Source: Thermoleophilia bacterium (GTDB lineage: Bacteria; Actinomycetota; Thermoleophilia; BMS3ABIN01). From it: a stretch of DNA of 64,000 nucleotides. Positions 1 to 64,000 of the stretch are shown one piece after another (positions within the stretch are counted from its first letter, which is position 1; the number at the start of each line of letters is the position of its first letter). Made by a program: the position numbers and the translations under genes. The stretch is from assembly GCA_041658605.1 (NCBI GenBank), contig JBAZZU010000009.1:6032-70031 (forward strand), in the 5' to 3' direction. The notes below the pieces were generated by a model that saw only the letters and a list, made by a program, of their open reading frames with translations, was not told the DNA's origin and searched no databases.

Positions 1-53
1 TCTCGGAGTCGACATCACGACTGCACGTTCCAGGAACCGGAGAGCTGTTACGT

Positions 54-911
54 TTGATCTACGGGATCGCGCTGGCGCCATTCGTCCTGTCTGCTGGTCC
101 TCTCGATGACGCCATAAACTACAGGGGGACGGAGGGGGCGCCAAAGAGCCATCTGCTGGCGCTGCTTATACTGATCGTTGCCGCCGCCGCGGTCCTGGCA
201 GTCTCCGCTCGTGCAAGGCGCTGGTCAGCCGGGAAGGAAACGATGGCTGTTTGTCTTTATGCCCTCATCCTGGTGGCAGGACCGCTGGCGCTCCAGCTTG
301 CCAATCAGAGCACGCTGTCAGGGCGCTTCTATGTCTGGGCGGCGCCAATGGTGATGCTGCTCGCTGGCGCAGTAGTGGCAGCTATCCCCGGCAGAAAGCA
401 GTGGTTTGCTGGCGGCGTCATCACTTTCGCGCTGTTTGTCCTGGCGGTCTGGACTGTCGCCTGGCTTCCCGACCGGGACGCCGACTGGCGCGGCCTGATG
501 GGCGCGGTCGCGGACCAGAAACAGGAAGGTGACCGCATGCTCTGCTTCCCGTTGCACAACTGCGTGATCGCGGCCGGATATTATCTTCCGGGTGATATGT
601 CCATCGTGGGAGGAATGCCCTCCATGTCTGACAGTCGAGTATTTATTATGCCCGAGGGAGCCGGGTGGACCGGCTACAGGTCCGGATATTGGGCGGGCAC
701 CGGTGCCTCGCCGCCGCTGGGAGGCGGTGAGCTGGAAGCGCGGCTTTCGCGTGACCTTGCCGGGGCGGACAGGGTCTGGCTCGTGGCCGAACCGGAGATG
801 CTTAAAAAATATCCGTCTGCAGGGGCGGCGCTTGGCGGCGGCTGGACGGAAGCCGGATCCTGGGATTACGGATACTTCAGGCTGGGTTTGTTTGAGCGCC
901 GCAACGATTAA
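54..911 (+). CDS. Hypothetical polytopic membrane protein (N-terminal hydrophobic segments). May be truncated at the window start.
   Basis: ORF with several hydrophobic stretches (LLALLILIVAAAAVLAV, LILVAGPLAL, MVMLLAGAVVAAI). No recognisable catalytic motif. The first ATG at 54 may not be the true start because the window begins at 1. Confidence 0.3.
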   Translation: MIYGIALAPFVLSAGPLDDAINYRGTEGAPKSHLLALLILIVAAAAVLAVSARARRWSAGKETMAVCLYALILVAGPLALQLANQSTLSGRFYVWAAPMVMLLAGAVVAAIPGRKQWFAGGVITFALFVLAVWTVAWLPDRDADWRGLMGAVADQKQEGDRMLCFPLHNCVIAAGYYLPGDMSIVGGMPSMSDSRVFIMPEGAGWTGYRSGYWAGTGASPPLGGGELEARLSRDLAGADRVWLVAEPEMLKKYPSAGAALGGGWTEAGSWDYGYFRLGLFERRND

Positions 912-956
912 TCATTCAATCCGGCCGGCGACAAGGCGGGAGCCCCGCGGGTTCAT

Positions 957-1976
957 CTATTCCTTAAGGAGGGCGGCAGCCTCTTCCGGAGGTACGGTGT
1001 TGACCCAGACTCCCGCTCCGAGCTCAAGTCCGCCCGCCATCGTAAGTCGTGGCAGTATCTCGATATGCCAGTGATAGGGACGGGACTCTCCGTGCAGGGG
1101 GTACGTGTGGATCCAGTAATTGAACGGCGGGTCGCCCAGACGCTCCTTGTAGCGGACGAGGAGGTCCGTCAACACCCGGGATAGCTCCTCGAGGTTCTGG
1201 TTCTTTTCAAACGACGGCTGGTGATTTTTTGGCACGATCCACGATTCGTACGGCAGCCTTGACGCAAACGGGCTGAATACGAGGAAATTTTCCGTCGACA
1301 TGATCACCCGGGAATTCTTTTCCTGCTCCTCGCGAACGATGTCACAGAGAATGCAGCCTACGCGGCCGGGATTGCCGAAGGCGAAACCGTCCATCTCCAT
1401 GTCCACGGTCGGCGGGATGAACGGTAGCCCGAAAAGCTGCGAATGTGAATGTTCCAGGGAAGAGGCCGCCGCCGCCTTGTGGTTGCGGATGATATGTACG
1501 TATGAAGTCCGGCCCCCGTCCTTGTGGGCCTGGATGCGGTCACGATACATCTCCAGCATGGCCTGGACCTGATGGGCGCCGATGTCCCATGGGGTCTTGT
1601 TGTGATCGGGGGTATCGACGATGACCTCGCTCGAGCCCACCGCGGGGCGCAGGTCCGGCGATACTGCGCGCTCGCCACCACCACCGGGGACATCGCTGAC
1701 AAGAATAGGAAATTTGTTAGGCATCGTACGGACCTTCCAGCCCGGCGTATCACACTCTCCCTCGGGCCGGTTGGCGCAGATCTCCGGCGGCGTGCGTTCT
1801 TCGCGGCCGGGGCAGAAGGGGCATTGGTCGTCAGGCTGGTCCTTGCCCGGTTCGGGTCCCGGGGCATGGGGGCGTTTTCCGCGGCCCGCTGCCAGGATGA
1901 CCCACTCCGAGGTAATGGGGTCTCGTCTCAGTTCCGGCTGTACGGGCAGATCCGGCTGCTTTGTATCCTCCGCCAC
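957..1976 (-). CDS. galT: Galactose-1-phosphate uridylyltransferase (GalT, HIT superfamily)
   Basis: CPFCPG zinc-site motif near the N-terminus, HSHSQLF (HxHxQ) active-site motif, and a length of about 340 aa typical of GalT-class uridylyltransferases. Confidence 0.65.
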   Translation of the reverse strand: MAEDTKQPDLPVQPELRRDPITSEWVILAAGRGKRPHAPGPEPGKDQPDDQCPFCPGREERTPPEICANRPEGECDTPGWKVRTMPNKFPILVSDVPGGGGERAVSPDLRPAVGSSEVIVDTPDHNKTPWDIGAHQVQAMLEMYRDRIQAHKDGGRTSYVHIIRNHKAAAASSLEHSHSQLFGLPFIPPTVDMEMDGFAFGNPGRVGCILCDIVREEQEKNSRVIMSTENFLVFSPFASRLPYESWIVPKNHQPSFEKNQNLEELSRVLTDLLVRYKERLGDPPFNYWIHTYPLHGESRPYHWHIEILPRLTMAGGLELGAGVWVNTVPPEEAAALLKE

Positions 1977-1982
1977 CCGGTC

Positions 1983-2291
1983 TCAGCCAGCCCAGGGTTC
2001 TAGGGTCCACTCGCCGGTCCCGGCGTCGAGGGCTATGTCGTAGCTTCTGCCGTCATGCGCGTGAACGCGGAAGAGCGTCTTTAAGTGACGCCCCTCGGCG
2101 GCCTCGACCTGCCAGCGTTTCTTGACCGACAGGACCGTGAGCTTCTTTCCGTCGAGCTCAAACGAGCGTGGCGACTCGTCCTTCTTGAATCCGGACCAGG
2201 CATGGACGGTTATGGGCCTGCTTTTTGATTTGTCTGTACCGGCGCCGGCGTCTCTTGCCTTGTCCGGCTGTACTTTCTTTTGAATCGACAT
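1983..2291 (-). CDS. Small hypothetical protein (about 102 aa)
   Basis: ORF 1983..2345. The internal ATG (MSIQKK...) at 2291 is preceded by GAGGGAGG on the coding strand, so it is the likely start. No recognisable domain. Confidence 0.3.
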   Translation of the reverse strand: MSIQKKVQPDKARDAGAGTDKSKSRPITVHAWSGFKKDESPRSFELDGKKLTVLSVKKRWQVEAAEGRHLKTLFRVHAHDGRSYDIALDAGTGEWTLEPWAG

Positions 2292-2366
2292 GGTAGCCTC
2301 CCTCTTTTCGGACGGGCCGGTCTCCTGGATTATTTCAAACCGCAACCGCGTCCCGGTCAGCGAACA

Positions 2367-3629
2367 TTATAACGGGTTATGCGTGTTTGGCACAGGCGTA
2401 GCCGGTCCGGGGTTCTGGCGCATGGCCATCAGAAGCACCAGCATGGCTGTCAGCCCCGTCGCCGCTCCAAAGAAGAACGGCGTCCGTGCTCCCGCCGCGT
2501 CCCATAAAAGGCCCGCGGTCAGGCTGGAAAAGAAAGTCAGTATGCCGGTAAGCGTATTGTAGGTGCCGAGAGCCGTGCCAGCAGCCTCACGCGGAGCCAT
2601 GTCGGCGACGAAAGCTTTCCCTACCCCTTCTGTCATCGCCATGTAGAGTCCATAGATGGTAAAGAGCGGCCAGACCGCCATTGAGTCACCGGCAAGAGCG
2701 AAGCCCAGATAGACCAGGGAAAAAACGAGGAAGCCCGCGGCGATCACGCGCCGCCGGCCGATGCGGTCCGACAGCGAGCCTGCCGGCATGGAAAAAACGC
2801 CGTATACAAGATTATAGATAACATAGGCAAAAACGGCTGCCATGGCTGAGAGCCCGAGGTCCCTGGCCCTGAGGATGATGAATGCGTCGCTGGAATTGCC
2901 GATTGCGAAGATGGCGCTGGCGAGCAGGAACAGTTTGAAGCGGCGGTCGAATTGCGACAGCGACAGGCGGGGCGGATGCCCGTGTGAGTGGTCGCGCTTT
3001 CTTTCGCGGATAAAAAAAAGACTGACTACGCCGAGTGCGCCGGGAATCGCCGAGAGGAGGAATATCGTGCGGTAGCGCTCCCCGATCAATGCCAGGGCTA
3101 CAAGCGCAAGCAGCGCCCCCAGCGAGGCGCCCGCCGTATCGGCCGCGCGGTGGAAGCCGAAGACACGGCCGCGGGTGGCCGGTTCCGATGAATCGGCGAT
3201 GAGCGCGTCGCGCGGCGCGACGCGAATCCCCTTCCCCAGCCGGTCGCCGAACCTCAGGGCGAGGACCATGGGCCAGGCAAAGGCGGCGGCCAGCAGCGGT
3301 TTGGCGACGGCGGAGATGCCGTACCCGATGATCGTCAGCGGCCTGCGCCGAGGCATGCGGTCCGACAGCCAGCCTGAGTAGACCTTGAGGATGCTGGCAG
3401 TGCTCTCAGCTATCCCCTCGATAAGGCCCACAACTGCGAAGGGAGCGCCGAGAACGGAGGTCAGGAAGAGCGGAACCAGCGGGTAGACGATCTCGCTGGA
3501 GAGGTCGGTAAGAAAGCTGGTTATTCCCAGGATGAAGACATTGCGGCTGATGCCGGGGACGGGAGATTCCGGATCGGGGTTTTTGGGAGGCGTCATATAA
3601 AAACTCCGGTTTCGACTTGAAGGGGACAC
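2367..3629 (-). CDS. MFS-family transporter
   Basis: About 12 predicted TM helices. Loop motif GWLSDRMPRRRP and a second DRIGRRR resemble MFS signature loops. The true start may be the internal Met (MTPPKNP) near 3596. Confidence 0.65.
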   Translation of the reverse strand: MSPSSRNRSFYMTPPKNPDPESPVPGISRNVFILGITSFLTDLSSEIVYPLVPLFLTSVLGAPFAVVGLIEGIAESTASILKVYSGWLSDRMPRRRPLTIIGYGISAVAKPLLAAAFAWPMVLALRFGDRLGKGIRVAPRDALIADSSEPATRGRVFGFHRAADTAGASLGALLALVALALIGERYRTIFLLSAIPGALGVVSLFFIRERKRDHSHGHPPRLSLSQFDRRFKLFLLASAIFAIGNSSDAFIILRARDLGLSAMAAVFAYVIYNLVYGVFSMPAGSLSDRIGRRRVIAAGFLVFSLVYLGFALAGDSMAVWPLFTIYGLYMAMTEGVGKAFVADMAPREAAGTALGTYNTLTGILTFFSSLTAGLLWDAAGARTPFFFGAATGLTAMLVLLMAMRQNPGPATPVPNTHNPL

Positions 3630-3699
3630 CTTACTTAATTCGTACCCTGACTTTCAATAACCTGTACACACTTTCATGAATTAAGTAAGGTGTCCCCGG

Positions 3700-4410
3700 T
3701 CAATGCGGCGGCATCTTCGCATGCTTGAGTATGTAGGCCAGCTCGTCGATGGCGGCTTTTTCGAGCGGCAGCTTCCTGAGACTGGCGACCGCTGATTTGA
3801 CGTCATATTTTACCCGCTTCAGCTCGACCCGACCGTCTTCGAGTACGGCATAACTCGCCTTGGCAATGCCGTCCCGCGGCTGGCCGACGCTGCCGACATT
3901 TACGAGCAGACGCCCCCCGATCTCTTTCATGAACGGCATGTGGGTATGCCCTGTCAGCAGGATGTCGGCCTGTGAAAGCTCGAGTTCGGCCTTCAGATCC
4001 GCATCGCTCGTATCCGGGAAGAGATAGCGGAAGAGATTGTCGCTAGGGGCCCCGTGCACCGCGCAAACTTTAAGCCCGTCGAGGTCGAGTGTTACGATGG
4101 TCTCAGGCCTGCCTGTCCAGTCGATCTGCTCACGGCTGAGCACCTGCCGCATATATTCGCGGGTGATCACGGACAGGTGTTTGAAGGCACTGCCGCAGGC
4201 ACAGTCGACCCAGAACGCCAGGGCGTTGTCGTGGTTGCCGCGGACACGAACCAGTGGTATTTCCAGCTTCCTGAGGTATTCGATGCAGGCGGCGGGGCCG
4301 GGGCCGTAATCGACGATATCACCCAGGCATATGACCGAGTCGCACGGCTCTTCGATAGCCATCAGCGCGTCGATGTTGGCATGGATATCGGAGATGACCA
4401 GCGTTCTCAA
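3700..4410 (-). CDS. Metallophosphoesterase (calcineurin-like, YfcE-type)
   Basis: ISDIHAN, GDIVDYGP, GNHD and GHTH motifs are the canonical metal-binding blocks of calcineurin-like phosphoesterases. Confidence 0.7.
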   Translation of the reverse strand: MRTLVISDIHANIDALMAIEEPCDSVICLGDIVDYGPGPAACIEYLRKLEIPLVRVRGNHDNALAFWVDCACGSAFKHLSVITREYMRQVLSREQIDWTGRPETIVTLDLDGLKVCAVHGAPSDNLFRYLFPDTSDADLKAELELSQADILLTGHTHMPFMKEIGGRLLVNVGSVGQPRDGIAKASYAVLEDGRVELKRVKYDVKSAVASLRKLPLEKAAIDELAYILKHAKMPPH

Positions 4411-4413
4411 GAG

Positions 4414-5901
4414 CTACTCCTGCCCCTGGGTGGCGTAATTGACGATCATCTGGTCTGTGAGCCATTCCACCGGAGCCTTGTCGTCGGTAAGGATAGTGCC
4501 TCCCGGCGGGACTTCCACAAGGCGCGGCGCCAGGAAACGCGCCAGTTTTGCCACTTCCGGTGGCATGACGCCGTCTCTGCCTGCAAGATCCGTCGCCAGT
4601 GTCTCCTCTCTGGTCGCTACGACCAGCTGATTGAACTGCCCGGTCTCGAACGTATATGCGGACGGGAAGACATCGCGCATCGTCGCCGCGATGGCATCGG
4701 CGACGGCGTTGTCCCCGGGGGTCTTTCCAACGTTAATAATGACGACGCCACGGTCGCTCAAGTGGTCGGAGATCTCACGGAAGAACTCGCGGGTCGTCAG
4801 GTAAAAAGGGATATAGGGTTGGCGGAAGGCGTCGACGGCGATGAGGTCCCAGGTCTTGTCGCTGGTCTTGAGGTAGGGCCGTCCGTCGGTCACGTGCAAT
4901 GTCAGGCCGGGCTCGTTCATGTCGAAGTACCTCCGGCCCGCCTCGACGACGTCGGGATCGATCTCAACCCCGTCGATTTTGATATCCGGGTAGAAATATG
5001 TCAGTTGCCGTGGTATGGTGCCGGCTGCGTTGCCGATGACGAGCGCGCTTTCGGGCGATTTGGCGGAAGCAAACCACGGGGCCACGCTGAAATAATCCCA
5101 GTAAGCTCCGGTCAGCAGCCGGTCCGGGTTATAGATGGAATGTACTGCCCAACCCTCGTTGAGTTTTAAATACCTGGTGCCGCTCTTCTCGGTGACCTGG
5201 ATGTAATGGTATGGAGACTCGGTTTCGAAGATGCTGCTGGCGTCCGGTTTGATCGCCCCCTGGGGTATTGCAATACCGGCAAGCAGGACAAGCGGGGCAC
5301 CGACGAAGATTCTGCGCCCCAGTCCTGCCGCTGAAACCGCCGCCAGCGCACCGGCGAAGACGAGCATCGTGTTCCTGGTCCCGATCCAGGGAATTAGCAA
5401 GAGCACCGGCAGGAATGTCCCCACGATGCTGCCGACCGTCGAGAGCGCGTAGAGGCTTCCGGAAACGTTGCCCGCGGTCTCGACCCCGGTCACCCGCAGG
5501 CGGATGGCGAACGGGGCCACCATCCCCAGGATGGTCACCGGAACGGCGAACAGGAGTACGGTGACGGCGAAAGATCCGATGAACGCGCCGGCTGAGATCT
5601 GCTCGAGTCCCCTGATGGCCAGCCCCATGATCGGGCGTGCGATAAAGGGAAGGATCGCGATGGACACGGCCGCCGCCATCGTCAGCGTGCATAGCAGGCG
5701 CGGTTCCGGCCTGCGGTCGGCGAGCCTGCCGCCGAGGTAGTAGCCCGCCGTGAGGTATATGAGGATCAGGCCGATCAGGTTGGCCCAGATGTAGAGGGAG
5801 TTGCCGAAGTACGGCGCCATCAGCCGCGAGGCCGACATCTCGGTGGCCATGGTCGTCATGCCGGCTGTGAATACCAGTATGTACAGCAGCGCGCGAGGCA
5901 A
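4414..5901 (-). CDS. Fused multi-TM domain / spermidine-synthase-like aminopropyltransferase
   Basis: N-terminal half has about 7 TM helices. C-terminal half has a SpeE-like fold (ALVIGNAAGT SAM-binding glycine-rich block, DLIAVDAF). This fused architecture is known in high-GC Gram-positives. Confidence 0.6.
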   Translation of the reverse strand: MPRALLYILVFTAGMTTMATEMSASRLMAPYFGNSLYIWANLIGLILIYLTAGYYLGGRLADRRPEPRLLCTLTMAAAVSIAILPFIARPIMGLAIRGLEQISAGAFIGSFAVTVLLFAVPVTILGMVAPFAIRLRVTGVETAGNVSGSLYALSTVGSIVGTFLPVLLLIPWIGTRNTMLVFAGALAAVSAAGLGRRIFVGAPLVLLAGIAIPQGAIKPDASSIFETESPYHYIQVTEKSGTRYLKLNEGWAVHSIYNPDRLLTGAYWDYFSVAPWFASAKSPESALVIGNAAGTIPRQLTYFYPDIKIDGVEIDPDVVEAGRRYFDMNEPGLTLHVTDGRPYLKTSDKTWDLIAVDAFRQPYIPFYLTTREFFREISDHLSDRGVVIINVGKTPGDNAVADAIAATMRDVFPSAYTFETGQFNQLVVATREETLATDLAGRDGVMPPEVAKLARFLAPRLVEVPPGGTILTDDKAPVEWLTDQMIVNYATQGQE

Positions 5902-6366
5902 CTAGTCTTCCAGTTCCCTGCGGCGCTGTTCCGGTTCGTAAGTGTGGTCTTCGGAGTCGGGCCCGTAGGGCTCGTCGGGAGTGAGGATGCGGATCGTCTT
6001 GTGCTCGATCGCGCGCATGAGGCGGCGTTTGGCAAACAGTCGTACGATGCGCCTTACCGGAGGCAGAAGAAGCAGCAACCCCACGATATCGGTGATATAG
6101 CCGGGTGTAAGCAGGAGCAGGGCGCCGGCGAGGATCATCGCCCCGTCGATCAGCGAGTCCCCGGGCATCTTGCCGAAGCGGAGCTCGTCCTGGATCCGCG
6201 CGACGACCGCGTAGCCCTGGCGTTTTGCCAGCGCCGCACCCGCGACGCTGATAACGAGCAGCACCAGGATCGTCACGCCATAACCAAACTGCGAGCCGAT
6301 CTCGATGATGACCAGCAGCTCGAGCAGGGGGACCGTTATGAATAATGCCAGCATGATCATGAACAT
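5902..6366 (-). CDS. fxsA: FxsA family membrane protein
   Basis: N-terminal LLELLVIIEIG motif, two TM helices and the conserved GALLLLTPGYITDIVGLLLLLPPVR block typical of FxsA. Confidence 0.6.
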   Translation of the reverse strand: MFMIMLALFITVPLLELLVIIEIGSQFGYGVTILVLLVISVAGAALAKRQGYAVVARIQDELRFGKMPGDSLIDGAMILAGALLLLTPGYITDIVGLLLLLPPVRRIVRLFAKRRLMRAIEHKTIRILTPDEPYGPDSEDHTYEPEQRRRELED

Positions 6367-6429
6367 GGCATCAATTCTCTACCCGCTGATGGGGGAAATA
6401 CAAACTGGTCAGGGGCAGAAACAGAACAA

Positions 6430-6939
6430 TCAGGCGATCAGCCCGCCAACCTCTTCGGCGACCAGCTCACATACACGCCTGACCGCCGCTTCCACCGATG
6501 GAGAAAGACGCCGGTCGTCGGGGATGACGCTGGCCACCTGCACGGCGAAGACGATCACCTCGGGGTCGGCGCCCAGGAGGCGCGCGTTGGTCACGAGATG
6601 GGGCACGCCCATGCCGTGGATGTTGTTGGAGCGCAGGTTCATGACGTCGGCTTCGTCCGGGTTGAAGCGGAAGATGGCTCCGGGCTCGGCACTGGCGTCG
6701 ATTGCGTCGATCACCATGACCACATCGGAATCGAGGAAGTGTTTGAGCAGCCCCATGCCGGCGGTGTTGCCGATTACTACATTGACGTTCGGACCGAGGG
6801 CCTGAGCGTCAAGCTCCTCGACCACGAAGATGCCCAGGCCGTCATCACCCATGAGGGTGTTGCCGACGCCGAGGATGGTGACAGAGGGGGCGGCGCCTTC
6901 GGCGCCGCCCCCGTCGACTTTATTCAATTGATCCGGCAC
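6430..6939 (-). CDS. Hydrogenase maturation endopeptidase (HyaD/HybD/HupD family)
   Basis: ILGVGNTLMGDDGLG N-terminal motif, about 165 aa, final gene of a hydrogenase operon. Confidence 0.75.
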   Translation of the reverse strand: MPDQLNKVDGGGAEGAAPSVTILGVGNTLMGDDGLGIFVVEELDAQALGPNVNVVIGNTAGMGLLKHFLDSDVVMVIDAIDASAEPGAIFRFNPDEADVMNLRSNNIHGMGVPHLVTNARLLGADPEVIVFAVQVASVIPDDRRLSPSVEAAVRRVCELVAEEVGGLIA

Positions 6940-6991
6940 TCGCCCGGCCGCTCGCTGTTTTCCCGTTCGACGTTCCCAAACCGGATGGCAT

Positions 6992-7645
6992 TTATGACCG
7001 TTTCGGCGGCGCGTTCTTGCCCTCGCGCCAGGCGAACATCAGCGGCAGCTCACGCGCCACTTCGGCGATGACCAGATACAGGTGGATAGCCGCGGTACAG
7101 ATGAATATCCACATCAGCAGATAGTGGTAGCTCTTCATCGCCGCCAGGCCGCCCATCGAATATGTAAAGGATTCGAAGAAGGGCTTTGTCGGAGACCAGA
7201 GGCACAAGCCCGTAAGCGTTATCAGCGGTATGAATACAAACGCCCACAGGAGGTACATGCTCTTCTGCAGCGGGTTGAACTTGTATACCGAGGGGTACGT
7301 ATTGCGCAGGAACAGGTAGTACTTGATCGTATCCCGCGCGGTGCCCTCGCCCTCGTGTCTGAACAGGCTGAACCAGTGGTAGTCTTTTCTCTTCACGCGG
7401 CCTCCGGGCGGCGCCGAGCCGGCGCCGAAGAAAGCCCAGTAAATGCGGATAACGGTCGCGAACAGGAACGTCCACATCGCAACCTGATGAATAGATTCAG
7501 CATAACCCATGAAGCCGCTGAAGAACGGACTGTGGATATAGAAGCCCGTGAAGATCAGCAGCACCAGCGACACCATGTGAACAGCGTGCATGATGATAGC
7601 CGGCCGCGGGTGTTCTTCTCTTGTGGGCGGGATGCCTCTGGACAT
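6992..7645 (-). CDS. [NiFe]-hydrogenase b-type cytochrome subunit (HyaC/HupC-like)
   Basis: Four TM helices with conserved His residues, about 215 aa. The start is 7 nt downstream of the large-subunit stop. Confidence 0.75.
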   Translation of the reverse strand: MSRGIPPTREEHPRPAIIMHAVHMVSLVLLIFTGFYIHSPFFSGFMGYAESIHQVAMWTFLFATVIRIYWAFFGAGSAPPGGRVKRKDYHWFSLFRHEGEGTARDTIKYYLFLRNTYPSVYKFNPLQKSMYLLWAFVFIPLITLTGLCLWSPTKPFFESFTYSMGGLAAMKSYHYLLMWIFICTAAIHLYLVIAEVARELPLMFAWREGKNAPPKRS

Positions 7646-7651
7646 GGCCGC

Positions 7652-9280
7652 CTACCTTACCTGGAACTTGAGGACTTTGTTGGATTTCGGTTCAATCACG
7701 TGAACCGCGCACGCCATTCATGGATCGAATGTGTGAACGGTTCGCAATATCTCCAGCGGTTTGGCCGGATCGGCGACCGGTGTTCCAACCAGCGCTTCCT
7801 CGACCGGTCCCCGCACTCCCTTGTCGTCACGCGGTGACAGGTTCCAATTGGAGGGCGGCACCGCGGCATAGGTGTCGATCTTTTCGCCCTTTATCTTCGT
7901 GTAATGGGAAAGCGCGCCGCGCGGGGCGTCCCAGCCGCTCTGGCCGGTGCCGTCCTTGCTGAAATCGATCTCGTTGTAGACATTGGTCTCGCCCTTGCCG
8001 ATATTGTCGAGCAGCTCGTCGGCCCAGCGCAGGGCGTTGTCGGAATTCACCTTGGCCTTGATCACGCGCGCCGCGACCCGTCCGAGGTTGGAAAGCAACA
8101 CCGTCGGGTTTCCTGCCTGCCCGACAGCCGCCAGGGTATCGTCGACCAGCTTCTTGACCTCGGGCCTGCCCGCAAGGTATGCGACCAACACCTGGGCCAG
8201 CGGGCCGACTTCCATGGGCCTGTCTTCCTTGCCATAACGGACCGCCTGGGTCCAGTCGTACTTGCCCTCCGGCAGTCCCTCGCCTTCCATCGGCGGCATC
8301 TTTGTGAAATTGATCGGCTCCTGTCCTACGTCCAGCGGATGCTTGCCGGCGCCGACGCCGTCGTCGAACCAGGAGTGCTTGGTGTACTGCCGCACATCGT
8401 TGAGATCGACTTTCTCCAGCGCCAGCTTGCCGTCGAAAATGCCTCCGCGCGGGAAGAGCCGGTCGTACGGGTCCTGGCTTTTTTCGTCCAGAACGCCCCA
8501 GGTGAGGAAATTGCCGACGCCCTTGCCGTAGGTGGCAAGGTCGAGGTAATAGGGCGCGATGGCCAGCAGGTCGGGCACCATCACGGTGTCGATGAAGGTC
8601 TTGATGTCGGCCATCTGTGATTTGTAATACTCGATTTCCTCGATGCCGGGCATCTGCGTGACTCCACCCGGAACATAGTTGTTGATCATCGGATAGCGTC
8701 CGCCGAGCATGGCGCCGGCGTCGCAGGCTTTCTGCTGGATCTCCAGCGCCTGCAGGTAATGTGCCGTGATCTCAAGATCCATGTCCGGAGGCAGCATGTA
8801 GCCGGGGTGATCCCAGTACATGTTTGCGAAAGGCCCGAGCTGGCCGGAATCGACGATCGCCTTGACCTGCGCCTGAACCGCCTTGAGGCCGGGGGTCGTC
8901 GGATTTGCCTTGAGAGCGTTGGGTACGTTGACGTAATCGAAGCCGTTCAGCTGATAAAACCAGAGGATATGGTCATAACCCAGCTGTGTGGCCTCCATCA
9001 TGTTCCTGATGAGCCTGGCGCTGTCGGGCATCTTGTCCATCCCCATCGCCGTCTCTACGGCCCGCACCGAGTTGAAGGCGTGCGGCGTCGGGCAGACACC
9101 GCAGATGCGCTGGGCGAACTGCCATATACCCTTGGGATCACGGTTCTTCATGAAGATCTCAAAACCGCGGAACATCGTCGCTGTGTTCCAGGCGTCCGTT
9201 ACCTTGCCGTTCTCCACCGTGCAGGTGATTCGAAGGTGGCCTTCTATGCGTGTGATCGGATCGATGACTACTTTTGTCAT
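7652..9280 (-). CDS. [NiFeSe]-hydrogenase large subunit, with selenocysteine encoded by in-frame TGA at 7718-7720 (read-through to TAG at 7652-7654)
   Basis: N-terminal RICGVC nickel-binding motif. The ORF-caller stops at TGA after ...RTVHTFDP. Continuing in frame gives U-MACAVH-VIEPKSNKVLKFQVR-stop, which completes the C-terminal DPCxxCxxH motif with Sec at the first Cys. A 15-aa extension after His follows, the normal substrate for the maturation protease. A 7-bp-stem hairpin (plus 7688..7707) lies about 10 nt after the UGA. Confidence 0.7.
7688..7707 (-). promoter_or_regulatory. Candidate bacterial SECIS hairpin downstream of the UGA in the hydrogenase large-subunit mRNA
   Basis: mRNA CGGUUCA-CGUGAU-UGAACCG (7-bp stem, 6-nt loop containing GU) beginning 10 nt after UGA. 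Confidence 0.45.
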
Positions 9281-10402
9281 CTACTTACCTCCTTCTTTGG
9301 AGCCTGGTTCTTCTTCCTTGCCTTCAACGGGGGCTCCCTTAAACAGCCTTCCCGTCGCGGCCTGACCGACGAAATGAGCGCCGATACCTACTGCCGTGGC
9401 CGCTCCGAGCGCGACGCCGACCTGAGTGGGTGTGATGTCGCCAGGTAATCTGATGCCCGGCGCTTTTTCATAGAATGGTGATTGCTTGTCCCAGAAGTCC
9501 GGCTCGGAGCAACCGATACACGGACCGCCGGCAGCAACCGGCCAGGAGACATTGCCGTTATAGCGCGTTTTGGGACAGGGACCGTAGGTTACGGGCCCCT
9601 TGCAGCCGACCTTGTAGAGGCACCAGTTGTTGGCCGAGCCCTCATCACCAAATTGCTCCACGAACTCGCCGGCGTCGAAGTGGCCCCGGCGATCGCAGTC
9701 GTCATGGATCAGATGTCCGAAGAGGAACTTGGGCCGCCCCAGGTCGTCCAGCTCCGGCAGCTGCTTTTTGACGAGCACGTAGAGCAGGATGGCCACGGTG
9801 TCGTCTGCGTTGCCCGGGCAGCGCGGTGAGTTGATGACCACGGGATCCTTGATGCCAGCATCTTCTCTAAGGAAGTCGGCAACACCCTTGGCGCCGGTGG
9901 GGTTGGGTTTCGCCGCCTGGATGCCGCCATAGCAGGCACAGGTGCCGATGGCGATGGTAGCTTTGGCCTTCTGGTAGGCATCCTTGCACATCTCCATCGA
10001 TGTCATGCCGCCAATCGTGCAGGCATCAGGAATACCGGTGGCTATGCCGCCCTCCACAATATAATAGAAATCCTTGGAGTCAACGATTTCGTGGAAACTT
10101 CTTTTCGCCTCGCTGCCGGCGGCGGCCATGACCGCTTCATGGTAATCGAGGGAGATCTGCTGCAGGATCAGGTTGGCGGGTCCGGGTTTGCGCATCTGGA
10201 GCAGGTTGACCGAACAGCCGAGACACTCCTGGAAGCAGGACCACACGATCGAGGGCCGCTTCGCCAGCTGCTGCAGCGCGTTTGCGACCTTGGGCGCCGC
10301 CATCGGACCGCTGAGCCCTATCACGGCAGCGAGCGCGCCACAGGTCTTGAGGAAATCTCTTCGTGATAACCCGGGGAACAGGGACATCTCTTCGTGTTCC
10401 AA
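9281..10402 (-). CDS. [NiFe]-hydrogenase small subunit with twin-arginine signal peptide
   Basis: SRRDFLK Tat motif, multiple Cys clusters for proximal, medial and distal FeS clusters. The stop TAG directly abuts the ATG of the large subunit. Confidence 0.85.
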   Translation of the reverse strand: MEHEEMSLFPGLSRRDFLKTCGALAAVIGLSGPMAAPKVANALQQLAKRPSIVWSCFQECLGCSVNLLQMRKPGPANLILQQISLDYHEAVMAAAGSEAKRSFHEIVDSKDFYYIVEGGIATGIPDACTIGGMTSMEMCKDAYQKAKATIAIGTCACYGGIQAAKPNPTGAKGVADFLREDAGIKDPVVINSPRCPGNADDTVAILLYVLVKKQLPELDDLGRPKFLFGHLIHDDCDRRGHFDAGEFVEQFGDEGSANNWCLYKVGCKGPVTYGPCPKTRYNGNVSWPVAAGGPCIGCSEPDFWDKQSPFYEKAPGIRLPGDITPTQVGVALGAATAVGIGAHFVGQAATGRLFKGAPVEGKEEEPGSKEGGK

Positions 10403-10449
10403 GGTTTCGACCTCCCTCTTTTAACGCCGCCCTTCAGGTGTCGGACGGC

Positions 10450-10462
10450 TATGTTGGTGTGC
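10450..10462. promoter_or_regulatory. Perfect palindrome TGCACA-A-TGTGCA in the divergent intergenic region upstream of the uptake hydrogenase operon
   Basis: Read directly. Lies between the hydrogenase small-subunit start (10402) and the plus-strand ATPase gene (10633). Confidence 0.3.
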
Positions 10463-10632
10463 ACAATGTGCATCCGCGTATACTCTATAACAACTATTAA
10501 GCAGCTGTCATTAGTTTTCCTCTCCCCCGCAAAGAATTGTTTAAAACTTATCGAGGCAAATACGTCCGAAGCGGGTGATAATCTGGACGCGACAGGCGCC
10601 GGATATGGAAGTAGAATATAGCGGAGGTAGAT

Positions 10633-12393
10633 ATGGATGCAGCCAGCTTACAGCGGAAACTGGAACAGCTCGACGGTCGTGGCTACAAGGCTTACCGTCA
10701 GATACGCGGCGCATACGAGTTCCCACGCTTCACCCTCTTTGTGGATTACGTTCAGGGAGACCCCTTCGCGGCGCCCTCGCGGCTGCGAGCCAGGGTAAGA
10801 CAGGATCTGGCGGGTTTTAATCCCGGCCTTTTCACCCTCCCCGTGCGCCGCATCGCTCTCACGGACTATCTGGCCCGCGCCTTTCAGCAGTCGATCGGGT
10901 TGCACGTAAACGGGCACCGCGGCACGGGAAAGTCCGGCTTTATGGGAGTAGACGCGGGAAACCAGGAGATCCTCGAGAGAACGGCTGCGGTGGTCACCGA
11001 TGATTTTGTAGAAATACGCTTCACGGCAGGCCTGCCGGCGTCAGGGCGTCGTTGCCTGGGGCACGAGGCGGTGGCCATGCTCATCGGTGAGGTTCCCCGT
11101 CTTGTCGACAGCTCCATGTTCCATGAGTCGCTCGACGCCGATATCGTGAGTGCGCATGTCGAGGCCGCCGAGGACCAGGAGTGGCTGCGCGGCCGGCTTT
11201 GCGAGATGGGCCTGATCGCCTTCGTAGGCGATGGCTCGATACTGCCACGCGAGAGCGGGATCAGGGACCTTCCATTGAAGACCGCCAGCACCATCGCTTT
11301 TCAGTCGCCGGATGAGCTCAAAGTGGAAGTCTGCCTCCCCAACAGGGGCAAAGTGACAGGAATGGGCATTCCCGAGGGCGTAACCCTGGTCGCGGGCGGC
11401 GGATACCATGGAAAGTCGACGCTGCTCTCGGCCCTTCAGCGGGGCGTTTACAGCCATGTGCCCGGAGACGGCCGCGAACTTGTCGTAACAAGGGCTGACG
11501 CCGTCAAGATCCGGGCCGAGGATGGGCGCCGCGTGGAAAAAGTGGATATAAGCCCGTTCATATCCAACCTTCCCTTCGGCACCGATACCGTTGCCTTCTG
11601 CACGGAGAATGCGAGCGGCAGCACCTCACAGGCCGCCAATATCATCGAGGCGCTTGAAACCGGCTGCAGGATGCTGCTGATCGACGAGGACACCTCCGCA
11701 ACCAATTTCATGATCCGGGATGAACTGATGCAGCGTCTGATCTCGCGCGACAAGGAGCCGATCACTCCCTTCGTCGACCAGGTCCAGAACCTATATAAAG
11801 AATACGGCGTGTCAACGATACTGGTGATGGGCGGGTCGGGTGACTACTTTGAAGTGGCCGATACGGTGATAGCAATGGAAGACTACAGGCCCCTGGTTGT
11901 CACGGAGAAAGCGAGGCAGATCGCAAGCACCCGCCGGGATATACGCGTGCGCGAGAGCGGCGAACGCTTCGGTGATCTCGTCAGAAGGGCGCCGGCGGCG
12001 AGCGGGATCGACCCGCGGCGCGGTAGCCGGGACAAGGTCCAGGCGAAATCCCTGGGTAGCATCGCGTTCGGCAGGCAGACCATCGACCTCGTCGCCGTGG
12101 AGCAGATAGTTGACATCAGTCAGACACGTGCAATAGGCGATATGGTCTGGCATGGCCTCAGGCGGGGATATTTCAATAGCGAGTCCCCGATGGCCGGCGT
12201 GCTCGACCGGCTTTTTGATGACATCAGCCGACTTGGCCTGGATGTAATCTCTCCATATGCTGCCCAGGATGAAAAGGGAGTACACCCTGGTGACTATGCG
12301 ATGCCCAGGCGACACGAAGTGGCTGCAATGCTCAATCGCCTGAGGACCCTGGCGGTTCTACAGGAACCGGGCGGTCCGGTTGTTAAAGACTGA
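10633..12393 (+). CDS. Predicted ABC-class ATPase (COG3044 / ABC_ATPase family), function unknown
   Basis: Walker-A-like GGGYHGKST, Walker-B-like MLLIDEDTSATN, about 586 aa, matching the predicted ATPase of the ABC class family. Confidence 0.5.
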   Translation: MDAASLQRKLEQLDGRGYKAYRQIRGAYEFPRFTLFVDYVQGDPFAAPSRLRARVRQDLAGFNPGLFTLPVRRIALTDYLARAFQQSIGLHVNGHRGTGKSGFMGVDAGNQEILERTAAVVTDDFVEIRFTAGLPASGRRCLGHEAVAMLIGEVPRLVDSSMFHESLDADIVSAHVEAAEDQEWLRGRLCEMGLIAFVGDGSILPRESGIRDLPLKTASTIAFQSPDELKVEVCLPNRGKVTGMGIPEGVTLVAGGGYHGKSTLLSALQRGVYSHVPGDGRELVVTRADAVKIRAEDGRRVEKVDISPFISNLPFGTDTVAFCTENASGSTSQAANIIEALETGCRMLLIDEDTSATNFMIRDELMQRLISRDKEPITPFVDQVQNLYKEYGVSTILVMGGSGDYFEVADTVIAMEDYRPLVVTEKARQIASTRRDIRVRESGERFGDLVRRAPAASGIDPRRGSRDKVQAKSLGSIAFGRQTIDLVAVEQIVDISQTRAIGDMVWHGLRRGYFNSESPMAGVLDRLFDDISRLGLDVISPYAAQDEKGVHPGDYAMPRRHEVAAMLNRLRTLAVLQEPGGPVVKD

Positions 12394-12538
12394 AAGCTTG
12401 AGGACGATAAAGCAGAAAACCCGGACGGGCAATACCGGGGTAATTTCGGTACAATAGTCACATACGCAAACAGGCCGTTTGCATGGCTGAAGCTGGGCAT
12501 CTGCACCACTTCCGGTCCACTATTACCAGGGGAATCAC

Positions 12539-13231
12539 ATGGGTTACGAAGAAAGCAAAAACTGGACACTGGAACAGAAGGAAAAAAGGAGCATCGAGGT
12601 TCTCGAGGAGGCCCTTAAGCGCTTCGATGGGAAGATCGCGACTACCTTCACCGGCGGCAAGGACTCACTCACGGTGCTGCACCTGCTGAAACGCATCGGT
12701 GAAGGCACGGTGCCGATACCGGTGCTCAACCTGGATACCACCGTAAAACCCAAACAGATCATTGAATTCCGTGACCGCATGGCCCGTGAATGGGACCTCG
12801 ACCTCATCATTACCACCAATAACGAGGGTCTGAAAAAGATCACGATCGCCGAAGACCATGAGCAATGCTGTCTGGTGATGAAGACTGAAGCCATCAACAT
12901 GGCGGTCGAGGAGCATGGCTGGAAGGCCCTCATAACAGGCGTGCGCTGGGATGAACAGCCTGCCCGCATCAACGAGGAATATTTCTCAGAGCGTCCGGAG
13001 CACACGCGCGTGCAACCGATCCTCCACTTCTCCGAACTGGATATCTGGGCCTATATCGAAAAATACGATCTCCCCTACTGCGAGCTTTACGACCAGGGCT
13101 ATCGCAGTCTTGGCTGTGCGCCGTGCACGCAGAAGAGCACGAAGCCGCGCGGTGATGGGCCCGAGCGGGAAGGGCGCTCGCAGGAAAAAGAGGAGATTAT
13201 GAGTCAGTTGCGGGACCTGGGCTACTTCTAG
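12539..13231 (+). CDS. PAPS/APS-reductase family protein (CysH-like ATP-PPase fold) with CC...CxxC iron-sulfur motif
   Basis: FTGGKDS PP-loop variant, an HEQCC and GCAPC cysteine pair/pair arrangement as in FeS-containing APS reductases. It lacks the C-terminal ECGLH catalytic motif. Confidence 0.55.
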   Translation: MGYEESKNWTLEQKEKRSIEVLEEALKRFDGKIATTFTGGKDSLTVLHLLKRIGEGTVPIPVLNLDTTVKPKQIIEFRDRMAREWDLDLIITTNNEGLKKITIAEDHEQCCLVMKTEAINMAVEEHGWKALITGVRWDEQPARINEEYFSERPEHTRVQPILHFSELDIWAYIEKYDLPYCELYDQGYRSLGCAPCTQKSTKPRGDGPEREGRSQEKEEIMSQLRDLGYF

Positions 13232-13272
13232 AGACAGCTGCGAAAGCCGTTTTTCATCTGGGGGCGCACATC

Positions 13273-13506
13273 ATGTGCGCCCCCTGTATAATTGACCTCG
13301 TGAGCAAGTTATTTATATACCTCATAATCATCTGGTCGCTGGTCAGCCTTTCCGGAGTGTCGATTTTTCTCTTTGACGCGCTGGGTCCGGCCGCGGTCCC
13401 CGAGGCCGAGGGCGCCATCGATCCGGTTACGGCTGTTGTATTCTGGGGGATTATGTGGTTTATTCCCGTAGTCGTGATGGCAATCGTCGGACGCAGGCAG
13501 AGGTGA
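13273..13506 (+). CDS. Small membrane protein (2 TM)
   Basis: 77-aa ORF with two hydrophobic helices. No homology recognised. Confidence 0.3.
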   Translation: MCAPCIIDLVSKLFIYLIIIWSLVSLSGVSIFLFDALGPAAVPEAEGAIDPVTAVVFWGIMWFIPVVVMAIVGRRQR

Positions 13507-13579
13507 CTGAGAAATAGGCACACCTATCAAGCATCCCAATAAGGAAAACGCAGTTCTGGAATACATCCAGGACCACCAG

Positions 13580-14140
13580 ATGATGGCGACGGTGATCGTG
13601 ATATTTATTGCCGTCGCGGTGGGACTGTTCCTCTATCTTCTGTCATCCTCCGCGGGCCCGTTGCCCGGCTCAGCCACTGTCAGTTCGGATGCCTACGCTG
13701 CAGGCAGCCAGCTTGCGGACAGCGCCGGAGCGGTCTCGTCCGATGCCGCCGACAAGGATATCCGGCAGGCGGATTTCGCCGCGCTGCTGGCGGACGAACA
13801 TGCCTCAGCACAGGGCGTTGAAAACAAACTGTTTATGGACATCGACAGTGATGGAGCACAGGAAGCTTTGTTGCTGGTGCGGGGAGATGGGGAAAACCGT
13901 CCGCTCGACCTTTATCTGTACAAGGTAAAAGATGGCAGGGCGGAAGTCATATTCAGGGAAACAGGTGTGGCTCAGGGCGAGGCAACGTTCCAGGGTCCGA
14001 GGCTTGTCGTAACGGAGGGCGTTTATGCGCCGGGCGACCCGCTCTGCTGTCCCTCTTCCATCAAGCTGACTTATTACGTATTCAAGGACGGCGCGCTGGT
14101 AGTCTCCAAGGTCGAGGCCGCCCCTTCTGGTGCGCGGTAG
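13580..14140 (+). CDS. Hypothetical membrane-anchored or secreted protein
   Basis: N-terminal TM/signal anchor (VIVIFIAVAVGLFLYLL) followed by a soluble domain. No recognised motif. Confidence 0.3.
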   Translation: MMATVIVIFIAVAVGLFLYLLSSSAGPLPGSATVSSDAYAAGSQLADSAGAVSSDAADKDIRQADFAALLADEHASAQGVENKLFMDIDSDGAQEALLLVRGDGENRPLDLYLYKVKDGRAEVIFRETGVAQGEATFQGPRLVVTEGVYAPGDPLCCPSSIKLTYYVFKDGALVVSKVEAAPSGAR

Positions 14141-14250
14141 GTTTCAGGCCCAGGCCTGTCAAAGCCGCGGCCGGTCTGTTGTGTTTCCCGGCTTTATCCG
14201 GACATCTTTTATCGGAAACGCCGCGTCGAAAAAACGTTGCCGGCTTTCCG

Positions 14251-14448
14251 TCAGCCGCTTCCCCTGATCAGCTTCAACGTCGCCAGACGGTCGAGTAAAA
14301 TCCGTTCATGCTCCCGCTCCCATTTTGCCAGTTGCTCGAATATCGACCGCGTTTCGGGATCCTCTGCCGCGCCGGCGCCCTCGAGGTACATATTGTAAGC
14401 CTCCCGCTCGTTCTCGATTGCCTTCTCCATCAGCTTGATGACATCCAT
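14251..14448 (-). CDS. Small ferritin-like / rubrerythrin-like two-helix protein (half-ferritin)
   Basis: 65 aa with E..AY and EREHE (ExxH) di-iron-type motifs spaced as in one helix pair of rubrerythrin or encapsulated-ferritin. GGAGG SD 5 nt before the ATG, and the gene directly follows the upstream gene. Confidence 0.35.
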   Translation of the reverse strand: MDVIKLMEKAIENEREAYNMYLEGAGAAEDPETRSIFEQLAKWEREHERILLDRLATLKLIRGSG

Positions 14449-14464
14449 GGTCCGCCTCCAGTCA

Positions 14465-15859
14465 TTATTTGTTCACGATTGTAAGAATAACCATAGCTGA
14501 AAAAGACAAAGCCAGAACCGTCACCGAGAGCCAGAGCCCCAGGTTCTTCCACGTCTGTTTGTGCAATGCCTGGGCCAGGAAGTGCGTTCCCACCGCGGCT
14601 GACGCGGAAAAGCCCCCGATGATCAGTAACAGCAGGACGGGCGAATTGTGTTCCACGGTCACGACGCCAGCGATTCCCTCCCAGGACTTCAGTACATAGT
14701 AAAAAACCAGGACGAATTCGACGAAGCCAGCGGCGACCTGTAGTGACAGGCGTTCCTTTTGAAGCACGAGGCTGCGGGACAGAAGCTGTTTGCTCTGTTC
14801 CTGGATCGCAGCTTCCTCACCGGCCCTCAGCAGTTCCACCTGGGTCCTGACGACCTCGATGGCAGCCTGCGCGTTGCCGCGGGAGAAATCGAGACGTCTG
14901 GCCTCGCTCGATGCGGCTTCCAGGTCAGATTTAAAGACATCCAGATAATGCCGGCCGATCTCATCCCGGGCTTCGGCCCGTACTCCCAGAAGGTCGGTCA
15001 GCGCGCTCTCGAGCTGTCCGGTCTCCAGGGCGATGCGATCCTCAGCCTGCCGTACCATGAGAGAGTCGGTCGCAAGAATCCCGAACATGCGGGAGAGGCC
15101 GGTTATGCGTTGCTCGAGCTCCAGGGTGCCCGTCGCCTCCGACGCGCTGGAAACAACCTCCTGGTGTAACAGCGCGCTGACCTGCCGGTCGATGTCGTTG
15201 CGCTGTTCGACTATCGTCCGGCGCTGGTGGCCGAAATGAGACGCAACACGGCCCAGTTTTTTTACCATTGCGTCCATCCGGGGGAACGCACCCGAAAGAA
15301 AGAGGTCGACATTATCAGTCTCCAGAGCGTAGTAATCACGCCCCCGATGACCGTGTTCGAGCATGTGCGCTAATGCAGCATTTTCGCCGAAGGTCTCCGG
15401 GTCCAGATCGCTTGTGACAACGCGCCCATCAAGGATCGAATTCAATATCGCAGTCGGATCGGAGCCATCCGCAACGCCCGCGGCAAGCAGGGTCGTCTCG
15501 CCGAAGATAGTCGCACCCGCTTTCTTGACGCGGGCGCGGTCCGCATCCACGCGTGCGAGCAATTCACGCCACATCGACTCCGGTTCCGCGGCGTCAGACG
15601 ATTTGTATATGGCCTCGATAGCCGTAAGGTCCGGGAGCACAAGCAGGCAATAGTCGACGTCTTCACCGGCGGCCCGCTGGATAATCCGGCACCGGCTCGC
15701 GGGTTCGTTTGCATCCTGGGTAAGACCGAGTGACATCGCCGGCTCTTGAGGGGCCTGTTTTTCAGAGGTGAGCAGCGACCAGATTTTCTGCTGGTCTTCG
15801 TCATCCTCTTTGAGCAGATAATAGTAATGTACAGCCGTACATCGGAGCTCGCGCTGCAT
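14465..15859 (-). CDS. Hypothetical protein with long coiled-coil region and 2-3 C-terminal TM helices
   Basis: ORF 14465..15946. The internal ATG at 15859 (MQRELR...) is preceded by AGGGAGG, so it is the likely start. Heptad-like Leu/Glu/Arg-rich central region and a hydrophobic C-terminus. Confidence 0.4.
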   Translation of the reverse strand: MQRELRCTAVHYYYLLKEDDEDQQKIWSLLTSEKQAPQEPAMSLGLTQDANEPASRCRIIQRAAGEDVDYCLLVLPDLTAIEAIYKSSDAAEPESMWRELLARVDADRARVKKAGATIFGETTLLAAGVADGSDPTAILNSILDGRVVTSDLDPETFGENAALAHMLEHGHRGRDYYALETDNVDLFLSGAFPRMDAMVKKLGRVASHFGHQRRTIVEQRNDIDRQVSALLHQEVVSSASEATGTLELEQRITGLSRMFGILATDSLMVRQAEDRIALETGQLESALTDLLGVRAEARDEIGRHYLDVFKSDLEAASSEARRLDFSRGNAQAAIEVVRTQVELLRAGEEAAIQEQSKQLLSRSLVLQKERLSLQVAAGFVEFVLVFYYVLKSWEGIAGVVTVEHNSPVLLLLIIGGFSASAAVGTHFLAQALHKQTWKNLGLWLSVTVLALSFSAMVILTIVNK

Positions 15860-16540
15860 TCGGCCTCCCTGTCGATTCTGAGTTCCTGAAGCTGATGCGT
15901 AAACAGATTTTAACTGCAGCGGAGCGTATAAACCAGAACGAGCCAACCGGTGGTTAAATAATGAACGTCCGCGGAGTACCGGCTACGGACCATCTATCGT
16001 CAGGCTGAGCGACGCCACGGCTGCGAAACGTGAGAAGCCGGAGCGCAGTCATCAATGTTTTCGGTTTGCCGGACAGGGATTCGGCAAGCCGACAGGGATG
16101 CAGCGACAGGAAGATTATTTTCTTCAAAAATATATGGGGAACCTGACGAATCATCCAGGTCACGCGAGCCGGTCAGCTGCAGGAACACGAGAGTGATAAT
16201 CGGTACAGGAGAGCTACAGACCACTCCAATAAAAATCCAGTCGCCAATACTCATGATCTGCGCCTCCTGTTTGCTCTGAACATATCCCCGGCGGCTGCGG
16301 GTGATAACCGCCTGCCGGTTTGATTACCCTACCATCGGCTCCGGACGGAAAAAGCACAAATGTTGCAGCCGGGCATATAAAGGGGACACTGTTACATGGA
16401 CGCCGATTGGCAACCCGGTCCGGGTCGGGTAGGATTCATGCGCCGCTTTTGTCAGTTTCAGCGTCGGCTTTTTGAGGATGAGCGCCGGGTCTGTAGCGAC
16501 GTCGCAAGGCGGTTCCCGCGGATTTCCAGATAAGGAAAAA

Positions 16541-17104
16541 ATGACGGCAACCATTAAGTCGATATATATACATCCGTTTGAAGAAGCCGGCGCCGGGTTG
16601 CCTGAAAATATCGCCGCCTTTGTCGGGAAGGCCACCGGCGTCAAAGCGGCCATCGGGCGGAACCTGCCCGGGCCGAACGACTCTCTGGACAACCGGAGGG
16701 GCCAGCACAGGGCGCAAGGTTTTCTTGACGCGCTGAGTGAGGAAAGGGAGGGCCTTTTACGAACGGCGTCGGGAGAAGTGCTGCTGCTGGGCATAACCCG
16801 TCTTGATCTGTTCGTTCCAAGGATGAACTTCGTCTTCGGTGTAGCCGAACGCGAAAGCGGCGTGGCGGTTGTTTCCATGTGCCGGCTTGATCCGGAATTT
16901 TATGGGGCCGAACCGGACCGTGAGTTGTTGCGGGCGCGGCTTCTCAAGGAGTCCGTACATGAAATCGGCCACGTCCTCGGCATCAACCATTGCACAGACC
17001 CGGACTGTATCATGTATTTTTCCAGCACTATCGGTGACACGGATGCCAAGGGGCCGGGGTTTTGTTCCCGCTGCAAGAGCAGGCTCGAGGCGCACGAAGA
17101 TTAA
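16541..17104 (+). CDS. Archaemetzincin-like zinc metallopeptidase (peptidase M54)
   Basis: HEIGHVLGINHC (HExxHxxGxxH + Cys) followed by CIMYF and CSRC cysteine pairs, the archaemetzincin signature. About 187 aa from the internal ATG. Confidence 0.6.
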   Translation: MTATIKSIYIHPFEEAGAGLPENIAAFVGKATGVKAAIGRNLPGPNDSLDNRRGQHRAQGFLDALSEEREGLLRTASGEVLLLGITRLDLFVPRMNFVFGVAERESGVAVVSMCRLDPEFYGAEPDRELLRARLLKESVHEIGHVLGINHCTDPDCIMYFSSTIGDTDAKGPGFCSRCKSRLEAHED

Positions 17105-17131
17105 CAGCGGCAATCAGCCGCGGACCCCGTT

Positions 17132-17986
17132 TTAAAAATACCTCTCCAGCTCTTTACCCATCCCTGCCGGATCGAATGGCTGCCGTACGAGCGGTGGCCT
17201 GCCAGCCAGCAGCGGAATGGAATCTTCCATCACTGGACGATTGTTCCTGTAGATGACCCCGGTAGGTATCCTGTCGCCGAACTCCTGCGCCAGGTGGAAG
17301 GCGGCATCCCGATCGGTTGGATCATGGCCTTCGTCGACGCGGTAGACTCTCTCCCTGTACCAGGCGAGGGTGTTGATGCGGTTGAAGGAGACGCACGGCT
17401 GCAGGATGTCGAGCAGCGCGAAGCCCTTGTGCTCCATTGCCTTTACCATGAGCTCTTTCAGGAAAGCGCCATCACCGGTGAAACCGCGCGCCACGAAGCT
17501 CGCGTCCATGGCCACGGCCAGCGCCACCGGATTGAGCGGCTCGAGCAAGACGCCGAACGGCTGCGCCTTAGTGACGGTCCCCTCCTGCGTTGTAGGCGAT
17601 GCCTGTCCCTTGGTGAGTCCGTATACCTGGTTGTCATGAACAAAAAGGCTGATATCGTTGTTGCGCCGCATGGCGTGCAGCAGATGGTTTCCGCCCTCTC
17701 CATAGCAGTCGCCGTCACCCGCGATCGCGATGACGCGCATCTCGTGGTTTGCCAGCCGTATGCCGGTCGCTACCGGCAGGGTCCGGCCATGAAGGCCGTT
17801 GAAGGTATTGCCCCTGGTGTAATGCGGCAGCTTGCTCGACTGGCCGATTCCCGAAACCATGATGATCTGGTGCGGTTCGAGTCCCTGCGCTACCATCGCC
17901 TCCTTGAATGTCTTCAGGAGGGAGAAGTTGCCGCACCCCGGGCACCAGGACGGTTTCTGTCCCCTGTAGTCTTCTAGCTCAGGCAT
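17132..17986 (-). CDS. 2-oxoacid:ferredoxin oxidoreductase beta subunit (TPP-binding)
   Basis: WCPGCG N-terminal motif and the GDGD TPP-binding block, about 284 aa. Overlaps the alpha subunit gene by 8 nt. Confidence 0.75.
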   Translation of the reverse strand: MPELEDYRGQKPSWCPGCGNFSLLKTFKEAMVAQGLEPHQIIMVSGIGQSSKLPHYTRGNTFNGLHGRTLPVATGIRLANHEMRVIAIAGDGDCYGEGGNHLLHAMRRNNDISLFVHDNQVYGLTKGQASPTTQEGTVTKAQPFGVLLEPLNPVALAVAMDASFVARGFTGDGAFLKELMVKAMEHKGFALLDILQPCVSFNRINTLAWYRERVYRVDEGHDPTDRDAAFHLAQEFGDRIPTGVIYRNNRPVMEDSIPLLAGRPPLVRQPFDPAGMGKELERYF

Positions 17987-19694
17987 CGAGATACTCCAGA
18001 AGGTCGTCCAGCAGGAAAGGTCTGCCGTCGTATTTGTTCAGCAGGTGGGTGAACTCGTATCCGGTCTCCATGCGGACCAGCCGCGCGAACTGGGAGGTGG
18101 CGTTGTTCTCAACGCAGACGGTACGTCCGGCGTTGCGCAGAACAGCAAGGTAATCAAATTCTTCCGTACCTGGAAAAGGCCAGATCTGGCTGAAGTGCAG
18201 CATGGCTATTTTATGACTTTTCTGCATTACGTCAACCACTTCCTTCATGACTCCATAAGTAGAGCCCCAGCCGGTGATTACCGTCTCGGGATCGTCGGAA
18301 CCGTAGAGCAGCGGCGGTTCGATCTCCTTGCGGATCAGCGGCATCTTTTTCAGCAGGCGTTTCTCGACCATGCGGACCCGCGTTTCGGCGTCTTCCACGA
18401 GATGCCCGTCCTCGTCGTGTTCGTCGCTGTCGGTCACGACCAGGTGTCTGGAAGCGCCCGGTTCGGCCAGCGGTGATACCCCTGTTTCCGTGTACGCATG
18501 CCGTTTGTATTCATCCATGCCGGCGAGGACGTCCGCCCGCAGCCGGTAATCCACATATTTGATGCGCGAAGCGTCCAGGCTGTCCAGCGTCCACTCCGAA
18601 TCGACGAGGTACTGGTCGGAAATGATGATGGCGGGAACCTGGTATTTCTCGGCCAGGTCAAAAGCCTTGCCAGTCAGATAAAAGGACTGCTCGGGGCTGC
18701 CGGGCGCCATGATGATGCGGGGGAACTCCCCATGAGCCGCGTTGAGCACGTAGAGCAGGTCACCCTGTTCGGTGCGCGTGGGCAGGCCGGTGGCCGGCGC
18801 CGGCCTCTGTCCGACGAAGATGACAACCGGCGTTTCCGTCATCCCGGCCAGCGACAGGCCCTCGACCATGAGGGCGAAGCCGCCGCCCGCCGAGCCGGTC
18901 ATCGACCTGACGCCCGCGTAGGAGGCGCCGATCGCCATGTTGACGGCGGCGATCTCGTCCTCGGCCTGCTCTACCACAAGACTGTACTCCGTGCTTTTTT
19001 CGGCCATGAAATTAAGGATGCCGGTGGACGGCGTCATCGGATATGCGGCATAGAACCTGCAGCCGCTCATCAGTGCTCCCAGGCCGACCGCCGAGGCGCC
19101 GTCGAGCAGCATGCGCCGGCTCTTTTCCGGCGCGGACGGCACCACAAATCTGCATTGAGAGCAATGGCGGCTGGCGTATTGCGATCCGGCTTCGGCCGCG
19201 GCGATGTTCTGGTCGACGACCTCCTGCCCCTTCCTGCCGAAGGTCTCATTCAGGAGCTCTTTCAGAAGGTCCAGGTCCATTTCCAGCATCCCCATAACCG
19301 CGCCGACAGCGACCGTATTTTCCATCAGCCTTACGCCGGCGCTGTCGATGGCGATTTTTCTGAAGGGGATATCGAGGAACTCCGGGGCCTCGTAGCGCTC
19401 CTTGATGGTTTCCGCGTCGTATATGGCAAGTCCGCCGGGGGTCAGCGCGCCGCGATGCAGCTCGGCCGTGTTTTTATCCAGGGCAATCAGGATATCAACC
19501 AGCCGGCGTGACGAACTTACCGGGCCGTCGGCGAAGCGCACCTGATAATAATTATGGCCGCCCCGGATGCGCGACATGTAGTCCTGATGGGTGAAGACCT
19601 CGAACCCGTGCCGCGCGAAGAGCTTCGCCAGCACGGCGCCGATTGTCTGGAGCCCCTGGCCCGCCTGCCCGCCTATCCGTATCGTGTAATCCAT
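17979..19694 (-). CDS. 2-oxoacid:ferredoxin oxidoreductase fused gamma-alpha subunit
   Basis: N-terminal gamma-like domain (GGQAGQG) fused to the pyruvate/2-oxoglutarate flavodoxin/ferredoxin oxidoreductase alpha domain, about 571 aa. Confidence 0.75.
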   Translation of the reverse strand: MDYTIRIGGQAGQGLQTIGAVLAKLFARHGFEVFTHQDYMSRIRGGHNYYQVRFADGPVSSSRRLVDILIALDKNTAELHRGALTPGGLAIYDAETIKERYEAPEFLDIPFRKIAIDSAGVRLMENTVAVGAVMGMLEMDLDLLKELLNETFGRKGQEVVDQNIAAAEAGSQYASRHCSQCRFVVPSAPEKSRRMLLDGASAVGLGALMSGCRFYAAYPMTPSTGILNFMAEKSTEYSLVVEQAEDEIAAVNMAIGASYAGVRSMTGSAGGGFALMVEGLSLAGMTETPVVIFVGQRPAPATGLPTRTEQGDLLYVLNAAHGEFPRIIMAPGSPEQSFYLTGKAFDLAEKYQVPAIIISDQYLVDSEWTLDSLDASRIKYVDYRLRADVLAGMDEYKRHAYTETGVSPLAEPGASRHLVVTDSDEHDEDGHLVEDAETRVRMVEKRLLKKMPLIRKEIEPPLLYGSDDPETVITGWGSTYGVMKEVVDVMQKSHKIAMLHFSQIWPFPGTEEFDYLAVLRNAGRTVCVENNATSQFARLVRMETGYEFTHLLNKYDGRPFLLDDLLEYLDA

Positions 19695-19745
19695 GTCTTA
19701 TGATTAATTTCCTGTAAGCGGCCCGGTTAAACTTATATAGATACT

Positions 19746-21008
19746 TTAATGCGCCGCGCAGGAGACGCAGGGGTCATACGCGCGGACCAGGCATTCGATG
19801 CCCTCTATCAAACGGGAGGGCTCCCAGTCCCGGCGCGCGTCGACAAAATGGTTGATATCATCCTCGATATTTGTCAGATTCTGGGCGGTCGGGGTTATTA
19901 TGTTGTCGTCAGCGATGAGCCCTTCGGCGTCAAGCGTATACGAATGGTAGAGGGTGCCACGAGGCGCCTCGGTCGCCGCCACGCCGGTACCGGCTCGCAC
20001 CTGGATCTCTCCGGGCGTGGGATCACTGTCGAGGCCGGTTTCGAGCAGGCCGTCGATCAGGCTGATCGATTCCACCATGGCGTGCACCAGCTCCACGGAC
20101 TGACAGAAGCTGTTGAGGAATGTGTTGTAATTCGGGAAGGCATGGCCTGATTCGTCCAGTATGCTTCTGGCGCTGTCCTCCAGGAGCTCGTGGTTCATGT
20201 TCACCCTCGCCAGGGCCCCGGTAAAAAACCCTCTGCCGGCATGGACGCCGGCTTTTGCCGCCGTGCCGGGTATGACTTTCTCGCGCAGCGTCGCGCAGAA
20301 GTCTTCGGGCGTTGAACAGTAGCCCTCGCTGGAACAGATATCACCGCCGTAATAGGCGTACTCTTTCTCATCATGGAGGGCCAGATATGTGGTCTTGCGG
20401 GAAAAGTCCGGCATCGACAGCCCACCCACTATGCGTGCAAGTCTGGCGGCTTCGGGCAAGGCTTCCTCAAGGCGCCTGCGCAGATCGGCGAGCCGGGTCA
20501 CGGGCGGCAGATGGCTGAAACCGCCGACCCTGGTCGTTATCGGGTGAACCGAGCGCCCGCCGATAACATTGACCATGTCGTTGCCGAGCTTTTTCAACAG
20601 CAGCGCCGATGCAACTTCATCGGGGTGCGTATTCGCCATGGTGAAGGCGCTCTCGGCGCCGAGGAAATCTGGCAGAACGAGGAAATAGACATGGAGCGAA
20701 TGGCTTTGTATCCATTGCGCCAGGATCATCAGCCGGCGGAGGCTGTCCGTGACTGGTCTGGTTTTGACATCGAGGGCGGCCTCCACGGCTTTGAGAGCCG
20801 TGACATTGTGGACCGACGGGCAGACACCGCAGATGCGTGAGGCGATCGTGGGCGCGTCGAAGAATTTGCGGCCCCGCAGAAGGCCCTCGAAAAGCCGCGC
20901 CCCCTCCTCGTACTTGAGTCTGGCGGAGTGAACCCGGCCTTCGGCCACCATCACGGTGAGCGACGCGTGACCTTCGATCCTGGTGACGTGTTCGAGTTTG
21001 ATCTTCAA
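19746..21008 (-). CDS. Cytoplasmic group-3 [NiFe]-hydrogenase large (alpha) subunit
   Basis: RICGVCP N-terminal and DPCVSCAAH C-terminal Ni-ligand motifs with no cleavable extension, about 420 aa. The start is TTG at 21006-21008, with an upstream in-frame stop and no obvious SD. Confidence 0.75.
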   Translation of the reverse strand: MKIKLEHVTRIEGHASLTVMVAEGRVHSARLKYEEGARLFEGLLRGRKFFDAPTIASRICGVCPSVHNVTALKAVEAALDVKTRPVTDSLRRLMILAQWIQSHSLHVYFLVLPDFLGAESAFTMANTHPDEVASALLLKKLGNDMVNVIGGRSVHPITTRVGGFSHLPPVTRLADLRRRLEEALPEAARLARIVGGLSMPDFSRKTTYLALHDEKEYAYYGGDICSSEGYCSTPEDFCATLREKVIPGTAAKAGVHAGRGFFTGALARVNMNHELLEDSARSILDESGHAFPNYNTFLNSFCQSVELVHAMVESISLIDGLLETGLDSDPTPGEIQVRAGTGVAATEAPRGTLYHSYTLDAEGLIADDNIITPTAQNLTNIEDDINHFVDARRDWEPSRLIEGIECLVRAYDPCVSCAAH

Positions 21009-21951
21009 TGAAAGCCGATTATGAAATGATTATCAATACCAACCATTCAAATATTTTTGTGCGGCTTGAAATACCCCCACCGAGGATTCATAAACAAAAA
21101 GAGGAAAAAAGAGCCACAAGGTGAAACAGGAATGATCATCCATTGCGTTCTATTTTGGCGCACCCAAGTAAGAACAAAGGCCTAAAATTCGAAAAACTCA
21201 AGTGTAAGTTAAGACTTTAGTGATAGCTCGCTGTATTCATACAAAGCTTCAAAAGGAAGTTGGCAATCCTTTTCGATTTGTTCGCGGCCACCCTCTTCTC
21301 GATCAACTAAAGCAAATGCCATTACGGGGTCTAAACCTTCGTCACGACACGTATTTATTGCTTTTATAATTGAACCACCACTGGTGACTACGTCATCAAC
21401 TATAGCTACACGCATACCCTTTTCAACAGGACCTTCTATCCAAAGATGAGTCCCATGTTTTTTCGGTTCTTTTCTTACAATAAAACCTGAAACTGGGTAG
21501 TTCATCAGGAAGCTGCAAGTAACAATGCCGGCTACTATTGGATCTGCTCCAATGGTTAGCCCACCGACATTATGGACATTTTTCTCTTGAAGCTTAAAAA
21601 CCAACAGCCTGGATAAAAGCGTTAGTCCTTCAGGATCTAGTGTTATCTTTTTGCAATCGAAGTAGTGATCGCTTTTTTTCCCGGATGAAAGCGTAAACTC
21701 ACCTTCTAGGTAGGCTTTTTCTCTGATGAGTTTACCTAAGCGTGATTTTATTGTTTCAAAATCGTTCAACTGGGGTTTTGCTGATTGGAAAGCATACTGT
21801 TTAATGGTGGCAGTATTTAATGCCAATTCAGCCTCCTCCTAGGGAATTTCTATCTTTTTAAGAGTATCTTAAAAAACTTGGCATGCCAAGGCTTCAGCTC
21901 ATATTGGTATTCTGTGCTAATAGTAGCAGCCCTTTAAAAAGCACACACACA
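21009..21951. other. AT-rich insertion (compositional island) between the hydrogenase delta and alpha genes
   Basis: Long A/T runs and AT-rich codons in the PRTase gene and both flanks, contrasting with GC-rich neighbours on each side. Confidence 0.6.
21209..21826 (-). CDS. Type I phosphoribosyltransferase (orotate-PRTase-like) encoded in an AT-rich insertion
   Basis: VAIVDDVVTSGGSI PRPP-binding motif. Gene and flanks (about 21010-21950) are visibly AT-rich against GC-rich surroundings. Confidence 0.6.
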   Translation of the reverse strand: MALNTATIKQYAFQSAKPQLNDFETIKSRLGKLIREKAYLEGEFTLSSGKKSDHYFDCKKITLDPEGLTLLSRLLVFKLQEKNVHNVGGLTIGADPIVAGIVTCSFLMNYPVSGFIVRKEPKKHGTHLWIEGPVEKGMRVAIVDDVVTSGGSIIKAINTCRDEGLDPVMAFALVDREEGGREQIEKDCQLPFEALYEYSELSLKS

Positions 21952-22755
21952 CTAATGATTTTCTTCGCGCCACTGATCGAAAAGCTCCTGGTATTCGGGC
22001 ACAAGGGAACAGTACTTCTGCAGCTTGCGGACGAGGTCGGGATACGTGGTATCGCGCGACATGATCTGAATAGCCGATTTCAGGTTCGGCTCCTCGGTCG
22101 GCCCGCGGCAGCCGTCACACGGAACTCCCATGGAAGGGCAGACTACTCCGCAACCGGCCCGCGTGATGGGTCCAAGGCATGGTTGCCTCTCGATCAGCAG
22201 GCAGCGGTTTTCCAGCACCTTGCATTCGACGCATTGTGGATAGGCTTTCAGCTGCGGTGTCCGCCCCGCGATCAGTGCGGTCAGTGTCTCCATGATCTCC
22301 CACTTGCTGGCGGGGCATCCCCGGAGCTGAAAATCGACGCGGACGTAGTTGGAAACAGGATATATTTCAAGAGTGTCCAGGTCCTCCATGCCCTTGTAGA
22401 CATACTTCTTCATGTCCTTGAGGTCATGGAAATGCTGTGCCGCCGGGACTCCGCCAAAGGAAGCGCAGCTTCCCAGCGCCACCAGCAGTTTCGAGTTGCG
22501 CCTGACGTCCCGCAACACCTCGGGCTCGAAGGACCTCGCGGGCACCCCTTCCACGAAGGCCACGTCGAAAGGGCCGTCGGTATTGTACGCCCTCGCCATG
22601 GGAAAGTGCAGGATGTCAACCGCACGGGCAATGGCAAGGAGGTCGTCCTCGAAGTTGAGGAACTCGAGCGCGCAGCCAGCGTCGGAGGTGAGCGAAAAGA
22701 TGCCGACCTTCAGCCTGCCCCGATGAGCCGCGGATGAACCGTCCCGGTATGTCAT
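21952..22755 (-). CDS. Group-3 [NiFe]-hydrogenase small (delta) subunit
   Basis: NuoB/hydrogenase-small-subunit-like Cys pattern (GSCASFGG, GCP, multiple CxxC). The ATG at 22755 overlaps the upstream gene stop as ATGA. Confidence 0.7.
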   Translation of the reverse strand: MTYRDGSSAAHRGRLKVGIFSLTSDAGCALEFLNFEDDLLAIARAVDILHFPMARAYNTDGPFDVAFVEGVPARSFEPEVLRDVRRNSKLLVALGSCASFGGVPAAQHFHDLKDMKKYVYKGMEDLDTLEIYPVSNYVRVDFQLRGCPASKWEIMETLTALIAGRTPQLKAYPQCVECKVLENRCLLIERQPCLGPITRAGCGVVCPSMGVPCDGCRGPTEEPNLKSAIQIMSRDTTYPDLVRKLQKYCSLVPEYQELFDQWREENH

Positions 22756-23615
22756 CTCAGCGCTGACGATATCCCCCTGATCTGTTCGATTGAAAGGACC
22801 GGCCCCTGGCGGCAGGTATAAAAACTCTCCACGACGCAATGCTCACACTTGCCGACGCCGCATCGCATGTTCCTCTCCAGGGATACATAGATCTGCGAAT
22901 CGGCAAAACCGATTTCCTGCAGCCGGTCGAGGACGAACCTGAACATCACCGGCGGACCGCAGATCAGCACCTGCGTATCGATCGGCGAGAGGTCGACGAC
23001 ATCGAAAAGCGAGGTGATGAGGCCGGTTCTTCCATGCCAGTCCGGCGTGGCCTCCTCGACGGCAATCTCAAGGCGGCAGCACTGGCGCCACTCTTCATAT
23101 TCGTCCCGGAAAAGCAGCTGGTCCGGGCTTCTGGCTCCATACAGCACCGTCAGCCCTCCGAATTCCTTTTCCAGGCAGACGGCGTTCTTTATGGCGCTTC
23201 GCAGGGGGGAAAGGCCGATGCCTCCGGCGATAAAGACCAGGTTCTGGCCACCCATTTCTGAAAGGGGAAAGCCCCGTCCGTAGGGTCCCCTCACCCAGAC
23301 CGTATCGTCCTGCGCGAGCCGGTGCAGGGCCCGGGTGACATTGCCGGTCTCACGCACGCAAAGCTCGAATGTTCCCTTCTGGGTCGGCGGTGAGCATATC
23401 GCGAAGGGCGCCTCGCCGATGCCCAGCAGGGATGTCTGAACGAACTGGCCGGCGGAGAACGAAAATGACTCGCGTAGCTGCGGGTCCTTGAACTGCAGCA
23501 CGAAGTGACGGTTCCCGGGTGTAAGCAGCCGTGTTTCCAGCACCCGCGCCGGGCTGGGGATATACTCGTTCAGCCGCGTTTCCCCGAAAGAGTTACCCGC
23601 AGCTTCAGCGTCCAT
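22752..23615 (-). CDS. Hydrogenase gamma subunit: FAD/NAD(P)-binding oxidoreductase with C-terminal [2Fe-2S] (HydG-like)
   Basis: Ferredoxin-NADP-reductase-like fold motifs plus C-terminal CGVGKCEHC cluster, as in sulfhydrogenase gamma and PyrK-like subunits. Confidence 0.7.
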   Translation of the reverse strand: MDAEAAGNSFGETRLNEYIPSPARVLETRLLTPGNRHFVLQFKDPQLRESFSFSAGQFVQTSLLGIGEAPFAICSPPTQKGTFELCVRETGNVTRALHRLAQDDTVWVRGPYGRGFPLSEMGGQNLVFIAGGIGLSPLRSAIKNAVCLEKEFGGLTVLYGARSPDQLLFRDEYEEWRQCCRLEIAVEEATPDWHGRTGLITSLFDVVDLSPIDTQVLICGPPVMFRFVLDRLQEIGFADSQIYVSLERNMRCGVGKCEHCVVESFYTCRQGPVLSIEQIRGISSALR

Positions 23616-24711
23616 CGGTCACCTCCAGCACGCTTTTGATAACCTGGCGCGGATCTATCGCCGCGGGGCAGAAATGGAAGCAGGCGCCGCAGCCCGAGCA
23701 GCCGGCGCGATCGAACGTTTCCTGCATCCTCATGAACTTGTGTGAGAAGCGGTACCAGATGCGCTCGGATCGGGCCTCGCGGAAGTTATGGCCGCCGGCA
23801 ACGCGCGCAAAACCGATGAGCTGGCAAGAATCCCAATGCCTCAGCCGGTGTCCGGCGGTCGGGTCCAGGCCGGTCTCGTCCCGGGTATAGAAGCAGTAAC
23901 ACAGGGGGCAGACAATGGTGCAGTTGCCGCATCCCAGGCAGCGGTCGGCCAGTTCATCCCACATGACGGCCCCCATCGACTGTCTGATCTTTTCCGGCAG
24001 CGCCGCCAGGGGCCAGCGTATCTCGTTCCCGCTTTCTTCACCGGGAGGCGCCGAAATCCCGGCAGGTTCCTCCAGGACACTCACGGGAGCGCCGGCGACA
24101 AGCCTGGCGCCGGCCTCTGTGCCGACGATCATGCGCAGGTCGCCGTTTGATGCCCCCATGGACGCCGGCACAAGGAAAAGGTCAAAATCGCCCGGACCCA
24201 CATGATCATGACCTGTTTTTTCACAGAAACATCCTTCTGTGCGTTCGCAGGGAACACCGATGGTGATCGTTCTGCGACGCCGCTCCATGAACGGGAAGTC
24301 AGGCCGGTCGTTCTCCATGACGGTGGCAAGCAGCCTGTCGGCGGAAAGCTCGCAGACATGGAGGCCGAACAGGATGGTATCTTCCGCGTGGAGGTCCTGC
24401 AGAAGAGAGCCGCCCTCAAAGCTGAAAAGTGTCTCCGACGGTGGCAGTAATGCCTTTTTGAAGGGAATCACAGTCCGGCTTTGAGGGAGGTCGACACCTG
24501 TGAGGCCCAACGGCGACACATCCTCGAAGATACGGTTACCGGCCTTGTACGACGGCACCAGCACCCTGTAGTCGGATGAAAGATCCATCAGCCACCGCCG
24601 CAACTCCGGCGGCAGGGTGCTTCCCGGAAAGATGTTTCCCGCTTTTTTGACCATCCACAGCCTTTCATCCGGTTTATTCATCGTGCTGCTTCGTGTTGGC
24701 GTCGTACACAA
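23605..24711 (-). CDS. Hydrogenase beta subunit: 4Fe-4S protein (HydB / AsrA-like)
   Basis: CLGCGNCTIVCPLCYC and CSGCGACFHFCP ferredoxin-type motifs. First gene of the beta-gamma-delta-alpha set. The true start may be the internal ATG at 24681. Confidence 0.65.
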   Translation of the reverse strand: MCTTPTRSSTMNKPDERLWMVKKAGNIFPGSTLPPELRRWLMDLSSDYRVLVPSYKAGNRIFEDVSPLGLTGVDLPQSRTVIPFKKALLPPSETLFSFEGGSLLQDLHAEDTILFGLHVCELSADRLLATVMENDRPDFPFMERRRRTITIGVPCERTEGCFCEKTGHDHVGPGDFDLFLVPASMGASNGDLRMIVGTEAGARLVAGAPVSVLEEPAGISAPPGEESGNEIRWPLAALPEKIRQSMGAVMWDELADRCLGCGNCTIVCPLCYCFYTRDETGLDPTAGHRLRHWDSCQLIGFARVAGGHNFREARSERIWYRFSHKFMRMQETFDRAGCSGCGACFHFCPAAIDPRQVIKSVLEVTDGR

Positions 24712-24844
24712 ACCGGATTAAGTCGCCAGCCGCCCTTCGCGTCACATGTATACTCATATCCCCACAATTCCCTCCACATACTCACTTGAATAAATAAATT
24801 TCTCAAGCGAGACTTTCTGAACCGGCTCGGGGTAAAATAAAAAC

Positions 24845-25030
24845 ATGGATATCAGCGAAGACATCATTTCAAAGGCCGTTGAGGAAGAATTCCATAAATG
24901 CGATATCTGTGGTTACAGGCGCGGCTTTCATAGTTCCTTCCAGCGTAGCAAAGAAGGCTGCGACATAATCCTGATCTGCCCGGAATGCGGTCAGCGATAC
25001 CGGGTGGGGTGGACCGCGAAGCTCGACTGA
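24845..25030 (+). CDS. Small zinc-ribbon protein
   Basis: 61 aa with CDICG...CPECG (two CxxC pairs). Confidence 0.4.
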   Translation: MDISEDIISKAVEEEFHKCDICGYRRGFHSSFQRSKEGCDIILICPECGQRYRVGWTAKLD

Positions 25031-25118
25031 CAGCACGCGCCCGGTCCGGCCAGCCCCCCCATTGGCAGGAAAATCGGCAAAGAATCGGAATAATCAGCCA
25101 GACAACGGGAGGTTACTT

Positions 25119-25298
25119 ATGAAAAGCGATCGCGCAAATATCATGGCTGTGGTCCAGATCATGTTCGGGATCATCATCTTCACCAGCTCGTTCTGGCTTG
25201 GGGACGGGCAGAAGGGAACAGCCCTCTTTATCTATGGCTTTGTCACCGTGCTGCTGGGTGTAGTCACAGGTGTGCTGGCCACGTCGAGGAAGCAGTAG
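25119..25298 (+). CDS. Small membrane protein (2 TM)
   Basis: Internal ATG at 25119 preceded by GGGAGGT. Two hydrophobic helices. Confidence 0.3.
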   Translation: MKSDRANIMAVVQIMFGIIIFTSSFWLGDGQKGTALFIYGFVTVLLGVVTGVLATSRKQ

Positions 25299-25557
25299 AG
25301 TCTGGCCGAAAGGCCTCCAGTCTCTCCGGCGTCTGGTGTCCGGACTGGACTGGATGAAAACAGTTATCTTGACACATTCCAAAAACACGTGGGATAATAA
25401 CGCATACCCGTAGGGGTAAGACTGATGATTTTTACCAGCTAAGGGTAAATCCTGGCTGTATTGGTACCTCGAAAAGGCACTAATTCATGGATTGCCGGAC
25501 CCCGGACAGAAAAAATACGCTCGAATCGACTTTCGTGAGGATTCAGAAGGCAAGGTG

Positions 25558-25845
25558 ATGGTCGCGGTTGCAAAGACAGACACAGAAAAGGTAATCAACA
25601 GGCTTCGCCGCATTGAAGGCCAGGTTCGCGGTCTTCAGAGGATGATTTCCGAAGAAAAGCGGTGTGAAGACGTACTGACACAGCTTGCGGCTACGAGGGC
25701 GGCCCTGGATCGCGTGGGCGTCTACCTCATCAGCAACCGCATGAAGGACTGTCTAAAGAACAGCACGGAAGAGCTGGGGCTGGAGGAAGTGGCTGTCGAA
25801 GAGGCTTTCGAGATCTTCATGAAATACATCCAGCATGTAAAGTAG
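25558..25845 (+). CDS. CsoR/RcnR/FrmR-family metal-sensing transcriptional repressor
   Basis: About 95 aa from ATG 25558. INRLRRIEGQVRGLQRMI...C...H pattern typical of the CsoR-RcnR (DUF156) family. Confidence 0.6.
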   Translation: MVAVAKTDTEKVINRLRRIEGQVRGLQRMISEEKRCEDVLTQLAATRAALDRVGVYLISNRMKDCLKNSTEELGLEEVAVEEAFEIFMKYIQHVK

Positions 25846-26155
25846 GCGGGTGTTGAGCGGTCCGGGATTTCCGCGGACATGGGTTGTGATGGAAAAAACG
25901 AGATCGTGTCTGGCCGGCCGCCCGAGGAGGCGGCTTTTATATTTTTACCGACCGGTCATCGCGACGGCCCTCTCTAAGACTCCAATTCGGAGGAAGCAAA
26001 GCCGCAGGTGGCGAACATTTATCCAGGCGCAGGCGTAACGGCCGCGCGCTATGGTATCATTTCATCTGCAACAGGAAAGTTTGAAGAACACGGTTTCTGC
26101 CCCGCACAAGGGCATCCAGGAAATCCATTGAACTCATTTAAGGCGGAAATCCCCA

Positions 26156-28171
26156 ATGCCTCGTCGGCGTAAAAACATCAGACGCAGAAAAGGGCGCAGG
26201 CGCTCAGTTTTCCTGGTTGGGCTTGGGATCATCGCTCTCAGCCTGATCTTCGCGCTCCTTGTTGGAATCGAGGCCGGCATGGCACTGATCAACGATCTTC
26301 CCAAGCTGGAAGAGGAGAACTTCACATCACTGGGCCAGACTTCGCGGATCTACGCGGCCGATGGCTCGCTGCTGGCGGAAATCTATGGCACGGAGAACCG
26401 CACCCTTGTTCCGCTTGCTTCAATCCCCCCTTATCTGCAGCAGGCCACAATCGCCATCGAGGACGAACGATATTACGAGCATGACGGCGTCGATTACGAG
26501 GCCATCGGCAGGGCGGCGGTAACGGATGTCAGCCAGGGGCGGCTGGCTGAGGGCGGAAGTACCATAACCCAGCAGTTAGTCAAAAAAGTCTATGTGACCG
26601 ATGAGCGCAGCTTTACCCGCAAGTTCGTTGAAGCGGTGCTGGCAACCCAGCTGGAGCGTATCGCCAGCAAGGAGACGATTCTCGAAAGATACCTGAATAC
26701 TATTTACTATGGAGAGAACGCCTACGGCGTGGAGACTGCGGCCCAGACCTATTTCGGCAAGAGCGTGACCCAGCTGGACCTCTCAGAGTGCGCCCTGCTG
26801 GCCGGCCTGCCGCAGGCGCCATCGGCATTCTCACCCAGAAATGACATGGCGGCCGCGACTGAACGGCGCAACACGGTACTGCAGAAGATGGCCGACCTCG
26901 GCTATGTCAACCAGGCGGCGGCCCACGGAGCAGCCTCACTGCCGGTCACGCTGAACATGGGAAGCGGCGCCGTCAACGAGCCGTATTTCGTCGAATATGT
27001 CAAAAAACAGATGATTGACAAGTACGGGGCAAAAAAGGTCTTCGAGGGAGGCCTTCGCATTTATACGACAATCGAGCCGGGCCTGCAGGCCGCCGGTCTC
27101 GAGGCTATCAAGAATACGCTCAACGAAACGGGAGATCCGTCGGCGGCGCTGGTTTCCATCGATCCCGCCAACGGCTATATCAAGGCCATGGTCAGCAGCC
27201 AGGATTTCAACAATTACCAGTTCGATCTGGCCGTTCAGGCCAGGCGTCAGCCAGGCTCGTGCTTCAAGCCGTTCGTGCTCACGGCTGCGGTGGAGCAGGG
27301 AGCCGACCCCAAAAAGACTTATTACATGTCAAAAGAAATAGATATCCCGATGGCAGGCGGGGGGCCGCCGTGGCACGTCGCAACCTATGATTTCAAATAC
27401 TTTGGCGCGTCCAGCCTGGAGCAGGGAATGCTGCGATCAGACAACACGGTCTACGCCCAGCTGGTCATGGACGTCGGGCCTGACAAGGCCAGGGACGCCG
27501 CCGAGCGGCTGGGGATCAAAAGTCCGATGACCGCTAACCCTTCCATCGCGCTGGGAGGGCTGGGGCAGGGTGTTTCACCGCTGGAGATGTCATCCGCATA
27601 CGCGACTCTGGCGGCAAACGGCATGTATGCGGAGCCCATAGCCATTACCAGGGTTGATATGCCGGACGGCAAAGTGGACTACCAGGCGAATCCGCAACCA
27701 AAAAAAGTAATCAAGGACTGGGTAGCGTATGAGGTCACCAAGGTCCTCAAGGCGGATGTCGAAAAAGGCACGTCCGTAAAAGCGAACATCGACCGGCCGG
27801 CGGCGGGCAAGACAGGGTCGACCGAGAATCTCCAGGACGCCTGGTTTGTCGGATACACCCCCGAATATGCAACGTCTGTCTGGATCGGCTACCCGGACGA
27901 ACAGCTGCCCATGACCGACGTACATGGTGGGAGTGTCTGGGGCGGCGGTTTTCCGGCGACCATCTGGAGAGATTACATGAAGGAAGCGACAAAAAACCTG
28001 CCCGTGAAGGATTTTGCCCTGCCCAAGGAGAAGCCCGAATTCAAGAAACTCGCCGGCAAGTACGTCATGTACTCCGGCGGAGATGCGCCGACAACGCGCG
28101 ACGATGCCTACGGCAACACCGGCCGTACGACAGCTAATGGTGCAGGCAACGGTACGGAAACGAGCGACTAA
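26156..28171 (+). CDS. Class A penicillin-binding protein (transglycosylase + transpeptidase; PBP1A-like)
   Basis: N-terminal TM anchor. Glycosyltransferase-51 motifs (EDERYYEH, GGSTITQQLVK). Transpeptidase motifs SCFKP (SxxK), SxN, KTGS (KTG). Confidence 0.85.
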   Translation: MPRRRKNIRRRKGRRRSVFLVGLGIIALSLIFALLVGIEAGMALINDLPKLEEENFTSLGQTSRIYAADGSLLAEIYGTENRTLVPLASIPPYLQQATIAIEDERYYEHDGVDYEAIGRAAVTDVSQGRLAEGGSTITQQLVKKVYVTDERSFTRKFVEAVLATQLERIASKETILERYLNTIYYGENAYGVETAAQTYFGKSVTQLDLSECALLAGLPQAPSAFSPRNDMAAATERRNTVLQKMADLGYVNQAAAHGAASLPVTLNMGSGAVNEPYFVEYVKKQMIDKYGAKKVFEGGLRIYTTIEPGLQAAGLEAIKNTLNETGDPSAALVSIDPANGYIKAMVSSQDFNNYQFDLAVQARRQPGSCFKPFVLTAAVEQGADPKKTYYMSKEIDIPMAGGGPPWHVATYDFKYFGASSLEQGMLRSDNTVYAQLVMDVGPDKARDAAERLGIKSPMTANPSIALGGLGQGVSPLEMSSAYATLAANGMYAEPIAITRVDMPDGKVDYQANPQPKKVIKDWVAYEVTKVLKADVEKGTSVKANIDRPAAGKTGSTENLQDAWFVGYTPEYATSVWIGYPDEQLPMTDVHGGSVWGGGFPATIWRDYMKEATKNLPVKDFALPKEKPEFKKLAGKYVMYSGGDAPTTRDDAYGNTGRTTANGAGNGTETSD

Positions 28172-28238
28172 CCGCAACCCGGCTGGAATTTCACAGGCGC
28201 TGAGCGGTATTCAGGGTGAAAGCGGGATTAATCCACGG

Positions 28239-28583
28239 TTAGAACGATGCGGGATGGTCGCTGACGAACCTCAGCAGGTCCTGATTTCCTACCAGCACGA
28301 GGAAAAGATCGACGGTCAGAGGAGCGAACACCAGTGCCTGGCCGGGCAGCTCGAGCGTCATCCTGGGAAGATCCGTGCCCAGTTCACAGGCAAGGCTGGC
28401 GGCTGAAGACATGGCGGAGGCCGTATGGGCGGCGATGGCCTCCAGATTGCTGTTATCTCCGGTCGAAGCGACCAGCAGCCCGTCAGCCGAGACGAGCGCC
28501 GCCGCCGCGATTCCTTCGATGTCCATGTACGGCGTCAGCACGTTATCCAGAGCGCGCGACGCTGTTCTTCCGCTATCCGTCAT
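28239..28583 (-). CDS. Roadblock/LC7 domain protein (MglB-like)
   Basis: About 114 aa with the alpha-beta roadblock pattern (IEGIAAAALVSADGLLVAS). Immediately downstream of parB. Confidence 0.55.
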   Translation of the reverse strand: MTDSGRTASRALDNVLTPYMDIEGIAAAALVSADGLLVASTGDNSNLEAIAAHTASAMSSAASLACELGTDLPRMTLELPGQALVFAPLTVDLFLVLVGNQDLLRFVSDHPASF

Positions 28584-29482
28584 CGTTCCTTCTCCAGGAC
28601 TTCTATCAGCTTGTCAAGATCATCCGCGTTTGAGAATTCCATTTCGATTCTTCCTCCCTTCCCGGTCCATCTGACCTTGACCGGGAGACGGAAAGCTGAA
28701 TAAAGAGCGTCAGTCGTCTCGTCCATCAACTCCTGACCTACCGGGAAATTCTGGGGCTCTTTCAATTTGCTCCGGGGAGCATCCTCCTTTTTCGACAGCT
28801 CCTCGGCCTGCCTGACCGACAGTCCTCCCTTGACGATCCTGCGCGCAAGCTTTCGCTGTCGCGTCCTGTCGGAAACGGAAAGCAGGGCGCGACCATGTCC
28901 CTCGGTCAATTTAGCCTGCTCGATCAATTGCTGAACATCATCGGGAAGGTCGAGCAGCCTGATGGTGTTGGCTACGGCTGAGCGGCTGCGGCCCAGTTTA
29001 TTGGACAGCATTTCCTGGGTGATACCGTAATCTTCCTGAAGGTTGGCGTAAGCCCTGGCCGTGTCGATCGGGTTGAGGTCCTCACGGCTGATGTTTTCGA
29101 TAAGCGCGAGCTCGAGGGACTCCGCGTCCCCGGCTTCCCGGATCAGAGCGGGCACTGTCTCAAGACCGGCGATCCGCGCCGCGCGCCAGCGTCTTTCTCC
29201 GGCCACGAGCTCGTAACCGTCTCCCCGCTTGCGAACAACCACCGGCTGGACCAGGCCGACGGCGCGGATCGACTCCGCAAGCTCCTCGAGCGCGTCATCG
29301 TCGAAGATCGTACGGGGCTGATGCGGGTTGCCGGTAATTTGACTTAAAGATAATACGTGATACGGTGACTCATGCCCGGGCGAAACAGGTGCTTGACCTA
29401 CAGTATCATCCTTGTTTGTACTTATCAGCGCGGACAGGCCTCGGCCGAGGCCCTTGCTCGCCGGTTTCTTTTCGTTATTCAC
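28580..29482 (-). CDS. parB: Chromosome partitioning protein ParB/Spo0J
   Basis: GLGRGLSALI box, HTH region, ParB/Sulfiredoxin fold motifs. GTG start at 29482 preceded by GGAGGTGG. Overlaps parA stop. Confidence 0.8.
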   Translation of the reverse strand: MNNEKKPASKGLGRGLSALISTNKDDTVGQAPVSPGHESPYHVLSLSQITGNPHQPRTIFDDDALEELAESIRAVGLVQPVVVRKRGDGYELVAGERRWRAARIAGLETVPALIREAGDAESLELALIENISREDLNPIDTARAYANLQEDYGITQEMLSNKLGRSRSAVANTIRLLDLPDDVQQLIEQAKLTEGHGRALLSVSDRTRQRKLARRIVKGGLSVRQAEELSKKEDAPRSKLKEPQNFPVGQELMDETTDALYSAFRLPVKVRWTGKGGRIEMEFSNADDLDKLIEVLEKER

Positions 29483-30263
29483 GTTCGACCACCTCCGTAG
29501 CCAGATCAAAGTAGGCGTCAGAGCCCGCGCAGGTAGGGTCGTAACGCGAAATCGGTTTACCAAAACTCGGCGCTTCGCTCAACCTGATGTTGCGAGGTAT
29601 CACGGTCCTGTAGGTAAGCTCGGGGAAATGGGAGCGCACCTCATCGACGACCTGGGTGGAAAGTCTGGTGCGCGAGTCGAACATGGTCATCAGCAGGCCG
29701 GCTATCTGCAGCCCGGGGTTCAGTCCCTGGCGTACAAGCTCGACGGTCTGCAGCAGCTGGCCGAGTCCTTCCAGGGCGTAATATTCACATTGGACCGGTA
29801 TTATGAGCTTATCAGCAGCGACAAGCGCGTTAAGTGTTATGAGCCCCAGCGAAGGCGGGCAGTCAACAAAAATGTAGTCAAAATTGCCCCTGACTGTTGC
29901 CAGTGCGTCCGCGAGCACGAACTCCCGGCGCTCGCGTCCGGGCAATTCGACTTCGGCGCCGGCAAGGTCAGGAGTGGACGGGACGAGAACCAGCTGGTCG
30001 ACCTGGGTGGGCAGAATAGCCGAGTCAATTGACGCCCCATTGGTAAAGACATCGTAAATAGTGCTGTTACCAGCATAATCGTGTATTCCAAGACCATGGG
30101 TGGCATTGCATTGGGGGTCAGAATCAACAAGAAGGACCGCCGCGCCAGCCTCAGCCAGGCACACGGCAGTGTTTACACAGGTGGTAGTCTTGCCGACGCC
30201 GCCCTTCTGATTTGCGATGGCGTAGATCTTGCTTAATCCGGATCTTGCGTTTAAATCCTGCAT
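29475..30263 (-). CDS. parA: ParA/Soj chromosome partitioning ATPase
   Basis: Deviant Walker A KGGVGKTT, about 262 aa. Confidence 0.85.
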   Translation of the reverse strand: MQDLNARSGLSKIYAIANQKGGVGKTTTCVNTAVCLAEAGAAVLLVDSDPQCNATHGLGIHDYAGNSTIYDVFTNGASIDSAILPTQVDQLVLVPSTPDLAGAEVELPGRERREFVLADALATVRGNFDYIFVDCPPSLGLITLNALVAADKLIIPVQCEYYALEGLGQLLQTVELVRQGLNPGLQIAGLLMTMFDSRTRLSTQVVDEVRSHFPELTYRTVIPRNIRLSEAPSFGKPISRYDPTCAGSDAYFDLATEVVERE

Positions 30264-30295
30264 AAAGGCAGTCTATCAGAAGCACCGGACGGTGA

Positions 30296-31000
30296 CTAGA
30301 AATCGCCGAGCGGCCTTTTTCTGGCTACGCCTGGCCTGCGCGGAAAGCGTTCCGGCGTGGGTGAAGTTTTGGAAAAAACCCAGATATGGAGGTTCTTTGC
30401 GTCGGAATAGGGCTTTACAGACCCGATGCGGACCAGGGTTCCCCCAAGGAGCTCAGCCACCTGACAAGCCTGTTTTTCATCACCGGGGCTGCGGTCTCCA
30501 CGCTGCAGCAGCGCCGAACCGCCTGTTTTCAGTAACGGAAAACAATACTCCAGAACCTCCGCTATCGAACCGACGGCTCGCGCAAAGGCAATATCGAAAG
30601 TAGCTCTCATTTCTGATCGGCCCGCGTCTTCGGCCCGCGAGGCAAGGACAAAGGCGTTGTCGAGCCCAAGTTTCATTACTGTTTTCTCAATAAACTCGCA
30701 TTTCTTTCGCCTGGCCTCAATCATGGTGACGTTCAGGGATGGGACCGCGATTGCGAGCGGCAACCCCGGAAAGCCGGCGCCGCTGCCGATGTCGACCGCA
30801 GATTCAGCCGACTTCGTCTCTGGGAAATCGGCAAGGCCGAGACTGTCGCGAAAATGTATCGCTACTATATTTGCCGGCTCTGTGACCGCGGTGAGGTTTC
30901 TGTCAGACTGCTCTGTAAGCAAATCAAGCAGTTTCTCAAATGAGGCGATCTGCGAAGCGTCAAGGTGGAAATCGGATCCCAGGGAGGATTGCCAGGTCAT
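30296..31000 (-). CDS. rsmG: 16S rRNA (guanine527-N7)-methyltransferase RsmG (GidB)
   Basis: SAM-MTase motif [15 protein letters not shown] and conserved position after mnmG. Confidence 0.8.
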
Positions 31001-32889
31001 CGTCCCGCCGCCTTTATATAAAGGGAAAGCACGGAAATGTCAGATGGAGAAATACCCGCTATACGCGACGCCTGGCCCAGGGAGGCAGGCCGCATTCGCG
31101 CCAGCTTCTCCAGCGCCTCGTTAGCGATTCCTTTCAGATCGTTAAAAAGGAAATCCTCGGGAATCATCATTTCTTCCAGGTAACGCCTTCTATCAATATC
31201 TCGCAATTGGCGGACGATATATCCGGCGTATTTTGTTTCTATCTCTGCCCTCAGGACCGTATCCGCTGAAAAGCGGGAAATATCATGTGGAAGTAGTGGC
31301 AGCAGGTCATTGATGCCGATTTCAGGCCGTCGGAGTAGCTGAGAGACCGCCTGTGCTTCAGAAACCGGTGAACTATCCAGTCCCGCGAGCACGGAATTGG
31401 TCCTGTCATCTGGTTGAAGACGGGTTGAATCGAGCAGTTCCAGCAGCAGTTTGAGGTCGGTTTGTGATGCTCTTATCGATTCCATGTGGGCATCCGGGAC
31501 TAGACCCAGAGAATTACCGGCAGGGCTGAGGCGGGCGTGGGCATTGTCATGTCTGAGCAGCAGCCGGTATTCCGCTCTTGATGTGAACATGCGATAGGGC
31601 TCATCGACACCCTTTGTCACAAGGTCATCGATAAGAACACCAATATAGGCTTCATTCCTTCCGAGGACCAGGGGCTCGTCGTTTCTGGAACTCAGCGCGG
31701 CGTTGATTCCAGCCATTAGTCCCTGCGCGGCGGCTTCTTCGTAACCACTGGTTCCATTTATCTGCCCCGCGAGGAAAAGGCCGGAAATAGCTTTGGTTTC
31801 GAGTGAAAGCTTAAGCTGGCTTGGGATTACGTAATCGTATTCGACCGCATAACCGGGACGCATAATGCGGGCTGTTTCCAGGCCGGGGGTCGCCTTGATG
31901 ACCTTCTCCTGAACCCAGACGGGCAGACTGGTCGTAAGGCCCTGAAGGTAAAGCTCCTTTGTGCGGCGACCTTCAGGCTCGATGAAGATAGGGTGCCTGG
32001 GGCGATCCGGGAAGTTCATGACCTTGCGGTCAATCGATGGGCAATACCTCGGGCCCTTTCCGCTGATAGAGCCGGTTTTGATCGGTGACAAATGGAGGTA
32101 TTTTCTGATCACCTCGTGGGTATTCTCATTGGTGTATGTCAGGTAACAGGGGATCTGTCCGGTGGAATCGGCTTCTGAAAAGGGTGAAAAGGTCTGAATG
32201 TCCTCATCTCCGGGTTCCTGCTTGAGGCTTGATAGGTCTATCGACCGCGCGTCAATCCGGGGCGGAGTCGCGGACTGGAAACGCCCTAGTTCGATTCCAT
32301 TCGCTGAAAGGCTCGTAGAAAGTCCGATTGCCGGTGGTTCTCCCATACGGCCGGCGGGGAAACGCATTTCGCCTACGACTATCTTTCCATTAAGAAAGGT
32401 CCCGCAGGCAAGAACGACAGAGCGGCACTGGATACTGCTCCCATCTGTCAGCTCGATACCCCTCAATGTTTCACGTGAAACATTGAGGCCTGCCACCTGC
32501 CCTTCGAGGATCCTCAGGTTCGGTTCTGAGGCGAGTGCCCGCTTCATATTGTCTTCATAGACCTTTTTGTCTGCCTGGGCGCGAAGCGCCCTGACAGCGG
32601 GGCCTTTGCTCGTGTTGAGCATTTTCATCTGTATGAAAGAACGGTCGGTGTTGCGGCCCTGCTCACCGCCGAGCGCATCTATCTCGCGAGTGAGTTGTCC
32701 TTTCCCAACCCCGCCAATCGCGGGGTTGCACGGCATCAGGGCTATCTTTTCAAGGCTTAGAGTCAACAGGAGGGCAGAGCACCCCATTCGCGCGGCCGCC
32801 AGGGCCGCCTCGCAACCAGCATGCCCGCCGCCAACGATGATCACATCGATTGAGCCAAGGCTATTTTTAGATTCGTCACTCTGATTCAT
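30997..32889 (-). CDS. mnmG: tRNA uridine 5-carboxymethylaminomethyl modification enzyme MnmG (GidA)
   Basis: FAD-binding [11 protein letters not shown]-terminus, about 630 aa, full-length GidA architecture. Confidence 0.9.
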
Positions 32890-32913
32890 TGCTGCTGTTC
32901 CTGATTTATTTTT

Positions 32914-33990
32914 TTAGCAACCTGGATCATCTGTCCTGACAGTTACAGGTCGCGATTTCTGATCGGTGATCCGCTGGCAGAGTTTCTTAACAAATTTAGT
33001 ATCAGTTATCAAAACACCGGGGTCATGCCCGCTCTGTCGCGCGGCTGCTCCCCTGCCGGCCAGCAGGCCAAGAGTCGCCGCCTCGAGATAGTTACAGCTG
33101 CCTGCAGCGCGCCCAGCAATAAAAAGGCCCGGATTTGCCCGCGACTCCAGGTTCGCGTCTACCTGGTCAGCGGCAAGCACATGGTGGTAGACGGAATAGG
33201 AGGGCCGTGTGATCCAGGCGTCCGAAAGCCCCGCATGTTCTCGCAGCAGTCGCAGCTGGTTTTCGCGGTTGCCTCGCGACTCCAAACCATAGCCAAGTAT
33301 CTCACCAAGCTGCCGGCCATCCAGGAGGAGGCGAAGGCCGTTACTTGACCAGTAATCATTATTTTGGTCTATAGTGCGGCAGTCCAGATCGGGCATTGTG
33401 CCCGCCCATACCTCGATCATCTGTAATCCCGCTATTTGCAGGCAATTTGTCAGCGCGTTGGCGGGTATTTCACCGATTCGCCCACCGGGAACGACCGCTC
33501 CTCCATCGTCGACTCTGGCCTTAAGGAATGTGCCAGCCGTGATGACGACGGCCGCGGCGGAAAAACGTTCCCCCAGTTTTGTGCCGACCATCCAGCCATC
33601 CGCGGAAGGCTCCAGCGAAGTTACCAGCGCCTGCCTTGATTCCAGGCCAGCCTCATTTTCCAGCATCTCCTTGTAGGCCAGCCCGAGCAGGCGCCTGTCG
33701 ACAGATAGCCTCCCTTCCGGCTCGCTGTCTATGACAACCCCGTCCAGGGCGAGCGCATCCGGGAGCCTGCCGCCCAGTGCGGACATTTCCTTAAACAGCG
33801 AAACGCGAGGATCGCCCGGTCCATCGATCAGAGAGGGAGTCGCCGGCGGATAGCCGGCCATGTCGAGATTAATGGTGAGGCAAAGGGTGTGCGCTCCAGC
33901 CCCGGCGGCGGCCATGGATGCTTCACAACCAGCCGGCCCGGCGCCAATAACAATCACATCGTATGCAGGAATGTCGATCGCGTCATTCAC
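32914..33990 (-). CDS. Short MnmG/GidA-family FAD-binding paralog (N-terminal domain only)
   Basis: VIVIGAGPAGCEAS FAD-binding motif and a GidA-like N-terminal domain, but only about 358 aa and lacking the C-terminal tRNA/MnmE-interaction domain. Confidence 0.5.
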   Translation of the reverse strand: MNDAIDIPAYDVIVIGAGPAGCEASMAAAGAGAHTLCLTINLDMAGYPPATPSLIDGPGDPRVSLFKEMSALGGRLPDALALDGVVIDSEPEGRLSVDRRLLGLAYKEMLENEAGLESRQALVTSLEPSADGWMVGTKLGERFSAAAVVITAGTFLKARVDDGGAVVPGGRIGEIPANALTNCLQIAGLQMIEVWAGTMPDLDCRTIDQNNDYWSSNGLRLLLDGRQLGEILGYGLESRGNRENQLRLLREHAGLSDAWITRPSYSVYHHVLAADQVDANLESRANPGLFIAGRAAGSCNYLEAATLGLLAGRGAAARQSGHDPGVLITDTKFVKKLCQRITDQKSRPVTVRTDDPGC

Positions 33991-34007
33991 AAAAAAACCG
34001 CGGGCTC

Positions 34008-35390
34008 TTATTTGCCGATGCAGAATTCATGGAAGATCACGTCCAGGAGCTCCTCGACGAATTCCTCGCCCGTGATTTCGCCCAGTGACGCCAGAGCGTC
34101 GCGCAACTCCTCGGCGATGATCTCTTCTCCCAGCCCCACTCTGAGGCCCTGTCTTGCGAGAGCCAGCGATTCGGCTGCGCCCTCAAGAAGACCTCGATGG
34201 CGCTCGTGCGTGATTATCGGGCCCTCCAGTGGCGGCAACGTACCGCCGAGAACCTTCGAGGCGATTCTTTCCTTGAGGTCCTTCAGCCCCTGCCGGGTCA
34301 TGGCCGAGATGACAACAGGGCGTGAGGGAAGAAGTCCCTGGTTGAAGCTCGGGGTGCGCCCCCTGAACCTGTCGGCCTTGTTGATGACGTATATCGCTTT
34401 TTCGGCGGGGACGGAGGTTATCAGCGCCCGGTCGTGATCGTCTTCCCGCTCGCTGCCGTCAAATAAACAGAGAACAAGGTCCGCCTCGTTCACGGCGCGG
34501 CGGCTGCGTTCCATCCCTATCTGTTCGACCTCATCGTTCGAGGGTCTCAGGCCGGCCGTGTCGATTAGCTGCAGGGGGATGCCCTCAACGTTGATGATCT
34601 CTTCGATCGTGTCCCGCGTAGTGCCAGGCACTTCGGTGACTATGGCTCTTTCGCGCATCAACAGGGAGTTCAGCAGGCTCGATTTACCCACATTCGGCTT
34701 GCCGACGATCGCTGTTCGTACGCCCTCGCTGAGAACTCTTCCCACGAACGCCGAATCTATCAGCTCCCGGAGTCTGGTCTCGACCTGCTCAAGCCGCCCG
34801 TCGAGTTCAGCCCTGTCCAGTTCTTCCACATCCTCATCCGAAAAGTCGATCTGCGCCTCCGTGGACGCGAGCAGGACCAGCAGAGCGCGGCGGATCTCCC
34901 CGATCTCCTCTGAAAGAGTTCCCTCAAGCTGGGCGAGCGCGACCTTGAGCCCCGCCTCGGTCTTGGCGGATATTATCTGCGCGACGCTCTCCGCCTGGGC
35001 CAGGTCGATGCGTCCGTTCAGAAACGCGCGGCGGGTGAAATCCCCGGGGCGAGCCAGTTCGGCGCCATGTCTTAAAAAGAGCGAGAGTATATTACGCTGG
35101 GCGATCGGCCCGCCGTGGCAGTTGATCTCGACGATGTTCTCGCGCGTATATGTGCCGGGAGCCCGCATCACGCCTGCCAGCACTTCATCGATACGGACGC
35201 CGTTTTCAGGGTCGCCGATTATGCCGTAGTGGAGCGTGTGGGAGTCCGATTCGGATAACTTCCTGCCGCTGCGTGAACGGAAAACCCGGTCACAGATGGC
35301 AATCGATTCGGAACCGGTCATGCGCACGATGCCGATGGCGCCCGCACCGAGCGGCGTTGAAATGGCGGCTATTGTCGGAAAGTCATGCAC
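34008..35390 (-). CDS. mnmE: tRNA modification GTPase MnmE (TrmE)
   Basis: G-domain motifs GKPNVGKSS, DTAG. C-terminal CIGK motif. Confidence 0.9.
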   Translation of the reverse strand: MHDFPTIAAISTPLGAGAIGIVRMTGSESIAICDRVFRSRSGRKLSESDSHTLHYGIIGDPENGVRIDEVLAGVMRAPGTYTRENIVEINCHGGPIAQRNILSLFLRHGAELARPGDFTRRAFLNGRIDLAQAESVAQIISAKTEAGLKVALAQLEGTLSEEIGEIRRALLVLLASTEAQIDFSDEDVEELDRAELDGRLEQVETRLRELIDSAFVGRVLSEGVRTAIVGKPNVGKSSLLNSLLMRERAIVTEVPGTTRDTIEEIINVEGIPLQLIDTAGLRPSNDEVEQIGMERSRRAVNEADLVLCLFDGSEREDDHDRALITSVPAEKAIYVINKADRFRGRTPSFNQGLLPSRPVVISAMTRQGLKDLKERIASKVLGGTLPPLEGPIITHERHRGLLEGAAESLALARQGLRVGLGEEIIAEELRDALASLGEITGEEFVEELLDVIFHEFCIGK

Positions 35391-35690
35391 GAAGCGTATT
35401 ATATCAGCGCAGGCCGGTCGCCTGATGCCGGGAGCTGAGCATCGGACATTCGCGCGCGCGAAAGCTGCTGTGTCCCGAAAGGTTGGCCGGGCCGCGTTTT
35501 TTAAAGTAAATTATCCTGATCCGAAGACAGGGCGGGGATGGCCTCCGTCCGCACGGCCTGATCAAAGCCGGCGGGCGCCGTGGATATACGCGGCCCGCAA
35601 GCGTTGCATCCCGGTCCCGGAAACGATTAACAACTCAGGTAATAGGTTAATATACCCATTACGATTCACGGCTCCCAAGGGGGAATCATT

Positions 35691-37493
35691 TTGGCGGAAA
35701 ACAGTAAAGAACAAAAAGGATCCTTTCATTTCTCTCCCCGACCCAACCGGGCGGCCCAGATCGACTGGCAGGAATGGGGCGAGGAAGCTTTCAGGCGCTC
35801 ACTCAATGAGGGAAAGCCGGTGCTTCTTTCCATCTCCGCGGTCTGGTGCCACTGGTGCCACGTCATGGATGAGACCAGCTTCTCGGACGACGAGGTCATC
35901 CGGCTCATCAATGAACATTACATCCCGGTCAGAGTCGACAACGACCGCAGGCCGGACATAAACCAGCGCTACAACCAGGGTGGCTGGCCCACGGTCGCGA
36001 TGCTCACCGCCGAAGGCGAGGTCATCACCGGCGTGACGTACCTGGAACCCGAGACGATGAGGAAGATGCTCAATGACATCTCTGGCCTCTATAGCAACAA
36101 CAAGGCGGAGATAGACGAGGCCATAAAAAAGATCCAGGCCCAGCGGGCCGAGTTTGAGAGTCCGGTGCCAGGCGAAATGAGCCAGGCGATCATGGCCCAT
36201 GTCCTTGAAGTGGCGGGTGACGTCTACGACAAGGAGATGGGCGGATTTGGCGCGCTGGCGAAATTCCCGTACGTCAATGTATTGAACCTGATCCTGACTG
36301 TGCTGTCGGAAGGGACTATCGGCGAGCTGGAAGTGATGCTCACCACAACACTCGACGCCATGGCCGCGGGCGGCATGTACGATCAGCTCGAAGGCGGGTT
36401 CTTCCGCTACTCGACCAACCGCGACTGGTCGGTCCCGCATTACGAGAAGATGCTCGAGGACAACGCCGGTTTGCTGGCGGTCTATGCCGAGGCTTCCCGC
36501 ATCCTTGAATCCGCTGAATATGAACGGGTGGCCCGCGATGTCTACAGGTTCATGGATACGGTGATGCTGAACGGCGAAACCGGAGTCTTCGGCGGCAGCC
36601 AGGACGCGGACGAAGTTTATTACAGCCTTGATGAACCGGCCCGTGAAAAGCACGGAGCGCCCCATGTGGATCCGACGATATATGCCGGATGGAATGCCGC
36701 GGCGGCGTCTTCTGTTTTGAGGTGCTTCCAGATTTTTGGTGATCAAGGATTTCGCGCCCGGGCGGTCGGTGTGCTCGATTATATCTGGGACAACATGTGG
36801 GACGCGAAGCTCGGCGTCTACCGTTTTCATGACGGCGGGCCACAGGTGCCGGGCCTTCTGGCCGACACGGCCCTTCTGGCGACCGCCTGTCTGGATGCAT
36901 ATGAATCCGGGGCCGGTGAAATCTGGCTGAGCAGATCTACGGCAGCGGCCGCCTGGATGCTGGCAAATCTGGAGGATGGATCAGCTGGCGGTTTTTATGA
37001 TTGCGGGGCCGTGCCCGGCGACAGCGGCCTGTTCCCGGTGAGGGTGAAACCGCCGGTGGAAAACAGTCAGGCGGCGTCTGTGCTGATCCGTCTTCGACAG
37101 AACACGGGCCAGGTTCGTTTCGGCGATGCGGCCGAGCGGGCCTTATCGTTCTTTTCCGGCAGCTACAAGGAGCTGGGGCTGTTTTCCGCGGAATACGCGA
37201 TTGCCGTGCAGCGTCTGCTCGAACCGGCTGTGCGCGTAACGATCGCCGGTCCTCCGGGCGATAGCGGTACAGACGAGATGATCAGGGCCGCCCACAGGGC
37301 ACGCGTACCGTTTCGTTCCATCGAGGTCCTTGATCCGGAGATACACGGGGAGGAGCTTGACGCGACGGGATACGGGTACGCCGGAAAGCCCATCGCATAC
37401 ATCTGCATCGGCGCCAGCTGTCAGCCCCCGGTAACCGAACCGGAAGAACTACCCGGCAGGCTGGAAGCGGGCTGGGCGAGCGCAAACCGCTGA
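35691..37493 (+). CDS. Thioredoxin-domain protein (YyaL/DUF255 family, with six-hairpin glycosidase-like C-terminal domain)
   Basis: N-terminal thioredoxin-like domain with WCHWCH, about 600 aa overall, as in YyaL/SSP411 proteins. Confidence 0.65.
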   Translation: MAENSKEQKGSFHFSPRPNRAAQIDWQEWGEEAFRRSLNEGKPVLLSISAVWCHWCHVMDETSFSDDEVIRLINEHYIPVRVDNDRRPDINQRYNQGGWPTVAMLTAEGEVITGVTYLEPETMRKMLNDISGLYSNNKAEIDEAIKKIQAQRAEFESPVPGEMSQAIMAHVLEVAGDVYDKEMGGFGALAKFPYVNVLNLILTVLSEGTIGELEVMLTTTLDAMAAGGMYDQLEGGFFRYSTNRDWSVPHYEKMLEDNAGLLAVYAEASRILESAEYERVARDVYRFMDTVMLNGETGVFGGSQDADEVYYSLDEPAREKHGAPHVDPTIYAGWNAAAASSVLRCFQIFGDQGFRARAVGVLDYIWDNMWDAKLGVYRFHDGGPQVPGLLADTALLATACLDAYESGAGEIWLSRSTAAAAWMLANLEDGSAGGFYDCGAVPGDSGLFPVRVKPPVENSQAASVLIRLRQNTGQVRFGDAAERALSFFSGSYKELGLFSAEYAIAVQRLLEPAVRVTIAGPPGDSGTDEMIRAAHRARVPFRSIEVLDPEIHGEELDATGYGYAGKPIAYICIGASCQPPVTEPEELPGRLEAGWASANR

Positions 37494-37546
37494 GGCAGGA
37501 TCCAGGTCTTATATGGGACGGCGTGTTTTTTTGAAGGAGACAGGTC

Positions 37547-38374
37547 ATGACCAGCAATAACCAGACTGACGTTGTCAAAGAAATGGCGCCGGTGCGCGCA
37601 GGCGATTCTGACACGAGATTCGCCGGGGAGCTCCTTGGCTCGATCGGGCAACTGCTGGGCCGGTTCGTTTCCCCGGATGGCCACACGGTCGATTATCCTG
37701 GTCTCGAAGCCTGCTCCGATTATCACGATTATCTTGAGAAATCCCTTGACCTTGCTCGGTTTGATCCCGCAGTCCTCGAAGATCGCGAGCATAGACTGGC
37801 GTTCTGGATCAACATCTACAACATGACCGTCATCGATCGTGTCGTTAAACTATCGATAAATGATTCGGTCGAAGACGACAAGGGGTTTTTCAGCCGCGAG
37901 GCCTTCCAGGTCGGAAGTCATAAATATTCCCTGGACGATATCGAGAACGGCATTCTCCGCGGGAACGCGCGCAGGCAATATCTGCCGCTCAGGCAGTTTC
38001 GTATCGGAGATGCCCGCATCCGATTTCCCGTGAAGCCAATACATGAATGCATATGTTTTGCCCTGGTACGGGGCTCAAAATCGTGCCCGATCCTGCATTT
38101 TTATCAGGCGGAAAAAATCGAAGCGCAGCTCCACGCCGCGGCTGACGGTTTTATAAATGGAGGCGGCGCCGTCCTCAATCGCGATGCCAGGACCCTTTCG
38201 ATATCGAGGCTCTTTAAACGGCACGCGGCCGATTTCGGAGGTGGTCAGGGGGTCATGAAGTTCATCGTAAACCATTTCAGTTCGACCGAAGACGCCGCCT
38301 TTCTGCGCGCCCACGCCTCATCACTTAAAGTCGATTATCAGAACTGCGACTGGGGTCTGAATATCTCCGTTTGA
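37547..38374 (+). CDS. DUF547 domain protein
   Basis: Conserved AFWINIYN block characteristic of DUF547. Confidence 0.55.
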   Translation: MTSNNQTDVVKEMAPVRAGDSDTRFAGELLGSIGQLLGRFVSPDGHTVDYPGLEACSDYHDYLEKSLDLARFDPAVLEDREHRLAFWINIYNMTVIDRVVKLSINDSVEDDKGFFSREAFQVGSHKYSLDDIENGILRGNARRQYLPLRQFRIGDARIRFPVKPIHECICFALVRGSKSCPILHFYQAEKIEAQLHAAADGFINGGGAVLNRDARTLSISRLFKRHAADFGGGQGVMKFIVNHFSSTEDAAFLRAHASSLKVDYQNCDWGLNISV

Positions 38375-38475
38375 CTGCAAGGGTCGCCACAGCCATCGAT
38401 CTCTGCGGCAAGTCCTACACCTACCCGGGACCATATCCGGGAGTGTAGGCAACCGAATACGACCTTCTACCAGCA

Positions 38476-38510
38476 GGGAGACGCGCCTAGGCGCGTCTCC
38501 CTTGTTTTCC
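38476..38510. terminator. Perfect 11-12 bp GC-rich palindrome followed by T-run, between convergent genes (bidirectional terminator candidate)
   Basis: GGGAGACGCGCC-ta-GGCGCGTCTCCC then TTGTTTTCC. A second imperfect hairpin lies just upstream (38418-38455). Confidence 0.5.
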
Positions 38511-38536
38511 CGGCACAGGTCATTCTTTAAAAACGC

Positions 38537-39073
38537 TTATATTCCCCGGTCAAGCAACTCCTGTTCCAGCTGGATGTGATCCGACTCGATCATCGTCAGG
38601 GCCGTGAAGACTTTCTTGATGCGTTCTTCGACTGCCTCCCCCGCGGCCTGCCTGTAAAAGGCGGCCGCCGCGACCTCCCTCTCGTGCGCCATGATTATGT
38701 TTTCCCTGTCATCATCGACGGCGCCTTCCATGCCTTCCTGCGGTTGCGGCGGTTCGACCTTCAGTATCTTTTTGATAGTCGATGCATGCTCGGCCTCTAT
38801 CTTTGCCAGGTATTTGAATATTCCCTGAAGTTCGATATTTGAGGTCCTCGACATGGCATCACGGTAAAAGGGTGCGTTGTTTACCTCCAGCTGGAGCGCC
38901 TGCTCAAGGTTCGCCCTGGAAATATCGCTCAGCTTTCCCAGTGACAGGTTTTCATCGACCCAGTCTGCGGCAGGTGTCAGGTATTCATCCGACGCTCCGC
39001 AGAACGGGCAGTTGCTTGGTTTTTCCTTCCCCATGTACAGATCACCACAGATCTGGCAGCGGTAGAACTTCAT
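38537..39073 (-). CDS. Reverse rubrerythrin (N-terminal rubredoxin-like Cys4 domain + ferritin-like di-iron domain)
   Basis: CQICG...CPFCG rubredoxin-type pairs at the N-terminus followed by ExxH ferritin-like helices. Confidence 0.7.
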   Translation of the reverse strand: MKFYRCQICGDLYMGKEKPSNCPFCGASDEYLTPAADWVDENLSLGKLSDISRANLEQALQLEVNNAPFYRDAMSRTSNIELQGIFKYLAKIEAEHASTIKKILKVEPPQPQEGMEGAVDDDRENIIMAHEREVAAAAFYRQAAGEAVEERIKKVFTALTMIESDHIQLEQELLDRGI

Positions 39074-39506
39074 GTTCGACTCCCTTTTCGATTCATATCT
39101 GAAATTCAGTTCGATTCTATCTCATCATAAGCAGAAAAGGAGGCCGGAATTTTCAGTGATGGAGATCAGCCTGTCGCGGCGGAAAGGGCTTTCTTGCGTC
39201 TGCCTTGCTGAGCTCATGGGGCGCGTGTGCTACCACATCGGCTTTCCATGCAGGCAGGTCAAAATCGTTGTGTAATGGGTAACAAAACTCTGCAATAATA
39301 GCAACTCTAAATGTAAACTCGAGGCTTACCCCTCGTTTGGGCAAATGTGTGCAATTTGCGGAATAAACTTTCTTAATCGGGGGTTTACCCGTCCCAGGAT
39401 GCCCGTTATGATAGCTACCTAGGGGCAGGAAATTGACGCTGACCCACGAAATGTTGTGTATGGGGTCTTATAAAGCAACAATACCTAGGGTTTTCAGGTA
39501 ATCTAT

Positions 39507-39950
39507 ATGAAGTGTCCTTTTTGTGACTCCACCGAGACAAAAGTGGTGGATTCCCGCGACACAGACTCGCGGGATGCGGTAAGACGCCGGCGCGAGTGCC
39601 TTGAATGCCAGCACCGGTTCACTACATACGAGCGGGTGGAAGAAGTTCCACTGACTGTAATCAAGCGGGCGGGAGAGCGGGAAGTTTTCTCCCGCCCGAA
39701 GCTTCTTCAGGGCTTGTTGAGGGCATGTGAAAAAAGGCCCATTGAGACGGAGACGCTCGAAGAGCTGGTCGACGGGATCGAAGCCGAACTTCGAAACGAG
39801 TTCAAGACGGAGGTTCCGTCGGCGGAGATCGGAGAGAGGACCCTGGCAAAGCTGAAGGATCTGGACAAGGTGGCGTATGTCCGCTTCGCCTCGGTGTACC
39901 GGAAGTTCGAGGACGTGGACGAGTTTCAGCGGGAGCTGGCAAGGCTTTAG
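39507..39950 (+). CDS. nrdR: Transcriptional repressor NrdR
   Basis: MKCPFCDS...[16 protein letters not shown] zinc ribbon plus ATP-cone, about 147 aa. Confidence 0.85.
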
Positions 39951-40079
39951 GACCGGCCGGCGAGTTGAGCTGAAAAAGTTTATGGGCGGGGACCCAATGA
40001 TTGATAACCAGCCGGGCGTGTCTGTCCGGAAGGTGATTTGAATTTACTGGCCTGATTTGAAAGAAAGGGGAAATGAAAC

Positions 40080-42374
40080 ATGCTAGTCAACCAGTCTCAA
40101 ACGACTACCGGAAAAAGTAACCGGGTAACTGCTCACCCGTTGCAGCCGCAACTCTCAGCCAACGCCATGAAAGTTCTGGAAAAGAGGTATCTGAAAAAGG
40201 ACGAGGAAGGCAATCCGGTAGAGACGCCGGTAGAGATGTTTCGCAGGGTTGCCCGCACAATCGCGGCCGCGGACCTTATTCACAACCCTGAAGCCGATAC
40301 GGATGCCGTAGAGGAGGAATTCTATCGTCTGATGGCGCGCCTCGAGTTCCTGCCAAATTCACCCACGCTGATGAACGCCGGCCGCGAGCTGGGCCAGCTT
40401 TCCGCCTGCTTCGTCCTGCCGGTCGGCGACTCGATGGACAGCATCTTCGAGGCCATAAAAAACACCGCCCTGATACACAAGAGCGGCGGCGGAACCGGCT
40501 TCTCCTTTTCCCGGGTAAGGCCGGGAAATGATGTAGTGCTGTCGACGAAGGGTGTTTCGAGCGGCCCGATTTCCTTCATGTCCGTCTTTGATGCCGCCAC
40601 GGAGACGATCAAACAGGGCGGTACCCGCCGCGGCGCGAATATGGGTATCCTGCGCGTGGACCATCCCGACATCCTCGACTTCATAGTCTGCAAGCAGAGC
40701 AACGACAAGCTCAACAATTTCAATATCTCCGTCGCTCTGACGGAGGAGTTCATGGAAGCGGTCGAGGAGGGACGCGATTACGACCTGGTGAACCCCAGGA
40801 CCGGCAAGATCGCGAAGAGCCTGGAAGCGCGCCGGGTATTTGAAATGATAGTGAACCTTGCCTGGAAGAACGGCGACCCCGGCATCATTTTTCTCGACAG
40901 GATAAATCGCGATAATCCCACGCCGCATATCGGTGAGATCGAAAGCACGAACCCCTGCGGCGAGCAGCCGCTGCTGCCGTATGAATCATGTAACCTCGGC
41001 TCCATCAATCTTTCCAAGATGGCAGACAGCGCCGGCGGCGTCGATTACGAACGGCTGGGAAAGATTGTCGAGAGCGCTGTCCATTTCCTCGACAACGTAA
41101 TAGACGTCAACAATTATCCGCTGCCCGAGATCGCCGAGATGACCAGGGCCAACCGGAAGATCGGGCTGGGCGTCATGGGCTTTGCGGACCTGCTGATAGG
41201 GTTGGGCATCCCCTATGACTCAGATGCGGCCGTGGAGACGGCCGAAGAGATCATGGCGTTCATCCAGGAGCGTGCCATGAAGCATTCGACCAGGCTGGCG
41301 GAAGAGCGGGGCACGTTCCCCAACTTCAAGGGAAGCGTATATGACACAAAGGGCGGGCTAATGGTCCGCAACGCCACCACCACCACAATCGCGCCTACAG
41401 GCACGCTGAGCATCATCGCCAACTGCTCCAGCGGCATAGAGCCGCTGTTTGCCATCTCATATGTACGCAATGTCCTCGATAACACGGAGATGGTCGAGAC
41501 CCACAGGACGTTCGAGCAGATGGCCAGGGACGGCGGTTTCTACAGCGAGGACCTGATGAAGGAAATCGCAAAGAAAGGCAGCGTCGCCGACCTTCCCGAG
41601 GTCCCTGATGAAATCAAGCCGCTGTTCGCGACCGCGCACGACGTCGAGCCCGAGTGGCATATCAGGATGCAGGCGGCTTTCCAGAAATATACAGATAACG
41701 CCGTGTCAAAAACGGTGAATTTCTCCCACGATGCCACGACAGCCGACGTCGAGCAGGTCTACCGGCTGGCATACCAGACAGGCTGCAAGGGCGTCACAAT
41801 TTATCGGGACGGCAGCCGTGAGGCACAGGTGCTCAATATCGGCGGCGTCAACCATGCCGCGCCGGAGGCTGAAGCGACTCCCGGGCTGGTCAAGCCCAGG
41901 TCCCGCCCGGCGGTCACCAAAGGCCAGACACGCAAGATAAATACCGGTTGCGGCAGCCTGTACGTGACCATAAATGAAGACGAGCATGGCCTGCACGAAG
42001 TATTCTCCTCCATGGCGCGGGCAGGCGCCTGCAAGGCCGCCCAGTCCGAGGCGGTCAGCCGTCTGATATCGCTGGCCTTGAGGTCGGGGGTCGATTGCCA
42101 GGCAATACTGAAATCCATCAAGGGGATCAGATGCCCGTCACCCGCTCTTGGTGAAGGCGGCAAGCAGATCATGTCCTGCCCCGACGCCATCGCGCGCGCG
42201 GTCTCGGAATACATTGAAGCATCACCGCATCTGAAAGAGGGCGGTATAAGCGGCGAATTGACTTCCTCGGTCGAGCTGAGTCATTGTCCGGAGTGTCCCG
42301 AATGCGGCGGTATGGTCGAATTCGGCGAGGGTTGCCTGTTCTGCCGTTTCTGTGGATTCTCGAAGTGCGGTTGA
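40080..42374 (+). CDS. nrdJ: Class II (adenosylcobalamin-dependent) ribonucleotide reductase NrdJ with C-terminal zinc ribbon
   Basis: Monomeric RNR catalytic core motifs (NPCGEQPL, thiyl-radical Cys region) and a C-terminal CPECPECG...CLFCRFCG zinc-finger tail. Immediately downstream of nrdR. Confidence 0.85.
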
Positions 42375-42457
42375 GCAAATAGTGCTTTATGCTTCCTCTC
42401 TAAAGGAAGAAGAAGCCCAATTGCGTAAATATACCCTATGAAAAAGGGCGGCAGACA

Positions 42458-43450
42458 ATGTCCCTGAAGGACGGAAAAAGAGGCCGCGCAAAACGGCATC
42501 AGAAGCTTGCCGTCCTTAAAGCCCCCGCGGTATCGTCAAAGACTGCCGGCGGCAGGGCGAAAAGCAAGCCGCACCGGAAGATCAGCAGGCCTCAGATAGC
42601 CGTCAATGGTCTTGATATCCGCGGCGCCAACAGGCGGCTGAGGGTGCTGGCTCTGGTATGCGCAAGCTTCTTCTTTCTCTGGGTATCCCTGAAGGTGTTT
42701 GCGCAGGCCGACCTCTGGCCGCTCCTTGCCGCGCCGATCCTGCTCTCCGCATGGTTCTTCTACGAGGTCGGCGTGCTGGTGGCGCTGGCGCTGACAGCGC
42801 TTCTGTTGATCCAGACGTCTTTTGACAAGTCGGGGCCGATGATGGTGTCGCTGTTCACTTTCACGGTCATCGGTCTCGGTCTTGCGTGGGGCCAGCGGCG
42901 GCAGAAGCGTCTGCATCGGCGCGTCCTGAGATCATCGCTGACTGACTCCCTTACAGGACTCTATAATTATGGCTATTTCATGGAGGAGCTGGAACGTGAG
43001 CTCCACAGGGCGGATCGTTATGGCGGCTCCGTAACCCTTGTGATGTTCGATGTCGATCACTTCAAGCTCTTTAACGACCGCTTCGGCCACAACGCGGGCA
43101 ACGAAGCCCTGAAGGCGGTTGCGGCCATGCTGAAAAGACAGAAGCGCGAATCTGATGTAGTGGCGCGCTTCGGGGGGGAAGAGTTCGTGATCGTGCTACC
43201 CGGGGATGAAGCCGCGGGAATCGAGACAGCAACGCGGCTGCGGCAGGCTATTTCACAACTGAAGATCCCGGTTGGCGGCGGCGCGACCACGGAGATAACC
43301 GTCAGCGCGGGCGTTTGCTGTTATCCAAAAGGGGCGGGCTCAAAGCAGGAGCTCCTGGACCGCGTTGACCAGCTTCTGTATCTCTCGAAGAAGAGCGGGC
43401 GCAACAAGGTCAGCGTCGCTCCGGAAAAGCAACGGCTGGCGGTATCCTGA
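42458..43450 (+). CDS. Membrane-anchored diguanylate cyclase (GGDEF domain)
   Basis: N-terminal TM helices. RFGGEEF active-site motif and an RxxD-like I-site context. Confidence 0.8.
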   Translation: MSLKDGKRGRAKRHQKLAVLKAPAVSSKTAGGRAKSKPHRKISRPQIAVNGLDIRGANRRLRVLALVCASFFFLWVSLKVFAQADLWPLLAAPILLSAWFFYEVGVLVALALTALLLIQTSFDKSGPMMVSLFTFTVIGLGLAWGQRRQKRLHRRVLRSSLTDSLTGLYNYGYFMEELERELHRADRYGGSVTLVMFDVDHFKLFNDRFGHNAGNEALKAVAAMLKRQKRESDVVARFGGEEFVIVLPGDEAAGIETATRLRQAISQLKIPVGGGATTEITVSAGVCCYPKGAGSKQELLDRVDQLLYLSKKSGRNKVSVAPEKQRLAVS

Positions 43451-43525
43451 TTCCCGCGTGAACCAGTTTCAAATGCGTATTCGCGGGAATACAAAAATGT
43501 GGCAGAAGGGCAGGTTGGTTAATAC

Positions 43526-43795
43526 ATGGAAGCAAATACGCCAAAAGTAAAAACAGAACATATCCGCGTAAACATCGAGACACGCAACTGCGCCATAATC
43601 GGCACCGTGCACACACCGGCGGTCGCGTACCGCAGCCGGTTATCCGACCTTCTGAACCAGAAAGAAGCAGGCTTTCTCTCCGTCACCGACGCGTCAGTGT
43701 ATCATTTTGACAATCTCAAAAAACCCGTATATACCACCGCTTATCTGGCAGTGAATCTAAACAGCATCGAGCTGGTCAGGCCGCTGGACGAATAG
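43526..43795 (+). CDS. Hypothetical protein
   Basis: 89-aa ORF with no recognisable motif. Confidence 0.25.
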   Translation: MEANTPKVKTEHIRVNIETRNCAIIGTVHTPAVAYRSRLSDLLNQKEAGFLSVTDASVYHFDNLKKPVYTTAYLAVNLNSIELVRPLDE

Positions 43796-43808
43796 GGGGA
43801 CGGCCGAG

Positions 43809-44252
43809 CTACTCAGGCGCCGGTCCCTGCAGCAGGTAGCACACCCAGATCAGGAACATGATCTCAACACCGGTCAGCGCACCCGTGACCAGGATTATCA
43901 GCCGCGCAAAACGCGTCCGGGTGGAACCGCCTGCCAGCCTGCCTTTTTCGATTCTCCCCATTATCAGATAAACGATGTGGATCATCCCGAAGAAGAACCC
44001 CCCGAAGAAGAACTGCCATTCGGGGCCCGTGTTGCGCAAAAGCAGGTAATAGTAAAAAACCTCGATCATCAGCAATAAGGAGTTAAGCCTGTATCCGGCG
44101 TCGACCATGCGCTTGAACTCGGCTCCCGGCACTATCTCGGCCAGTCGCGCGCGCTCATGGCCGAGGTCCCTGAGGGCACGCGGAACCAGGCCCAGCGTGA
44201 AGGCGCTGCCGGCAATCATCAGAACCGTGTATATGAACATGAATATGCGCAA
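43809..44252 (-). CDS. Hypothetical membrane protein (4 TM)
   Basis: Hydrophobic helices throughout. No motif recognised. Confidence 0.3.
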   Translation of the reverse strand: MRIFMFIYTVLMIAGSAFTLGLVPRALRDLGHERARLAEIVPGAEFKRMVDAGYRLNSLLLMIEVFYYYLLLRNTGPEWQFFFGGFFFGMIHIVYLIMGRIEKGRLAGGSTRTRFARLIILVTGALTGVEIMFLIWVCYLLQGPAPE

Positions 44253-44301
44253 ATTCCTTCAGCGCCTCCCGTCGATTTTACCGGATCACTACAGCGGGCA
44301 T

Positions 44302-45201
44302 TCAGGCATCCCTCTTTTTCCTGTGTTCGTCAGGCTCATCCAGAAAGCGCCTGTAGAGCAGGTCCGCATTTGACAAAATAAAGAATATTGATAGTAGCGG
44401 GAGCGCCGGGACGCCGATATCCAGCCGCACGCCGATCACCATTGTGCTGACGAACGATAGTGTTATCGCCAGCGCGGTTGTGGTCCGCCTTAACCGGTAA
44501 GTCAGGGCACAACCAACAAAGATGGAGAAAAAGATGATGTCGGCGGCGCCGATCCTGGACGCACCTGATTCCCCGAAAACGGGCATGCTTATCGTCAGAT
44601 ATTCCAGCCAGGGGCCGCCGCTTTCGACCATCTTTTTGGTCGGTCCCAGGAATACGCTATAGAAGTCGACGATGATGATCAAAAGGGAGATCAGCAGTAC
44701 CTGGCCGACAGAAGTCAGAATCAGGGATATCCAGAGGCCGAGGCTGGTTGCGAAGATGACTTTTGCAAGCCCCTCCAGCGGCGTCAGGCCCACAATTATT
44801 GCACCCGCGGCAGCAAGGAGGGCGCCAAGTGTTATCAGCAAAAGGCGGTGCTTCAGGGCTATCAGAAAGGCCAGGCTTGAGGAGAAGGCGCAGGTGATGA
44901 CGATGCCGAGTGAGAAGGCAAGGATGAGCCGGGCGTCCGACTCTTCACCAATCATGCCCAGGGCGGGAAGTGCGGCAAGGGATGCAGCCATTAAGGCTAT
45001 AAGGCCGGCGTAGATGAGGATGGTTTTAAGTTCCAGCCGGGCGTTGATAAACGGCTTCCGTATCAATTCTCCTGCCGGACTCGATCTGCGGTCGAGCCTT
45101 GAAACACGTCTTTCCACCTTTTCAGTAAGGTGGAAGAGACTCGAACCAGTCGCCAAGGACCTTGAAGGCTTTCCAGAAACGGGTTTTCTCGCGCTGATCA
45201 T
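44302..45201 (-). CDS. Polytopic membrane protein with presenilin/signal-peptide-peptidase-like motifs (putative intramembrane aspartyl protease). Start uncertain.
   Basis: About 8 TM helices. IVDFYSVF, RIGAADIIFFS (GxGD-like) and VPALPLL (PAL) appear in the order expected for A22-type proteases. The ORF overlaps the upstream UDG gene by about 80 nt, so the real start is probably internal. Confidence 0.35.
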   Translation of the reverse strand: MISARKPVSGKPSRSLATGSSLFHLTEKVERRVSRLDRRSSPAGELIRKPFINARLELKTILIYAGLIALMAASLAALPALGMIGEESDARLILAFSLGIVITCAFSSSLAFLIALKHRLLLITLGALLAAAGAIIVGLTPLEGLAKVIFATSLGLWISLILTSVGQVLLISLLIIIVDFYSVFLGPTKKMVESGGPWLEYLTISMPVFGESGASRIGAADIIFFSIFVGCALTYRLRRTTTALAITLSFVSTMVIGVRLDIGVPALPLLSIFFILSNADLLYRRFLDEPDEHRKKRDA

Positions 45202-45724
45202 TCAGCGATGAATCTATCTCGGGCGTGACCAGCACTTCTGTAGTCGGCGTGAATGGCTGGATCTCACCCGGCTTGTAGGCCAGCACCTGTGCCATGGGAA
45301 AATCCAGGGCGTTGATTGCCTCGAGCGCGGGCTCACCCATTATCACGACCAGCTTGGGCTGGACAATCATCAGCTCCCTGACAAGGTACCCCGGGCAGTT
45401 CTCTCGCGCTTCGGGTTCCTGAACACTGGCGCATTTGATGATGTTAGTGCCGTACAGGAGCAGCGAGTCGATACCCAGTTTCTGGCAGCCCTTCATAACG
45501 GCTTCACCGGAACGTCCGAAAAAAGCGACACCCTCGGAAGCCTCACTCGGCAGGGTCTTGTATTTGACGAGGAAGATGTCCGCCAGCGGATGGCCGGAGC
45601 CGATGACCGGCACCGCCCGGCCATGGGAGCATTTCTCACAATGGGTCAGTTCCCGGCATAGTTCATTGATGTCGGAAATCGCACGGGTCAGGTGTTTGTC
45701 GTAGATATCGTCTGGCCTGGACAA
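45122..45724 (-). CDS. Uracil-DNA glycosylase, family 4 (FeS-type UDG superfamily)
   Basis: CEKC...C Cys cluster, GSGHPLADIFLV (GEGP-like motif A) and the C-terminal His motif region, about 200 aa. Confidence 0.65.
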   Translation of the reverse strand: MSRPDDIYDKHLTRAISDINELCRELTHCEKCSHGRAVPVIGSGHPLADIFLVKYKTLPSEASEGVAFFGRSGEAVMKGCQKLGIDSLLLYGTNIIKCASVQEPEARENCPGYLVRELMIVQPKLVVIMGEPALEAINALDFPMAQVLAYKPGEIQPFTPTTEVLVTPEIDSSLNDQREKTRFWKAFKVLGDWFESLPPY

Positions 45725-45892
45725 TAGTACCTCGTGTTTTTATGGCAGGGAATTCCCTGCCGGGTTGCCCTGGAATGAGGTGTTTCGAAAACCCTTCCAT
45801 CAAACGGGCGCCGAGCCGGGCCGCAAGCTATTAGTTATTAGTCGCATCGGTGATAATTCCTGCAATCGGCGGTATTGGGGGGAGGTTTGCCC

Positions 45893-47263
45893 TCAGGCCG
45901 GCCTTTGCAGTTCAAATCGCGCCACAACCTCGATATGGGGTGTGTGCGGGAACATGTCGACGGCGCCGATCCTCAAAAGCCGGTAGCCGCCCTCGGCCAG
46001 CTGTGCTGCGTTGCCTGCCATCGTGGATGCATTGCACGACACATATACCAGTCTGGGCGCTTCCAGCTCGAGGATTCGCTGTATCTCTTTTTTGCTGGCG
46101 CCGGCCCGGGGCGGGTCGAGTACGATCAGGTCAGGCGCCGCTTCAGGCCGCAGGTCTTTCAGGACCGATCGCACTCTTCCAGCCAAGAATGTAGCATTGC
46201 CGATGCGATTGGCGTAAGCATTGATGTCCGCCAGCCTGACGGCGTCCTCGACTATCTCCACCCCCATGACTTCGCGGCAGCTTTGGGCGAAGAACAGGGC
46301 GATGGAGCCGATGCCTGAGTACAGGTCAAGGACATGCTCGTCACCTCGCGGCTCTGCGTATGAGAGTGCTTTGCGGTAAAGGCGCTCAGCCATCAGGGTA
46401 TTTGTCTGAAGGAACGATGACGGAGAAACCTGAAGTCGCAGGCCGCAAAGCTCCTCAAAGATATGGTCCCGCCCCGCGAGAACTGTATATGGAAAACCCC
46501 CCGCGACCGAGGCCCTGGTCGCGTTGACGCTCCAGACGAGAGATTTGATCTGGGGAAAATCGGCAGCCAGCCCGCTTGCGAGACGTTCCGCGTCCGGAAA
46601 ATCTCCCTGTCCCGTTACGATATTGACCATGACCTCGCCGGTGTTTTTGCCCTCCCTGATGACCAGGTGGCGCCAGAAGCCTTTCCCGCTATCCTGGTCA
46701 TGGACCCCGGCGCCGGAAGCGCGGGCAAATCCGCGGACATGGTTTCTTATCCCGTTTGTGATTTTGGAATGTAGCAGGCAGTCCTCCACATCCATGACCG
46801 AGCGCCACTGGCCCGGTAAATGAAAGCCAAGCACGAGGCCGGATTCGTTTTCAGCAAAGGAGAACTCGACCTTGTTGCGATAGCGCCAGAGAGGGTCGGC
46901 ACCTATGGGGGCATCGATCTCAAAGCCGCTTTGTCCGCCTATATGCTCAAGACACTCGACCACCTGGCTCTGTTTGTACTGGAGCTGTTTCTCGTACGTC
47001 AGTGTCTGCCAGGAGCAACCGCCACAGACGCCGAAGTGCCTACAGGCAGGTGCTATCCGCGCGCGGGATGGGTTCAGGATTTCCAGTGTACGGGCTTCCG
47101 CCCAGGACGCCTTTGATTTCGTTATAACCGCTCTTACGACATCTCCGGGTACGGCGCCCTCAACGAAGATAACGTAGCCCTGCTGTCGGGCGACCCCCTT
47201 GCCGCCAAAGGCGAGGTTGTTTACTTCCAGCTCCAGCTCTTCATTTAGTCCCGGTTTGTTCAA
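45893..47263 (-). CDS. rlmD: 23S rRNA (uracil-5-)-methyltransferase RlmD/RumA (TRAM + 4Fe-4S + SAM MTase)
   Basis: TRAM domain N-terminus, CRHFGVCGGCSWQ cluster, SAM-binding DLYSGIGSI, catalytic-Cys region near the C-terminus. Confidence 0.8.
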   Translation of the reverse strand: MNKPGLNEELELEVNNLAFGGKGVARQQGYVIFVEGAVPGDVVRAVITKSKASWAEARTLEILNPSRARIAPACRHFGVCGGCSWQTLTYEKQLQYKQSQVVECLEHIGGQSGFEIDAPIGADPLWRYRNKVEFSFAENESGLVLGFHLPGQWRSVMDVEDCLLHSKITNGIRNHVRGFARASGAGVHDQDSGKGFWRHLVIREGKNTGEVMVNIVTGQGDFPDAERLASGLAADFPQIKSLVWSVNATRASVAGGFPYTVLAGRDHIFEELCGLRLQVSPSSFLQTNTLMAERLYRKALSYAEPRGDEHVLDLYSGIGSIALFFAQSCREVMGVEIVEDAVRLADINAYANRIGNATFLAGRVRSVLKDLRPEAAPDLIVLDPPRAGASKKEIQRILELEAPRLVYVSCNASTMAGNAAQLAEGGYRLLRIGAVDMFPHTPHIEVVARFELQRPA

Positions 47264-47456
47264 TATGCTCAGATCTGTAATATTTTTCAGTTTATTTGTA
47301 GCGAATGTACAAACTCAAGCATAGCAGTTGGAAAAGCACAGGAAAAAATGGGGGGCCTCACGTTTAAATGTGAATTATACCCGGGATAATGCAACGCAGC
47401 AGGCTACAGGTACCGGCTTCCTTAAATCAGCCACGCATGGCCGTTAAATCGCCGCT

Positions 47457-48026
47457 TTAAGCCGCCGGAAATGTCTGGAGCCTGGGATAGATATAGTACT
47501 CGTCTACCATCGACGACATGGTCATCGGGCCGAACATGGACCAGTCGATATCCTTTGCCGTTGTACGGTTTACTGTTACCTTTGCAGCAATCTCGTCGCT
47601 CTTAATCCCCTGGTCGACCCCGTACATAGTGACCGTTACCCTGGATATCTCAGGATATTCGAACAGGTAAGCCATTACATTACCGGAAGATGAGGCCATT
47701 GTTCCCTCAACGGAACCGTCGCCGCACGTTGCAGGCCGGTCGACTCCGATCTCAACAATCTTATCCATTCCTTCGCCTGAGAGGGTTGCATGTCGCACCT
47801 GCATTGTCCTGCCAAAGCCGCCGGAAACAGCTTCCTGGAGATATACCTGCGTTAGCAAAGGAGGCTCAGAGGCATCTTTTTGAGTGGAGTCATTACGAAA
47901 AGCACCAGTGCCGTAACCGCAACCGGTTATCAGGGCGCATAGCAGAACGGCCGCAAGAGTTCCAAAAATAAGGACTGTTGCGCCGCGGGATATTCGCCTG
48001 TTTTTTCTGGGTGTTACGAAGGTCAT
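47457..48026 (-). CDS. Hypothetical lipoprotein
   Basis: Signal peptide with lipobox LITGCG, about 189 aa. Confidence 0.35.
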   Translation of the reverse strand: MTFVTPRKNRRISRGATVLIFGTLAAVLLCALITGCGYGTGAFRNDSTQKDASEPPLLTQVYLQEAVSGGFGRTMQVRHATLSGEGMDKIVEIGVDRPATCGDGSVEGTMASSSGNVMAYLFEYPEISRVTVTMYGVDQGIKSDEIAAKVTVNRTTAKDIDWSMFGPMTMSSMVDEYYIYPRLQTFPAA

Positions 48027-48755
48027 TTTTCACACACCTATATAGTTATCGTTAGTACACGTTGCTTTTAGATTACTGCAAATTTCATGCCAAAGTAGGG
48101 TTTTCTTTACAGACGTGATTGTGGCCGCGAAATTTCAGTGTTAAAACGCCAGGATCTCAAAACCAATGCAAATTTCTGTGTTAAATCATACACTCGGTTG
48201 TGGCATTTGGCGTAGATTCGTATGTGGATTGCAGATCCCACCTACCTTTCTTCTTTCATTATGGATGTTAAGCGCATTCGCCTCGCCCTGCTTCTGTGCT
48301 ATTAAAAGGAGCATTCAGGTCAGGTTTTTAGTTTCTTCGGGGTTATCTTCTTGAATAATTCAAAAGTTGGCACGATTTCTGCTCTTTAGGAACGTGAAAG
48401 CGTTTATTTGTTCCTTCACTCTTCGGTCTGGGTCAAATGTTCGCTTTTTCATCATCCTCCGGCTCCGGCTAACCACCGGAGCCTTACAGACAGCCGGTTA
48501 ACGCACCCCCCAGTTTCAGCGCCGGAGAATATAGACCCAGCTGAAGACTTTCTGAAATTGAGACAAAGACTGGGAATGGTGTTGCGATCGGATTGCTGCT
48601 TCCTCGAATCCAAATAATTCGCATCAAGCCTTTCCCCAAAGTCAGAGATGTCTGAAGCTACCTGGATATGCTTTTTGGGAGGTGGTAATTGAAAAATTGA
48701 ATGACCGGATAGGAGCTTTTACCTATTGCGAGTTCTAGAAAACGAAGGAGTGAAA

Positions 48756-49667
48756 ATGAAGGTAAAACAGGATAAGAAAGAGCTGGAAGAGATCACTTCA
48801 GGCTCCAAACCAGGTAGCGTTATATCGAGGCGTAAGTTCATGAGTCGGGGCGCTCTGGTTGTGGGAGCCGCCGGAGCCACCGTTGCCGCAACCGGAGGTC
48901 TGGGCTTGCTGGGTAGTTCATTTGCGAGCGCACAAACCTGCGCGACGCTTCCCGGCACCGTCAAGCATCCTCGCGGCACCTGGGGCTATCCCACCGCTGG
49001 CCTGGACGCCAACGCGGTTGCCGAGCGGGCTTATCAGGGTTTTTGGGTAAATGCCTGCTGCTGGGCTGTCGTGGATGGTGTCATCGGCACCCTCCAGGAA
49101 ACATTGGGTTCTCCTTATACGAATCTTGATCTGATGGCCTTCAAGTTCGGGGCCGGCGGTATCAATGGCTGGGGTACAACGTGTGGCACGTGCTTAGGCG
49201 GCGTTCTTTGCGCCAACATCATAGCCGGCGTAACCGGTACAGCCGACAAGGGCTCCCAGATGGGTAATGATCTTATGGGTTATTACGCTCAGTCATCATT
49301 CCCTTTGTATACACCTGTCGTATCGAAATACGCGGCGGTAGGCGGCACCAAGCCCGAATATCTGCCTGGTGGGATAATTCCCACATCAATCTCAGATTCA
49401 CCGCTATGCCATGTATCAACAAGCAAATGGATGGCAGCGGCCACGATAGCAAACGGCGGAGTCCCGATTCTGTCCGGTAGCAATGAGAGAAAAGAAAGAT
49501 GTGCCAGGGTCGCGGGAACAATGGCCAGAAAGACTGTAGAGCTGCTCAACGCCTGGAAAGCCGGCACCTATGTAGCCGGTGGCTTCCACGCTAACGGAAG
49601 CGCCTCAGTTACGTCCGATCCCGGACGGCCCTCACAGTACAATTGTGGCGATTGCCATACTGCATAG
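48756..49667 (+). CDS. Tat-signal, cysteine-rich putative redox protein (C_GCAxxG_C_C-like core) with C-terminal CxxCH
   Basis: ATG 48756 preceded by GAAGGAG. SRRKFMSRGALVVGAAGA twin-arginine signal. NACCWAVV and GWGTTCGTCLGGVLCANII resemble the C-GCAxxG-C-C family. The terminal CGDCH is a heme-c-type CxxCH. Confidence 0.45.
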   Translation: MKVKQDKKELEEITSGSKPGSVISRRKFMSRGALVVGAAGATVAATGGLGLLGSSFASAQTCATLPGTVKHPRGTWGYPTAGLDANAVAERAYQGFWVNACCWAVVDGVIGTLQETLGSPYTNLDLMAFKFGAGGINGWGTTCGTCLGGVLCANIIAGVTGTADKGSQMGNDLMGYYAQSSFPLYTPVVSKYAAVGGTKPEYLPGGIIPTSISDSPLCHVSTSKWMAAATIANGGVPILSGSNERKERCARVAGTMARKTVELLNAWKAGTYVAGGFHANGSASVTSDPGRPSQYNCGDCHTA

Positions 49668-49720
49668 GCAGTGAACAGGTTACCCAGAATGACTTCACAA
49701 ACAATCAAGAGGAGAAGGAA

Positions 49721-50188
49721 ATGAAGTTAAAAAGGAAACTGGGCCTTGTCGCTGCGGTAGCTGCTTTGATGACCCTGGCTTTGTCGTTGGGAGCTAGCGG
49801 TATTGTCAGCGCAAGCACACCCCCGGATCCGGTATCGTGTTATTGTACGCAGCCCCTGTTAAGCCTGACCAAAGCAAGTGTGTACTGGGGCAGCTATAGT
49901 GATTACACGAGCAGGGCTCTTTCAGTTAATTATGACATAAGCAATAACTCAGCTAACTATGCAAATGCTCACAGCCTTGAGATTGTCGGCGCCACCAGTA
50001 CGAACGGTGTGACTTTGCTCGACAATGGACGCAATGTAAATATGGTCCCTGCCGGCGAATGTGAGCTTGTGACGGTGAAATACACCGTGCCACCCGGAGT
50101 CGGTTCCTATAACACGACTGTTTACGCGACAACCAGTGATCAGTGTGGTAATTCATACAGTTACCCGGGACCGATGCCAACACCATAG
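49721..50188 (+). CDS. Secreted hypothetical protein (Sec signal peptide)
   Basis: ATG 49721 preceded by GAGGAGAAGGAA. Cleavable signal (AAVAALMTLALSLGASG). Ser/Thr/Asn/Tyr-rich mature region. Confidence 0.4.
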   Translation: MKLKRKLGLVAAVAALMTLALSLGASGIVSASTPPDPVSCYCTQPLLSLTKASVYWGSYSDYTSRALSVNYDISNNSANYANAHSLEIVGATSTNGVTLLDNGRNVNMVPAGECELVTVKYTVPPGVGSYNTTVYATTSDQCGNSYSYPGPMPTP

Positions 50189-50240
50189 AGTAGTCATACG
50201 TGATCAAATGGCTATTTTGCGTATGTGAAAGGAGCACGAT

Positions 50241-50378
50241 ATGTCAGACATGCGATGCGGCAGTCGGGAGCTATATGTGAAACCAGCGGTTGCGAAACAA
50301 GACAACCTGAAGAAAATCACATTCGAGTGTCCACAATGGCAGTGCAGCGTCACGGTTCCACCACCACCTGCGCCATAG
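50241..50378 (+). CDS. Small Cys-containing peptide (45 aa), below the ORF-track cutoff
   Basis: Strong SD (GAAAGGAG) 7 nt upstream of the ATG. Cys at positions 6, 30 and 35, Pro-rich tail. Followed by a perfect hairpin at 50409-50433. Confidence 0.3.
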   Translation: MSDMRCGSRELYVKPAVAKQDNLKKITFECPQWQCSVTVPPPPAP

Positions 50379-50408
50379 AAAACATATAAGTCAGTAAGTG
50401 ATTCGAGA

Positions 50409-50433
50409 CATGGGGCCCCATGCGGGCCCCATG
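50409..50433 (+). terminator. Perfect 10-bp GC-rich hairpin (CATGGGGCCC-catgc-GGGCCCCATG) with weak downstream T-tract
   Basis: Read directly from the sequence, downstream of the 45-aa ORF and upstream of tatA copy 1. Confidence 0.35.
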
Positions 50434-50480
50434 TTCATGCAGTCTTCTTATCAATGTAACTGGATAAAGGAGCAAACAAA

Positions 50481-50636
50481 ATGCCATCAATCGGCTGGCA
50501 GGAGCTAATTATCGTATTAATTATCCTTCTTGTTATTATCGGGCCCAAAAGGTTATCGGAATTGGGCCGCTCAACAGGCAAGGGAATACTGGAGTTCAAG
50601 AAGTCGAGTAAAGACAACGGGGAAATGTCAGCGTAG
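50481..50636 (+). CDS. tatA: TatA/TatE-family protein, copy 1 (51 aa, lower GC), below the ORF-track cutoff
   Basis: SD AAAGGAG. N-terminal TM helix then the GPKRLSELGRSTGKGILEFKK amphipathic hinge typical of TatA. Confidence 0.6.
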   Translation: MPSIGWQELIIVLIILLVIIGPKRLSELGRSTGKGILEFKKSSKDNGEMSA

Positions 50637-50730
50637 AGACTTTTTGACTTGACCTCTTACGTATCCTACAATGTCAAATGAATACAGATTTCGGCAATAA
50701 CTGCTTATCAATTCAAGGGAGCTGAAAATA

Positions 50731-50997
50731 ATGCCTTTTAATATGCCAGGTATGGGTGAGTGGATAATCATCCTGGTGATCCTTCTGGTCATCTTCGGAC
50801 CCAAGCGTCTGCCGGAACTCGGGCGTTCGCTGGGCAAGGGTATCAAGGAGTTCAAAAAATCGACCAACGAACTCACGGAGCAGCTGACCGCTGAAGAACC
50901 GAAGAAGACTACGGCAGAAACAGCAGAGAAGGAAGAGGCTGCCAAGAAGCCGGCAGAAAACGCTGAGTCAAAGACTTCTGAAACCAAAACGACTTAA
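50731..50997 (+). CDS. tatA: TatA, copy 2 (88 aa)
   Basis: [35 protein letters not shown] followed by acidic/Lys-rich tail. Confidence 0.75.
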
Positions 50998-51029
50998 ACT
51001 TACCGTAAGCCACGGTAAAATCCCCTCCG

Positions 51030-51809
51030 GTGTCTGAGTTAACCAAAGAATACCATATGCCGTTGCTTGAGCATCTGGAAGAGCTGCGCAAACGGATAAT
51101 CAGGTCAATCATAGCGCTTGTTCTGGGTGTCGCCTTAGCTTTCGGGTTCAAGGACTACCTGTTGTATATCCTGGTAGTACCGCTCAATGGCAGAGAGCTC
51201 ATTACCCTTTCTCCCACTGAATCTTTTATGACGACGCTGAAGGTCGCTGGTTATGCCGGGATGATCCTTGCGTCCCCGGTGATCATTTACCAGATATGGG
51301 CTTTCATGGCGCCCGGGCTCAAGTCGAAAGAGAAGCGGGTAATATATTTCGCATCCTTCTTTACCACGATACTTTTCCTGATCGGAATCGTCTTTGCATG
51401 GTATGTGGTGCTGCCGCGCGGGCTTGATTTTCTCCTCAATTATCAGGCAGATTACTTTAACCAGCAGCTGCAGGCCGATCAGTACTTCTCCTTTGTTACC
51501 ATGTTCCTGCTTGGCTTTGGAATAATCTTCGAGACACCGGTCATGATATTGACATTGGCCAGGCTGGGAATCGTGAATACCCGCATGCTCAGGAAAAACC
51601 GCAAGTACGCAATTCTCATCGGCGCCATATTGAGCGCCGCGCTGACTCCCGGGCAGGACATTTTCTCCATGCTGATGATGGCGATACCGTTCCTGCTACT
51701 GTTCGAAATAAGCGTGCTGGCCAGCAGGTTCGTCCAGAGGACGAAGGCGAGCAAGGACGATGAGGAGATCGAGTTGGCCGACGACAGTGCCGGAGACACG
51801 GCGGGTTAG
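51030..51809 (+). CDS. tatC: Sec-independent translocase TatC
   Basis: LLEHLEELRKR N-terminus and six TM helices, about 259 aa. Confidence 0.8.
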   Translation: MSELTKEYHMPLLEHLEELRKRIIRSIIALVLGVALAFGFKDYLLYILVVPLNGRELITLSPTESFMTTLKVAGYAGMILASPVIIYQIWAFMAPGLKSKEKRVIYFASFFTTILFLIGIVFAWYVVLPRGLDFLLNYQADYFNQQLQADQYFSFVTMFLLGFGIIFETPVMILTLARLGIVNTRMLRKNRKYAILIGAILSAALTPGQDIFSMLMMAIPFLLLFEISVLASRFVQRTKASKDDEEIELADDSAGDTAG

Positions 51810-52622
51810 ATGGAATCACAACTGGACAGGAATACAGCTGCGTTGTTCGAGCCGGCGCCGGGGATGGCGATCCCGGATGAACCGCACACCCGTCTTGTCG
51901 ACCTGTCGGTCGTAGTTCCCGTTTTCAACGAAGAGGAACGCATTGTCAATACGGTAACCCTGCTGAGCGCCTATCTGGGCTCCCAGTGCAGGAGCTATGA
52001 AGTAATAATCTCGGACGACGGCAGCCACGATGACGGCCCGCGCCTTGTGCGAGAGCGCTTCGCCGGCAACGAAAACGTCAGGCTCATCGGGGACAGGGAG
52101 AACCGTGGCAAAGGAGCAGCCGTGCGGCGGGGAGTGCTGGCGGCGCGGGGAGACGTAATAATCTTCACTGACGCGGACCTTTCTTATCCCGTCGAGACAA
52201 TCGGCCTTTGCGTGGACGCACTTGCGGATTACGATGTCGCCGTAGGTTCCCGCAACATGCCGGACTCGGCGATCGAGATCACGCCAACGCTGCTTCGGCG
52301 CATCGCCGGCCCTGTCTTCAAGACGATGGTCAGAAGCCTGGTGATAAAGGGGTTCACCGACACCCAGTGTGGTTTCAAGGGTTTCCGGTCCCAGGCGGCC
52401 CACGATATCTTCACCAACTGCGCCGCCAACGGTTTTGCTTTTGATGTGGAGGCGCTGGCGCTGGCAAGGATTTTCGGATACAGCATCACCGAGGTTCCGG
52501 TCCGCCTGCTTGTGGATTCATCAGACTCCCGCATCAACCTGACAAGCGATCCCTTCAGGATGATTCAGGAGCTGCTTGAGATCCGGCGCAGACTTAGAAA
52601 AGTCAGGGAAGAAAAACAGTAG
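51810..52622 (+). CDS. Family-2 glycosyltransferase (polyprenyl-phosphate sugar synthase, DPM1-like)
   Basis: VVVPVFNEEERI, ISDDGSHD (DxD) and the QCGFKGF motif of GT2 polyprenol-phosphate glycosyltransferases. Confidence 0.75.
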   Translation: MESQLDRNTAALFEPAPGMAIPDEPHTRLVDLSVVVPVFNEEERIVNTVTLLSAYLGSQCRSYEVIISDDGSHDDGPRLVRERFAGNENVRLIGDRENRGKGAAVRRGVLAARGDVIIFTDADLSYPVETIGLCVDALADYDVAVGSRNMPDSAIEITPTLLRRIAGPVFKTMVRSLVIKGFTDTQCGFKGFRSQAAHDIFTNCAANGFAFDVEALALARIFGYSITEVPVRLLVDSSDSRINLTSDPFRMIQELLEIRRRLRKVREEKQ

Positions 52623-52732
52623 CATTCCGGCAGCGTCCCGCGACAGGGAAAATCCCGGTCCACATGCTTCGCCTGCTTCAGCAATCCACAAAGGCGCCAT
52701 GGGGCGCCCGGCGTCGCGGAAAGAAAGCCGGG

Positions 52733-53653
52733 CTACTTTACCAGTTCTCCGAACCCCTCTACCCCTGTGTCCGACCTCACCCGGTAACGCAGCAGTTCAT
52801 ATGGGCCACTGCTCGCCTGTATCTCACCTGTTTTGGTAGTTGTAGCCAACAGATAGCCCGCTCCCTGCGCCGCGCGCGTCACATCGGCGTCGTACTTTCC
52901 CGCAGGATAGCAAAACCAGTAGACAGGATGGCCGAGGTGTGATTCGATCGCCGCGGCCGAGTCTTTCAGTTCGCGGTTCAGATCGGCGCCCGCAAGAGTC
53001 GTCAGGTCGGCATGGGTGCAGGTGTGTGAGCCGATATCCATTCCTTTTGAGTCGAGCCCGGCGACCTGCTCCCAGGTCATGTATTCAGGCGTGCCGACCA
53101 TTTCGCTGACGATATAGAAAGTGGCCGGGAAGTCGTACTTCTCGAGGATGGGAGCAGCGACCGTGTAGTTGTCCAGATAGCCGTCGTCCAGAGTGAGCAT
53201 CACCGGGTTCGTCGGCAGCGGCTCTCCCGAGAAGAGCGCCCTGAAAAGCTGTTTTTCAGAAACAGGACTGTAGCCCGACTTTTTAAGAAATCCCATCATG
53301 GCCTCGAAATCGGAAGCGGAAACAGTGAGGCCGCGGCGGATCTCATCGGCATCGGCGGGCGGGTCTCCAACGTGATGGAACATGAGAACCGGCAGTTTGA
53401 CCTCTCTGGCAGGGCTGGGAGCCTGCACGGGAAAGCTCAGGGGCTCGAAAGAAAGTCTGCTTTTATTATCATCGCCACCCACCGTTTCTGATGGTTCGGG
53501 TGTATGACAAAGAGCCGGTTCCTCATCGGTGGAAGCATCCGTAGCATCTGTTTCCGAGCCGCCACAGCCAGCCGCAAGAATTAGCAGGACCAAAAGCGCC
53601 AGCGCCAGCGCCAGGAAATGCAGACGTGTTCGATTAAGGGTGCGAGCCGTCAT
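52733..53653 (-). CDS. Polysaccharide deacetylase (NodB-homology) lipoprotein
   Basis: Lipobox LAAGCG. LTLDDGY and HTCTH NodB motifs. Confidence 0.75.
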   Translation of the reverse strand: MTARTLNRTRLHFLALALALLVLLILAAGCGGSETDATDASTDEEPALCHTPEPSETVGGDDNKSRLSFEPLSFPVQAPSPAREVKLPVLMFHHVGDPPADADEIRRGLTVSASDFEAMMGFLKKSGYSPVSEKQLFRALFSGEPLPTNPVMLTLDDGYLDNYTVAAPILEKYDFPATFYIVSEMVGTPEYMTWEQVAGLDSKGMDIGSHTCTHADLTTLAGADLNRELKDSAAAIESHLGHPVYWFCYPAGKYDADVTRAAQGAGYLLATTTKTGEIQASSGPYELLRYRVRSDTGVEGFGELVK

Positions 53654-53664
53654 ACCGTTCTCGT

Positions 53665-54624
53665 TCAGGGGGATTCCGTCGTCGGGGTTGTCGAAGCCGA
53701 CGTCGTTGATGTCTGGGTGGTATTTGTTGGAACTGTTGTGGCAGAAGCAGGCAGCTTCGGGATTCTCAAAATGGGAATAAGCATGTCCGCGGTGGGTTTT
53801 ACTCCAAAGGCGCCCTTTTCCCCCGCCAGCACATAGACCAGGGAAACCTGACCGATCCTGCTGTCGAGATTGTCCACCGACGAGACATCCACGCTCAGGA
53901 ATAGCGGTATCTCCGACCTGGGCGCATCCTCAGGCTCGGAACCGACCGCGAGCAGGCCCAGCTCCTTGAGGCTTAGCAGCATGTTCTTTTCCAGATCATC
54001 ATACGCCGGAGCCTGGCTATCATCGGCGCGGGTTATGAGGACGACCGCGTCGACCGGGATATCGTATCGCCCGCTGGTCGAATCCACCAGCGACCCCTGC
54101 AGGACGGGAAGCAGCTTCGAACCACCTGTCTTGCCGATATCCCTGGCCAGCTGCCTGCCGGCCACGGCGGTGAAATGGGAATCGTCCAGGGCGGCGAACT
54201 GGGGATCGGATTTCAGCTCGGCCTTGACCTTCGCGGTTGCCGCCGCTGAGTCGAAATGCGCGTTCAGGATCGTTGTGGAAACGATCTGTCCACCGGCGCC
54301 ATGAACCGCGGACGTAAGCTGGCGCTGGATTTCGTCACTGGTATTCGATGAGGCCACTAAAGCTATCTTTTTCCCCTGCAGCCGCCCTCCCACCAGGAAA
54401 GGAAAAGTGTCCTCCTGGAATCGCTGGCTGTTTGCCTGGTGACGGCTAAGAATGTTGTTCTCCTCACGAAGTTCGTCCAGGCCTTTCTGGATGTCCTCCA
54501 CTATCACCTCGCGCCCCACGTCGAGTACGCCGTTGCCGGATATGCTGATGCCAACAAGAACGCCGAGGCCCAGGGCCAGGAAGATGGCCATCAGGGACAA
54601 CAGGTGATATCGCCAGGTCAGCAT
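53665..54624 (-). CDS. Membrane-anchored secreted protein, possibly MctB-type copper transporter family
   Basis: Single N-terminal TM, about 319 aa, Ser/Thr/Pro-rich C-terminal tail. Resemblance to actinobacterial MctB (DUF3186) is by overall architecture only. Confidence 0.35.
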   Translation of the reverse strand: MLTWRYHLLSLMAIFLALGLGVLVGISISGNGVLDVGREVIVEDIQKGLDELREENNILSRHQANSQRFQEDTFPFLVGGRLQGKKIALVASSNTSDEIQRQLTSAVHGAGGQIVSTTILNAHFDSAAATAKVKAELKSDPQFAALDDSHFTAVAGRQLARDIGKTGGSKLLPVLQGSLVDSTSGRYDIPVDAVVLITRADDSQAPAYDDLEKNMLLSLKELGLLAVGSEPEDAPRSEIPLFLSVDVSSVDNLDSRIGQVSLVYVLAGEKGAFGVKPTADMLIPILRIPKLPASATTVPTNTTQTSTTSASTTPTTESP

Positions 54625-56357
54625 TACAGGTTGGTAAGCAGTTTGAATTTCAACGCCACGAGGTTGGCTATCGACCTCAGTTGTGGCGAGGATGAGATAA
54701 CGACCGCCATGGGAATGATGGCTGCGACCAGAAGCGCGGAGACTTCAACAGCCAGGCGAACGTACGAAGGATCTGAAACTCCCTCACCCGCCTGTGATTT
54801 ATCAGGGCTTCCCGTCCCTTCGAGTGACCAGGCGACGGTTTTATTCCAGACACCCGGGATGGTTTCACGCGCCTTCAGAACAAGCAAAAGCAGCATCGGC
54901 GGTCCAAAGACAACCAGGACCCGTAAAGGTTTCTGGATGGACATGTCCACCGGCGCATGCCACCAGAAACTGTCGAAGAACATGACGCTGAACGAGAAGG
55001 CAAGACAGGCTATGTACATCAGGCGCCAGGGCCTGAGCGCTACCAGGCCCAGGGCCAGCGTCAGGTACCATGGCTGAAACCAGAAGAGCGCAAGCGGAGT
55101 CAGAAAAGCCAGTCCGGCGGCAGCTGAGAGCAGCCCCGCGGTGTCCCGGACCCCGATCATCTGCCAGAGCAGATAGGCGGCCAGGAGACCGGCGATCGAC
55201 AGCTGTACCACGGTGTTGGAAAGCGAGAGCTGCAGATGGTCCGCAGCCATGTCCCTGATGATCGAGGCCAGGGTGAAATTTGTTTTTTGGCCCACGGTGG
55301 TCAGGTAATTAAATGTGTCACGTCCCGCCCATAAAGGCAGATAGCTGACAACGGTAACCACGCCCGCGATCGCAAACGAGCCCGCCCCCATGGCCAGTTT
55401 TTTCCAGAGTTCCGGCTGTTTGCGCATCACGAGGGCGATATAGACCAGCAGGATAGGCAGTGTTATGAACTTTACCAGTGTGGCGAGAGTGAGGCAGAGC
55501 GCGCCCACGAGATAGCGTTTATCCAGATAACCGAGGATACCCGCGAGTACCAGCGCCAGCATAAGGATGTCGTTGTGCCCGTTGGCTACAACGAACGTCA
55601 GCACAAACGGGTTCCATCCGTAAAACAGCAGCGCTTTTTTCTCGAGCCCGGGTTTGAGTCGGGCGGCTATTCTCCATATGAGAGCGAGATTGACCAGGTT
55701 GATGCAGATAAAAAACCCTTTGAAAAGAAGGAAGTTTGCGATGATTCCATTGCCGGCAAGGCGCGAAAGCGCGGCGGTCAGGTATACATGCAGCGGTCCA
55801 TAAACTGAGCCGGTGCCGACCCAGCCGCCAAGTCCGAAAAACGGGTCGTCAGGGAAGTAGGTAGCGGGAATCACCAGCGGGTTCTCCCCGTAGACCGAAA
55901 GGATGCGGCCATGGCGGATATAGTCGAAGAGGTCCGTTGATAAAAGGAACGGAGTAAAGAACATGATCACATGGAAGGCTACCGCGAACCCGAAGATGCA
56001 ATACGTGACAGGGTCTTTTTTGTTTTCCGGGCGGGAGAGATGCTCATCCTCTTCATGTATATGGGCTCCGACCGCCTTCAGGGCCAGGAGGTAAAGGCCG
56101 AAGAGCATCAGGGCGTTAAGGCATATGAATATGTATAGAAGGTAATATCGCGAGAGGTCGAAGCCGCCCTGGGGCAGTGCCAGGTATGGGGGGAAGTGGG
56201 TGTCATCCGTGCCGGGAATGAAAAAAGGCATGATGGCGAAAATGAAATAGGCTACCAAGGAGAGCGACCCGACGGTCGCCAGGACCGGCAACTGGTGGGT
56301 GCTGCCCTGGCTCCAGAACTTTTTGATTTTAAGATGGGCTTTTGTCGGGTATCTCAT
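54624..56357 (-). CDS. Large polytopic membrane protein, probable GT-C-type glycosyltransferase (DUF2029/GT87-like)
   Basis: More than 12 TM helices with cytoplasm-facing acidic loops. Clustered with the GT2 and deacetylase genes. Confidence 0.4.
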   Translation of the reverse strand: MRYPTKAHLKIKKFWSQGSTHQLPVLATVGSLSLVAYFIFAIMPFFIPGTDDTHFPPYLALPQGGFDLSRYYLLYIFICLNALMLFGLYLLALKAVGAHIHEEDEHLSRPENKKDPVTYCIFGFAVAFHVIMFFTPFLLSTDLFDYIRHGRILSVYGENPLVIPATYFPDDPFFGLGGWVGTGSVYGPLHVYLTAALSRLAGNGIIANFLLFKGFFICINLVNLALIWRIAARLKPGLEKKALLFYGWNPFVLTFVVANGHNDILMLALVLAGILGYLDKRYLVGALCLTLATLVKFITLPILLVYIALVMRKQPELWKKLAMGAGSFAIAGVVTVVSYLPLWAGRDTFNYLTTVGQKTNFTLASIIRDMAADHLQLSLSNTVVQLSIAGLLAAYLLWQMIGVRDTAGLLSAAAGLAFLTPLALFWFQPWYLTLALGLVALRPWRLMYIACLAFSFSVMFFDSFWWHAPVDMSIQKPLRVLVVFGPPMLLLLVLKARETIPGVWNKTVAWSLEGTGSPDKSQAGEGVSDPSYVRLAVEVSALLVAAIIPMAVVISSSPQLRSIANLVALKFKLLTNL

Positions 56358-56579
56358 CGCCTCGGTCCGATCTGCCAGGCGGCTTGACGGCCGGTACGGC
56401 CGGCCGGGAAGGATATTCCTGTTAGCCGCAATATCTTATAGAAAGACAACGTAATGCTCAAGGCGGCTGGCGGCAGGGTGCGTTTTGCTCTGGGCGTCCG
56501 GTCTTTTATACTGGTGCAATCCTGGAAGGACGAGCAGGGAGTTTGTCCAGGGGTACAAGGCCAAAGGAGACAGTGAAGT

Positions 56580-57977
56580 ATGACTGAAAGCGCCGAAATG
56601 GCAGAACAGGGCTCTGGAACAGATGGAAAGATGAGGATTTACAGGGCTTCCTGGGTCATGCCTATCGCCAGGGAACCCATACACAAGGGCGCGGTAGCCG
56701 TTCTGGACGACAAGATTATGGCGGTCGGCCCGGCTGATGAGCTCATTGCGGCTCACCCCGATGCCGAGGTCATCAAGTTTCATCACGCCATTCTCCTGCC
56801 CGGTTTTGTGAATTGCCATAGCCATATGGAATACGCGGTCTTCCGCGGTCTGCTCGACAATATGAACTTTGGTCCCTGGATGCTCAGTTTTCTCGATCAC
56901 AAGGGGATGCTCTCCATCGCGGACTATTCTGTAAGCGCCCGCCTGGGAGCATCGGAGTGCGTAGCGTCCGGCACCACAACCGTTGGCGACGCGATGTATT
57001 CCGGCATGAGCCTTCCCGCGATCAGGGAGGTCGGACTCAGGGCCAGGGTGTACCAGGAGGCCTTTGGGATCGACGACGCCGTCATATCAGAGACGATGTC
57101 CAGGCTGACTGACAATATCGACGAACTCGAGGATCAGGCAGACGAGCTCCGGGAGATAGGGATCTTTCCACACGCCACATACACGGTGAGCGCCAACCTG
57201 TACCAGGCTATCAGCCAGTTCGCCCGCGAGCGCGGCATGAAGGTCGCCACGCATCTCGCGGAGAGCAAGGACGAATCAGTCTATATACGTTCCGGAACCG
57301 GAGTCCTGGCTCTTGACCTGCGGGAAAAAGTCGGATGGGACAATATCAGCCGTGAGCCTTTCGGCACTACGCCGGTCAAGTATCTGCAGCAGTGGAACGT
57401 ATATGGTCCGGAATTCATGGCGGTGCATTGCGTGCACGTAAGCCAGGCGGATGTCGAGATACTGGCCAAGCATGACGTTGCCATCGCCCATTGCCCCAAG
57501 AGCAACGCCAAGCTCGGATGCGGCATAGCGCCGCTTCCCGCGTTCCTCGAAGCCGGCATCAGGGTCGGTTTCGGCACAGACAGTCCCGCCAGCAGCAATA
57601 TCATGGATATGTTCGGCGAGATGCGCACGGCCATCTTCCTCCACCGCGGCATGCAGGGCGACGCCGGTGTGCTCGGGGCTGAAGAGTGCGTGCAGATGGC
57701 GACCCTCGGAGGCGCAAAGGTAATGGGCATGGAAGACAGGATCGGCTCCCTGGAGCCCGGCAAGCAGGCGGATTTCATCGCAGTCGATATGGAATACAGC
57801 CACTTCGCGCCGATCCACGACGCCTATTCGGCGCTCGTCTACGGCGCCAACCAGGAGGACGTTTTCTTCACGATGGTCGCGGGCCGGACGCTCTACGACA
57901 AGAAGGTACTGCTGACTATCGACGAAGCCGAGGTCACCACCCGGGCGTATGAAGTAAAGGAGAAACTCTGGCGCTAG
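56580..57977 (+). CDS. Amidohydrolase-superfamily deaminase (MTA/SAH-deaminase / chlorohydrolase-like)
   Basis: HSHMEY metal-binding motif, HLAES, HCVH and GTDSPASS blocks characteristic of the ATZ/TRZ-MtaD subgroup. Confidence 0.65.
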   Translation: MTESAEMAEQGSGTDGKMRIYRASWVMPIAREPIHKGAVAVLDDKIMAVGPADELIAAHPDAEVIKFHHAILLPGFVNCHSHMEYAVFRGLLDNMNFGPWMLSFLDHKGMLSIADYSVSARLGASECVASGTTTVGDAMYSGMSLPAIREVGLRARVYQEAFGIDDAVISETMSRLTDNIDELEDQADELREIGIFPHATYTVSANLYQAISQFARERGMKVATHLAESKDESVYIRSGTGVLALDLREKVGWDNISREPFGTTPVKYLQQWNVYGPEFMAVHCVHVSQADVEILAKHDVAIAHCPKSNAKLGCGIAPLPAFLEAGIRVGFGTDSPASSNIMDMFGEMRTAIFLHRGMQGDAGVLGAEECVQMATLGGAKVMGMEDRIGSLEPGKQADFIAVDMEYSHFAPIHDAYSALVYGANQEDVFFTMVAGRTLYDKKVLLTIDEAEVTTRAYEVKEKLWR

Positions 57978-58137
57978 GAAGCCCGGGCAAAGGCTTAATC
58001 CGCCTCCGACTTGGTCTTACACTCCCAATTAACCTATAATGCATCAAGTACATCAACGGAAGACTCGGTTGTCCCTCTTGTTCCTTTTCTGAAACCTTAT
58101 GGACCAACTGCGTCTGCAACATGCAGTGCGATCCATA

Positions 58138-59409
58138 ATGGCGCACAGAAAAGGAGTTTTTATTTTGTTTGAAAATCTAGGTTTGGAAGAGCGCCTGCTC
58201 AAGGGCGTCAAAGCTATGGGCTATACCGTGCCCACCCCCATCCAGGAGCAAGCTATCCCCAAGGTTCTCGAAGGCCGCGACATAGTTGGTTGCGCCCAGA
58301 CGGGAACCGGCAAGACCGCGGCATTCATACTGCCGATCCTTCAGAAGATCAGCAAGGGCCGCGGCGTCAAGGCGCTGGTTGTCACACCGACCCGCGAGCT
58401 GGCCGGGCAGATCGAGGACGTTGCGCGTTCCTGCACCCGATTCACCGGACAGAAAGTCACCGCTGTTTATGGCGGTGTCGGCTACCAGCCGCAGGCTGAA
58501 AAGATCCGCCGGGGTATCGACCTGCTGATCGCCACACCCGGAAGGTTGCTGGATATCCAGCGCCGGGGCGATGTCGATTTAAGCGGCGTCGAGGTCCTCG
58601 TCCTGGATGAGGCGGACCGCATGCTCGACATGGGCTTCCTGCCCGACGTCAAACGCATCATCAATCTCTGTCCCGAGAAGCGCCAGAACCTGCTATTCTC
58701 CGCCACGATGTCCCACAAGGTACTGGGCGTCCTGGGCACGACACTGAACAATCCCATGCGCATCGAGGTAAGCCCGAGCGCAACGCCGATAGAGGCAATC
58801 CAGCAGACCGTGTATCCGGTCGGCAGCACGCAAAAGGGAGACCTGCTCGTGCAGCTGCTGAAGGAACGGGACTTAGACAGGGTCCTCGTCTTCACGCGCA
58901 CCAAGCACCGCGCTGACCGTGTCTGCCGCACCCTTTCCCGCAAGGGCATAAGGGGAGTCGCCATTCATTCAAACCGCAGCCAGGGCCAGCGCCAGCAGGC
59001 GCTCGACGGCTTTAAAAGCGGCAAGTACCGCGTTCTCGTGGCAACTGATATCGTAGCCCGGGGCATCGACGTTGACAATATTTCACATGTTATCAACTTC
59101 GACATGCCCAACAAGGCCGAAGACTATGTCCACCGCATCGGCCGCACGGCGCGTGCCGGAAACGACGGCACCGCGCTGAGTTTCCTCTCTGCGGAGGAGG
59201 CATCTTCCCTGCGGGAGATCGAGGGACTCATCGGCACCACGCTTCCATGCGAGGACGTCGAGGGTTTTGACTACGACTACCGCGTGGTCCCCAGCCCCGA
59301 CCGGGAGGCGACAAAAGTGCGCAAGTTCGCTTATAACGGCGGCGCGCTCTCCGGCAAGAAGCGGCGTCCGCGCAGACGTCCGACCCGCACCATGGCCGGC
59401 GCCCGCTAA
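58138..59409 (+). CDS. DEAD-box ATP-dependent RNA helicase (RhlE-like)
   Basis: Q-motif, AQTGTGKT (motif I), DEAD, SAT, HRIGRTAR (VI). Basic C-terminal tail. The start could alternatively be TTG 58165 (SD AAAGGAG 9 nt upstream). Confidence 0.8.
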   Translation: MAHRKGVFILFENLGLEERLLKGVKAMGYTVPTPIQEQAIPKVLEGRDIVGCAQTGTGKTAAFILPILQKISKGRGVKALVVTPTRELAGQIEDVARSCTRFTGQKVTAVYGGVGYQPQAEKIRRGIDLLIATPGRLLDIQRRGDVDLSGVEVLVLDEADRMLDMGFLPDVKRIINLCPEKRQNLLFSATMSHKVLGVLGTTLNNPMRIEVSPSATPIEAIQQTVYPVGSTQKGDLLVQLLKERDLDRVLVFTRTKHRADRVCRTLSRKGIRGVAIHSNRSQGQRQQALDGFKSGKYRVLVATDIVARGIDVDNISHVINFDMPNKAEDYVHRIGRTARAGNDGTALSFLSAEEASSLREIEGLIGTTLPCEDVEGFDYDYRVVPSPDREATKVRKFAYNGGALSGKKRRPRRRPTRTMAGAR

Positions 59410-59590
59410 AAGGCAGGCTGATAAGAACGTCACGAGGGGCCCTTCGGGGTCCTTCTTTTTTTCTGAAACCGGCCGGCGGAGCTGACAGGGCTGGTGTCGC
59501 CTTCAAATGGCCGGTGGCGCATTCCTACCACTGTCAGCCAACCTTCCGCTATAATGTTCCGGGTTTATCCACAAGACTGAGAGTCAGCTT

Positions 59591-60247
59591 ATGTTGATGG
59601 ACAGAAAAAGAATCAATCGCTGGACACGCTGGTTTGCCATCATTCTGGCGATCATGTTCGCGCTGGGCACCGTATTCCTCGGGGTCGGCTCCAGTACGGG
59701 CAACCTGTTCTCGGGTTGCTCCGGCAACTCGTCTTCTTCCATAAATTCCTCCAGCTCTCTTGAGGACCGTGAAGCCTACTTCAAGGAACTGATCATACAG
59801 AACCCCCAGGACAAAGACTCCATGCTGGCGCTGGCAAACCTTTACGCCGGCGATGATGTTGGACGTTATGATGACGCCATCGTTTATTACAACAATTATT
59901 TTACTGTCTCACCCCAGAGCATCGACGTGATGCTGCTGCTGGGCAAAACAGAAATGAAAAAAGGCGATAACGAGGCCGCCGTCAAGACATTGAGCCAGGC
60001 GACTCAGACAGCGCCGACAAACGCGTATGCGTTTTTCATGCTGGGCCAGGCGGCCAAATCGGCTGGCCAGAACCAGACCGCAATACTCGCCTGGAGCCGT
60101 TTCCTGGAGCTGAGCCCGAATGACAACAACGCTTCGCTCATAAAGGAAGAGATCACCAAGCTTACCGCCCTGCCGGCGGTAACGCCGCAGACCAGCACCG
60201 TCTCGGGCAGCCCCGGTACGTCGGTACCCGTTACCCCGGCGCCGTAA
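59591..60247 (+). CDS. Membrane-anchored TPR-repeat protein
   Basis: N-terminal TM, then TPR-like A/L/Y/N repeats, then a Ser/Thr/Pro-rich tail. Confidence 0.55.
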   Translation: MLMDRKRINRWTRWFAIILAIMFALGTVFLGVGSSTGNLFSGCSGNSSSSINSSSSLEDREAYFKELIIQNPQDKDSMLALANLYAGDDVGRYDDAIVYYNNYFTVSPQSIDVMLLLGKTEMKKGDNEAAVKTLSQATQTAPTNAYAFFMLGQAAKSAGQNQTAILAWSRFLELSPNDNNASLIKEEITKLTALPAVTPQTSTVSGSPGTSVPVTPAP

Positions 60248-60444
60248 GCAAAAACCACATTAAACCCCACGCCATGGCGGACATCCCCGCTGCAAGCATG
60301 CCCTGATTCGGGGGTAAAGTAGGAGCGTCCGCTGCCGATTGTGATATCGTCCGGGAGGTGGATAGCGGCCGTTTGGTTTAAATCAGGGCGGGAAACGGCT
60401 ATATAAAATCGACAACTCCCACCGCTATATGCTATAAACCATCC

Positions 60445-62628
60445 TTGCCCGGAATCGATAGAAGGACAATCTTGAAACTCATAGTCACAGAAAAAGACAC
60501 AGCAGCGAAAAAAATCGCCGGAATCCTGAGCGGCGGCAAGGCGAAGGTGGGCGCGTATTACAAGATCCCCATCTACACTTTCTCCAGCGATTCGGAAGAA
60601 TATACCTGCGTCGGGCTGAAAGGCCACATAATGCAGCTGGAGTATCCCGAGGAATATTCAGACTGGCGCAAGGTCGAGCCACGCATGCTCATAGACGCCG
60701 AACTGATCAAGGCGCCGTCGGCCAAAGCGGTAGTAAACGCGCTGAAAAAAGCCGCTAAGGACGCAGACCAGGTCATAATCGCGACCGATTACGATCGCGA
60801 GGGCGAGCTTATCGGCCTTGAGGCCCTGGAGCAGATCATCGAGGCCAAGGCCAGCCTTGAGAAGGGCGTGAGGCGGGCGCGTTTTTCCGCGCTGACCACC
60901 GAAGAGATCACCGATGCTTTTGCCAACCCGACCGATCTTTCCATACCTCTGGCCAAGTCCGGAGAAGCCAGGCAGGATATAGACCTTATATGGGGCGCCA
61001 CGCTGACGAGGTTCATATCACTCGCCACGTCGAGGCTGGGCAACCAGTTCCTATCCGTGGGCAGGGTGCAGAGTCCGACGCTGGCCCTGATCGCCGCGCG
61101 CGAGCAGGAGCGCCGCGCCTTTATCGCCGTACCTTACTGGCAGCTCTTCGCGGACGTCGATTCGTCACAGGGGGCATTCACATGCCAGCACAAGACCGAA
61201 CGTTTTCTGGACAAGACAGAGGCGGACGCCGCGTTAAAGAATTCCAGCGCCGCCGGGACCGGCATCGTCACCGGCGTCAAGTCGACCAGCAAGAAGCTGC
61301 AGCCGCCGGCGCCATTCAACACCACCGCCTACACCAAGGCCGCCACGTCGCTCGGTTATTCCGCGGCCCGCGCCATACGCCTGGCGGAGGACCTGTACCT
61401 GGGCGGCTTCATCAGTTATCCGCGTACGGATAACACAGTTTATCCGGCCTCCCTGGACTTGAGGGAGCTGCTCACCGAGCTGAAGAACAGCACCGAGCTG
61501 GGCGGGCATGCAAGCGCTTTGCTGGCCCGCGCTGAACTGACGCCCACCCGGGGCAAGAAACAGACGACTGATCATCCACCCATCTATCCGGTGGGAGTCC
61601 CCGGTCCCGGCGACAAACTCGACGACGCCCACTGGAAGATATGGTTCCTGGTGGCAAGGCGTTTTCTGGCGACGCTTGGTGACCATGCGGTCTCCGAGAG
61701 CAACCGGGTGGACCTGTCGATCGGTGCAGAGCCGTTCGTGGTCAAGGGTTCCCGCATCATCGAGGAAGGATGGCTCGCCTATTATCCGTACGGCCGCGGC
61801 AAGGACAGCGAAGTGCCGCGCCTGGACGAAGGCGAAGAGGTCAGGGTCATTAAAGTCTACGACGAGCAGAAAGAGACCCAGCCGCCGGGCCGCTACGGCC
61901 AGGGCCGGCTGATCGAGCTGATGGAGCAGAACGGTCTTGGCACCAAGGCCACGCGCCACAGCATCATCCAGAACCTGTATGACCGCGGCTACATCAAGAA
62001 CACGCCGGTGGAACCGACGGAAACGGGCATGGGCATGGTAGAGGCGCTGAATACCTACGCCGACCGCATCACCAAACCGGAGATGACCGCAGAACTGGAA
62101 GAGGAAATGAACTCGATCGCCGAAGAAGCGATGACCAAGGAAGAAGTGGTCAAGCGCTCGCGCGAACTCCTGCACCTGGCCTACACCTCGCTGGAGGAGC
62201 ACAAGGAGGAGCTGGCGGGCATCATCGTCAAGGGCATCCAGGAGGACAAGGTCGTCGGCAGCTGCAACAAGTGCGGCAAGCCGCTGAAGATCATCCGCTC
62301 CAAAAAGACCAAAAAGCGTTTCATCGGTTGCGACGGCTACCCCGATTGCGACAGCACCTATCCGCTGCCGCAGATGGGGAGGCTCATCCCCATGCACGTG
62401 GAGTGTCCCTCATGCAATACGCCCAAGGTCAAGATCATCACCCGGGGAAGGCGACCGTGGGAGCTTTGCATAGACCCGGATTGTCCGACCAAGGATGAGT
62501 ACAAGAAGAAGGCGGCGGAGCGGAAGGCGGCGAAGGCCGCGGAAGCTGCGGTCGCAAAGCCGTCCGCGAAAGTGAAAAAAGCCGCTGCGGCGACAAAAGT
62601 GGTCAAGAGAAAGAAAAAAGCTTCTTAA
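60445..62628 (+). CDS. topA: Type IA DNA topoisomerase (TopA) with two C-terminal zinc ribbons and a Lys/Ala-rich tail
   Basis: Toprim N-terminus (LIVTEKDTAAKKIA), catalytic GFISYPRTDN Tyr motif, two C4 zinc ribbons, KKAAERKAAKAA basic tail. Confidence 0.85.
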   Translation: MPGIDRRTILKLIVTEKDTAAKKIAGILSGGKAKVGAYYKIPIYTFSSDSEEYTCVGLKGHIMQLEYPEEYSDWRKVEPRMLIDAELIKAPSAKAVVNALKKAAKDADQVIIATDYDREGELIGLEALEQIIEAKASLEKGVRRARFSALTTEEITDAFANPTDLSIPLAKSGEARQDIDLIWGATLTRFISLATSRLGNQFLSVGRVQSPTLALIAAREQERRAFIAVPYWQLFADVDSSQGAFTCQHKTERFLDKTEADAALKNSSAAGTGIVTGVKSTSKKLQPPAPFNTTAYTKAATSLGYSAARAIRLAEDLYLGGFISYPRTDNTVYPASLDLRELLTELKNSTELGGHASALLARAELTPTRGKKQTTDHPPIYPVGVPGPGDKLDDAHWKIWFLVARRFLATLGDHAVSESNRVDLSIGAEPFVVKGSRIIEEGWLAYYPYGRGKDSEVPRLDEGEEVRVIKVYDEQKETQPPGRYGQGRLIELMEQNGLGTKATRHSIIQNLYDRGYIKNTPVEPTETGMGMVEALNTYADRITKPEMTAELEEEMNSIAEEAMTKEEVVKRSRELLHLAYTSLEEHKEELAGIIVKGIQEDKVVGSCNKCGKPLKIIRSKKTKKRFIGCDGYPDCDSTYPLPQMGRLIPMHVECPSCNTPKVKIITRGRRPWELCIDPDCPTKDEYKKKAAERKAAKAAEAAVAKPSAKVKKAAAATKVVKRKKKAS

Positions 62629-62703
62629 CCAGGCCGGCGGCAAGTTAAGCGCTGTCTTGAGCAGCACCTAAAGCAGAATCAGCTGAATCGCCCGGGGAGC
62701 GCC

Positions 62704-63330
62704 ATGTATTTCATCACTTTTGAGGGGATAGATCAAAGCGGCAAGTCCACGCAGCTGGATTTACTGGCAGCCGCCGCCTCCAAAGCCGGCATCGAAACCC
62801 TGAGCGTACGCGAACCGGGCGGCACTCCGCTCGGCGAGCAGATCCGCGAGATCCTTCTCGGCCCCGAACACACCACCATGGACGCCTGGACTGAAGCCCT
62901 CCTCTATGCCGCCGCACGCGTGCAGCTGGTAAAGGAGGTCATCAAGCCGGCGCTCATGCAGGGCAGGATCGTTCTCTCCGACCGCTATATCGATTCATCA
63001 CTCGTTTATCAGGGAATGGCGCGGGAGCTCGGCATCGACCGCATCCTCGACCTGAATCTGGGCGCCACCGGCGGGCTGATGCCGGACCTGACATTTGTCT
63101 TCCATCTCGACGTGGCCGCTTCACGCGAGCGCCTCGCTGGACGCGGGACCGCTGAAGACCGCATCGAGGGCGAGCCGCTCGACTTCCATCAAAAAGTCGA
63201 GGATGGATACAGAAAGCTGGAAGAGATGTATCCGGGGCGCATCGTGGGGATTGACGGCGGCAGGAGCGTGGAAGAGGTTCAGGGTGATGTGGTGGCCTCG
63301 TGCAAAGAGCGGCTGGGGCTCGAGCTGTAA
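62704..63330 (+). CDS. tmk: Thymidylate kinase
   Basis: P-loop FEGIDQSGKST, DRY motif (SDRYIDS), about 208 aa. Confidence 0.85.
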   Translation: MYFITFEGIDQSGKSTQLDLLAAAASKAGIETLSVREPGGTPLGEQIREILLGPEHTTMDAWTEALLYAAARVQLVKEVIKPALMQGRIVLSDRYIDSSLVYQGMARELGIDRILDLNLGATGGLMPDLTFVFHLDVAASRERLAGRGTAEDRIEGEPLDFHQKVEDGYRKLEEMYPGRIVGIDGGRSVEEVQGDVVASCKERLGLEL

Positions 63331-63379
63331 GCAGACATTCTATTTTCAGAATCAACCACAAAAAGCCAGGAGGTTGTGA

Positions 63380-63607
63380 ATGAAAGATGGAATATCACTG
63401 GAATTAACTAATGATGAGGCCTTGGTTTTTTTCGATTGGGTAAAAAGGAATAACGTGGAAGAGTTTTACCAATTTGAAGATCAAGCAGAAAAAAGGGTAC
63501 TTTGGGATATTGAAGCACAGTTAGAAAGAACTTTAGTAGTTCCTTTTGAAGCCGACTATAAAAATCTTCTCATTCAAGCGAGAAATCATATAAGGGACCA
63601 AGAGTAA
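63380..63607 (+). CDS. Hypothetical 75-aa acidic protein encoded in a short AT-rich segment
   Basis: AGGAGG SD 6 nt upstream. Composition is strongly AT-shifted relative to the flanking tmk and holB. Confidence 0.35.
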   Translation: MKDGISLELTNDEALVFFDWVKRNNVEEFYQFEDQAEKRVLWDIEAQLERTLVVPFEADYKNLLIQARNHIRDQE

Positions 63608-63734
63608 CTTTGGAGTTCGGCAGGCCATAAAGTTTACTAGTCAACCAACTAGCTGACATTAAAGTCAGCAACGGTGCCTTTCCAGAAATCGGGCCCGATT
63701 CCCATCCACCCCTCCCATATGGGAGAATCAGTCT

Positions 63735-64000
63735 ATGTCCACACTACCACAAGTCCTCGACGGCCTTATCGGCCAGGAGCATGCTTCGAAGTTTCTCGCT
63801 GCGGCGATAAACCAGGGCCAGCCCAGCCATGCCTACCTGTTTCAGGGGCCCGTGGGTGTAGGCAAACATGCCGCCGCGCTGAAGTTCGCAGCCGCGCTCT
63901 GCTGCGAGGAAGGTGGCTGCGGCGTTTGTCCGTCCTGTGAGAAAGCCGCCCGCGGCGTCCACCCCGACATCGATGTCATCGAGTCCGTCGGTGCTTTCAT
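63735..64000 (+). CDS. holB: DNA polymerase III delta-prime subunit (HolB), N-terminal fragment running off the window
   Basis: GQEHA...HAYLFQGPVGVGK AAA+ P-loop and the CxxC...C zinc module (CGVCPSC) typical of HolB. Follows tmk as in many genomes. Confidence 0.6.
   Translation, partial: MSTLPQVLDGLIGQEHASKFLAAAINQGQPSHAYLFQGPVGVGKHAAALKFAAALCCEEGGCGVCPSCEKAARGVHPDIDVIESVGAF

Follow-up and report, generated by a model that had tools for sequence, protein, structure and literature searches.

The window (the complete 64 kb stretch of DNA that was analysed, from a Thermoleophilia MAG) carries a four-gene hydrogenase operon on the minus strand, the features of which are listed in Table 1. The stop codon of the small-subunit gene (TAG, 9283–9281) directly abuts the ATG of the large-subunit gene; genes for a b-type cytochrome and a maturation endopeptidase follow, the latter closing with an ordinary TGA stop, and this gene order recurs in relatives. 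A TAT signal domain (TIGR01409) was recognized at residues 12–42 of the small subunit, and the adjacency of a TAT-bearing small subunit to the large subunit is that of group 1 respiratory uptake hydrogenases. PF01292 was found for the cytochrome in the orthologous loci.

Table 1. Features of the hydrogenase operon (positions are those of the window).
Feature	Position	Strand	Remarks
Small subunit	9281..10402	(-)	TIGR00391 hydA, 339.7 bits; TAT signal SRRDFLK; C-terminal hydrophobic anchor
Large-subunit ORF as called	9280..7721	(-)	520 aa, C-terminus ...TVHTFDP
Full recoded large-subunit ORF	7652..9280	(-)	542 codons including predicted Sec521, then TAG 7654–7652
N-terminal Ni/Fe ligand motif R58-I-C60-G-V-C63	9092..9109	(-)	From the translated sequence
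C-terminal active-site motif D519-P-U521-M-A-C524-A-V-H527	7700..7726	(-)	Counterpart of DPCIACGVH in 1FRF_L
In-frame UGA at codon 521, predicted Sec	7718..7720	(-)	Predicted Ni ligand
Putative SECIS hairpin CGGUUCA / loop CGUGAU / UGAACCG	7688..7707	(-)	From SECIS criteria and comparison
C-terminal extension V528–R542 (VIEPKSNKVLKFQVR)	7655..7699	(-)	Predicted to be removed by protease after His527
Ni/Fe-hydrogenase b-type cytochrome	6992..7645	(-)	Membrane quinone-reducing partner; TIGR02125, 102.4 bits (cut-off 121.5)
HyaD/HybD-family maturation endopeptidase	6430..6939	(-)	TIGR00072, 113.6 bits, above cut-off

The large-subunit ORF ends at an in-frame TGA and is deposited in GenBank as a truncated product (MFA5801660.1). 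Past this codon the frame continues with ATG GCG TGC GCG GTT CAC (MACAVH) and VIEPKSNKVLKFQVR before the TAG is reached. A preliminary description of the locus had held that the gene was mis-called as truncated, that reading on from TVHTFDP gives UMACAVH and a 15-residue tail, that this restores a DPCxxCxxH motif with the TGA at the first Cys (the position of Sec), and that the cytochrome b gene starts close to the extended stop. Translation reproduced the sequence and its coordinates, the restored motif could be aligned to the Desulfovibrio fructosovorans enzyme, and the ATG of the cytochrome gene at 7645 is separated from the extended TAG by 6 nt. The RxCGxC motif of group 1 (PF00374) is present near the N-terminus, its R-I-C-G-V-C ligand columns being invariant in an alignment of 20 homologues, while its C-terminal counterpart in the same family, DP-U-xxCxxH with the 15-residue extension, is present only with read-through of the UGA. 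An in-frame UGA at the first Cys of this motif is a feature of [NiFeSe] hydrogenases, and in every characterized [NiFeSe] enzyme the UGA at this ligand encodes Sec (PMC13582414).

The read-through product matched the 564-residue precursor of the D. fructosovorans large subunit (1FRF_L) with 445 bits over query residues 4–541, and residues 521–541 aligned with CIACGVHVIEPETNEILKFKV of that precursor; the frame past the TGA is therefore not a product of chance. The mature chains of the D. fructosovorans enzyme stop at ...ACGVH (549 aa), i.e. they lack the peptide VIEPETNEILKFKV, with which the 15-residue tail of the window protein aligns. The earlier proposal that this tail is the substrate of a maturation protease is supported by this homology and by the HyaD/HybD-type gene downstream. 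Decoding of the 'stop' codon near the end of the gene as selenocysteine, which would be a ligand of the nickel, is almost certain.

A hairpin is located directly downstream, with its 5′ arm (CGGTTCA) at 7707–7701, its loop (CGTGAT) at 7700–7695 and its 3′ arm (TGAACCG) at 7694–7688. The stem begins exactly 10 nt past the UGA and the apical loop 17 nt past it, and the second base of the loop is G, followed by U. Published criteria for bacterial SECIS elements comprise a loop of 3–9 nt, a stem of 4–16 bp, a G in the first two loop positions, a spacing of 16–37 nt and an energy of ≤ −7.5 kcal/mol (PMC13188914); with a 7 bp stem, the 6 nt loop CGUGAU, a 17 nt spacing and −8.1 kcal/mol, the hairpin lies within all of these limits, as its description as SECIS-like had implied. 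No Rfam match was obtained for the whole window at the gathering threshold or in a permissive scan of 7560–7800, and the Rfam SECIS models do not cover this hairpin. The fold of an 81 nt segment showed no unusual stability compared with shuffled sequence (z = +0.7), so that support for the hairpin is comparative and not thermodynamic.

This comparative support is drawn from related loci. The strict SECIS test was passed by 39 of 46 Sec-type sequences, always at the identical position, and in the remaining seven the hairpin is present in weakened or altered form. The hairpin is absent from this place in all 25 Cys-type sequences; three of these passed the test, each at a different position. Conservation of the hairpin, which had been proposed as a check, thus follows the Sec type. 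The element overlaps the conserved codons for AVHVIEP, and across it (codons +4 to +10) there is almost no synonymous variation, the codon entropy being 0–0.6 bit compared with ∼0.4–2.4 bit (median ∼1.5) at most flanking codons. Since the hairpin is nearly invariant, there is little classical same-register covariation. Three loci (L019, L037 and L039) have CCGUCCA-CGUGA-UGGACGG, in which a stem of 6–7 bp is re-paired despite several base changes, and these variant lineages keep the hairpin by compensating changes.

Homologues were searched for with the 520-residue ORF as the query, the Cys or Sec type being inferred from the length of the target beyond the match. The best 120 homologue clusters (61–98% identity) all end in ...H(T/S)(F/Y)D(P/A). 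At the DNA level, a TGA occupies codon 521 in all 45 distinct related sequences (41–96% identity), in which the same frame and hairpin recur; by origin, it was present in 19 of 19 genome-derived loci and in 39 of 39 listed metagenome loci of 41% identity or more. At 38% identity or less, the 28 loci have a Cys codon (TGT or TGC) at this place. The comparison of orthologues that had been suggested earlier therefore returned TGA throughout the nearer loci and Cys codons only in the distant ones. The second stop is found 21 codons on in all 17 genome-derived loci with a traceable frame and in nearly all metagenome loci, two of which (L063 and L064) are a few codons longer. Every Sec-type locus for which enough DNA was available has the cytochrome b gene immediately downstream, and the tight junction is conserved. 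Codons +2, +3 and +11 to +21 vary synonymously while their amino acids are kept, which indicates that the downstream stretch is translated. Locus L016 appears to be frameshifted or chimeric past the hairpin.

TGA is the stop codon of 11 of the 37 family-confirmed genes in the window, the protease gene of the operon included, and a global reassignment of TGA is thus not in effect. ARAGORN found no tRNA-Sec in the 64 kb window or in the 46 related loci scanned, and NCBIfam scans of 46 window ORFs found no SelA, SelB or SelD. Weak matches to TsoB and SsnA among these ORFs were not regarded as evidence of Sec machinery. When each long-ORF TGA of the window was put through a crude SECIS scan, there were ten matches, only one of which, that in the hydrogenase gene, lies in the frame of a recognized gene; the scan revealed no further selenoprotein gene in the window. 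Sec decoding is documented in Actinobacteria, for example in Rubrobacter xylanophilus (PMC1794560).

Three other explanations of the in-frame TGA were considered. The first accepts that the UGA is decoded and supposes that Cys or Trp is inserted, by a reassigned code, by near-cognate suppression or by a tRNA(Sec) loaded with Cys. The inserted amino acid is not readable from the DNA, which leaves room for this view; it is nevertheless very unlikely given the ordinary use of TGA as a stop in the window, the presence of a position-specific hairpin with SECIS hallmarks at the right distance and the placement of the UGA at exactly the ligand that is Sec in the characterized enzymes.

The second explanation is a split subunit. 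In Methanococcus voltae the large subunit is divided into VhuA and VhuU, and the Sec lies within the small peptide VhuU. A comparable division here would yield the 520-residue protein and a separate 21-residue peptide (MACAVH...) that starts at the ATG directly past the TGA and supplies Cys and His in trans. Such subunits do occur in nature (NCBIfam VhuU model), and the window gene and 42 of 45 relatives have an ATG directly 3′ of the TGA. This arrangement would, however, leave the first motif position with no Ni ligand at all, whereas VhuU has its Sec inside the small peptide; four Sec-type loci (L016, L059, L061 and L063) have ATT or ATA (Ile) in place of the ATG, and the conserved SECIS-like hairpin would be left unexplained. 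We regard a split subunit as scarcely credible. Equally hard to credit is the third explanation, that the TGA is a true stop and the gene a truncated, inactive pseudogene without two of its metal ligands and with a decaying remnant downstream: gene callers and GenBank do end the protein at 520 residues and Sec machinery was not found in the 64 kb window, but the TGA and the 21-codon frame persist in the 45 distinct sequences over the whole range of identity, the amino acids are conserved amid synonymous changes in a pattern that a decaying remnant would not show, and the later stop and the junction with the cytochrome b gene are conserved.

Selenocysteine insertion is accordingly the reading that is retained, and the operon (10402..6430, minus strand) very probably encodes a membrane-bound, outward-facing H2-uptake hydrogenase with a selenoprotein as its large subunit. 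As judged from its anatomy and conservation, the hairpin would act as a bacterial SECIS during translation and recruit SelB carrying Sec-tRNA(Sec), so that UGA 7720–7718 would be read as Sec521 and not as a stop. The 21 further codons would then supply Cys524 and His527, which by homology complete DP-U-xxC-xxH, and Sec521 and Cys524 would bind the Ni–Fe centre together with Cys60 and Cys63. From what is known of the family, the HyaD/HybD-type protease would cut past His527 after metal insertion and remove the 15-residue tail, the TAT signal of the small subunit would export the dimer, the C-terminal helix of this subunit would anchor it in the membrane, and electrons from H2 would pass through the Fe–S clusters to cytochrome b and the quinone pool. 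By analogy with HysAB, selenium at the nickel would probably raise activity or resistance to oxidative damage.

The HysAB enzymes of D. vulgaris and Desulfomicrobium baculatum (group 1a; PDB entries 2WPN, 5JSH and 1CC1) likewise have a UGA-encoded Sec at the first position of DP(U)xxCxxH, a SECIS within the coding region just downstream, a TAT-dependent small subunit and a dedicated maturation protease. The HysA large subunits nevertheless matched the window protein with only ∼255–270 bits, against 445 bits for the standard [NiFe] enzyme, and the corresponding scores for the small subunits were ∼162–185 and 308 bits, the latter for the closest solved chain, that of D. vulgaris Miyazaki (1H2A_S). 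The scores against the NCBIfam models NF033181 (NiFeSe_hydrog; 486.8 bits over residues 1–539) and NF045518 (HysA; 362.1 bits) fall below the respective cut-offs of 600 and 780. HysA, with which an alignment had been suggested as a check, is not the nearest relative, standard group 1 [NiFe] enzymes being closer.

The cluster ligands and the gene set also differ from those of HysAB. HysB reportedly contains three [4Fe-4S] clusters, and in HysAB-type enzymes a Cys is said to replace the equivalent of Pro238 and to give a medial [4Fe-4S] cluster. The window small subunit keeps the Pro of 'WP' adjoining the medial cluster (...NVSWPVAAGGPCIGC, aligned to 'NWP' of D. vulgaris Miyazaki), and a [3Fe-4S] medial cluster is predicted for this reason. 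The medial-cluster Cys and the lack of cytochrome b that characterize group 1a HysAB are thus both missing: the window operon adds a cytochrome b gene and a membrane anchor on the small subunit. Its host is a member of the Actinomycetota and not a sulfate reducer. By these features the enzyme is not of the HysAB type and resembles the standard group 1 [NiFe] enzymes.

Among solved structures, both subunits are closest to the standard group 1b [NiFe] enzymes of D. fructosovorans, D. vulgaris Miyazaki and D. gigas (PDB entries 1FRF, 1H2A and 2FRV), whose C-terminal motif and cleaved tail hardly differ from those of the window protein (VIEPETNEILKFKV versus VIEPKSNKVLKFQV). These enzymes have Cys where the window gene has UGA; they are soluble, with cytochrome c3 as electron acceptor, and lack a cytochrome b subunit. 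A TAT-exported dimer with a C-terminal anchor on the small subunit and a b-type cytochrome is also found in Escherichia coli Hyd-1 (HyaABC) and the Cupriavidus MBH, and the alignment to HyaA reaches residue 369 of the window small subunit. Hyd-1/MBH-type enzymes all have Cys, their large subunits matched with 298–330 bits, and the proximal-cluster motif of the window protein is of the standard ECxGC type in contrast to their six-Cys O2-tolerant type.

The gene set and phylum of the window operon are those of group 1i, the 'Coriobacteria-type', which comprises small and large subunits, cytochrome b and a maturation protease in the Actinomycetota (PMC9686372). Homologues from Coriobacteriia MAGs (61–65% identity) share both the operon and the UGA. 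HydDB flags [NiFeSe] variants only in groups 1a, 3a and 3c (PMC5037454). No cultured group 1i Coriobacteriia, such as Eggerthella or Anaerosoma, were among the best 120 matches of either homologue search, the second of which was seeded with a Coriobacteriia relative and gave essentially the same uncultured set, so that the window enzyme stands as a candidate member of HydDB group 1i.

A large group of predicted membrane-bound selenium hydrogenases from uncultured Actinomycetota, recorded as truncated in public databases, includes this gene. A wider reading is favoured, with appreciable reserve: that these enzymes form an unrecognized lineage of [NiFeSe] uptake hydrogenases anchored in the membrane and linked to cytochrome b, found chiefly among uncultured Gram-positive Actinomycetota (Thermoleophilia, Ca. 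Aquicultor and Coriobacteriia MAGs), with sister Sec-type groups in other metagenomic lineages that share one homologous SECIS, and that the whole lineage is truncated in public databases. It would have originated from standard group 1 [NiFe] enzymes independently of HysAB and would have kept a [3Fe-4S] medial cluster, with at least one reversion to Cys, in the Nitrospirota cluster P0121. This clade was not described in the papers found by a literature search, in which subscription journals were mostly not covered and which is therefore weak evidence.

The value of [NiFeSe] enzymes lies in their high activity in H2 production and their rapid recovery from O2. A Sec enzyme whose medial cluster is apparently [3Fe-4S] and whose scaffold is the well-studied standard [NiFe] one (closest to that of D. 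fructosovorans) offers a natural comparison that could help to separate the effect of selenium from other HysAB-specific features. UGA/SECIS recoding at the Ni-ligand Cys is a textbook mechanism and the conceptual advance is modest in consequence. With this gene, the range of [NiFeSe] enzymes would come to include Actinomycetota of the subsurface and of sediments as well as a quinone-linked architecture containing cytochrome b. In public databases, at least 120 protein clusters of this hydrogenase lack the last two of their metal ligands and are missed by the curated NCBI NiFeSe models, so that surveys of hydrogenases and selenoproteins misjudge them. A 2026 review places [NiFeSe] enzymes exclusively in sulfate reducers and methanogens (PMC13188914); this statement would be incorrect if the wider reading holds.

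Sec-containing Group 4 [NiFe] hydrogenases, overlooked because their UGA codons had been taken as stops, were found in silico by read-through analysis in 2026, and in their SECIS elements, too, a G is conserved within the first two positions of the loop (PMC13582414). The window gene differs from these in that its predicted Sec occupies the canonical C-terminal site in an uptake enzyme of group 1.

The gene called in the window as the large subunit of a nickel-dependent hydrogenase is very probably a selenoprotein gene, in which the UGA at 7720–7718 is decoded as selenocysteine (Sec). The observed basis is a UGA at a nickel-ligand position, a conserved translated frame downstream, a conserved hairpin with the geometry of a selenocysteine insertion sequence (SECIS) and the gene set of the operon. 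As called, the ORF ends in ...LEILRTVHTFDP; read-through past the TGA adds M-A-C-A-V-H and VIEPKSNKVLKFQVR before a TAG is reached at 7654–7652 (minus strand). The ORF end, TGA, read-through residues, TAG and hairpin position in the preliminary description were all found to be correct on re-reading the sequence. GenBank entry MFA5801660.1 ('MAG: nickel-dependent hydrogenase large subunit [Thermoleophilia bacterium]') is the exact 520-residue window product; the public record is therefore the truncated call, as had been claimed. Features are collected in the table.

Features of the hydrogenase operon and of other genes in the window
Feature	Coordinates	Strand	Remarks
Hydrogenase small subunit, TAT signal	10402..9281	minus	TIGR00391, 339.7 bits
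Large subunit, read through	9280..7652	minus	best model NF033181 'NiFeSe_hydrog', 486.8 bits, under the 600-bit cut-off
Large subunit, TGA-terminated form	ATG 9280 to codon 520 (Pro, 7723–7721)	minus
In-frame TGA	7720–7718	minus	directly after codon 520
Hairpin	CGGTTCA 7707–7701, loop CGTGAT 7700–7695, TGAACCG 7694–7688	minus	first stem base 10 nt past UGA
Ni/Fe-hydrogenase b-type cytochrome	7645..6992	minus	NCBIfam; ATG at 7645
HyaD/HybD-family maturation protease	6939..6430	minus	NCBIfam
Group 3b beta	24711..23605	minus
Group 3b gamma	23615..22752	minus
Group 3b delta	about 22839..21952	minus
Group 3b alpha	21008..19746	minus	Cys-type; last residue exactly His (...RAYDPCVSCAAH, stop)

Against solved structures, residues 4–541 of the read-through product were aligned with 1FRF_L, the precursor chain of D. 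fructosovorans [NiFe] hydrogenase, at 445 bits. The alignment takes in DPC-IAC-GVH plus the tail (VIEPETNEILKFKV opposite VIEPKSNKVLKFQV) and places the TGA at the very codon of the first Cys in the nickel-ligand motif, where the preliminary description had put it. Mature D. fructosovorans chains stop at the His (549 residues versus 564 in the precursor), and the 15-residue tail, proposed earlier as the substrate of a maturation protease, aligns with the stretch that is present only in the precursor; its homologue is thus a peptide whose removal on maturation is established. This homology, together with the conserved UGA, the translated downstream frame and the hairpin, supports the interpretation as a Sec-type hydrogenase.

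The best 120 protein clusters (61–98% identity, almost all of ∼520 residues, covering 96% of the read-through query) all end in ...H(T/S)(F/Y)D(P/A), and DPCxxCxxH was found in none of them; their named sources are MAGs of Thermoleophilia, Candidatus Aquicultor, Coriobacteriia or 'Actinobacteria'. At the DNA level, TGA at the nickel-ligand codon followed in frame by (M/I)AC(A/S)VH was present in 19 of 19 genome-derived loci (16 genome loci plus three from exact protein look-up), with a stop 21 codons past the TGA in the 17 in which the frame could be followed. When 80 metagenome loci were split by identity, the codon, whose identity in orthologues had been proposed as a check, was TGA in all 39 loci listed with at least 41% identity, and Cys codons appeared only at 38% or less (TGT or TGC in 28/28). 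Among 1.84 billion cluster representatives searched, all of the Sec-type group fell within a single 50% cluster (P0088). The closest full-length relative of Cys type was the Nitrospirota protein P0121 (50% identity, ...DPCLACTVHVIHPESNRIMDFKVA). In a rough neighbour-joining tree, calculated without support values, the window was part of a Sec-type clade that is monophyletic and at the base of which two more Sec-type groups are interleaved with the Cys-type proteins P0121 and P0122.

In 45 distinct Sec-type sequences, amino acids are kept at codons +2, +3 and +11 to +21 past the UGA while synonymous codons vary (Ala +2 is GCG in 13, GCT in 14, GCC in 11 and GCA in five; Val +20 uses four codons and Arg +21 five), a pattern characteristic of translated sequence. 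The hairpin codons +4 to +10 are nearly frozen (GTT 42/45, CAC 45/45, GTG 44/44, ATT 42/42, GAA 42/42), with an entropy of 0–0.6 bit versus a median of ∼1.5 bit for the 25 codons that precede the UGA (a few as low as 0.4–0.6). In the divergent loci L019, L037 and L039 both amino acids (VHVMDG/A) and bases have changed, yet they still fold CCGUCCA-CGUGA-UGGACGG, a 6–7 bp stem with an unchanged loop, equivalent in a structural alignment to two compensated pairs. The hairpin is conserved across orthologous loci. A strict test based on the published model of the bacterial SECIS was passed at an identical position (loop start 17 nt past the UGA) by 39 of 46 Sec-type sequences, and by only three of 25 Cys-type sequences, each at another position; these sequences are kin and the counts are not independent trials. 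The SECIS-like placement described earlier was exact. The window hairpin has an energy of −8.1 kcal mol−1 and matched no Rfam family. It is made of the Ala-Val-His-Val-Ile-Glu-Pro codons, so that the last residue of the active site and the site of protease cleavage are both encoded within it. In the seven Sec-type sequences that failed, this hairpin persists in weaker or variant form, with only 5 bp left in L016.

Several variants were observed. In L012 (Ca. Aquicultor, 4424–4470), which failed the strict test, the loop is CUUGAU, with U (Val to Leu) instead of the conserved G at its second position; every other Sec-type sequence has a G at loop position 1 or 2. In L029, L032, L040, L047 and L050 (1–45 nt past the UGA) a lower helix lengthens the stem, e.g. 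GUGCUCGGUUCA...UGAACCGGAGCAC at −18.8 kcal mol−1, whereas the window has the 7 bp upper stem only. L016 (2980–3120), from a MAG labelled Deltaproteobacteria, reads DA-UGA-IACAVH and shares the 5′ arm of the hairpin; past the hairpin its frame enters helix–hairpin–helix-like sequence (LPGVGRYIAGAV) in place of the usual tail, with the cytochrome b gene still downstream, probably owing to a frameshift or an assembly chimera.

A different genetic code was ruled out because TGA terminates 11 of 37 family-confirmed window genes, among them the protease gene of the operon; recoding is therefore site-specific. No SelA, SelB or SelD was found among the 46 window ORFs scanned, no tRNA gene or second selenoprotein gene within the 64 kb window and no tRNA-Sec within 46 related loci. 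Sec decoding is documented in Actinobacteria, e.g. Rubrobacter xylanophilus (PMC1794560), and by this analogy the trait is plausible in the phylum. A 600-residue ORF (35691–37493, plus strand), which overlaps other long ORFs, gave a weak match (46.6 bits, cut-off 805) to TsoB, a rhodanese/DsbD fusion-like selenoprotein, in its C-terminal part; as no in-frame TGA context precedes the ORF, there is no indication that it encodes a selenoprotein.

Four consecutive minus-strand hydrogenase-related genes were recognized by NCBIfam. The small-subunit TAG abuts the large-subunit ATG in the same reading frame (9280–9283, minus; ..GGT AAG TAG ATG ACA..), with the GGAGG ribosome-binding sequence for this ATG within the last small-subunit codons. 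In the small subunit, the C-terminal hydrophobic stretch lines up with the region of E. coli HyaA that forms the membrane anchor. This anatomy is that predicted for a membrane-bound, outward-facing, quinone-reducing H2-uptake enzyme. The cytochrome b gene is present in every Sec-type locus with enough downstream DNA and absent from distant Cys-type loci. By established bacterial Sec insertion, SelB and Sec-tRNA(Sec) would bind the hairpin and decode the UGA; the Ni–Fe centre would be ligated by Sec521 and Cys524 with Cys60 and Cys63, and the protease would cleave after His527. The dimer would be exported via the TAT pathway and then membrane-anchored, with electrons flowing via its Fe–S clusters and then cytochrome b into the quinone pool. 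In some relatives (P0037, P0040, P0046, P0049, P0052, P0055, P0056, P0070, P0073, P0079; L018 3001–3130) the large subunit has a Thr/Pro/Ser-rich low-complexity N-terminal extension of 40–60 residues, placed after the small-subunit stop and ahead of the conserved start of the protein. Hydrogenase large subunits do not usually have such an extension; source-named carriers are from Coriobacteriia.

The enzyme is predicted to act like a [NiFeSe] hydrogenase, yet to judge from its sequence it is not of the periplasmic HysAB type. HysA could be aligned, with Sec at the claimed position, but its structures score only ∼255–270 bits, compared with 445 for D. fructosovorans [NiFe] and 392 for E. coli Hyd-2; the small subunit likewise scores higher with standard [NiFe] enzymes than with HysAB. 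The Pro beside the medial cluster is retained, so this cluster is predicted to be [3Fe-4S], whereas that of HysB is [4Fe-4S]; HysAB lacks the cytochrome b, and the large subunit falls under the cut-offs of both NCBIfam NiFeSe models. HydDB group 1i, 'Coriobacteria-type' (PMC9686372), resembles the operon by gene set and phylum only. UGA/SECIS recoding at the nickel-ligand cysteine is well known; HydDB gives Sec variants in groups 1a, 3a and 3c only (PMC5037454), a 2026 review places [NiFeSe] enzymes exclusively in sulfate reducers and methanogens (PMC13188914), and a 2026 paper reporting Group 4 variants states that they were previously known only from Groups 1 and 3 (PMC13582414). The window gene belongs to a clade of cytochrome b-linked Sec hydrogenases of uncultured Actinomycetota on a standard [NiFe] scaffold; this clade is sizeable, apparently undescribed and systematically mis-annotated.

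A second hydrogenase, of group 3b (sulfhydrogenase-like), is encoded at 19746–24711 (minus), with a pyrE-like ORF (21826..21209; TIGR00336, 126 bits) oddly located between its delta and alpha genes. An origin-proximal set (parB/noc-like, parA, rsmG, mnmG, mnmE) lies at 28580–35390 (minus), where a short second mnmG-like ORF (33990..32914, 358 residues) matches only parts of MnmG. A homologue of split-Soret cytochrome c, a family known from Desulfovibrio, at 48726–49667 (plus; 121 bits, under cut-off) and a topoisomerase I at 60445–62628 (plus) with an archaeal-type best model (NF005555, 914 bits) are unexpected for a Thermoleophilia MAG.

Follow-up and report, generated by a model that had tools for sequence, protein, structure and literature searches.

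Whether the AT-rich pyrE gene that lies between the small-subunit and catalytic-subunit genes of a four-subunit hydrogenase was inserted there into an intact operon, or came to differ from its surroundings by another route, is the question raised by this locus. We addressed it by comparing the gene, its two spacers and its neighbors with related loci; the whole stretch of DNA that was analyzed, 64,000 nt long, is referred to as the window.

Organization of the hydrogenase cluster

The features of the locus are listed below.

23605..24711, minus strand: hydrogenase beta subunit (HydB-like, 4Fe-4S dicluster); Pfam Fer4_22, 100.8 bits
22752..23615, minus strand: hydrogenase gamma subunit (HydG-like; FAD/NAD-binding, PyrK-like Fe-S domain); Pfam NAD_binding_1, DHODB_Fe-S_bind and FAD_binding_6
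21952..22755, minus strand: hydrogenase delta (small) subunit, stop codon TAG at 21954-21952; Pfam Oxidored_q6; best NCBIfam match ShyD/HydD
21009..21954, minus strand: probably replaced block of ~946 bp, an AT-rich pyrE cassette (leader, gene and 3' spacer) with the delta stop and the alpha start codon as edges
21827..21951, minus strand: leader between delta and pyrE, 125 nt; sequence read directly
21209..21826, minus strand: pyrE, orotate phosphoribosyltransferase (OPRTase), 205 aa, TTG start; matches to TIGR00336 and PDB 2p1z/5hkf
21009..21208, minus strand: 3' spacer between pyrE and alpha, 200 nt, 40% T; no homologue detectable in related loci
19746..21008, minus strand: hydrogenase alpha (catalytic [NiFe]) subunit, TTG start; Pfam NiFeSe_Hases; best NCBIfam match HydA/ShyA
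17132..19694, minus strand: korA and korB, a 2-oxoacid:ferredoxin oxidoreductase pair; Pfam POR, POR_N, TPP_enzyme_C and PFO_beta_C

The Pfam assignments revealed four subunit types (Fe-S beta, FAD/NAD gamma, small delta and [NiFe] alpha), which are the same types, with the same domain content, as those of the group 3b sulfhydrogenase HydBGDA/ShyBGDA of Pyrococcus furiosus. The NCBIfam scores were 264 bits for sulfhydrogenase HydA/ShyA (cutoffs 700-880) and 173/159 bits for ShyD/HydD; because they are far below the equivalog cutoffs, which span 460-880 overall, the window subunits are distant bacterial relatives. Both metal-binding motifs of alpha, RICGVCPSVH and DPCVSCAAH, were present in the translation. 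The true start of beta is likely 24654 (349 aa, 24654-23605), as called on L001, an ENA contig (MEGAHIT k141) that is identical to the window apart from 1 mismatch in 20.6 kb. The overlap is 11 nt between beta and gamma and, with a delta start at 22755 (the call on L001), 4 nt between gamma and delta, which agrees with the overlapping beta-gamma-delta junctions given in a preliminary description of this DNA. Its account of the alpha start also held: the gene begins with TTG (MKIKLEHVTRIEGH...), in-frame stops are located 8-9 codons before the start, and the preceding 20 nt contain no GGAGG-like motif that could be read as a Shine-Dalgarno (SD) sequence.

Composition and coding content of the block

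In 21009-21954 the GC content was 0.397; all the other 946-bp windows of the stretch averaged 0.576 (standard deviation 0.034, minimum 0.445), which gives the block a z-score of -5.2. As evident from the windowed profile, GC dropped from 0.59-0.62 to 0.39-0.42 between about 21000 and 22000, and the GC3 of pyrE was 0.33 (GC 0.405) compared with 0.72-0.77 in six neighboring genes. The AT shift reported earlier for the DNA between delta and alpha was thus confirmed. A pyrimidine-sparing mRNA composition was considered and rejected; A and T were both raised, and the purine content was 0.54 versus 0.50-0.52 in the neighbors.

The block contains one ORF only, on the minus strand (21826-21209), and its product scored 126.1 bits for TIGR00336 (NCBIfam; cutoff 106.8), so that the single PyrE-type phosphoribosyltransferase (PRTase) gene on the same strand was recovered as described. 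P0056 and P0005 scored 113.4 and 125.2, respectively. The nearest solved structures were Corynebacterium diphtheriae 2p1z and the Mycobacterium tuberculosis OPRTase 5hkf (E 1e-27), which are of the same short OPRTase type and have the motifs in common with the window PyrE. In particular, the PRPP motif VAIVDDVVTSGGS and the flexible catalytic loop VRKEPKKHGT are conserved, and these, like the N-terminal LSSGKKSDHYFD (SGK.SD.Y.D motif), align with 2p1z, 5hkf and all relatives. The incoming pyrE is intact and looks like a functional OPRTase.

Some differences from the actinobacterial enzymes were also present. The window PyrE has an N-terminal extension of roughly 20 residues compared with its 184-aa relatives and an AT-driven composition, with 18 Lys against 8 Arg and a FYMINK/GARP ratio of 1.2 (clade median 0.64), and its gene is located in a hydrogenase/2-oxoacid oxidoreductase cluster rather than with pyr genes. 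The best protein-database matches, 56-69% identical, were PyrE proteins of the same locus in GC-rich Thermoleophilia/Actinobacteria, and not proteins of low-GC taxa, the possibility that the preliminary description had proposed to check. Identity to each of the relatives was 62-68%. With respect to the PRTase anti-phage systems (the retron type III-A PRTase and ShosT of Shosta), no significant family match was found: PADLOC PRTase_III-A gave 14 bits (E 0.006) over the PRPP loop only. No retron reverse transcriptase or ncRNA and no ShosA were present among the neighbors of the island, which are hydrogenase and kor genes, and the earlier remark that nothing supports a defense role is consistent with these results.

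Gene order in related loci

We found the order beta-gamma-delta-pyrE-alpha-korA-korB in ten related Thermoleophilia-type loci, which have pyrE between delta and alpha (L003-L008, L010, L012, L013 and L019; korAB downstream was scored only where the contig of the related locus extended that far). The korA and korB genes were conserved downstream neighbors, syntenic in all related loci. Because the order is common to ten related loci, the position of pyrE in the delta-alpha slot is ancestral. The pyrE genes of the related loci had a host-like GC3 of 0.64-0.79, within about 0.07 of either flank. Our literature search found no paper on pyrE within the Thermoleophilia hydrogenase cluster.

These results bear on the model of the preliminary description, in which a foreign PRTase gene was recently inserted and split an intact beta-gamma-delta-alpha operon. 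A composition that changes sharply between delta and alpha, with the gene on the same strand, fits this model, as does the more distant relative L014, in which delta and alpha are 1 nt apart with no pyrE. However, L014 lies in a different genomic neighborhood, all ten of the ten clade loci with the korAB neighborhood and hydrogenase genes have pyrE in the exact slot, and neither an integrase nor a tRNA nor a target duplication was found. The insertion into a contiguous operon is therefore refuted by the synteny and very improbable. The preliminary description had named, as evidence that would refute it, the same gene at this position in related genomes with similar composition; the same gene in an ancestral arrangement was found, but a similar composition was not, because the pyrE of the relatives has a host-like GC.

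Compared with HydBGDA, the pyrE unit separates delta and alpha in the window and in the ten related loci, and the canonical contiguous beta-gamma-delta-alpha order was seen in the related locus L014 only. The alpha gene of the clade differs from that of HydBGDA in its start, which is TTG in L004, L007 and L013 and GTG in L003, L005, L006, L008, L010, L012 and L019; an SD was absent in most relatives, and in L003, L012 and L019 only a weak GGAG was seen, some 10 nt ahead of the start. Initiation of alpha at TTG or GTG, in most cases with no SD, is normal in this clade. Since pyrE is nested between delta and alpha, the catalytic subunit is not translationally coupled to delta.

Homology break and divergence of pyrE

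Upon alignment with L012 in 60-nt windows, nucleotide identity was 0.8-0.9 up to the delta stop (21955), 0.05-0.70 within 21954-21009, and 0.9 again from the first alpha codons. For L003, too, DNA homology extends as far as the delta stop. One breakpoint lies at most a few bases from the delta stop codon and the other at the alpha start codon; no nucleotide stretch of the region is more conserved than the 5' end of alpha. One explanation for such borders is an assembly chimera, in which a piece from a low-GC organism was spliced into a GC-rich contig. The source consists of metagenome assemblies, and the Logan contig L002 (1375 bp, 100% identical) ends 29 nt into alpha, in the clade-conserved stretch, which suggests a branch in the assembly graph. 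Nevertheless, the single contig L002 covers the entire island together with its junction to delta, and both junctions are identical in three assemblies produced by different methods, including the k=141 MEGAHIT contig. A chimera would also need long exact overlaps at two points with a 20-point composition change within about 10 nt, and we consider it hardly credible.

The flanking genes of the window were highly similar to those of the closest relatives. The protein identities to L003/L012 were 93/91% for delta, 90.5/89.8% for alpha, 90/90% for KorA and 86/87% for KorB, whereas PyrE was only 65% identical to L003 and L012. The flank genes gave dS values of 0.47-0.88 and dN values of 0.04-0.07 against L003/L012 (for alpha and L003, dN 0.05 and dS 0.67), while pyrE gave a saturated pS of 0.86-0.88 and a dN of 0.31. 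Between L003 and L012, pyrE had evolved normally (dS 0.31, dN 0.028).

We also examined the descent of the window PyrE by distances (neighbor joining and an additivity test); its sequence is compositionally biased, and the additivity test is insensitive to rate acceleration on the window branch. The difference d(window,X) - d(window,L003) was -0.06 to +0.01, where about +0.24 to +0.36 would be expected if the window and L003 were sisters, and zero lies outside the bootstrap 95% interval of the difference for each of the six reference loci. On these distances, the test rejects descent of the window PyrE from the pyrE of the sister lineages. In the neighbor-joining tree, the window PyrE was basal in the clade on a branch of 0.224, long compared with the median of 0.08, and the L003 PyrE shared only 2 rare states with the window but 7-9 with its true relatives. 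A sister relation had been suggested by residues shared with L003 in a nine-sequence alignment (GEF, GGLT, DPVM and DC); these were unspecific among 65 in-group sequences, and the relation was rejected. A mosaic pyrE, with a 5' part of the L015/L016 type and a 3' part of the ordinary type, was also rejected, as segment-wise identities showed no switch. The view that the gene has a foreign composition and did not descend vertically from the gene of the closest relatives in that slot was therefore upheld by both the composition and the discordant divergence.

Leader and 3' spacer

The leader begins with (TG)5 followed by CTTTTT and contains two candidate -10 elements, TGCTACTAT (21928-21920) and TAGAAAT (21852-21846), as well as a terminator-like hairpin of 5 bp with a T-run at 21890-21871. 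The SD of pyrE, AGGAGGAGG, is located at 21840-21832, ahead of the TTG start, and the leader motif has the sequence AATNCCCTAGGAGGAGGCTG. We found no similarity of this leader to the leaders of L003 or L012; 19 of 20 nt around the SD, AAT(T/G)CCCTAGGAGGAGGCTG, were common to the window and L016 leaders (z = 8.7 versus shuffles). The hairpin was within chance expectation and was rejected as an attenuator. A structured RNA or attenuator in general was likewise rejected, with no Rfam match and with folds that did not exceed shuffles (z = -0.39 for the leader and 0.45 for the spacer).

Local alignment of the 3' spacer with the ten related 3' spacers revealed no homology (z <= 1.5). The relatives, including L003, L012 and L019, carry an element GGTTTGAAAAG...CGGCAAAAG upstream of alpha that is absent from the window spacer. 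The earlier suggestion that the native initiation region of alpha may have been replaced stood in part: the 200 nt that precede alpha are foreign and lack this element, but the TTG start and, in most loci, the missing SD are native to the clade.

Because L003, L012 and L019 share the pre-alpha element with more distant hydrogenase-bearing relatives and the window does not, the window represents the changed lineage. The reverse direction, in which L003, L012 and L019 acquired their GC-normal cassette as a replacement and the AT-rich cassette is the older state of the sub-clade, appears unlikely. The PyrE proteins of L003 and L012 are somewhat divergent from the other GC-normal alleles (70-76% identity, versus 72-82% among the others), and the AT-rich allele was sampled in one lineage, so that the polarity rests on few characters. 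The spacers of L003, L012 and L019 nonetheless share the element with L004, L005, L006 and L010, and the identities of the L003 PyrE (70-76%) match those of its alpha (71-78%), as vertical descent predicts.

AT-shifted cassettes in other genomes

Related cassettes with a strong SD and an apparent N-terminal extension were found in L015, L016 and L021, where they are AT-shifted in GC-rich flanks and adjoin korA without delta or alpha. The GC3 deficit relative to the flanks was 0.40 in the window, 0.51 in L015, 0.24 in L016/L017 and about 0.2-0.3 in L021, and none of about 12 ordinary cassettes showed an AT shift.

This recurrence, with a tract that coincides with the cassette boundaries each time, is in line with a resident pyrE that drifted to AT and evolved faster in place, under a local mutational regime or relaxed or altered selection, with no transfer. 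At sites conserved among the relatives, 60 of 77 window changes were from GC to AT (G>A 26, C>T 19, C>A 12), L003 showed the same bias more weakly (33/48), and no AT-rich genome that carries this pyrE family was found among 5.8 billion protein clusters. However, the window PyrE is no closer to the PyrE of its sisters than to distant PyrE, which acceleration on a single branch cannot yield. Additionally, dN and dS were raised together, as would fit a longer separation but not relaxed constraint, the window leader matches that of L016 and bears no relation to those of L003 and L012, and the window PyrE has no lineage-specific residues in common with L003 or L012 beyond background. Drift in place is thus quite improbable.

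Comparison with mobile elements

The block resembles a genomic island or a single-gene cassette (integron cassette, pdif module or IS-borne passenger) in that it is short, compositionally deviant and sharply bordered and carries one gene. Unlike mobile cassettes, it lacks a recombinase, attC/dif-like or inverted terminal repeats, a target duplication and a tRNA, and unlike the site of a genomic island, the slot is not empty in relatives but holds a homologue in all of them. No significant repeats flank the block; the AATGATT/AATCATT-type matches are 7 nt long, a size common in an AT-rich stretch. No tRNA was found in the whole window, Rfam gave no match, and no integrase is present among the neighboring genes, so that the lack of flanking repeats, integrase and tRNA stated in the preliminary description was reproduced. 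A target-site duplication was also considered, as a deletion between two CATT tetramers would give a delta-stop/alpha-start TTGA overlap; it was rejected because the relatives have the pyrE cassette there and no such overlap. We found no evidence for a mobile element, a defense role or an assembly artifact.

Probable displacement of the pyrE cassette

Our results indicate that a very divergent, AT-rich allele from the same clade-specific family probably took the place of the whole resident pyrE cassette in its slot. Such an event is a xenologous (allelic) gene displacement that gives rise to a mosaic cluster, and it is an ordinary kind of event. We treat as established the ancestral order, the discrete homology break, the discordant divergence and the origin of the allele from a source other than the allele of the sisters.

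Omelchenko, Makarova, Wolf, Rogozin and Koonin reportedly described xenologous gene displacement in situ and mosaic operons in 2003. As in the window, a homologue of the same function occupies one slot of a conserved array while its neighbors descend vertically, and the signature, a discordant divergence or phylogeny of a single gene, is present in the window pyrE. In the classic case the incoming homologue is distant, whereas the window allele falls within the same clade-specific PyrE family, not in a distant phylum; the unit in the window also includes both intergenic spacers and has a GC3 of 0.33 versus 0.73, and its donor lineage was not found.

In the proposed sequence of events, pyrE had long been nested in the cluster as its own small unit (beta-gamma-delta-[pyrE]-alpha-korA-korB), and the resident leader, coding sequence and 3' spacer would have been swapped as one unit of about 946 bp, presumably by recombination via conserved sequence at the cassette edges. 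Transcription of pyrE may begin at a promoter within the block, and its translation may rely on the strong SD of the gene. Alpha, with its native upstream region lost, may depend on read-through from pyrE or on a new promoter in the AT-rich spacer.

Several points count against a displacement. The composition and homology breaks lie at most a few bases from gene boundaries at either end, which is tight for ordinary homologous recombination. The phylogenetic case consists of distances, and the window PyrE is compositionally biased. No donor match and no homologues of the 200-nt 3' spacer were found; among 5.8 billion protein clusters, none exceeded 69% identity except the same population. The sole link to a donor is the 19/20-nt leader match to L016, and the L015, L016 and L021 cassettes offer no flanking homology for the window slot because they adjoin korA without delta or alpha. 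A phage, plasmid or viral origin was rejected: the best phage match was <=44% (cyanophage and marine-virus pyrE), the best listed plasmid match was <=41%, the sole IMG/VR match was 33% identical over 48 residues, and the leader motif was absent from viral contigs.

Implications

The comparison with relatives corrects a tempting misreading: the island resembled a fresh insertion, but the gene order is old and the allele alone is new. It provides a clean, base-resolved case of whole-cassette displacement inside a conserved cluster of an uncultured actinobacterial lineage, and it documents a Thermoleophilia-type clade that keeps pyrE between the genes for the small and the large subunit of a group-3b-like hydrogenase. 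Since the replacement removed the conserved pre-alpha region, hydrogenase expression may differ from that of the sister lineages.

We tentatively raise the possibility that the island belongs to a rare cassette lineage, marked by a strong AGGAGG SD, an N-terminal extension and a homologous leader, in which AT-richness is intrinsic and maintained rather than left over from a donor. If so, the cassette would move between genomes as a unit, and some force would hold the GC content of one housekeeping gene 20 points below that of its genome for long periods. Such a force could be selection for rare-codon or low expression, a silencer that binds AT-rich DNA, or the failure of GC-biased gene conversion to act on so heterologous an allele. 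Why this pyrE cassette family is AT-shifted in every GC-rich genome that holds it bears on how bacterial GC content is maintained.

Composition and gene content of the AT-rich block

The GC content was 55-62% almost throughout the window, and its lowest kilobase (21001-22000) had 40.1%. In particular, the block at 21009-21954, located between the delta and alpha hydrogenase genes, showed a GC content of 39.7% compared with a mean of 57.6% for all other 946-bp windows (sd 3.4, minimum 44.5%; z = -5.2). The genes of the cluster were arranged as follows.

Genes of the hydrogenase cluster
24711 (or 24654)-23605, minus strand: beta
23615-22752, minus strand: gamma
22755-21952, minus strand: delta
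21826-21209, minus strand: pyrE ORF, 205 codons
21008-19746, minus strand: alpha
19694-17132, minus strand: korAB, 2-oxoacid:ferredoxin oxidoreductase pair

The GC3 of the block ORF was 0.33, and that of the six neighbour genes was 0.72-0.77. The ORF started with a TTG five bases 3' of AGGAGGAGG. The alpha gene also started with a TTG, at the block edge; no Shine-Dalgarno (SD) sequence precedes this codon, and in-frame stops lie 8-9 codons 5' of it. We found no significant flanking repeats of the block, no recombinase near it, no tRNA within the 64-kb window and no Rfam match. The windowed GC and GC3 values thus bear out the sharp AT-rich island with one same-strand phosphoribosyltransferase (PRTase) gene reported in the preliminary description, and its account of the alpha start and of an island without repeats, integrase or tRNA was equally accurate.

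Both junctions recurred with the same sequence in two further assemblies: L001, with 1 mismatch over 20.6 kb, and L002, which was identical to the window and covered 403 nt of delta, the entire block and 29 nt of alpha. L002 (window 20980-22354) is an independent Logan contig that ends where all relatives are nearly identical, and its end inside alpha suggests an assembly-graph branch from co-occurring relatives in the same sample. A (TG)5 run at 21942-21951 lies directly 3' of the delta stop, followed by CTTTTT; because the sister lineages L003 and L012 carry TGTGCTTT there, homology on the left may extend slightly past the delta stop, with the breakpoint a few bases beyond it and not exactly at it.

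A second, milder AT-shifted region was observed at 47200-51600 (GC 0.40-0.53), between a tRNA U5-methyltransferase-like gene and tatC. It contained several ORFs without a Pfam match and an ORF-free stretch at 48027-48725 (GC 0.40-0.47), and Rfam gave no match over the region.

The block ORF encodes a genuine orotate phosphoribosyltransferase, as the earlier PyrE-like assignment had proposed, and scored 126.1 bits against NCBIfam TIGR00336 (cutoff 106.8). Its best solved relatives were actinobacterial 2p1z and 5hkf (M. tuberculosis OPRT), and the alignment with them spanned the SGK.SD.Y.D motif, the catalytic loop RKEPKKHGT and the PRPP motif VAIVDDVVTSGGS. The gene is intact, has a strong ribosome-binding site and, judged from its sequence, looks competent for catalysis. 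A defence role, which had been considered unsupported from the start, was rejected, as defence-system models reached only 14 bits, confined to the PRPP loop.

Gene order and alpha starts in related loci

Related loci were found by an alpha-subunit search (one genome per species and JGI metagenomes) and from the contigs of the best PyrE matches. The order delta-pyrE-alpha was present in ten of them (L003-L008, L010, L012, L013 and L019). On contigs that were long enough, beta and gamma preceded these genes and korA-korB followed them; where named, the ten were Thermoleophilia or Actinomycetes MAGs. The pyrE GC3 in all ten was 0.64-0.79, within about 0.07 of either flanking gene. By this comparison of gene orders, the delta-pyrE-alpha arrangement is evidently ancestral. 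Since ten loci hold pyrE in the same slot, the present DNA of the window did not split the operon, contrary to the initial view of an insertion into a beta-gamma-delta-alpha operon; the relatives share the arrangement but not the AT-rich composition.

In the more distant L014 (alpha 69% identical), the delta-alpha gap was 1 nt, without pyrE, and the neighbourhood was different. This locus (L014:1267-5266) has a canonical contiguous beta-gamma-delta-alpha operon in which alpha starts with ATG and has GGGGGAA upstream. In L011 (a Gaiellales MAG), L015, L016/L017 and L021, pyrE lay directly before korA, with korAB where the contig extended and no hydrogenase gene, and the hydrogenase genes either disappeared from both flanks of pyrE or were gained around it. 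L011 was the sole locus of these four with enough upstream sequence, and its upstream neighbourhood was the same as that of the window: L011:5790-8312 (GCA_003599855.1) carries parAB, a roadblock-like gene, PBP1A, CsoR and a small membrane ORF, then pyrE-korAB-M54 peptidase. In L020 (392-1548), a pyrE-family gene lies directly before an M54 (archaemetzincin-like) peptidase gene without korAB, and therefore the neighbourhood 3' of pyrE is also variable. The Fe-S domain of the window gamma (22752-23615) is of the kind typically seen in PyrK, which is the electron-transfer subunit of dihydroorotate dehydrogenase B; its presence two genes from pyrE may be a coincidence or a trace of the arrival of pyrE in the cluster. 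Additionally, gidA, gidB, parA, parB and a roadblock/LC7-like gene were located at 28239-31826 (minus strand; L001 gene calls), all within about 10 kb of the cluster, which therefore probably lies near the origin region of the chromosome.

The alpha start was TTG in L004, L007 and L013 and GTG in the other seven of these ten loci. An SD sequence was absent before alpha in most relatives, and L003, L012 and L019 had no more than a weak GGAG some 10 nt before the start. A non-ATG alpha start is native to the clade, and therefore the window TTG was not created by the block DNA.

Probable replacement of the resident pyrE

The closest relatives of the window were L003, L012 and L019, and the PyrE protein was far more diverged from them than its neighbours.

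Protein identity of the window to L003/L012
delta: 93/91%
alpha: 90.5/89.8%
KorA: 90/90%
KorB: 86/87%
PyrE: 65/65%; pS 0.86-0.88 (saturated), dN 0.31

All flank genes showed dS of 0.47-0.88 and dN of 0.04-0.07 against L003/L012, and the L003 and L012 pyrE genes differed from each other in a neighbour-like manner (dS 0.31, dN 0.028). In 60-nt windows, the nucleotide identity to L012 was 0.8-0.9 until the delta stop, dropped to 0.05-0.70 over 21954-21009 and was back at 0.9 from the first codons of alpha; therefore, homology is lost at the same places where the composition changes. The window PyrE was 62-68% identical to every clade member, about equidistant, occupied a long basal branch of the clade in an NJ tree, and had no more rare residues in common with L003/L012 than with unrelated members. 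Let A be the ancestor shared with L003. Under descent from A, the difference d(window,X) - d(window,L003) has to match d(A,X) - d(A,L003), and this expectation holds at any rate of evolution on the window branch. The expected values were about +0.24 to +0.36 and the observed values -0.06 to +0.01, and the bootstrap 95% intervals of the discrepancy excluded zero for all six reference loci. As these distances indicate, the window allele is not inherited from the ancestor common with L003.

An element, GGTTTGAAAAG...CGGCAAAAG, was found upstream of alpha in L003, L012, L019 and more distant hydrogenase-bearing loci and was missing from window 21009-21078. As the sisters share it with distant loci, the window is the lineage that changed. 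Thus, the earlier suggestion that the island replaced the native initiation region of alpha stands for the lost upstream element and falls for the TTG. In an alignment of the region upstream of the alpha start (A1; L003:1131-1221 and equivalents), the element appears as GGTTTGAAAAG...CGGCA(A/G)AAG about 30-55 nt before the start and is carried by L003, L012, L019, L004, L005, L006 and L010; it may act as a promoter or an operator, or form the end of the pyrE unit on its 3' side. A related GGTTTA motif occurs 3' of pyrE in L015 and L016, where the next gene is korA.

From the divergence, the additivity test, the homology break and the lost pre-alpha element, we therefore consider it likely that the cassette was replaced in place as a whole, over about 946 bp that comprise the leader, the gene and the 3' spacer. 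The DNA is thus foreign by divergence and composition, as first proposed, but it probably replaced a resident pyrE and was not a new insertion.

Source of the allele and AT-shifted cassettes

A search of a 5.8-billion-cluster protein database revealed nothing above 69% identity to the window PyrE, same population aside. Phage, plasmid and viral collections held distant pyrE genes alone (at most 44% identity), and the leader motif was absent from viral contigs. Two in-group proteins, P0056 and P0058, had an AT-type amino-acid composition like that of the window PyrE, and their contigs unexpectedly revealed AT-shifted cassettes.

AT-shifted pyrE cassettes
L015:1-837: pyrE GC 0.40, GC3 0.36; flank GC3 0.86-0.87
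L016:2263-3149 and L017:94-980: pyrE GC 0.48, GC3 0.49; flank GC3 0.73
L021:290-1072: pyrE GC 0.53, GC3 0.57; flank GC3 0.76-0.86

In each, the AT-rich tract stops at the neighbouring genes, and the cassette adjoins korA without hydrogenase genes. Their PyrE proteins were 68-73% identical to one another, at most about 62% to ordinary alleles (those with host-like GC) and 56-57% to the window PyrE. A strong SD was present as in the window; an in-frame upstream start gives an apparent N-terminal extension in L015 and L016, and the L021 start was uncertain. Around the SD, the leaders of the window and L016 agreed at 19 of 20 nt, with the sequence AAT(T/G)CCCTAGGAGGAGGCTG (z = 8.7 against shuffles; 0 of 500 as good), and the window leader did not match ordinary leaders, including those of L003 and L012. 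The PyrE core was in no segment closer to the AT-shifted group than to ordinary alleles, and the 200-nt 3' spacer had no homologue anywhere. These comparisons thus revealed no donor. The window cassette branches deeply within this locus family, and its specific link to the AT-shifted cassettes is a limited one.

An AT-shift inside GC-rich flanks was present in four of four strong-SD cassettes and in none of about twelve ordinary ones, and no AT-rich genome with this pyrE family was found. KorA and PyrE of L015 and L016 were equally diverged (73% each), which allows a common ancestry of the two cassettes; if so, the AT-rich state is long-lasting. The more AT-rich of these two cassettes sits in the more GC-rich host, a pattern not expected for a transferred gene that simply ameliorated. 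The shift could be explained by recurrent transfer out of a reservoir not yet sampled, or by a force keeping the cassette AT-rich.

Proposed expression and recombination

The ordinary cassettes of the relatives carry a conserved extended -10 motif, TGATAnnAT, between the delta stop and pyrE.

Extended -10-like motifs in relatives, and candidate -10 elements in the window leader
L004:5284-5300; L005:~4455-4470; L006:~5330-5345; L008:~5958-5970; L010: extended -10-like motif
L003:~470-480; L012; L019:~470-500: extended -10-like motif, further loci
21928-21920, minus strand: candidate -10, TGCTACTAT
21852-21846, minus strand: candidate -10, TAGAAAT, aligning with GGTAAT (L016) and GATAAT (L015)

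In L004, L007 and L013, the motif overlaps the delta stop, and because it lies 7 nt before the pyrE ATG, it suggests a leaderless pyrE mRNA. The pyrE gene would be an autonomous transcription unit nested inside the cluster, and that of the window is presumably transcribed from a -10-like element of the new leader. The window alpha could no longer use the native upstream region and may depend on transcription that runs through from pyrE or on a promoter that happens to lie in the T-rich spacer; CATAAT is present 9 nt before the alpha TTG, and its use would give a leaderless or near-leaderless mRNA. The alpha gene showed a dN/dS of about 0.07 against L003, indicating purifying selection averaged over all time since the L003 split and not just the time after the swap. 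Recombination at the edges of the cassette could be anchored either by the initial 20-25 nt of alpha, which hardly vary over the clade, or by the conserved delta 3' end; with a donor lacking delta and alpha, at least one junction would have to be illegitimate.

Comparison with known systems

The window hydrogenase resembled the four-subunit sulfhydrogenase (group 3b) in domain content and best family matches, although its scores were far below the equivalog thresholds of these models. A genomic island in the mobile-element sense was rejected, as there was no recombinase, significant flanking repeat or tRNA and the slot holds pyrE in relatives. We found no paper on a pyrE nested in a Thermoleophilia hydrogenase cluster. 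The pyrE swap is best read as xenologous gene displacement in situ, which yields a mosaic operon; this concept reportedly originated with Omelchenko et al. in 2003. It is an ordinary kind of event, cleanly shown, with the unexpected compositional pattern of the strong-SD cassettes alongside it.

Follow-up and report, generated by a model that had tools for sequence, protein, structure and literature searches.

The Tat pathway has known cases in which a translocase component is linked to its substrate, such as the phoD-tatAd-tatCd operon of Bacillus subtilis and TatE of Escherichia coli, and known hitchhikers, such as the large subunit of hydrogenase, which is exported on the small subunit. Split-Soret cytochromes c (Ssc) are already among the predicted Tat substrates (PMC3623810 Table 1; PMC4429474), and split-Soret mutants of Desulfovibrio alaskensis G20 had no phenotype (PMC4215793). 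The Actinomycetota have been reported to be without a sigma-54 system (PMC3162934). Here we describe a locus in a 64-kb stretch of Thermoleophilia DNA (the window) that touches on all of these systems. The reading we favour, with a probability of roughly 0.6, is a conserved Thermoleophilia operon made up of a sigma-54-type promoter, an Ssc-like protein, its partners and a TatA, the coding block of which has been swapped between lineages. Such a conserved chromosomal locus of uncultured Thermoleophilia would encode an inducible module working outside the cytoplasmic membrane. The window is core chromosome (parAB, rsmG, mnmG and mnmE lie nearby). Relative loci are labelled with L-numbers, L008 being the sister genome of the window, and the features are:

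47457-48026, minus strand: up189, a putative lipoprotein (lipobox LITG-C), transcribed divergently and a member of the module
48077-48092, minus strand: sigma-54-type promoter TGGCATGAAATTTGCA, a pattern match facing up189
48130-48185, no strand: direct repeats, two copies of AAATTTCWGTGTTAAA at 48130 and 48170 (40 nt apart), between the promoters
48166-48354 and 48408-48617: mechanical ORFs of 62 and 69 codons in the regulatory stretch
48368-48383, plus strand: sigma-54-type promoter TGGCACGATTTCTGCT, 388 nt upstream of the Ssc-like ATG
48385-48495, plus strand: predicted leader of about 105 nt with two hairpins and core CGGTCTGGGTCAAA, beginning at the predicted transcript 5' end
48756-49667, plus strand: Ssc-like gene, 303 aa from the ATG, with Tat signal, C_GCAxxG_C_C domain and a single C-terminal CxxCH
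48825-48839, plus strand: twin-arginine motif S-R-R-K-F, residues 24-28 of the Ssc-like protein
48950-50700, no strand: divergent, putatively exchanged allele block, from sliding identity to the sister genome
49644-49658, plus strand: haem-c attachment motif CGDCH, residues 297-301 of a protein that ends at 303
49721-50188, plus strand: p155, a Sec-signal secreted Ig-like beta-sandwich protein of 155 aa
50241-50378, plus strand: pep45, a 45-aa peptide that has 3 Cys, a PPPPAP tail and no signal sequence
50407-50435, plus strand: GC-rich hairpin of 12 bp (-24.3 kcal/mol) closing the three-gene unit
50481-50636, plus strand: tatA1, a 51-aa short-tailed TatA paralogue (A1 type)
50644-50672, plus strand: sigma-70-like promoter TTGACT-17-TACAAT before tatA2-tatC, a consensus match only (10/12)
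50731-50997, plus strand: tatA2, 88 aa with a long acidic tail ending ETKTT
51030-51809, plus strand: tatC, by Pfam match

The ORFs and motifs listed in a preliminary description of this DNA were all found on re-examination, among them its Sec-signal secreted protein (p155) and its Cys-containing, proline-tailed 45-aa peptide (pep45). The drop in composition it placed at about 48.0-50.7 kb is borne out by a GC of 0.433 over 48027-48755, against 0.573 for the whole window, and by the low GC3 of the Ssc-like gene (0.569), p155 (0.526), pep45 (0.543) and tatA1 (0.577), which lie at z -1.5 to -2.2 relative to the 42 other ORFs of the window (mean 0.692, sd 0.076). The divergent gene up189 has a similarly low GC3 (0.547) and is part of the cassette's unit. 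The stretch said to be free of ORFs is a real low-GC region of 729 nt, but it does hold the two mechanical ORFs listed above, which we read as non-coding because conservation there is at the nucleotide level and third-position wobble is absent. The deepest GC dip is, on comparative grounds, a conserved AT-rich regulatory region and not imported DNA, since this region matches the sister genome at 82-85%, an identity like that of the flanks. Two details needed correction: the hairpin after pep45 is present with 12 rather than 10 bp, and the second tatA, described as GC-typical, has a GC of 0.506 and a GC3 of 0.596 instead.

The Cys-rich 303-aa protein is clearly, by homology and modelled fold, a split-Soret cytochrome c relative with one predicted haem. 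Its mechanical ORF begins at TTG 48726, and ATG 48756 is favoured as the start because M1 is invariant among homologues. Its proposed kinship with C_GCAxxG_C_C redox proteins was upheld by the Pfam model (PF09719; 34.6 bits, cut-off 27; E=2.2e-8), and the narrower TIGR01909 model stayed below its cut-off (14.6 vs 47.4). The solved cytochrome in PDB 1H21 matched with E=1.4e-19 in a pairwise phmmer search and E=2.2e-59 with the family profile, and when the AF2 model was compared with the PDB in Foldseek, 1H21 was the sole match at E <= 0.001 (E=1.2e-11, TM 0.69). The NCBIfam split-Soret model NF047622 gave 121.3 bits against a cut-off of 400, with profile positions 1-242 of 275 aligned. The NACCWAVV, GTTCGTCLGGVLC and terminal CGDCH blocks were all confirmed. 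Twin-arginine export, also proposed earlier, is supported by a motif kept in homologues: the signal (SRRKFMSRGALVVGAAG...SFASAQ) fits S/T-R-R-x-F-L-K with a hydrophobic stretch and A-x-A, 19 homologues show no variation at S24, R25, R26 or F28, and R25 is nearly invariant in 57. These are the sequence features of a Tat substrate, and export is predicted. The haem-c-type motif likewise proved genuine, with C297, C300 and H301 invariant across 57 diverse homologues and CGDCH aligned with a CxxCH of 1H21; a CxxCH on a protein predicted to be exported characterizes a putative c-type cytochrome. A second CxxCH was absent both here and across the 57 homologues, each of which has a single motif. C101, C143, C218 and C249 are invariant in the same 57, align to Cys of 1H21 and are cluster-type residues predicted to hold a non-haem iron centre; invariance of C62 is confined to the pep45-bearing clade. 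Relatives of the one-haem form were present in 259 stretches of a one-genome-per-species collection.

For the products of this operon homology was demonstrated and mechanism deduced. The iron centre of the Ssc-like protein, on its four conserved Cys, would probably be built in the cytoplasm, the neighbouring Tat genes would then supply the machinery that exports the folded protein, and the flexible CxxCH at the C-terminus would receive its haem on the outer side of the membrane. A six-frame motif scan and Pfam scans of 29 ORFs found no Ccm/Ccs genes in the 64-kb window, and because the window is without a cytochrome c maturation gene, the predicted haem attachment in this genome rests on relatives.

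The partner genes are conserved with the cytochrome and largely lack described families. up189 adjoins the cassette in 13 loci from Actinobacteria, among them the relocated L001/L007 and L014, has no match in Pfam or NCBIfam, and its homologues are rare (21 clusters in 1.84 billion representatives). p155 has 33 homologues, those with a source name being Thermoleophilia/Actinobacteria MAGs, and a Pfam domain was found in none of the 33. Its AF2 model (pLDDT = 86) gave only generic beta-sandwich matches in a Foldseek search of the PDB, none at E <= 0.001, and C40, C42, C114 and C142 are invariant; we picture it as an Ig-like protein that leaves through Sec and probably forms two disulfides. pep45, with the conserved core Y.KP.L..HDNLKE.TFECP.WQCSV.VPPPP, follows p155 in every actinobacterial locus that covers the region and has no family match in Pfam or NCBIfam; it may be carried out on the Tat substrate, or else have a cytoplasmic role. 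The three-gene unit is predicted to end at the hairpin, and a strong hairpin is found at the equivalent place in L001, L002, L004, L209 and L210, followed by T-runs in L209 and L002; the window has no clear U-tract.

Two TatA proteins are encoded downstream of pep45. tatA1 matched Pfam TatA_B_E (PF02416) with E=1.3e-15 and 56.8 bits (cut-off 21) and fell just under the TIGR01411 cut-off (53.0 vs 53.9 bits); tatA2 scored 76.4 and 75.5 bits with the same two models. tatA2 and tatC are housekeeping Tat genes, 91% and 83-84% identical to those of the sister genome and conserved along with the flanks. The A1 type, defined by an MPSIGWQE start and a short tail, also follows the cassette in L002, L009, L010, L207 and L210 (the L210 copy being 82% identical to that of the window) and in the Gaiellales cassette L001/L007, where no tatC is nearby; tatA1 groups with the cassette-adjacent TatAs of L002, L009, L010 and L007. 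The suggestion that the Tat substrate travels with a private tatA therefore holds in that this paralogue type accompanies the cassette in several lineages, and fails in that tatA1 is missing from the sister genome although the Tat-signal protein is present there. Because L008 keeps the substrate without it, TatA1 is predicted to be dispensable and not required by the Tat substrate; it would probably add translocase capacity while the operon is on.

From sequence and conservation we infer two back-to-back sigma-54-type promoters in the 729-nt region, one of which would drive up189 and the other the three-gene operon through a 370-nt leader. The pattern, TGGCAC-N5-TTGCW with conserved GG and GC, is retained at orthologous positions. 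The up189-facing motif is equivalently placed in L002, L004, L008, L010, L011 and L207, and the other lies 287-476 nt upstream of the Ssc-like gene in L001/L007, L002, L004, L008, L009, L010, L012, L013 and L207; in position the motif is conserved in 9-10 of 11 actinobacterial loci. The background rate of the motif is 0.0074 per 700 nt. Three copies were observed in the window against 0.27 expected, a count reached in 0 of 100 shuffles, and none was found upstream of the non-actinobacterial homologues (0/69 loci). Between the promoters, where conservation across lineages is poor, the direct repeats may be candidate activator binding sites; L008 and L011 retain them only in part.

Neither rpoN nor a sigma-54 activator was found in the 64-kb window, and for this reason the predicted sigma-54 control here rests on relatives; the transcription start and co-transcription of tatA1 are likewise predictions. 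In one relative, a 712-kb contig (GCA_016235065.1, JACRMB010000003.1) carries both the syntenic locus and an rpoN with Sigma54_AID/CBD/DBD domains and the RpoN box, together with genes for a PAS histidine kinase and an activator of the NtrC type, after which come the matching promoter and leader. A GAFTGA activator is encoded on the cassette contig L014, and sigma-54-dependent regulators 65-73% identical to it occur in many Thermoleophilia MAGs.

The first ~105 nt of the 370-nt leader would fold into two conserved hairpins. Independent MFE folds agree on them, and a covariance model (R1) scores 85.9 bits on the window leader and also finds L206 and L207, both outside its training set. In the alignment, 80.9% of cells pair, against at most 58% when the partners are slid; covariation is modest, with 7 of 24 pairs changing on both sides in an alignment that was itself fitted to the model. 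Rfam 15 held no family for it, the only match being a chance one to snoR35 (E=0.4, 20.8 bits, gathering score 40), and the candidate motif is common to two operons. It is unlikely, in our view, that the block is instead a separate sigma-54-dependent small RNA or a protein-binding site in the DNA. In its favour, the core CGGTCTGGGT is conserved in sequence and not just in pairing, more than 250 poorly conserved nt precede the start codon, and L002 and L010 have a terminator-like hairpin and T-run about 20 nt past the second hairpin; such a third hairpin, present in some lineages, would be the end of the small RNA. Against this, no clear terminator lies at that place in the window, L008 or L011, the operon shows no other evident promoter, and in L144, L176 and L203 no more than about 240 nt separate the element from the gene downstream.

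The history of the coding block can be read from its identity to the sister genome, which is 58-68% within the block and below 50% over pep45-tatA1, compared with 80-88% in the flanks, and which climbs abruptly back to 82-86% at ~50.70 kb. Protein identity matrices of the cassette disagree with those of the flanks. Six lineages in which flanking proteins mostly share 60-85% identity have p155 sequences 74-89% identical, and the window p155 is 58-66% identical to all six. Between the sisters L002 and L010, whose flanks agree at 81-98%, the Ssc-like proteins are just 65% identical, each nearer to that of another lineage (74-80%). The window allele recurs in L209 at 83% nucleotide identity in a different context, and its GC3 is low in both hosts. 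These comparisons support a coding block discordant with its flanks in composition and, as far as identities indicate, in phylogeny. We propose that the locus is ancient and that recombination brought in the allele of a different, lower-GC lineage in place of the segment that starts within the cytochrome gene and stops just short of tatA2; the compositional anomaly of the coding part would be due to this replacement. Rapid divergence confined to this region could account for some of the mosaic pattern. That it accounts for everything, the cassette genes evolving fast in place (e.g., under diversifying selection on exported proteins) with codon usage relaxed by rare expression and no horizontal exchange, seems quite doubtful: the cassette products would be exported, cassette GC3 is also lower in L004, L009 and L013, and identity drops gradually in places, but p155 is otherwise slow-evolving with the window allele as an outlier, the L002/L010 cytochromes contradict the kinship of their flanks, the window allele turns up in L209, and identity returns abruptly near 50.70 kb.

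The preliminary description had instead proposed a mobile or accessory redox-export cassette with its own TatA, inserted before the host tatA-tatC. Its composition discordance stands for 48.95-50.70 kb only, and synteny does not bear out the insertion. Gene order between the UDG/TRAM-methyltransferase genes and tatA-tatC is common to at least eight Thermoleophilia lineages (L002-L006, L008-L011, L013, L207), relatives with flanking proteins 60-95% identical have the matching genes at the matching place, and the tatAC-proximal site is occupied in all syntenic relatives and empty in none. The refutation that the description itself had named, relatives with the same genes in place, is thus largely what we observed. 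No integrase, transposase, tRNA or border/flanking repeat was found around the cassette. A lineage-specific insertion was rejected because at least eight lineages share the gene order at this conserved site, and mobility genes and repeats are lacking. The mobile-cassette reading as a whole is very improbable. It would agree with a GC3 under that of the flanks, with divergence of the block from L008, with the other genomic contexts in L001/L007, L012, L014 and L209, and with the A1-type TatA following the Gaiellales cassette away from any tatC; it is opposed by the identical site in lineages with widely diverged flanks, by the missing mobility genes and flanking repeats, by a regulatory region and gene 5' end that match the sister genome at flank-like identity, and by a sister genome that has the cassette but no tatA1.

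We give very little credence to the idea that the locus, instead of encoding an electron-transfer cytochrome, matures a peptide or cofactor, with pep45 as a RiPP-like or PqqA-like precursor modified or carried by the Cys-rich protein or p155 and with the CxxCH binding metal rather than haem: the leader-like Y-x-x-P-x-L motif and E-[IV]-T-x spacing of pep45 may resemble leaders bound by RRE domains, its CP.WQC core and poly-Pro tail are strongly conserved and C62 marks the pep45-bearing clade, but radical-SAM, RRE, cyclase and protease genes occur in none of the conserved loci, the CxxCH aligns to the haem site of a solved cytochrome, and pep45 lacks an export signal, unlike the two larger proteins, whose export is predicted.

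Returning to the putatively exchanged sigma-54-type operon, a wider reading is tentative: a compact Thermoleophilia sigma-54 regulon, a shared ~105-nt leader RNA and a new three-component extracytoplasmic redox complex, all taken jointly. The regulon would comprise rpoN, the PAS histidine kinase, the NtrC-type activator and a MacB-type ABC transporter, its targets sharing previously undescribed two-hairpin leaders with a nearly invariant CGGUCUGGGU; the complex would consist of the one-haem, iron-centre split-Soret-like cytochrome, the Ig-like partner and pep45, the last exported by hitchhiking on the Tat substrate. The structure of split-Soret-type cytochromes is solved and the one-haem form is now seen to be widespread, and fixed partners with an inducible sigma-54-type promoter in Thermoleophilia would offer a handle on its function, as would the stimulus to which the linked kinase and activator respond. 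For a phylum described as lacking this system, the locus also documents sigma-54-type promoters together with rpoN and activators. It adds a candidate RNA leader motif, and it suggests that where a GC dip coincides with discordant identity, the cause can be replacement of an allele at an old locus and not an insertion.

As in the phoD-tatAd-tatCd and TatE systems, a TatA paralogue lies directly beside a Tat substrate, additional to the housekeeping TatA, and is probably expressed with it. Unlike phoD-tatAd-tatCd, only the TatA paralogue is linked here, without a dedicated TatC, and unlike substrate-linked Tat systems tatA1 appears accessory, as the sister genome keeps the substrate without it. 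The signal-less pep45, encoded with a Tat-signal redox protein, is by analogy a possible hitchhiker, far smaller than those known. The predicted regulation resembles NtrC/AtoC/ZraR-type regulons in its -24 GG and -12 GC at canonical spacing, its long upstream region and, in a relative, rpoN, a PAS kinase and a REC-AAA+-HTH_8 activator with GAFTGA; it differs in its host phylum, in an activator not adjacent to the operon and in transcripts predicted to share a structured leader not in Rfam. With Ssc of Desulfovibrio desulfuricans ATCC 27774 (1H21) the cytochrome shares homology across the whole mature domain, the four family-signature Cys and a CxxCH near the C-terminus, and it has a Tat-type signal, as has been predicted for Ssc of Shewanella and archaea (PMC3623810; PMC4429474). 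Unlike Ssc, it has one CxxCH instead of two, stops three residues after that motif, scores far below the NF047622 equivalog cut-off and carries an additional invariant, clade-specific N-terminal Cys (C62). Its gene is co-encoded with two lineage-specific partners and, unlike those of the 69 non-actinobacterial homologues, lies behind a sigma-54-type promoter.

The open reading frames and motifs named in the preliminary description were all found by ORF listing, sequence inspection and Pfam searches, and the locus ahead of tatC is arranged as follows.

47457–48026, minus strand: up189, a divergent putative lipoprotein gene upstream of the cassette
48756–49667, plus strand: gene for a 303-aa protein resembling split-Soret cytochrome c (Ssc), with SRRKF at residues 24–28, ten cysteines and a terminal CGDCH
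49721–50188, plus strand: gene for p155 (155 aa), with a Sec-type signal
50241–50378, plus strand: gene for pep45 (45 aa), with three cysteines and a PPPPAP tail
50407–50435: hairpin of 12 bp (−24.3 kcal/mol), after the pep45 gene
50481–50636, plus strand: tatA1 (51 aa, identified by Pfam), followed by genes for an 88-aa TatA (TatA2) and TatC

The reported drop in base composition is real but consists of two parts, an AT-rich stretch of 729 nt lacking ORFs (GC 0.433) and genes of low GC3 (0.53–0.58 in the cassette versus 0.69 ± 0.076 in 42 other ORFs of the window). The divergent gene up189 has the same low composition, and the description of the second tatA as GC-typical was not borne out. 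The observation itself was confirmed, and its interpretation as a mobile or accessory redox/export module was supported in part. Elsewhere in the window, an ORF at 21209–21826 (minus strand) has a GC3 of 0.33 against the window mean of 0.69, and represents either foreign DNA or no real gene in that frame.

A lineage-specific insertion before tatAC, as first proposed, is contradicted by the presence of the same genes at the same site in at least eight lineages, which is largely the outcome that the preliminary description itself had named as refuting. The shared order is UDG, TRAM methyltransferase, up189 (minus strand), a gap of 700–1000 nt, the Ssc-like gene, p155, pep45, an optional TatA1, TatA2, TatC, GT2, polysaccharide deacetylase and MctB, and the flanking proteins of these lineages are 60–95% identical to those of the window. 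The window also contains parB, parA, rsmG, mnmG, a second, shorter GIDA-like ORF (32914–33990) and mnmE at 28580–35390. Since parB, parA, rsmG, mnmG and mnmE usually lie near the replication origin, the locus is placed in the core chromosome.

Within this conserved setting the cassette itself is mosaic. Nucleotide identity between the window and its sister genome (L008) was 80–88% in the flanks, 82–85% through the promoter and leader and 84% in the signal-peptide codons, fell to 58–68% from about 48.95 kb and to <50% over the pep45–tatA1 span (L008 has no tatA1), and returned abruptly to 82–86% at about 50.70 kb. Flanks and cassette proteins also conflict in protein identity matrices: p155 of the window is 58–66% identical to all others, which share 74–89% among themselves, and the sister loci L002 and L010 have flanks of 81–98% identity, yet their Ssc-like proteins are just 65% identical. 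The window-type allele recurs at 83% nucleotide identity in L209 (positions 1–1400, ENA k141_496124), where it ends at a canonical terminator, beyond which a convergent GT4 glycosyltransferase gene takes the place of tatA-tatC; it therefore represents the same allele in another genomic context. It was also found, with the 51-aa TatA1, in L210, which probably comes from the same genome as L011. The GC3 of this allele is low in both hosts, whereas that of the L008 allele matches its own flanks. From these sequence comparisons, we read the mosaic as the result of recombination that replaced the allele at an ancient locus. Part of the signal could also stem from rapid divergence in place, which is a weaker alternative. 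A mobile element was rejected, as a search for mobile-element signatures found no integrase, tRNA or border repeats at the locus.

The two TatA types are distinct: A1 begins with MPSIGWQE and is short-tailed, and A2 has a long acidic tail ending in ETKT[ST]. A2 is always 5′ of tatC, and tatA2 is preceded by a sigma-70-like promoter (consensus match). A1 follows the cassette in the window, in the related loci L002, L009, L010, L207 and L210, and in the Gaiellales locus L007, where tatC is not nearby. Because a separate A1 is missing from L008, L004 and L013, TatA1 is an accessory paralogue tied to the cassette and not required for export.

The main interest of the locus lies in a putative sigma-54 regulon in Actinomycetota and the leader RNA shared within it. 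Alignment of the gaps from the different loci revealed a predicted canonical sigma-54 promoter (TTGGCACG-N4-TTGCT) 388 nt 5′ of the Ssc-like ATG and a second predicted one on the opposite strand, facing up189. Three matches to this pattern were counted in the window, all in the cassette region, against 0.27 expected; the third match (50471–50486, minus strand), which overlaps the start of tatA1 in antisense orientation, is probably due to chance as it is not conserved in L210. A matching relative position was observed in 9–10 of 11 actinobacterial loci, and the motif was found upstream of 0 of 69 non-actinobacterial Ssc-like genes (background 0.0074 per 700 nt), suggesting that sigma-54 control is specific to the actinobacterial clade. 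A direct repeat, AAATTTCWGTGTTAAA, between the divergent promoters (48130–48145 and 48170–48185, spacing 40 nt) may be an activator binding site.

Given a survey in which Actinobacteria were reported to be without sigma-54 (PMC3162934), we searched for the corresponding machinery. None was found in the 64-kb window. The cassette-bearing contig L014 encodes an AtoC/NtrC-type activator with GAFTGA, and sigma-54-dependent regulators 65–73% identical to it are present in many Thermoleophilia MAGs. The 712-kb contig JACRMB010000003.1, from an actinobacterial MAG, carries both the full syntenic locus (L207) and a second stretch (L206, 5073–11758) with rpoN directly followed by genes for a PAS histidine kinase, an NtrC-type activator, a MacB/FtsX ABC transporter and a small BamE-like lipoprotein. 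A further sigma-54 motif in L206, at 15940, lies ahead of a DUF4418 gene.

Directly 3′ of the cassette promoter is a conserved element of ~105 nt containing a nearly invariant CGGUCUGGGU, and independent MFE folds agreed on two hairpins across all lineages. In five stretches from relatives, this leader also occurs 3′ of the sigma-54 promoter that follows the rpoN-kinase-activator-ABC cluster, and so lies behind sigma-54-type promoters of two unrelated operons.

Positions of the leader element
Window: 48385–48495
L206: 12006–12110
L014: 4970–5088
L144: 9378–9481
L176: 8342–8444
L203: 96–202, minus strand

RNAalifold on a MAFFT alignment recovered no more than the second hairpin, as the distant sequences were misaligned, and a structure set by hand and a covariance model took its place. 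The covariance model gave exactly one strong plus-strand match in each locus, also in L206 and L207, neither of which had served to build it, and no matches elsewhere in the window. Pairing was present in 80.9% of cells versus at most 58% with slid partners, with 14 cells changing on both sides, in an alignment fitted to the model. In a metagenome scan by leader pattern, 115 of 119 stretches among the matches listed were chance, and the real leaders were L116 (same contig as L011), L144, L176 and L203. A search of Rfam with 47.0–51.2 kb at E ≤ 1 returned nothing but a chance snoRNA match, and the leader is therefore a candidate new RNA motif, which could act as a 5′ stabiliser, protein-binding site, riboswitch or separate sRNA.

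The proteins p155, pep45 and up189 were found only alongside the actinobacterial clade of the cytochrome, and Pfam and NCBIfam searches with them gave no matches. For p155, 33 homologues were recovered (those with a named source from Thermoleophilia/Actinobacteria MAGs), sharing four invariant cysteines, and 0 of 33 had a Pfam domain; its confidently predicted structure, in which a helix at the N-terminus is combined with an Ig-like sandwich, had no informative structural neighbour. pep45 is kept in all actinobacterial loci covering that region, with the core Y.KP.L..HDNLKE.TFECP.WQCSV.VPPPP and always a strong hairpin 3′ of it. An exhaustive search of 1.84 billion representatives with up189 returned only 21 clusters and was not informative.

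In the mechanism we propose, a signal would be relayed via the kinase and activator, and sigma-54 transcription would start near 48394. The Ssc-like protein would acquire an iron centre in the cytoplasm and be exported folded by TatA/TatC, with haem attached outside the membrane at a flexible C-terminal CxxCH. The structural model has low confidence at the C-terminus, which is to be expected when the cofactor of a region is left out of the modelling. p155 would be exported via Sec, and pep45 may either hitchhike on the Tat substrate or remain intracellular.

The suspected kinship of the Cys-rich protein with C_GCAxxG_C_C proteins was upheld by a Pfam match above threshold, and relatives are encoded in 259 stretches of the genome collection. 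C101, C143, C218, H219, C249 and C297-x-x-C300-H301 are invariant in 57 homologues (Thermoleophilia, Desulfobulbales, Nitrospirota and others), as are S24-R25-R26-x-F28 and an extra cysteine, C62, in the 19 closest; conservation of both the Tat motif and the CxxCH was thereby established. Split-Soret cytochromes are already among the predicted Tat substrates in published lists (PMC3623810; PMC4429474). C62, right after the predicted signal-peptide cleavage site and invariant only in the clade also having p155 and pep45, may form an inter-subunit link. Among the neighbours of four distant homologues (L016, L034, L064 and L080) no common partner genes were found. In L034 (9806–13848, a Nitrospirota MAG), the genes directly after a distant one-haem Ssc-like gene encode a histidine kinase and a sigma-54 activator; a sigma-54 motif is absent upstream of this Ssc-like gene. 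The window also encodes a DUF255/thioredoxin-like protein (35691–37493, plus strand) whose CHWCH is of the CxxCH form; judging by the Pfam match, this is more likely a thioredoxin-type motif than a haem site.

The Ssc-like protein is homologous to Ssc of Desulfovibrio desulfuricans (PDB 1H21; E = 1.4e-19 pairwise, 2.2e-59 by a 57-sequence profile), which was also the sole Foldseek PDB match at E ≤ 0.001 to its AlphaFold model (pLDDT 81, TM 0.69). The NCBIfam split-Soret model scored 121 bits, below its equivalog cut-off of 400, the match ending at profile position 242 of 275, and the single CxxCH was aligned to the first haem site of 1H21 in the pairwise alignment and to the second in the profile alignment. 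Because it is homologous to 1H21 yet carries a single CxxCH instead of the two of Ssc, the protein appears, from its sequence, to be a new one-haem form within a known, functionally obscure family.
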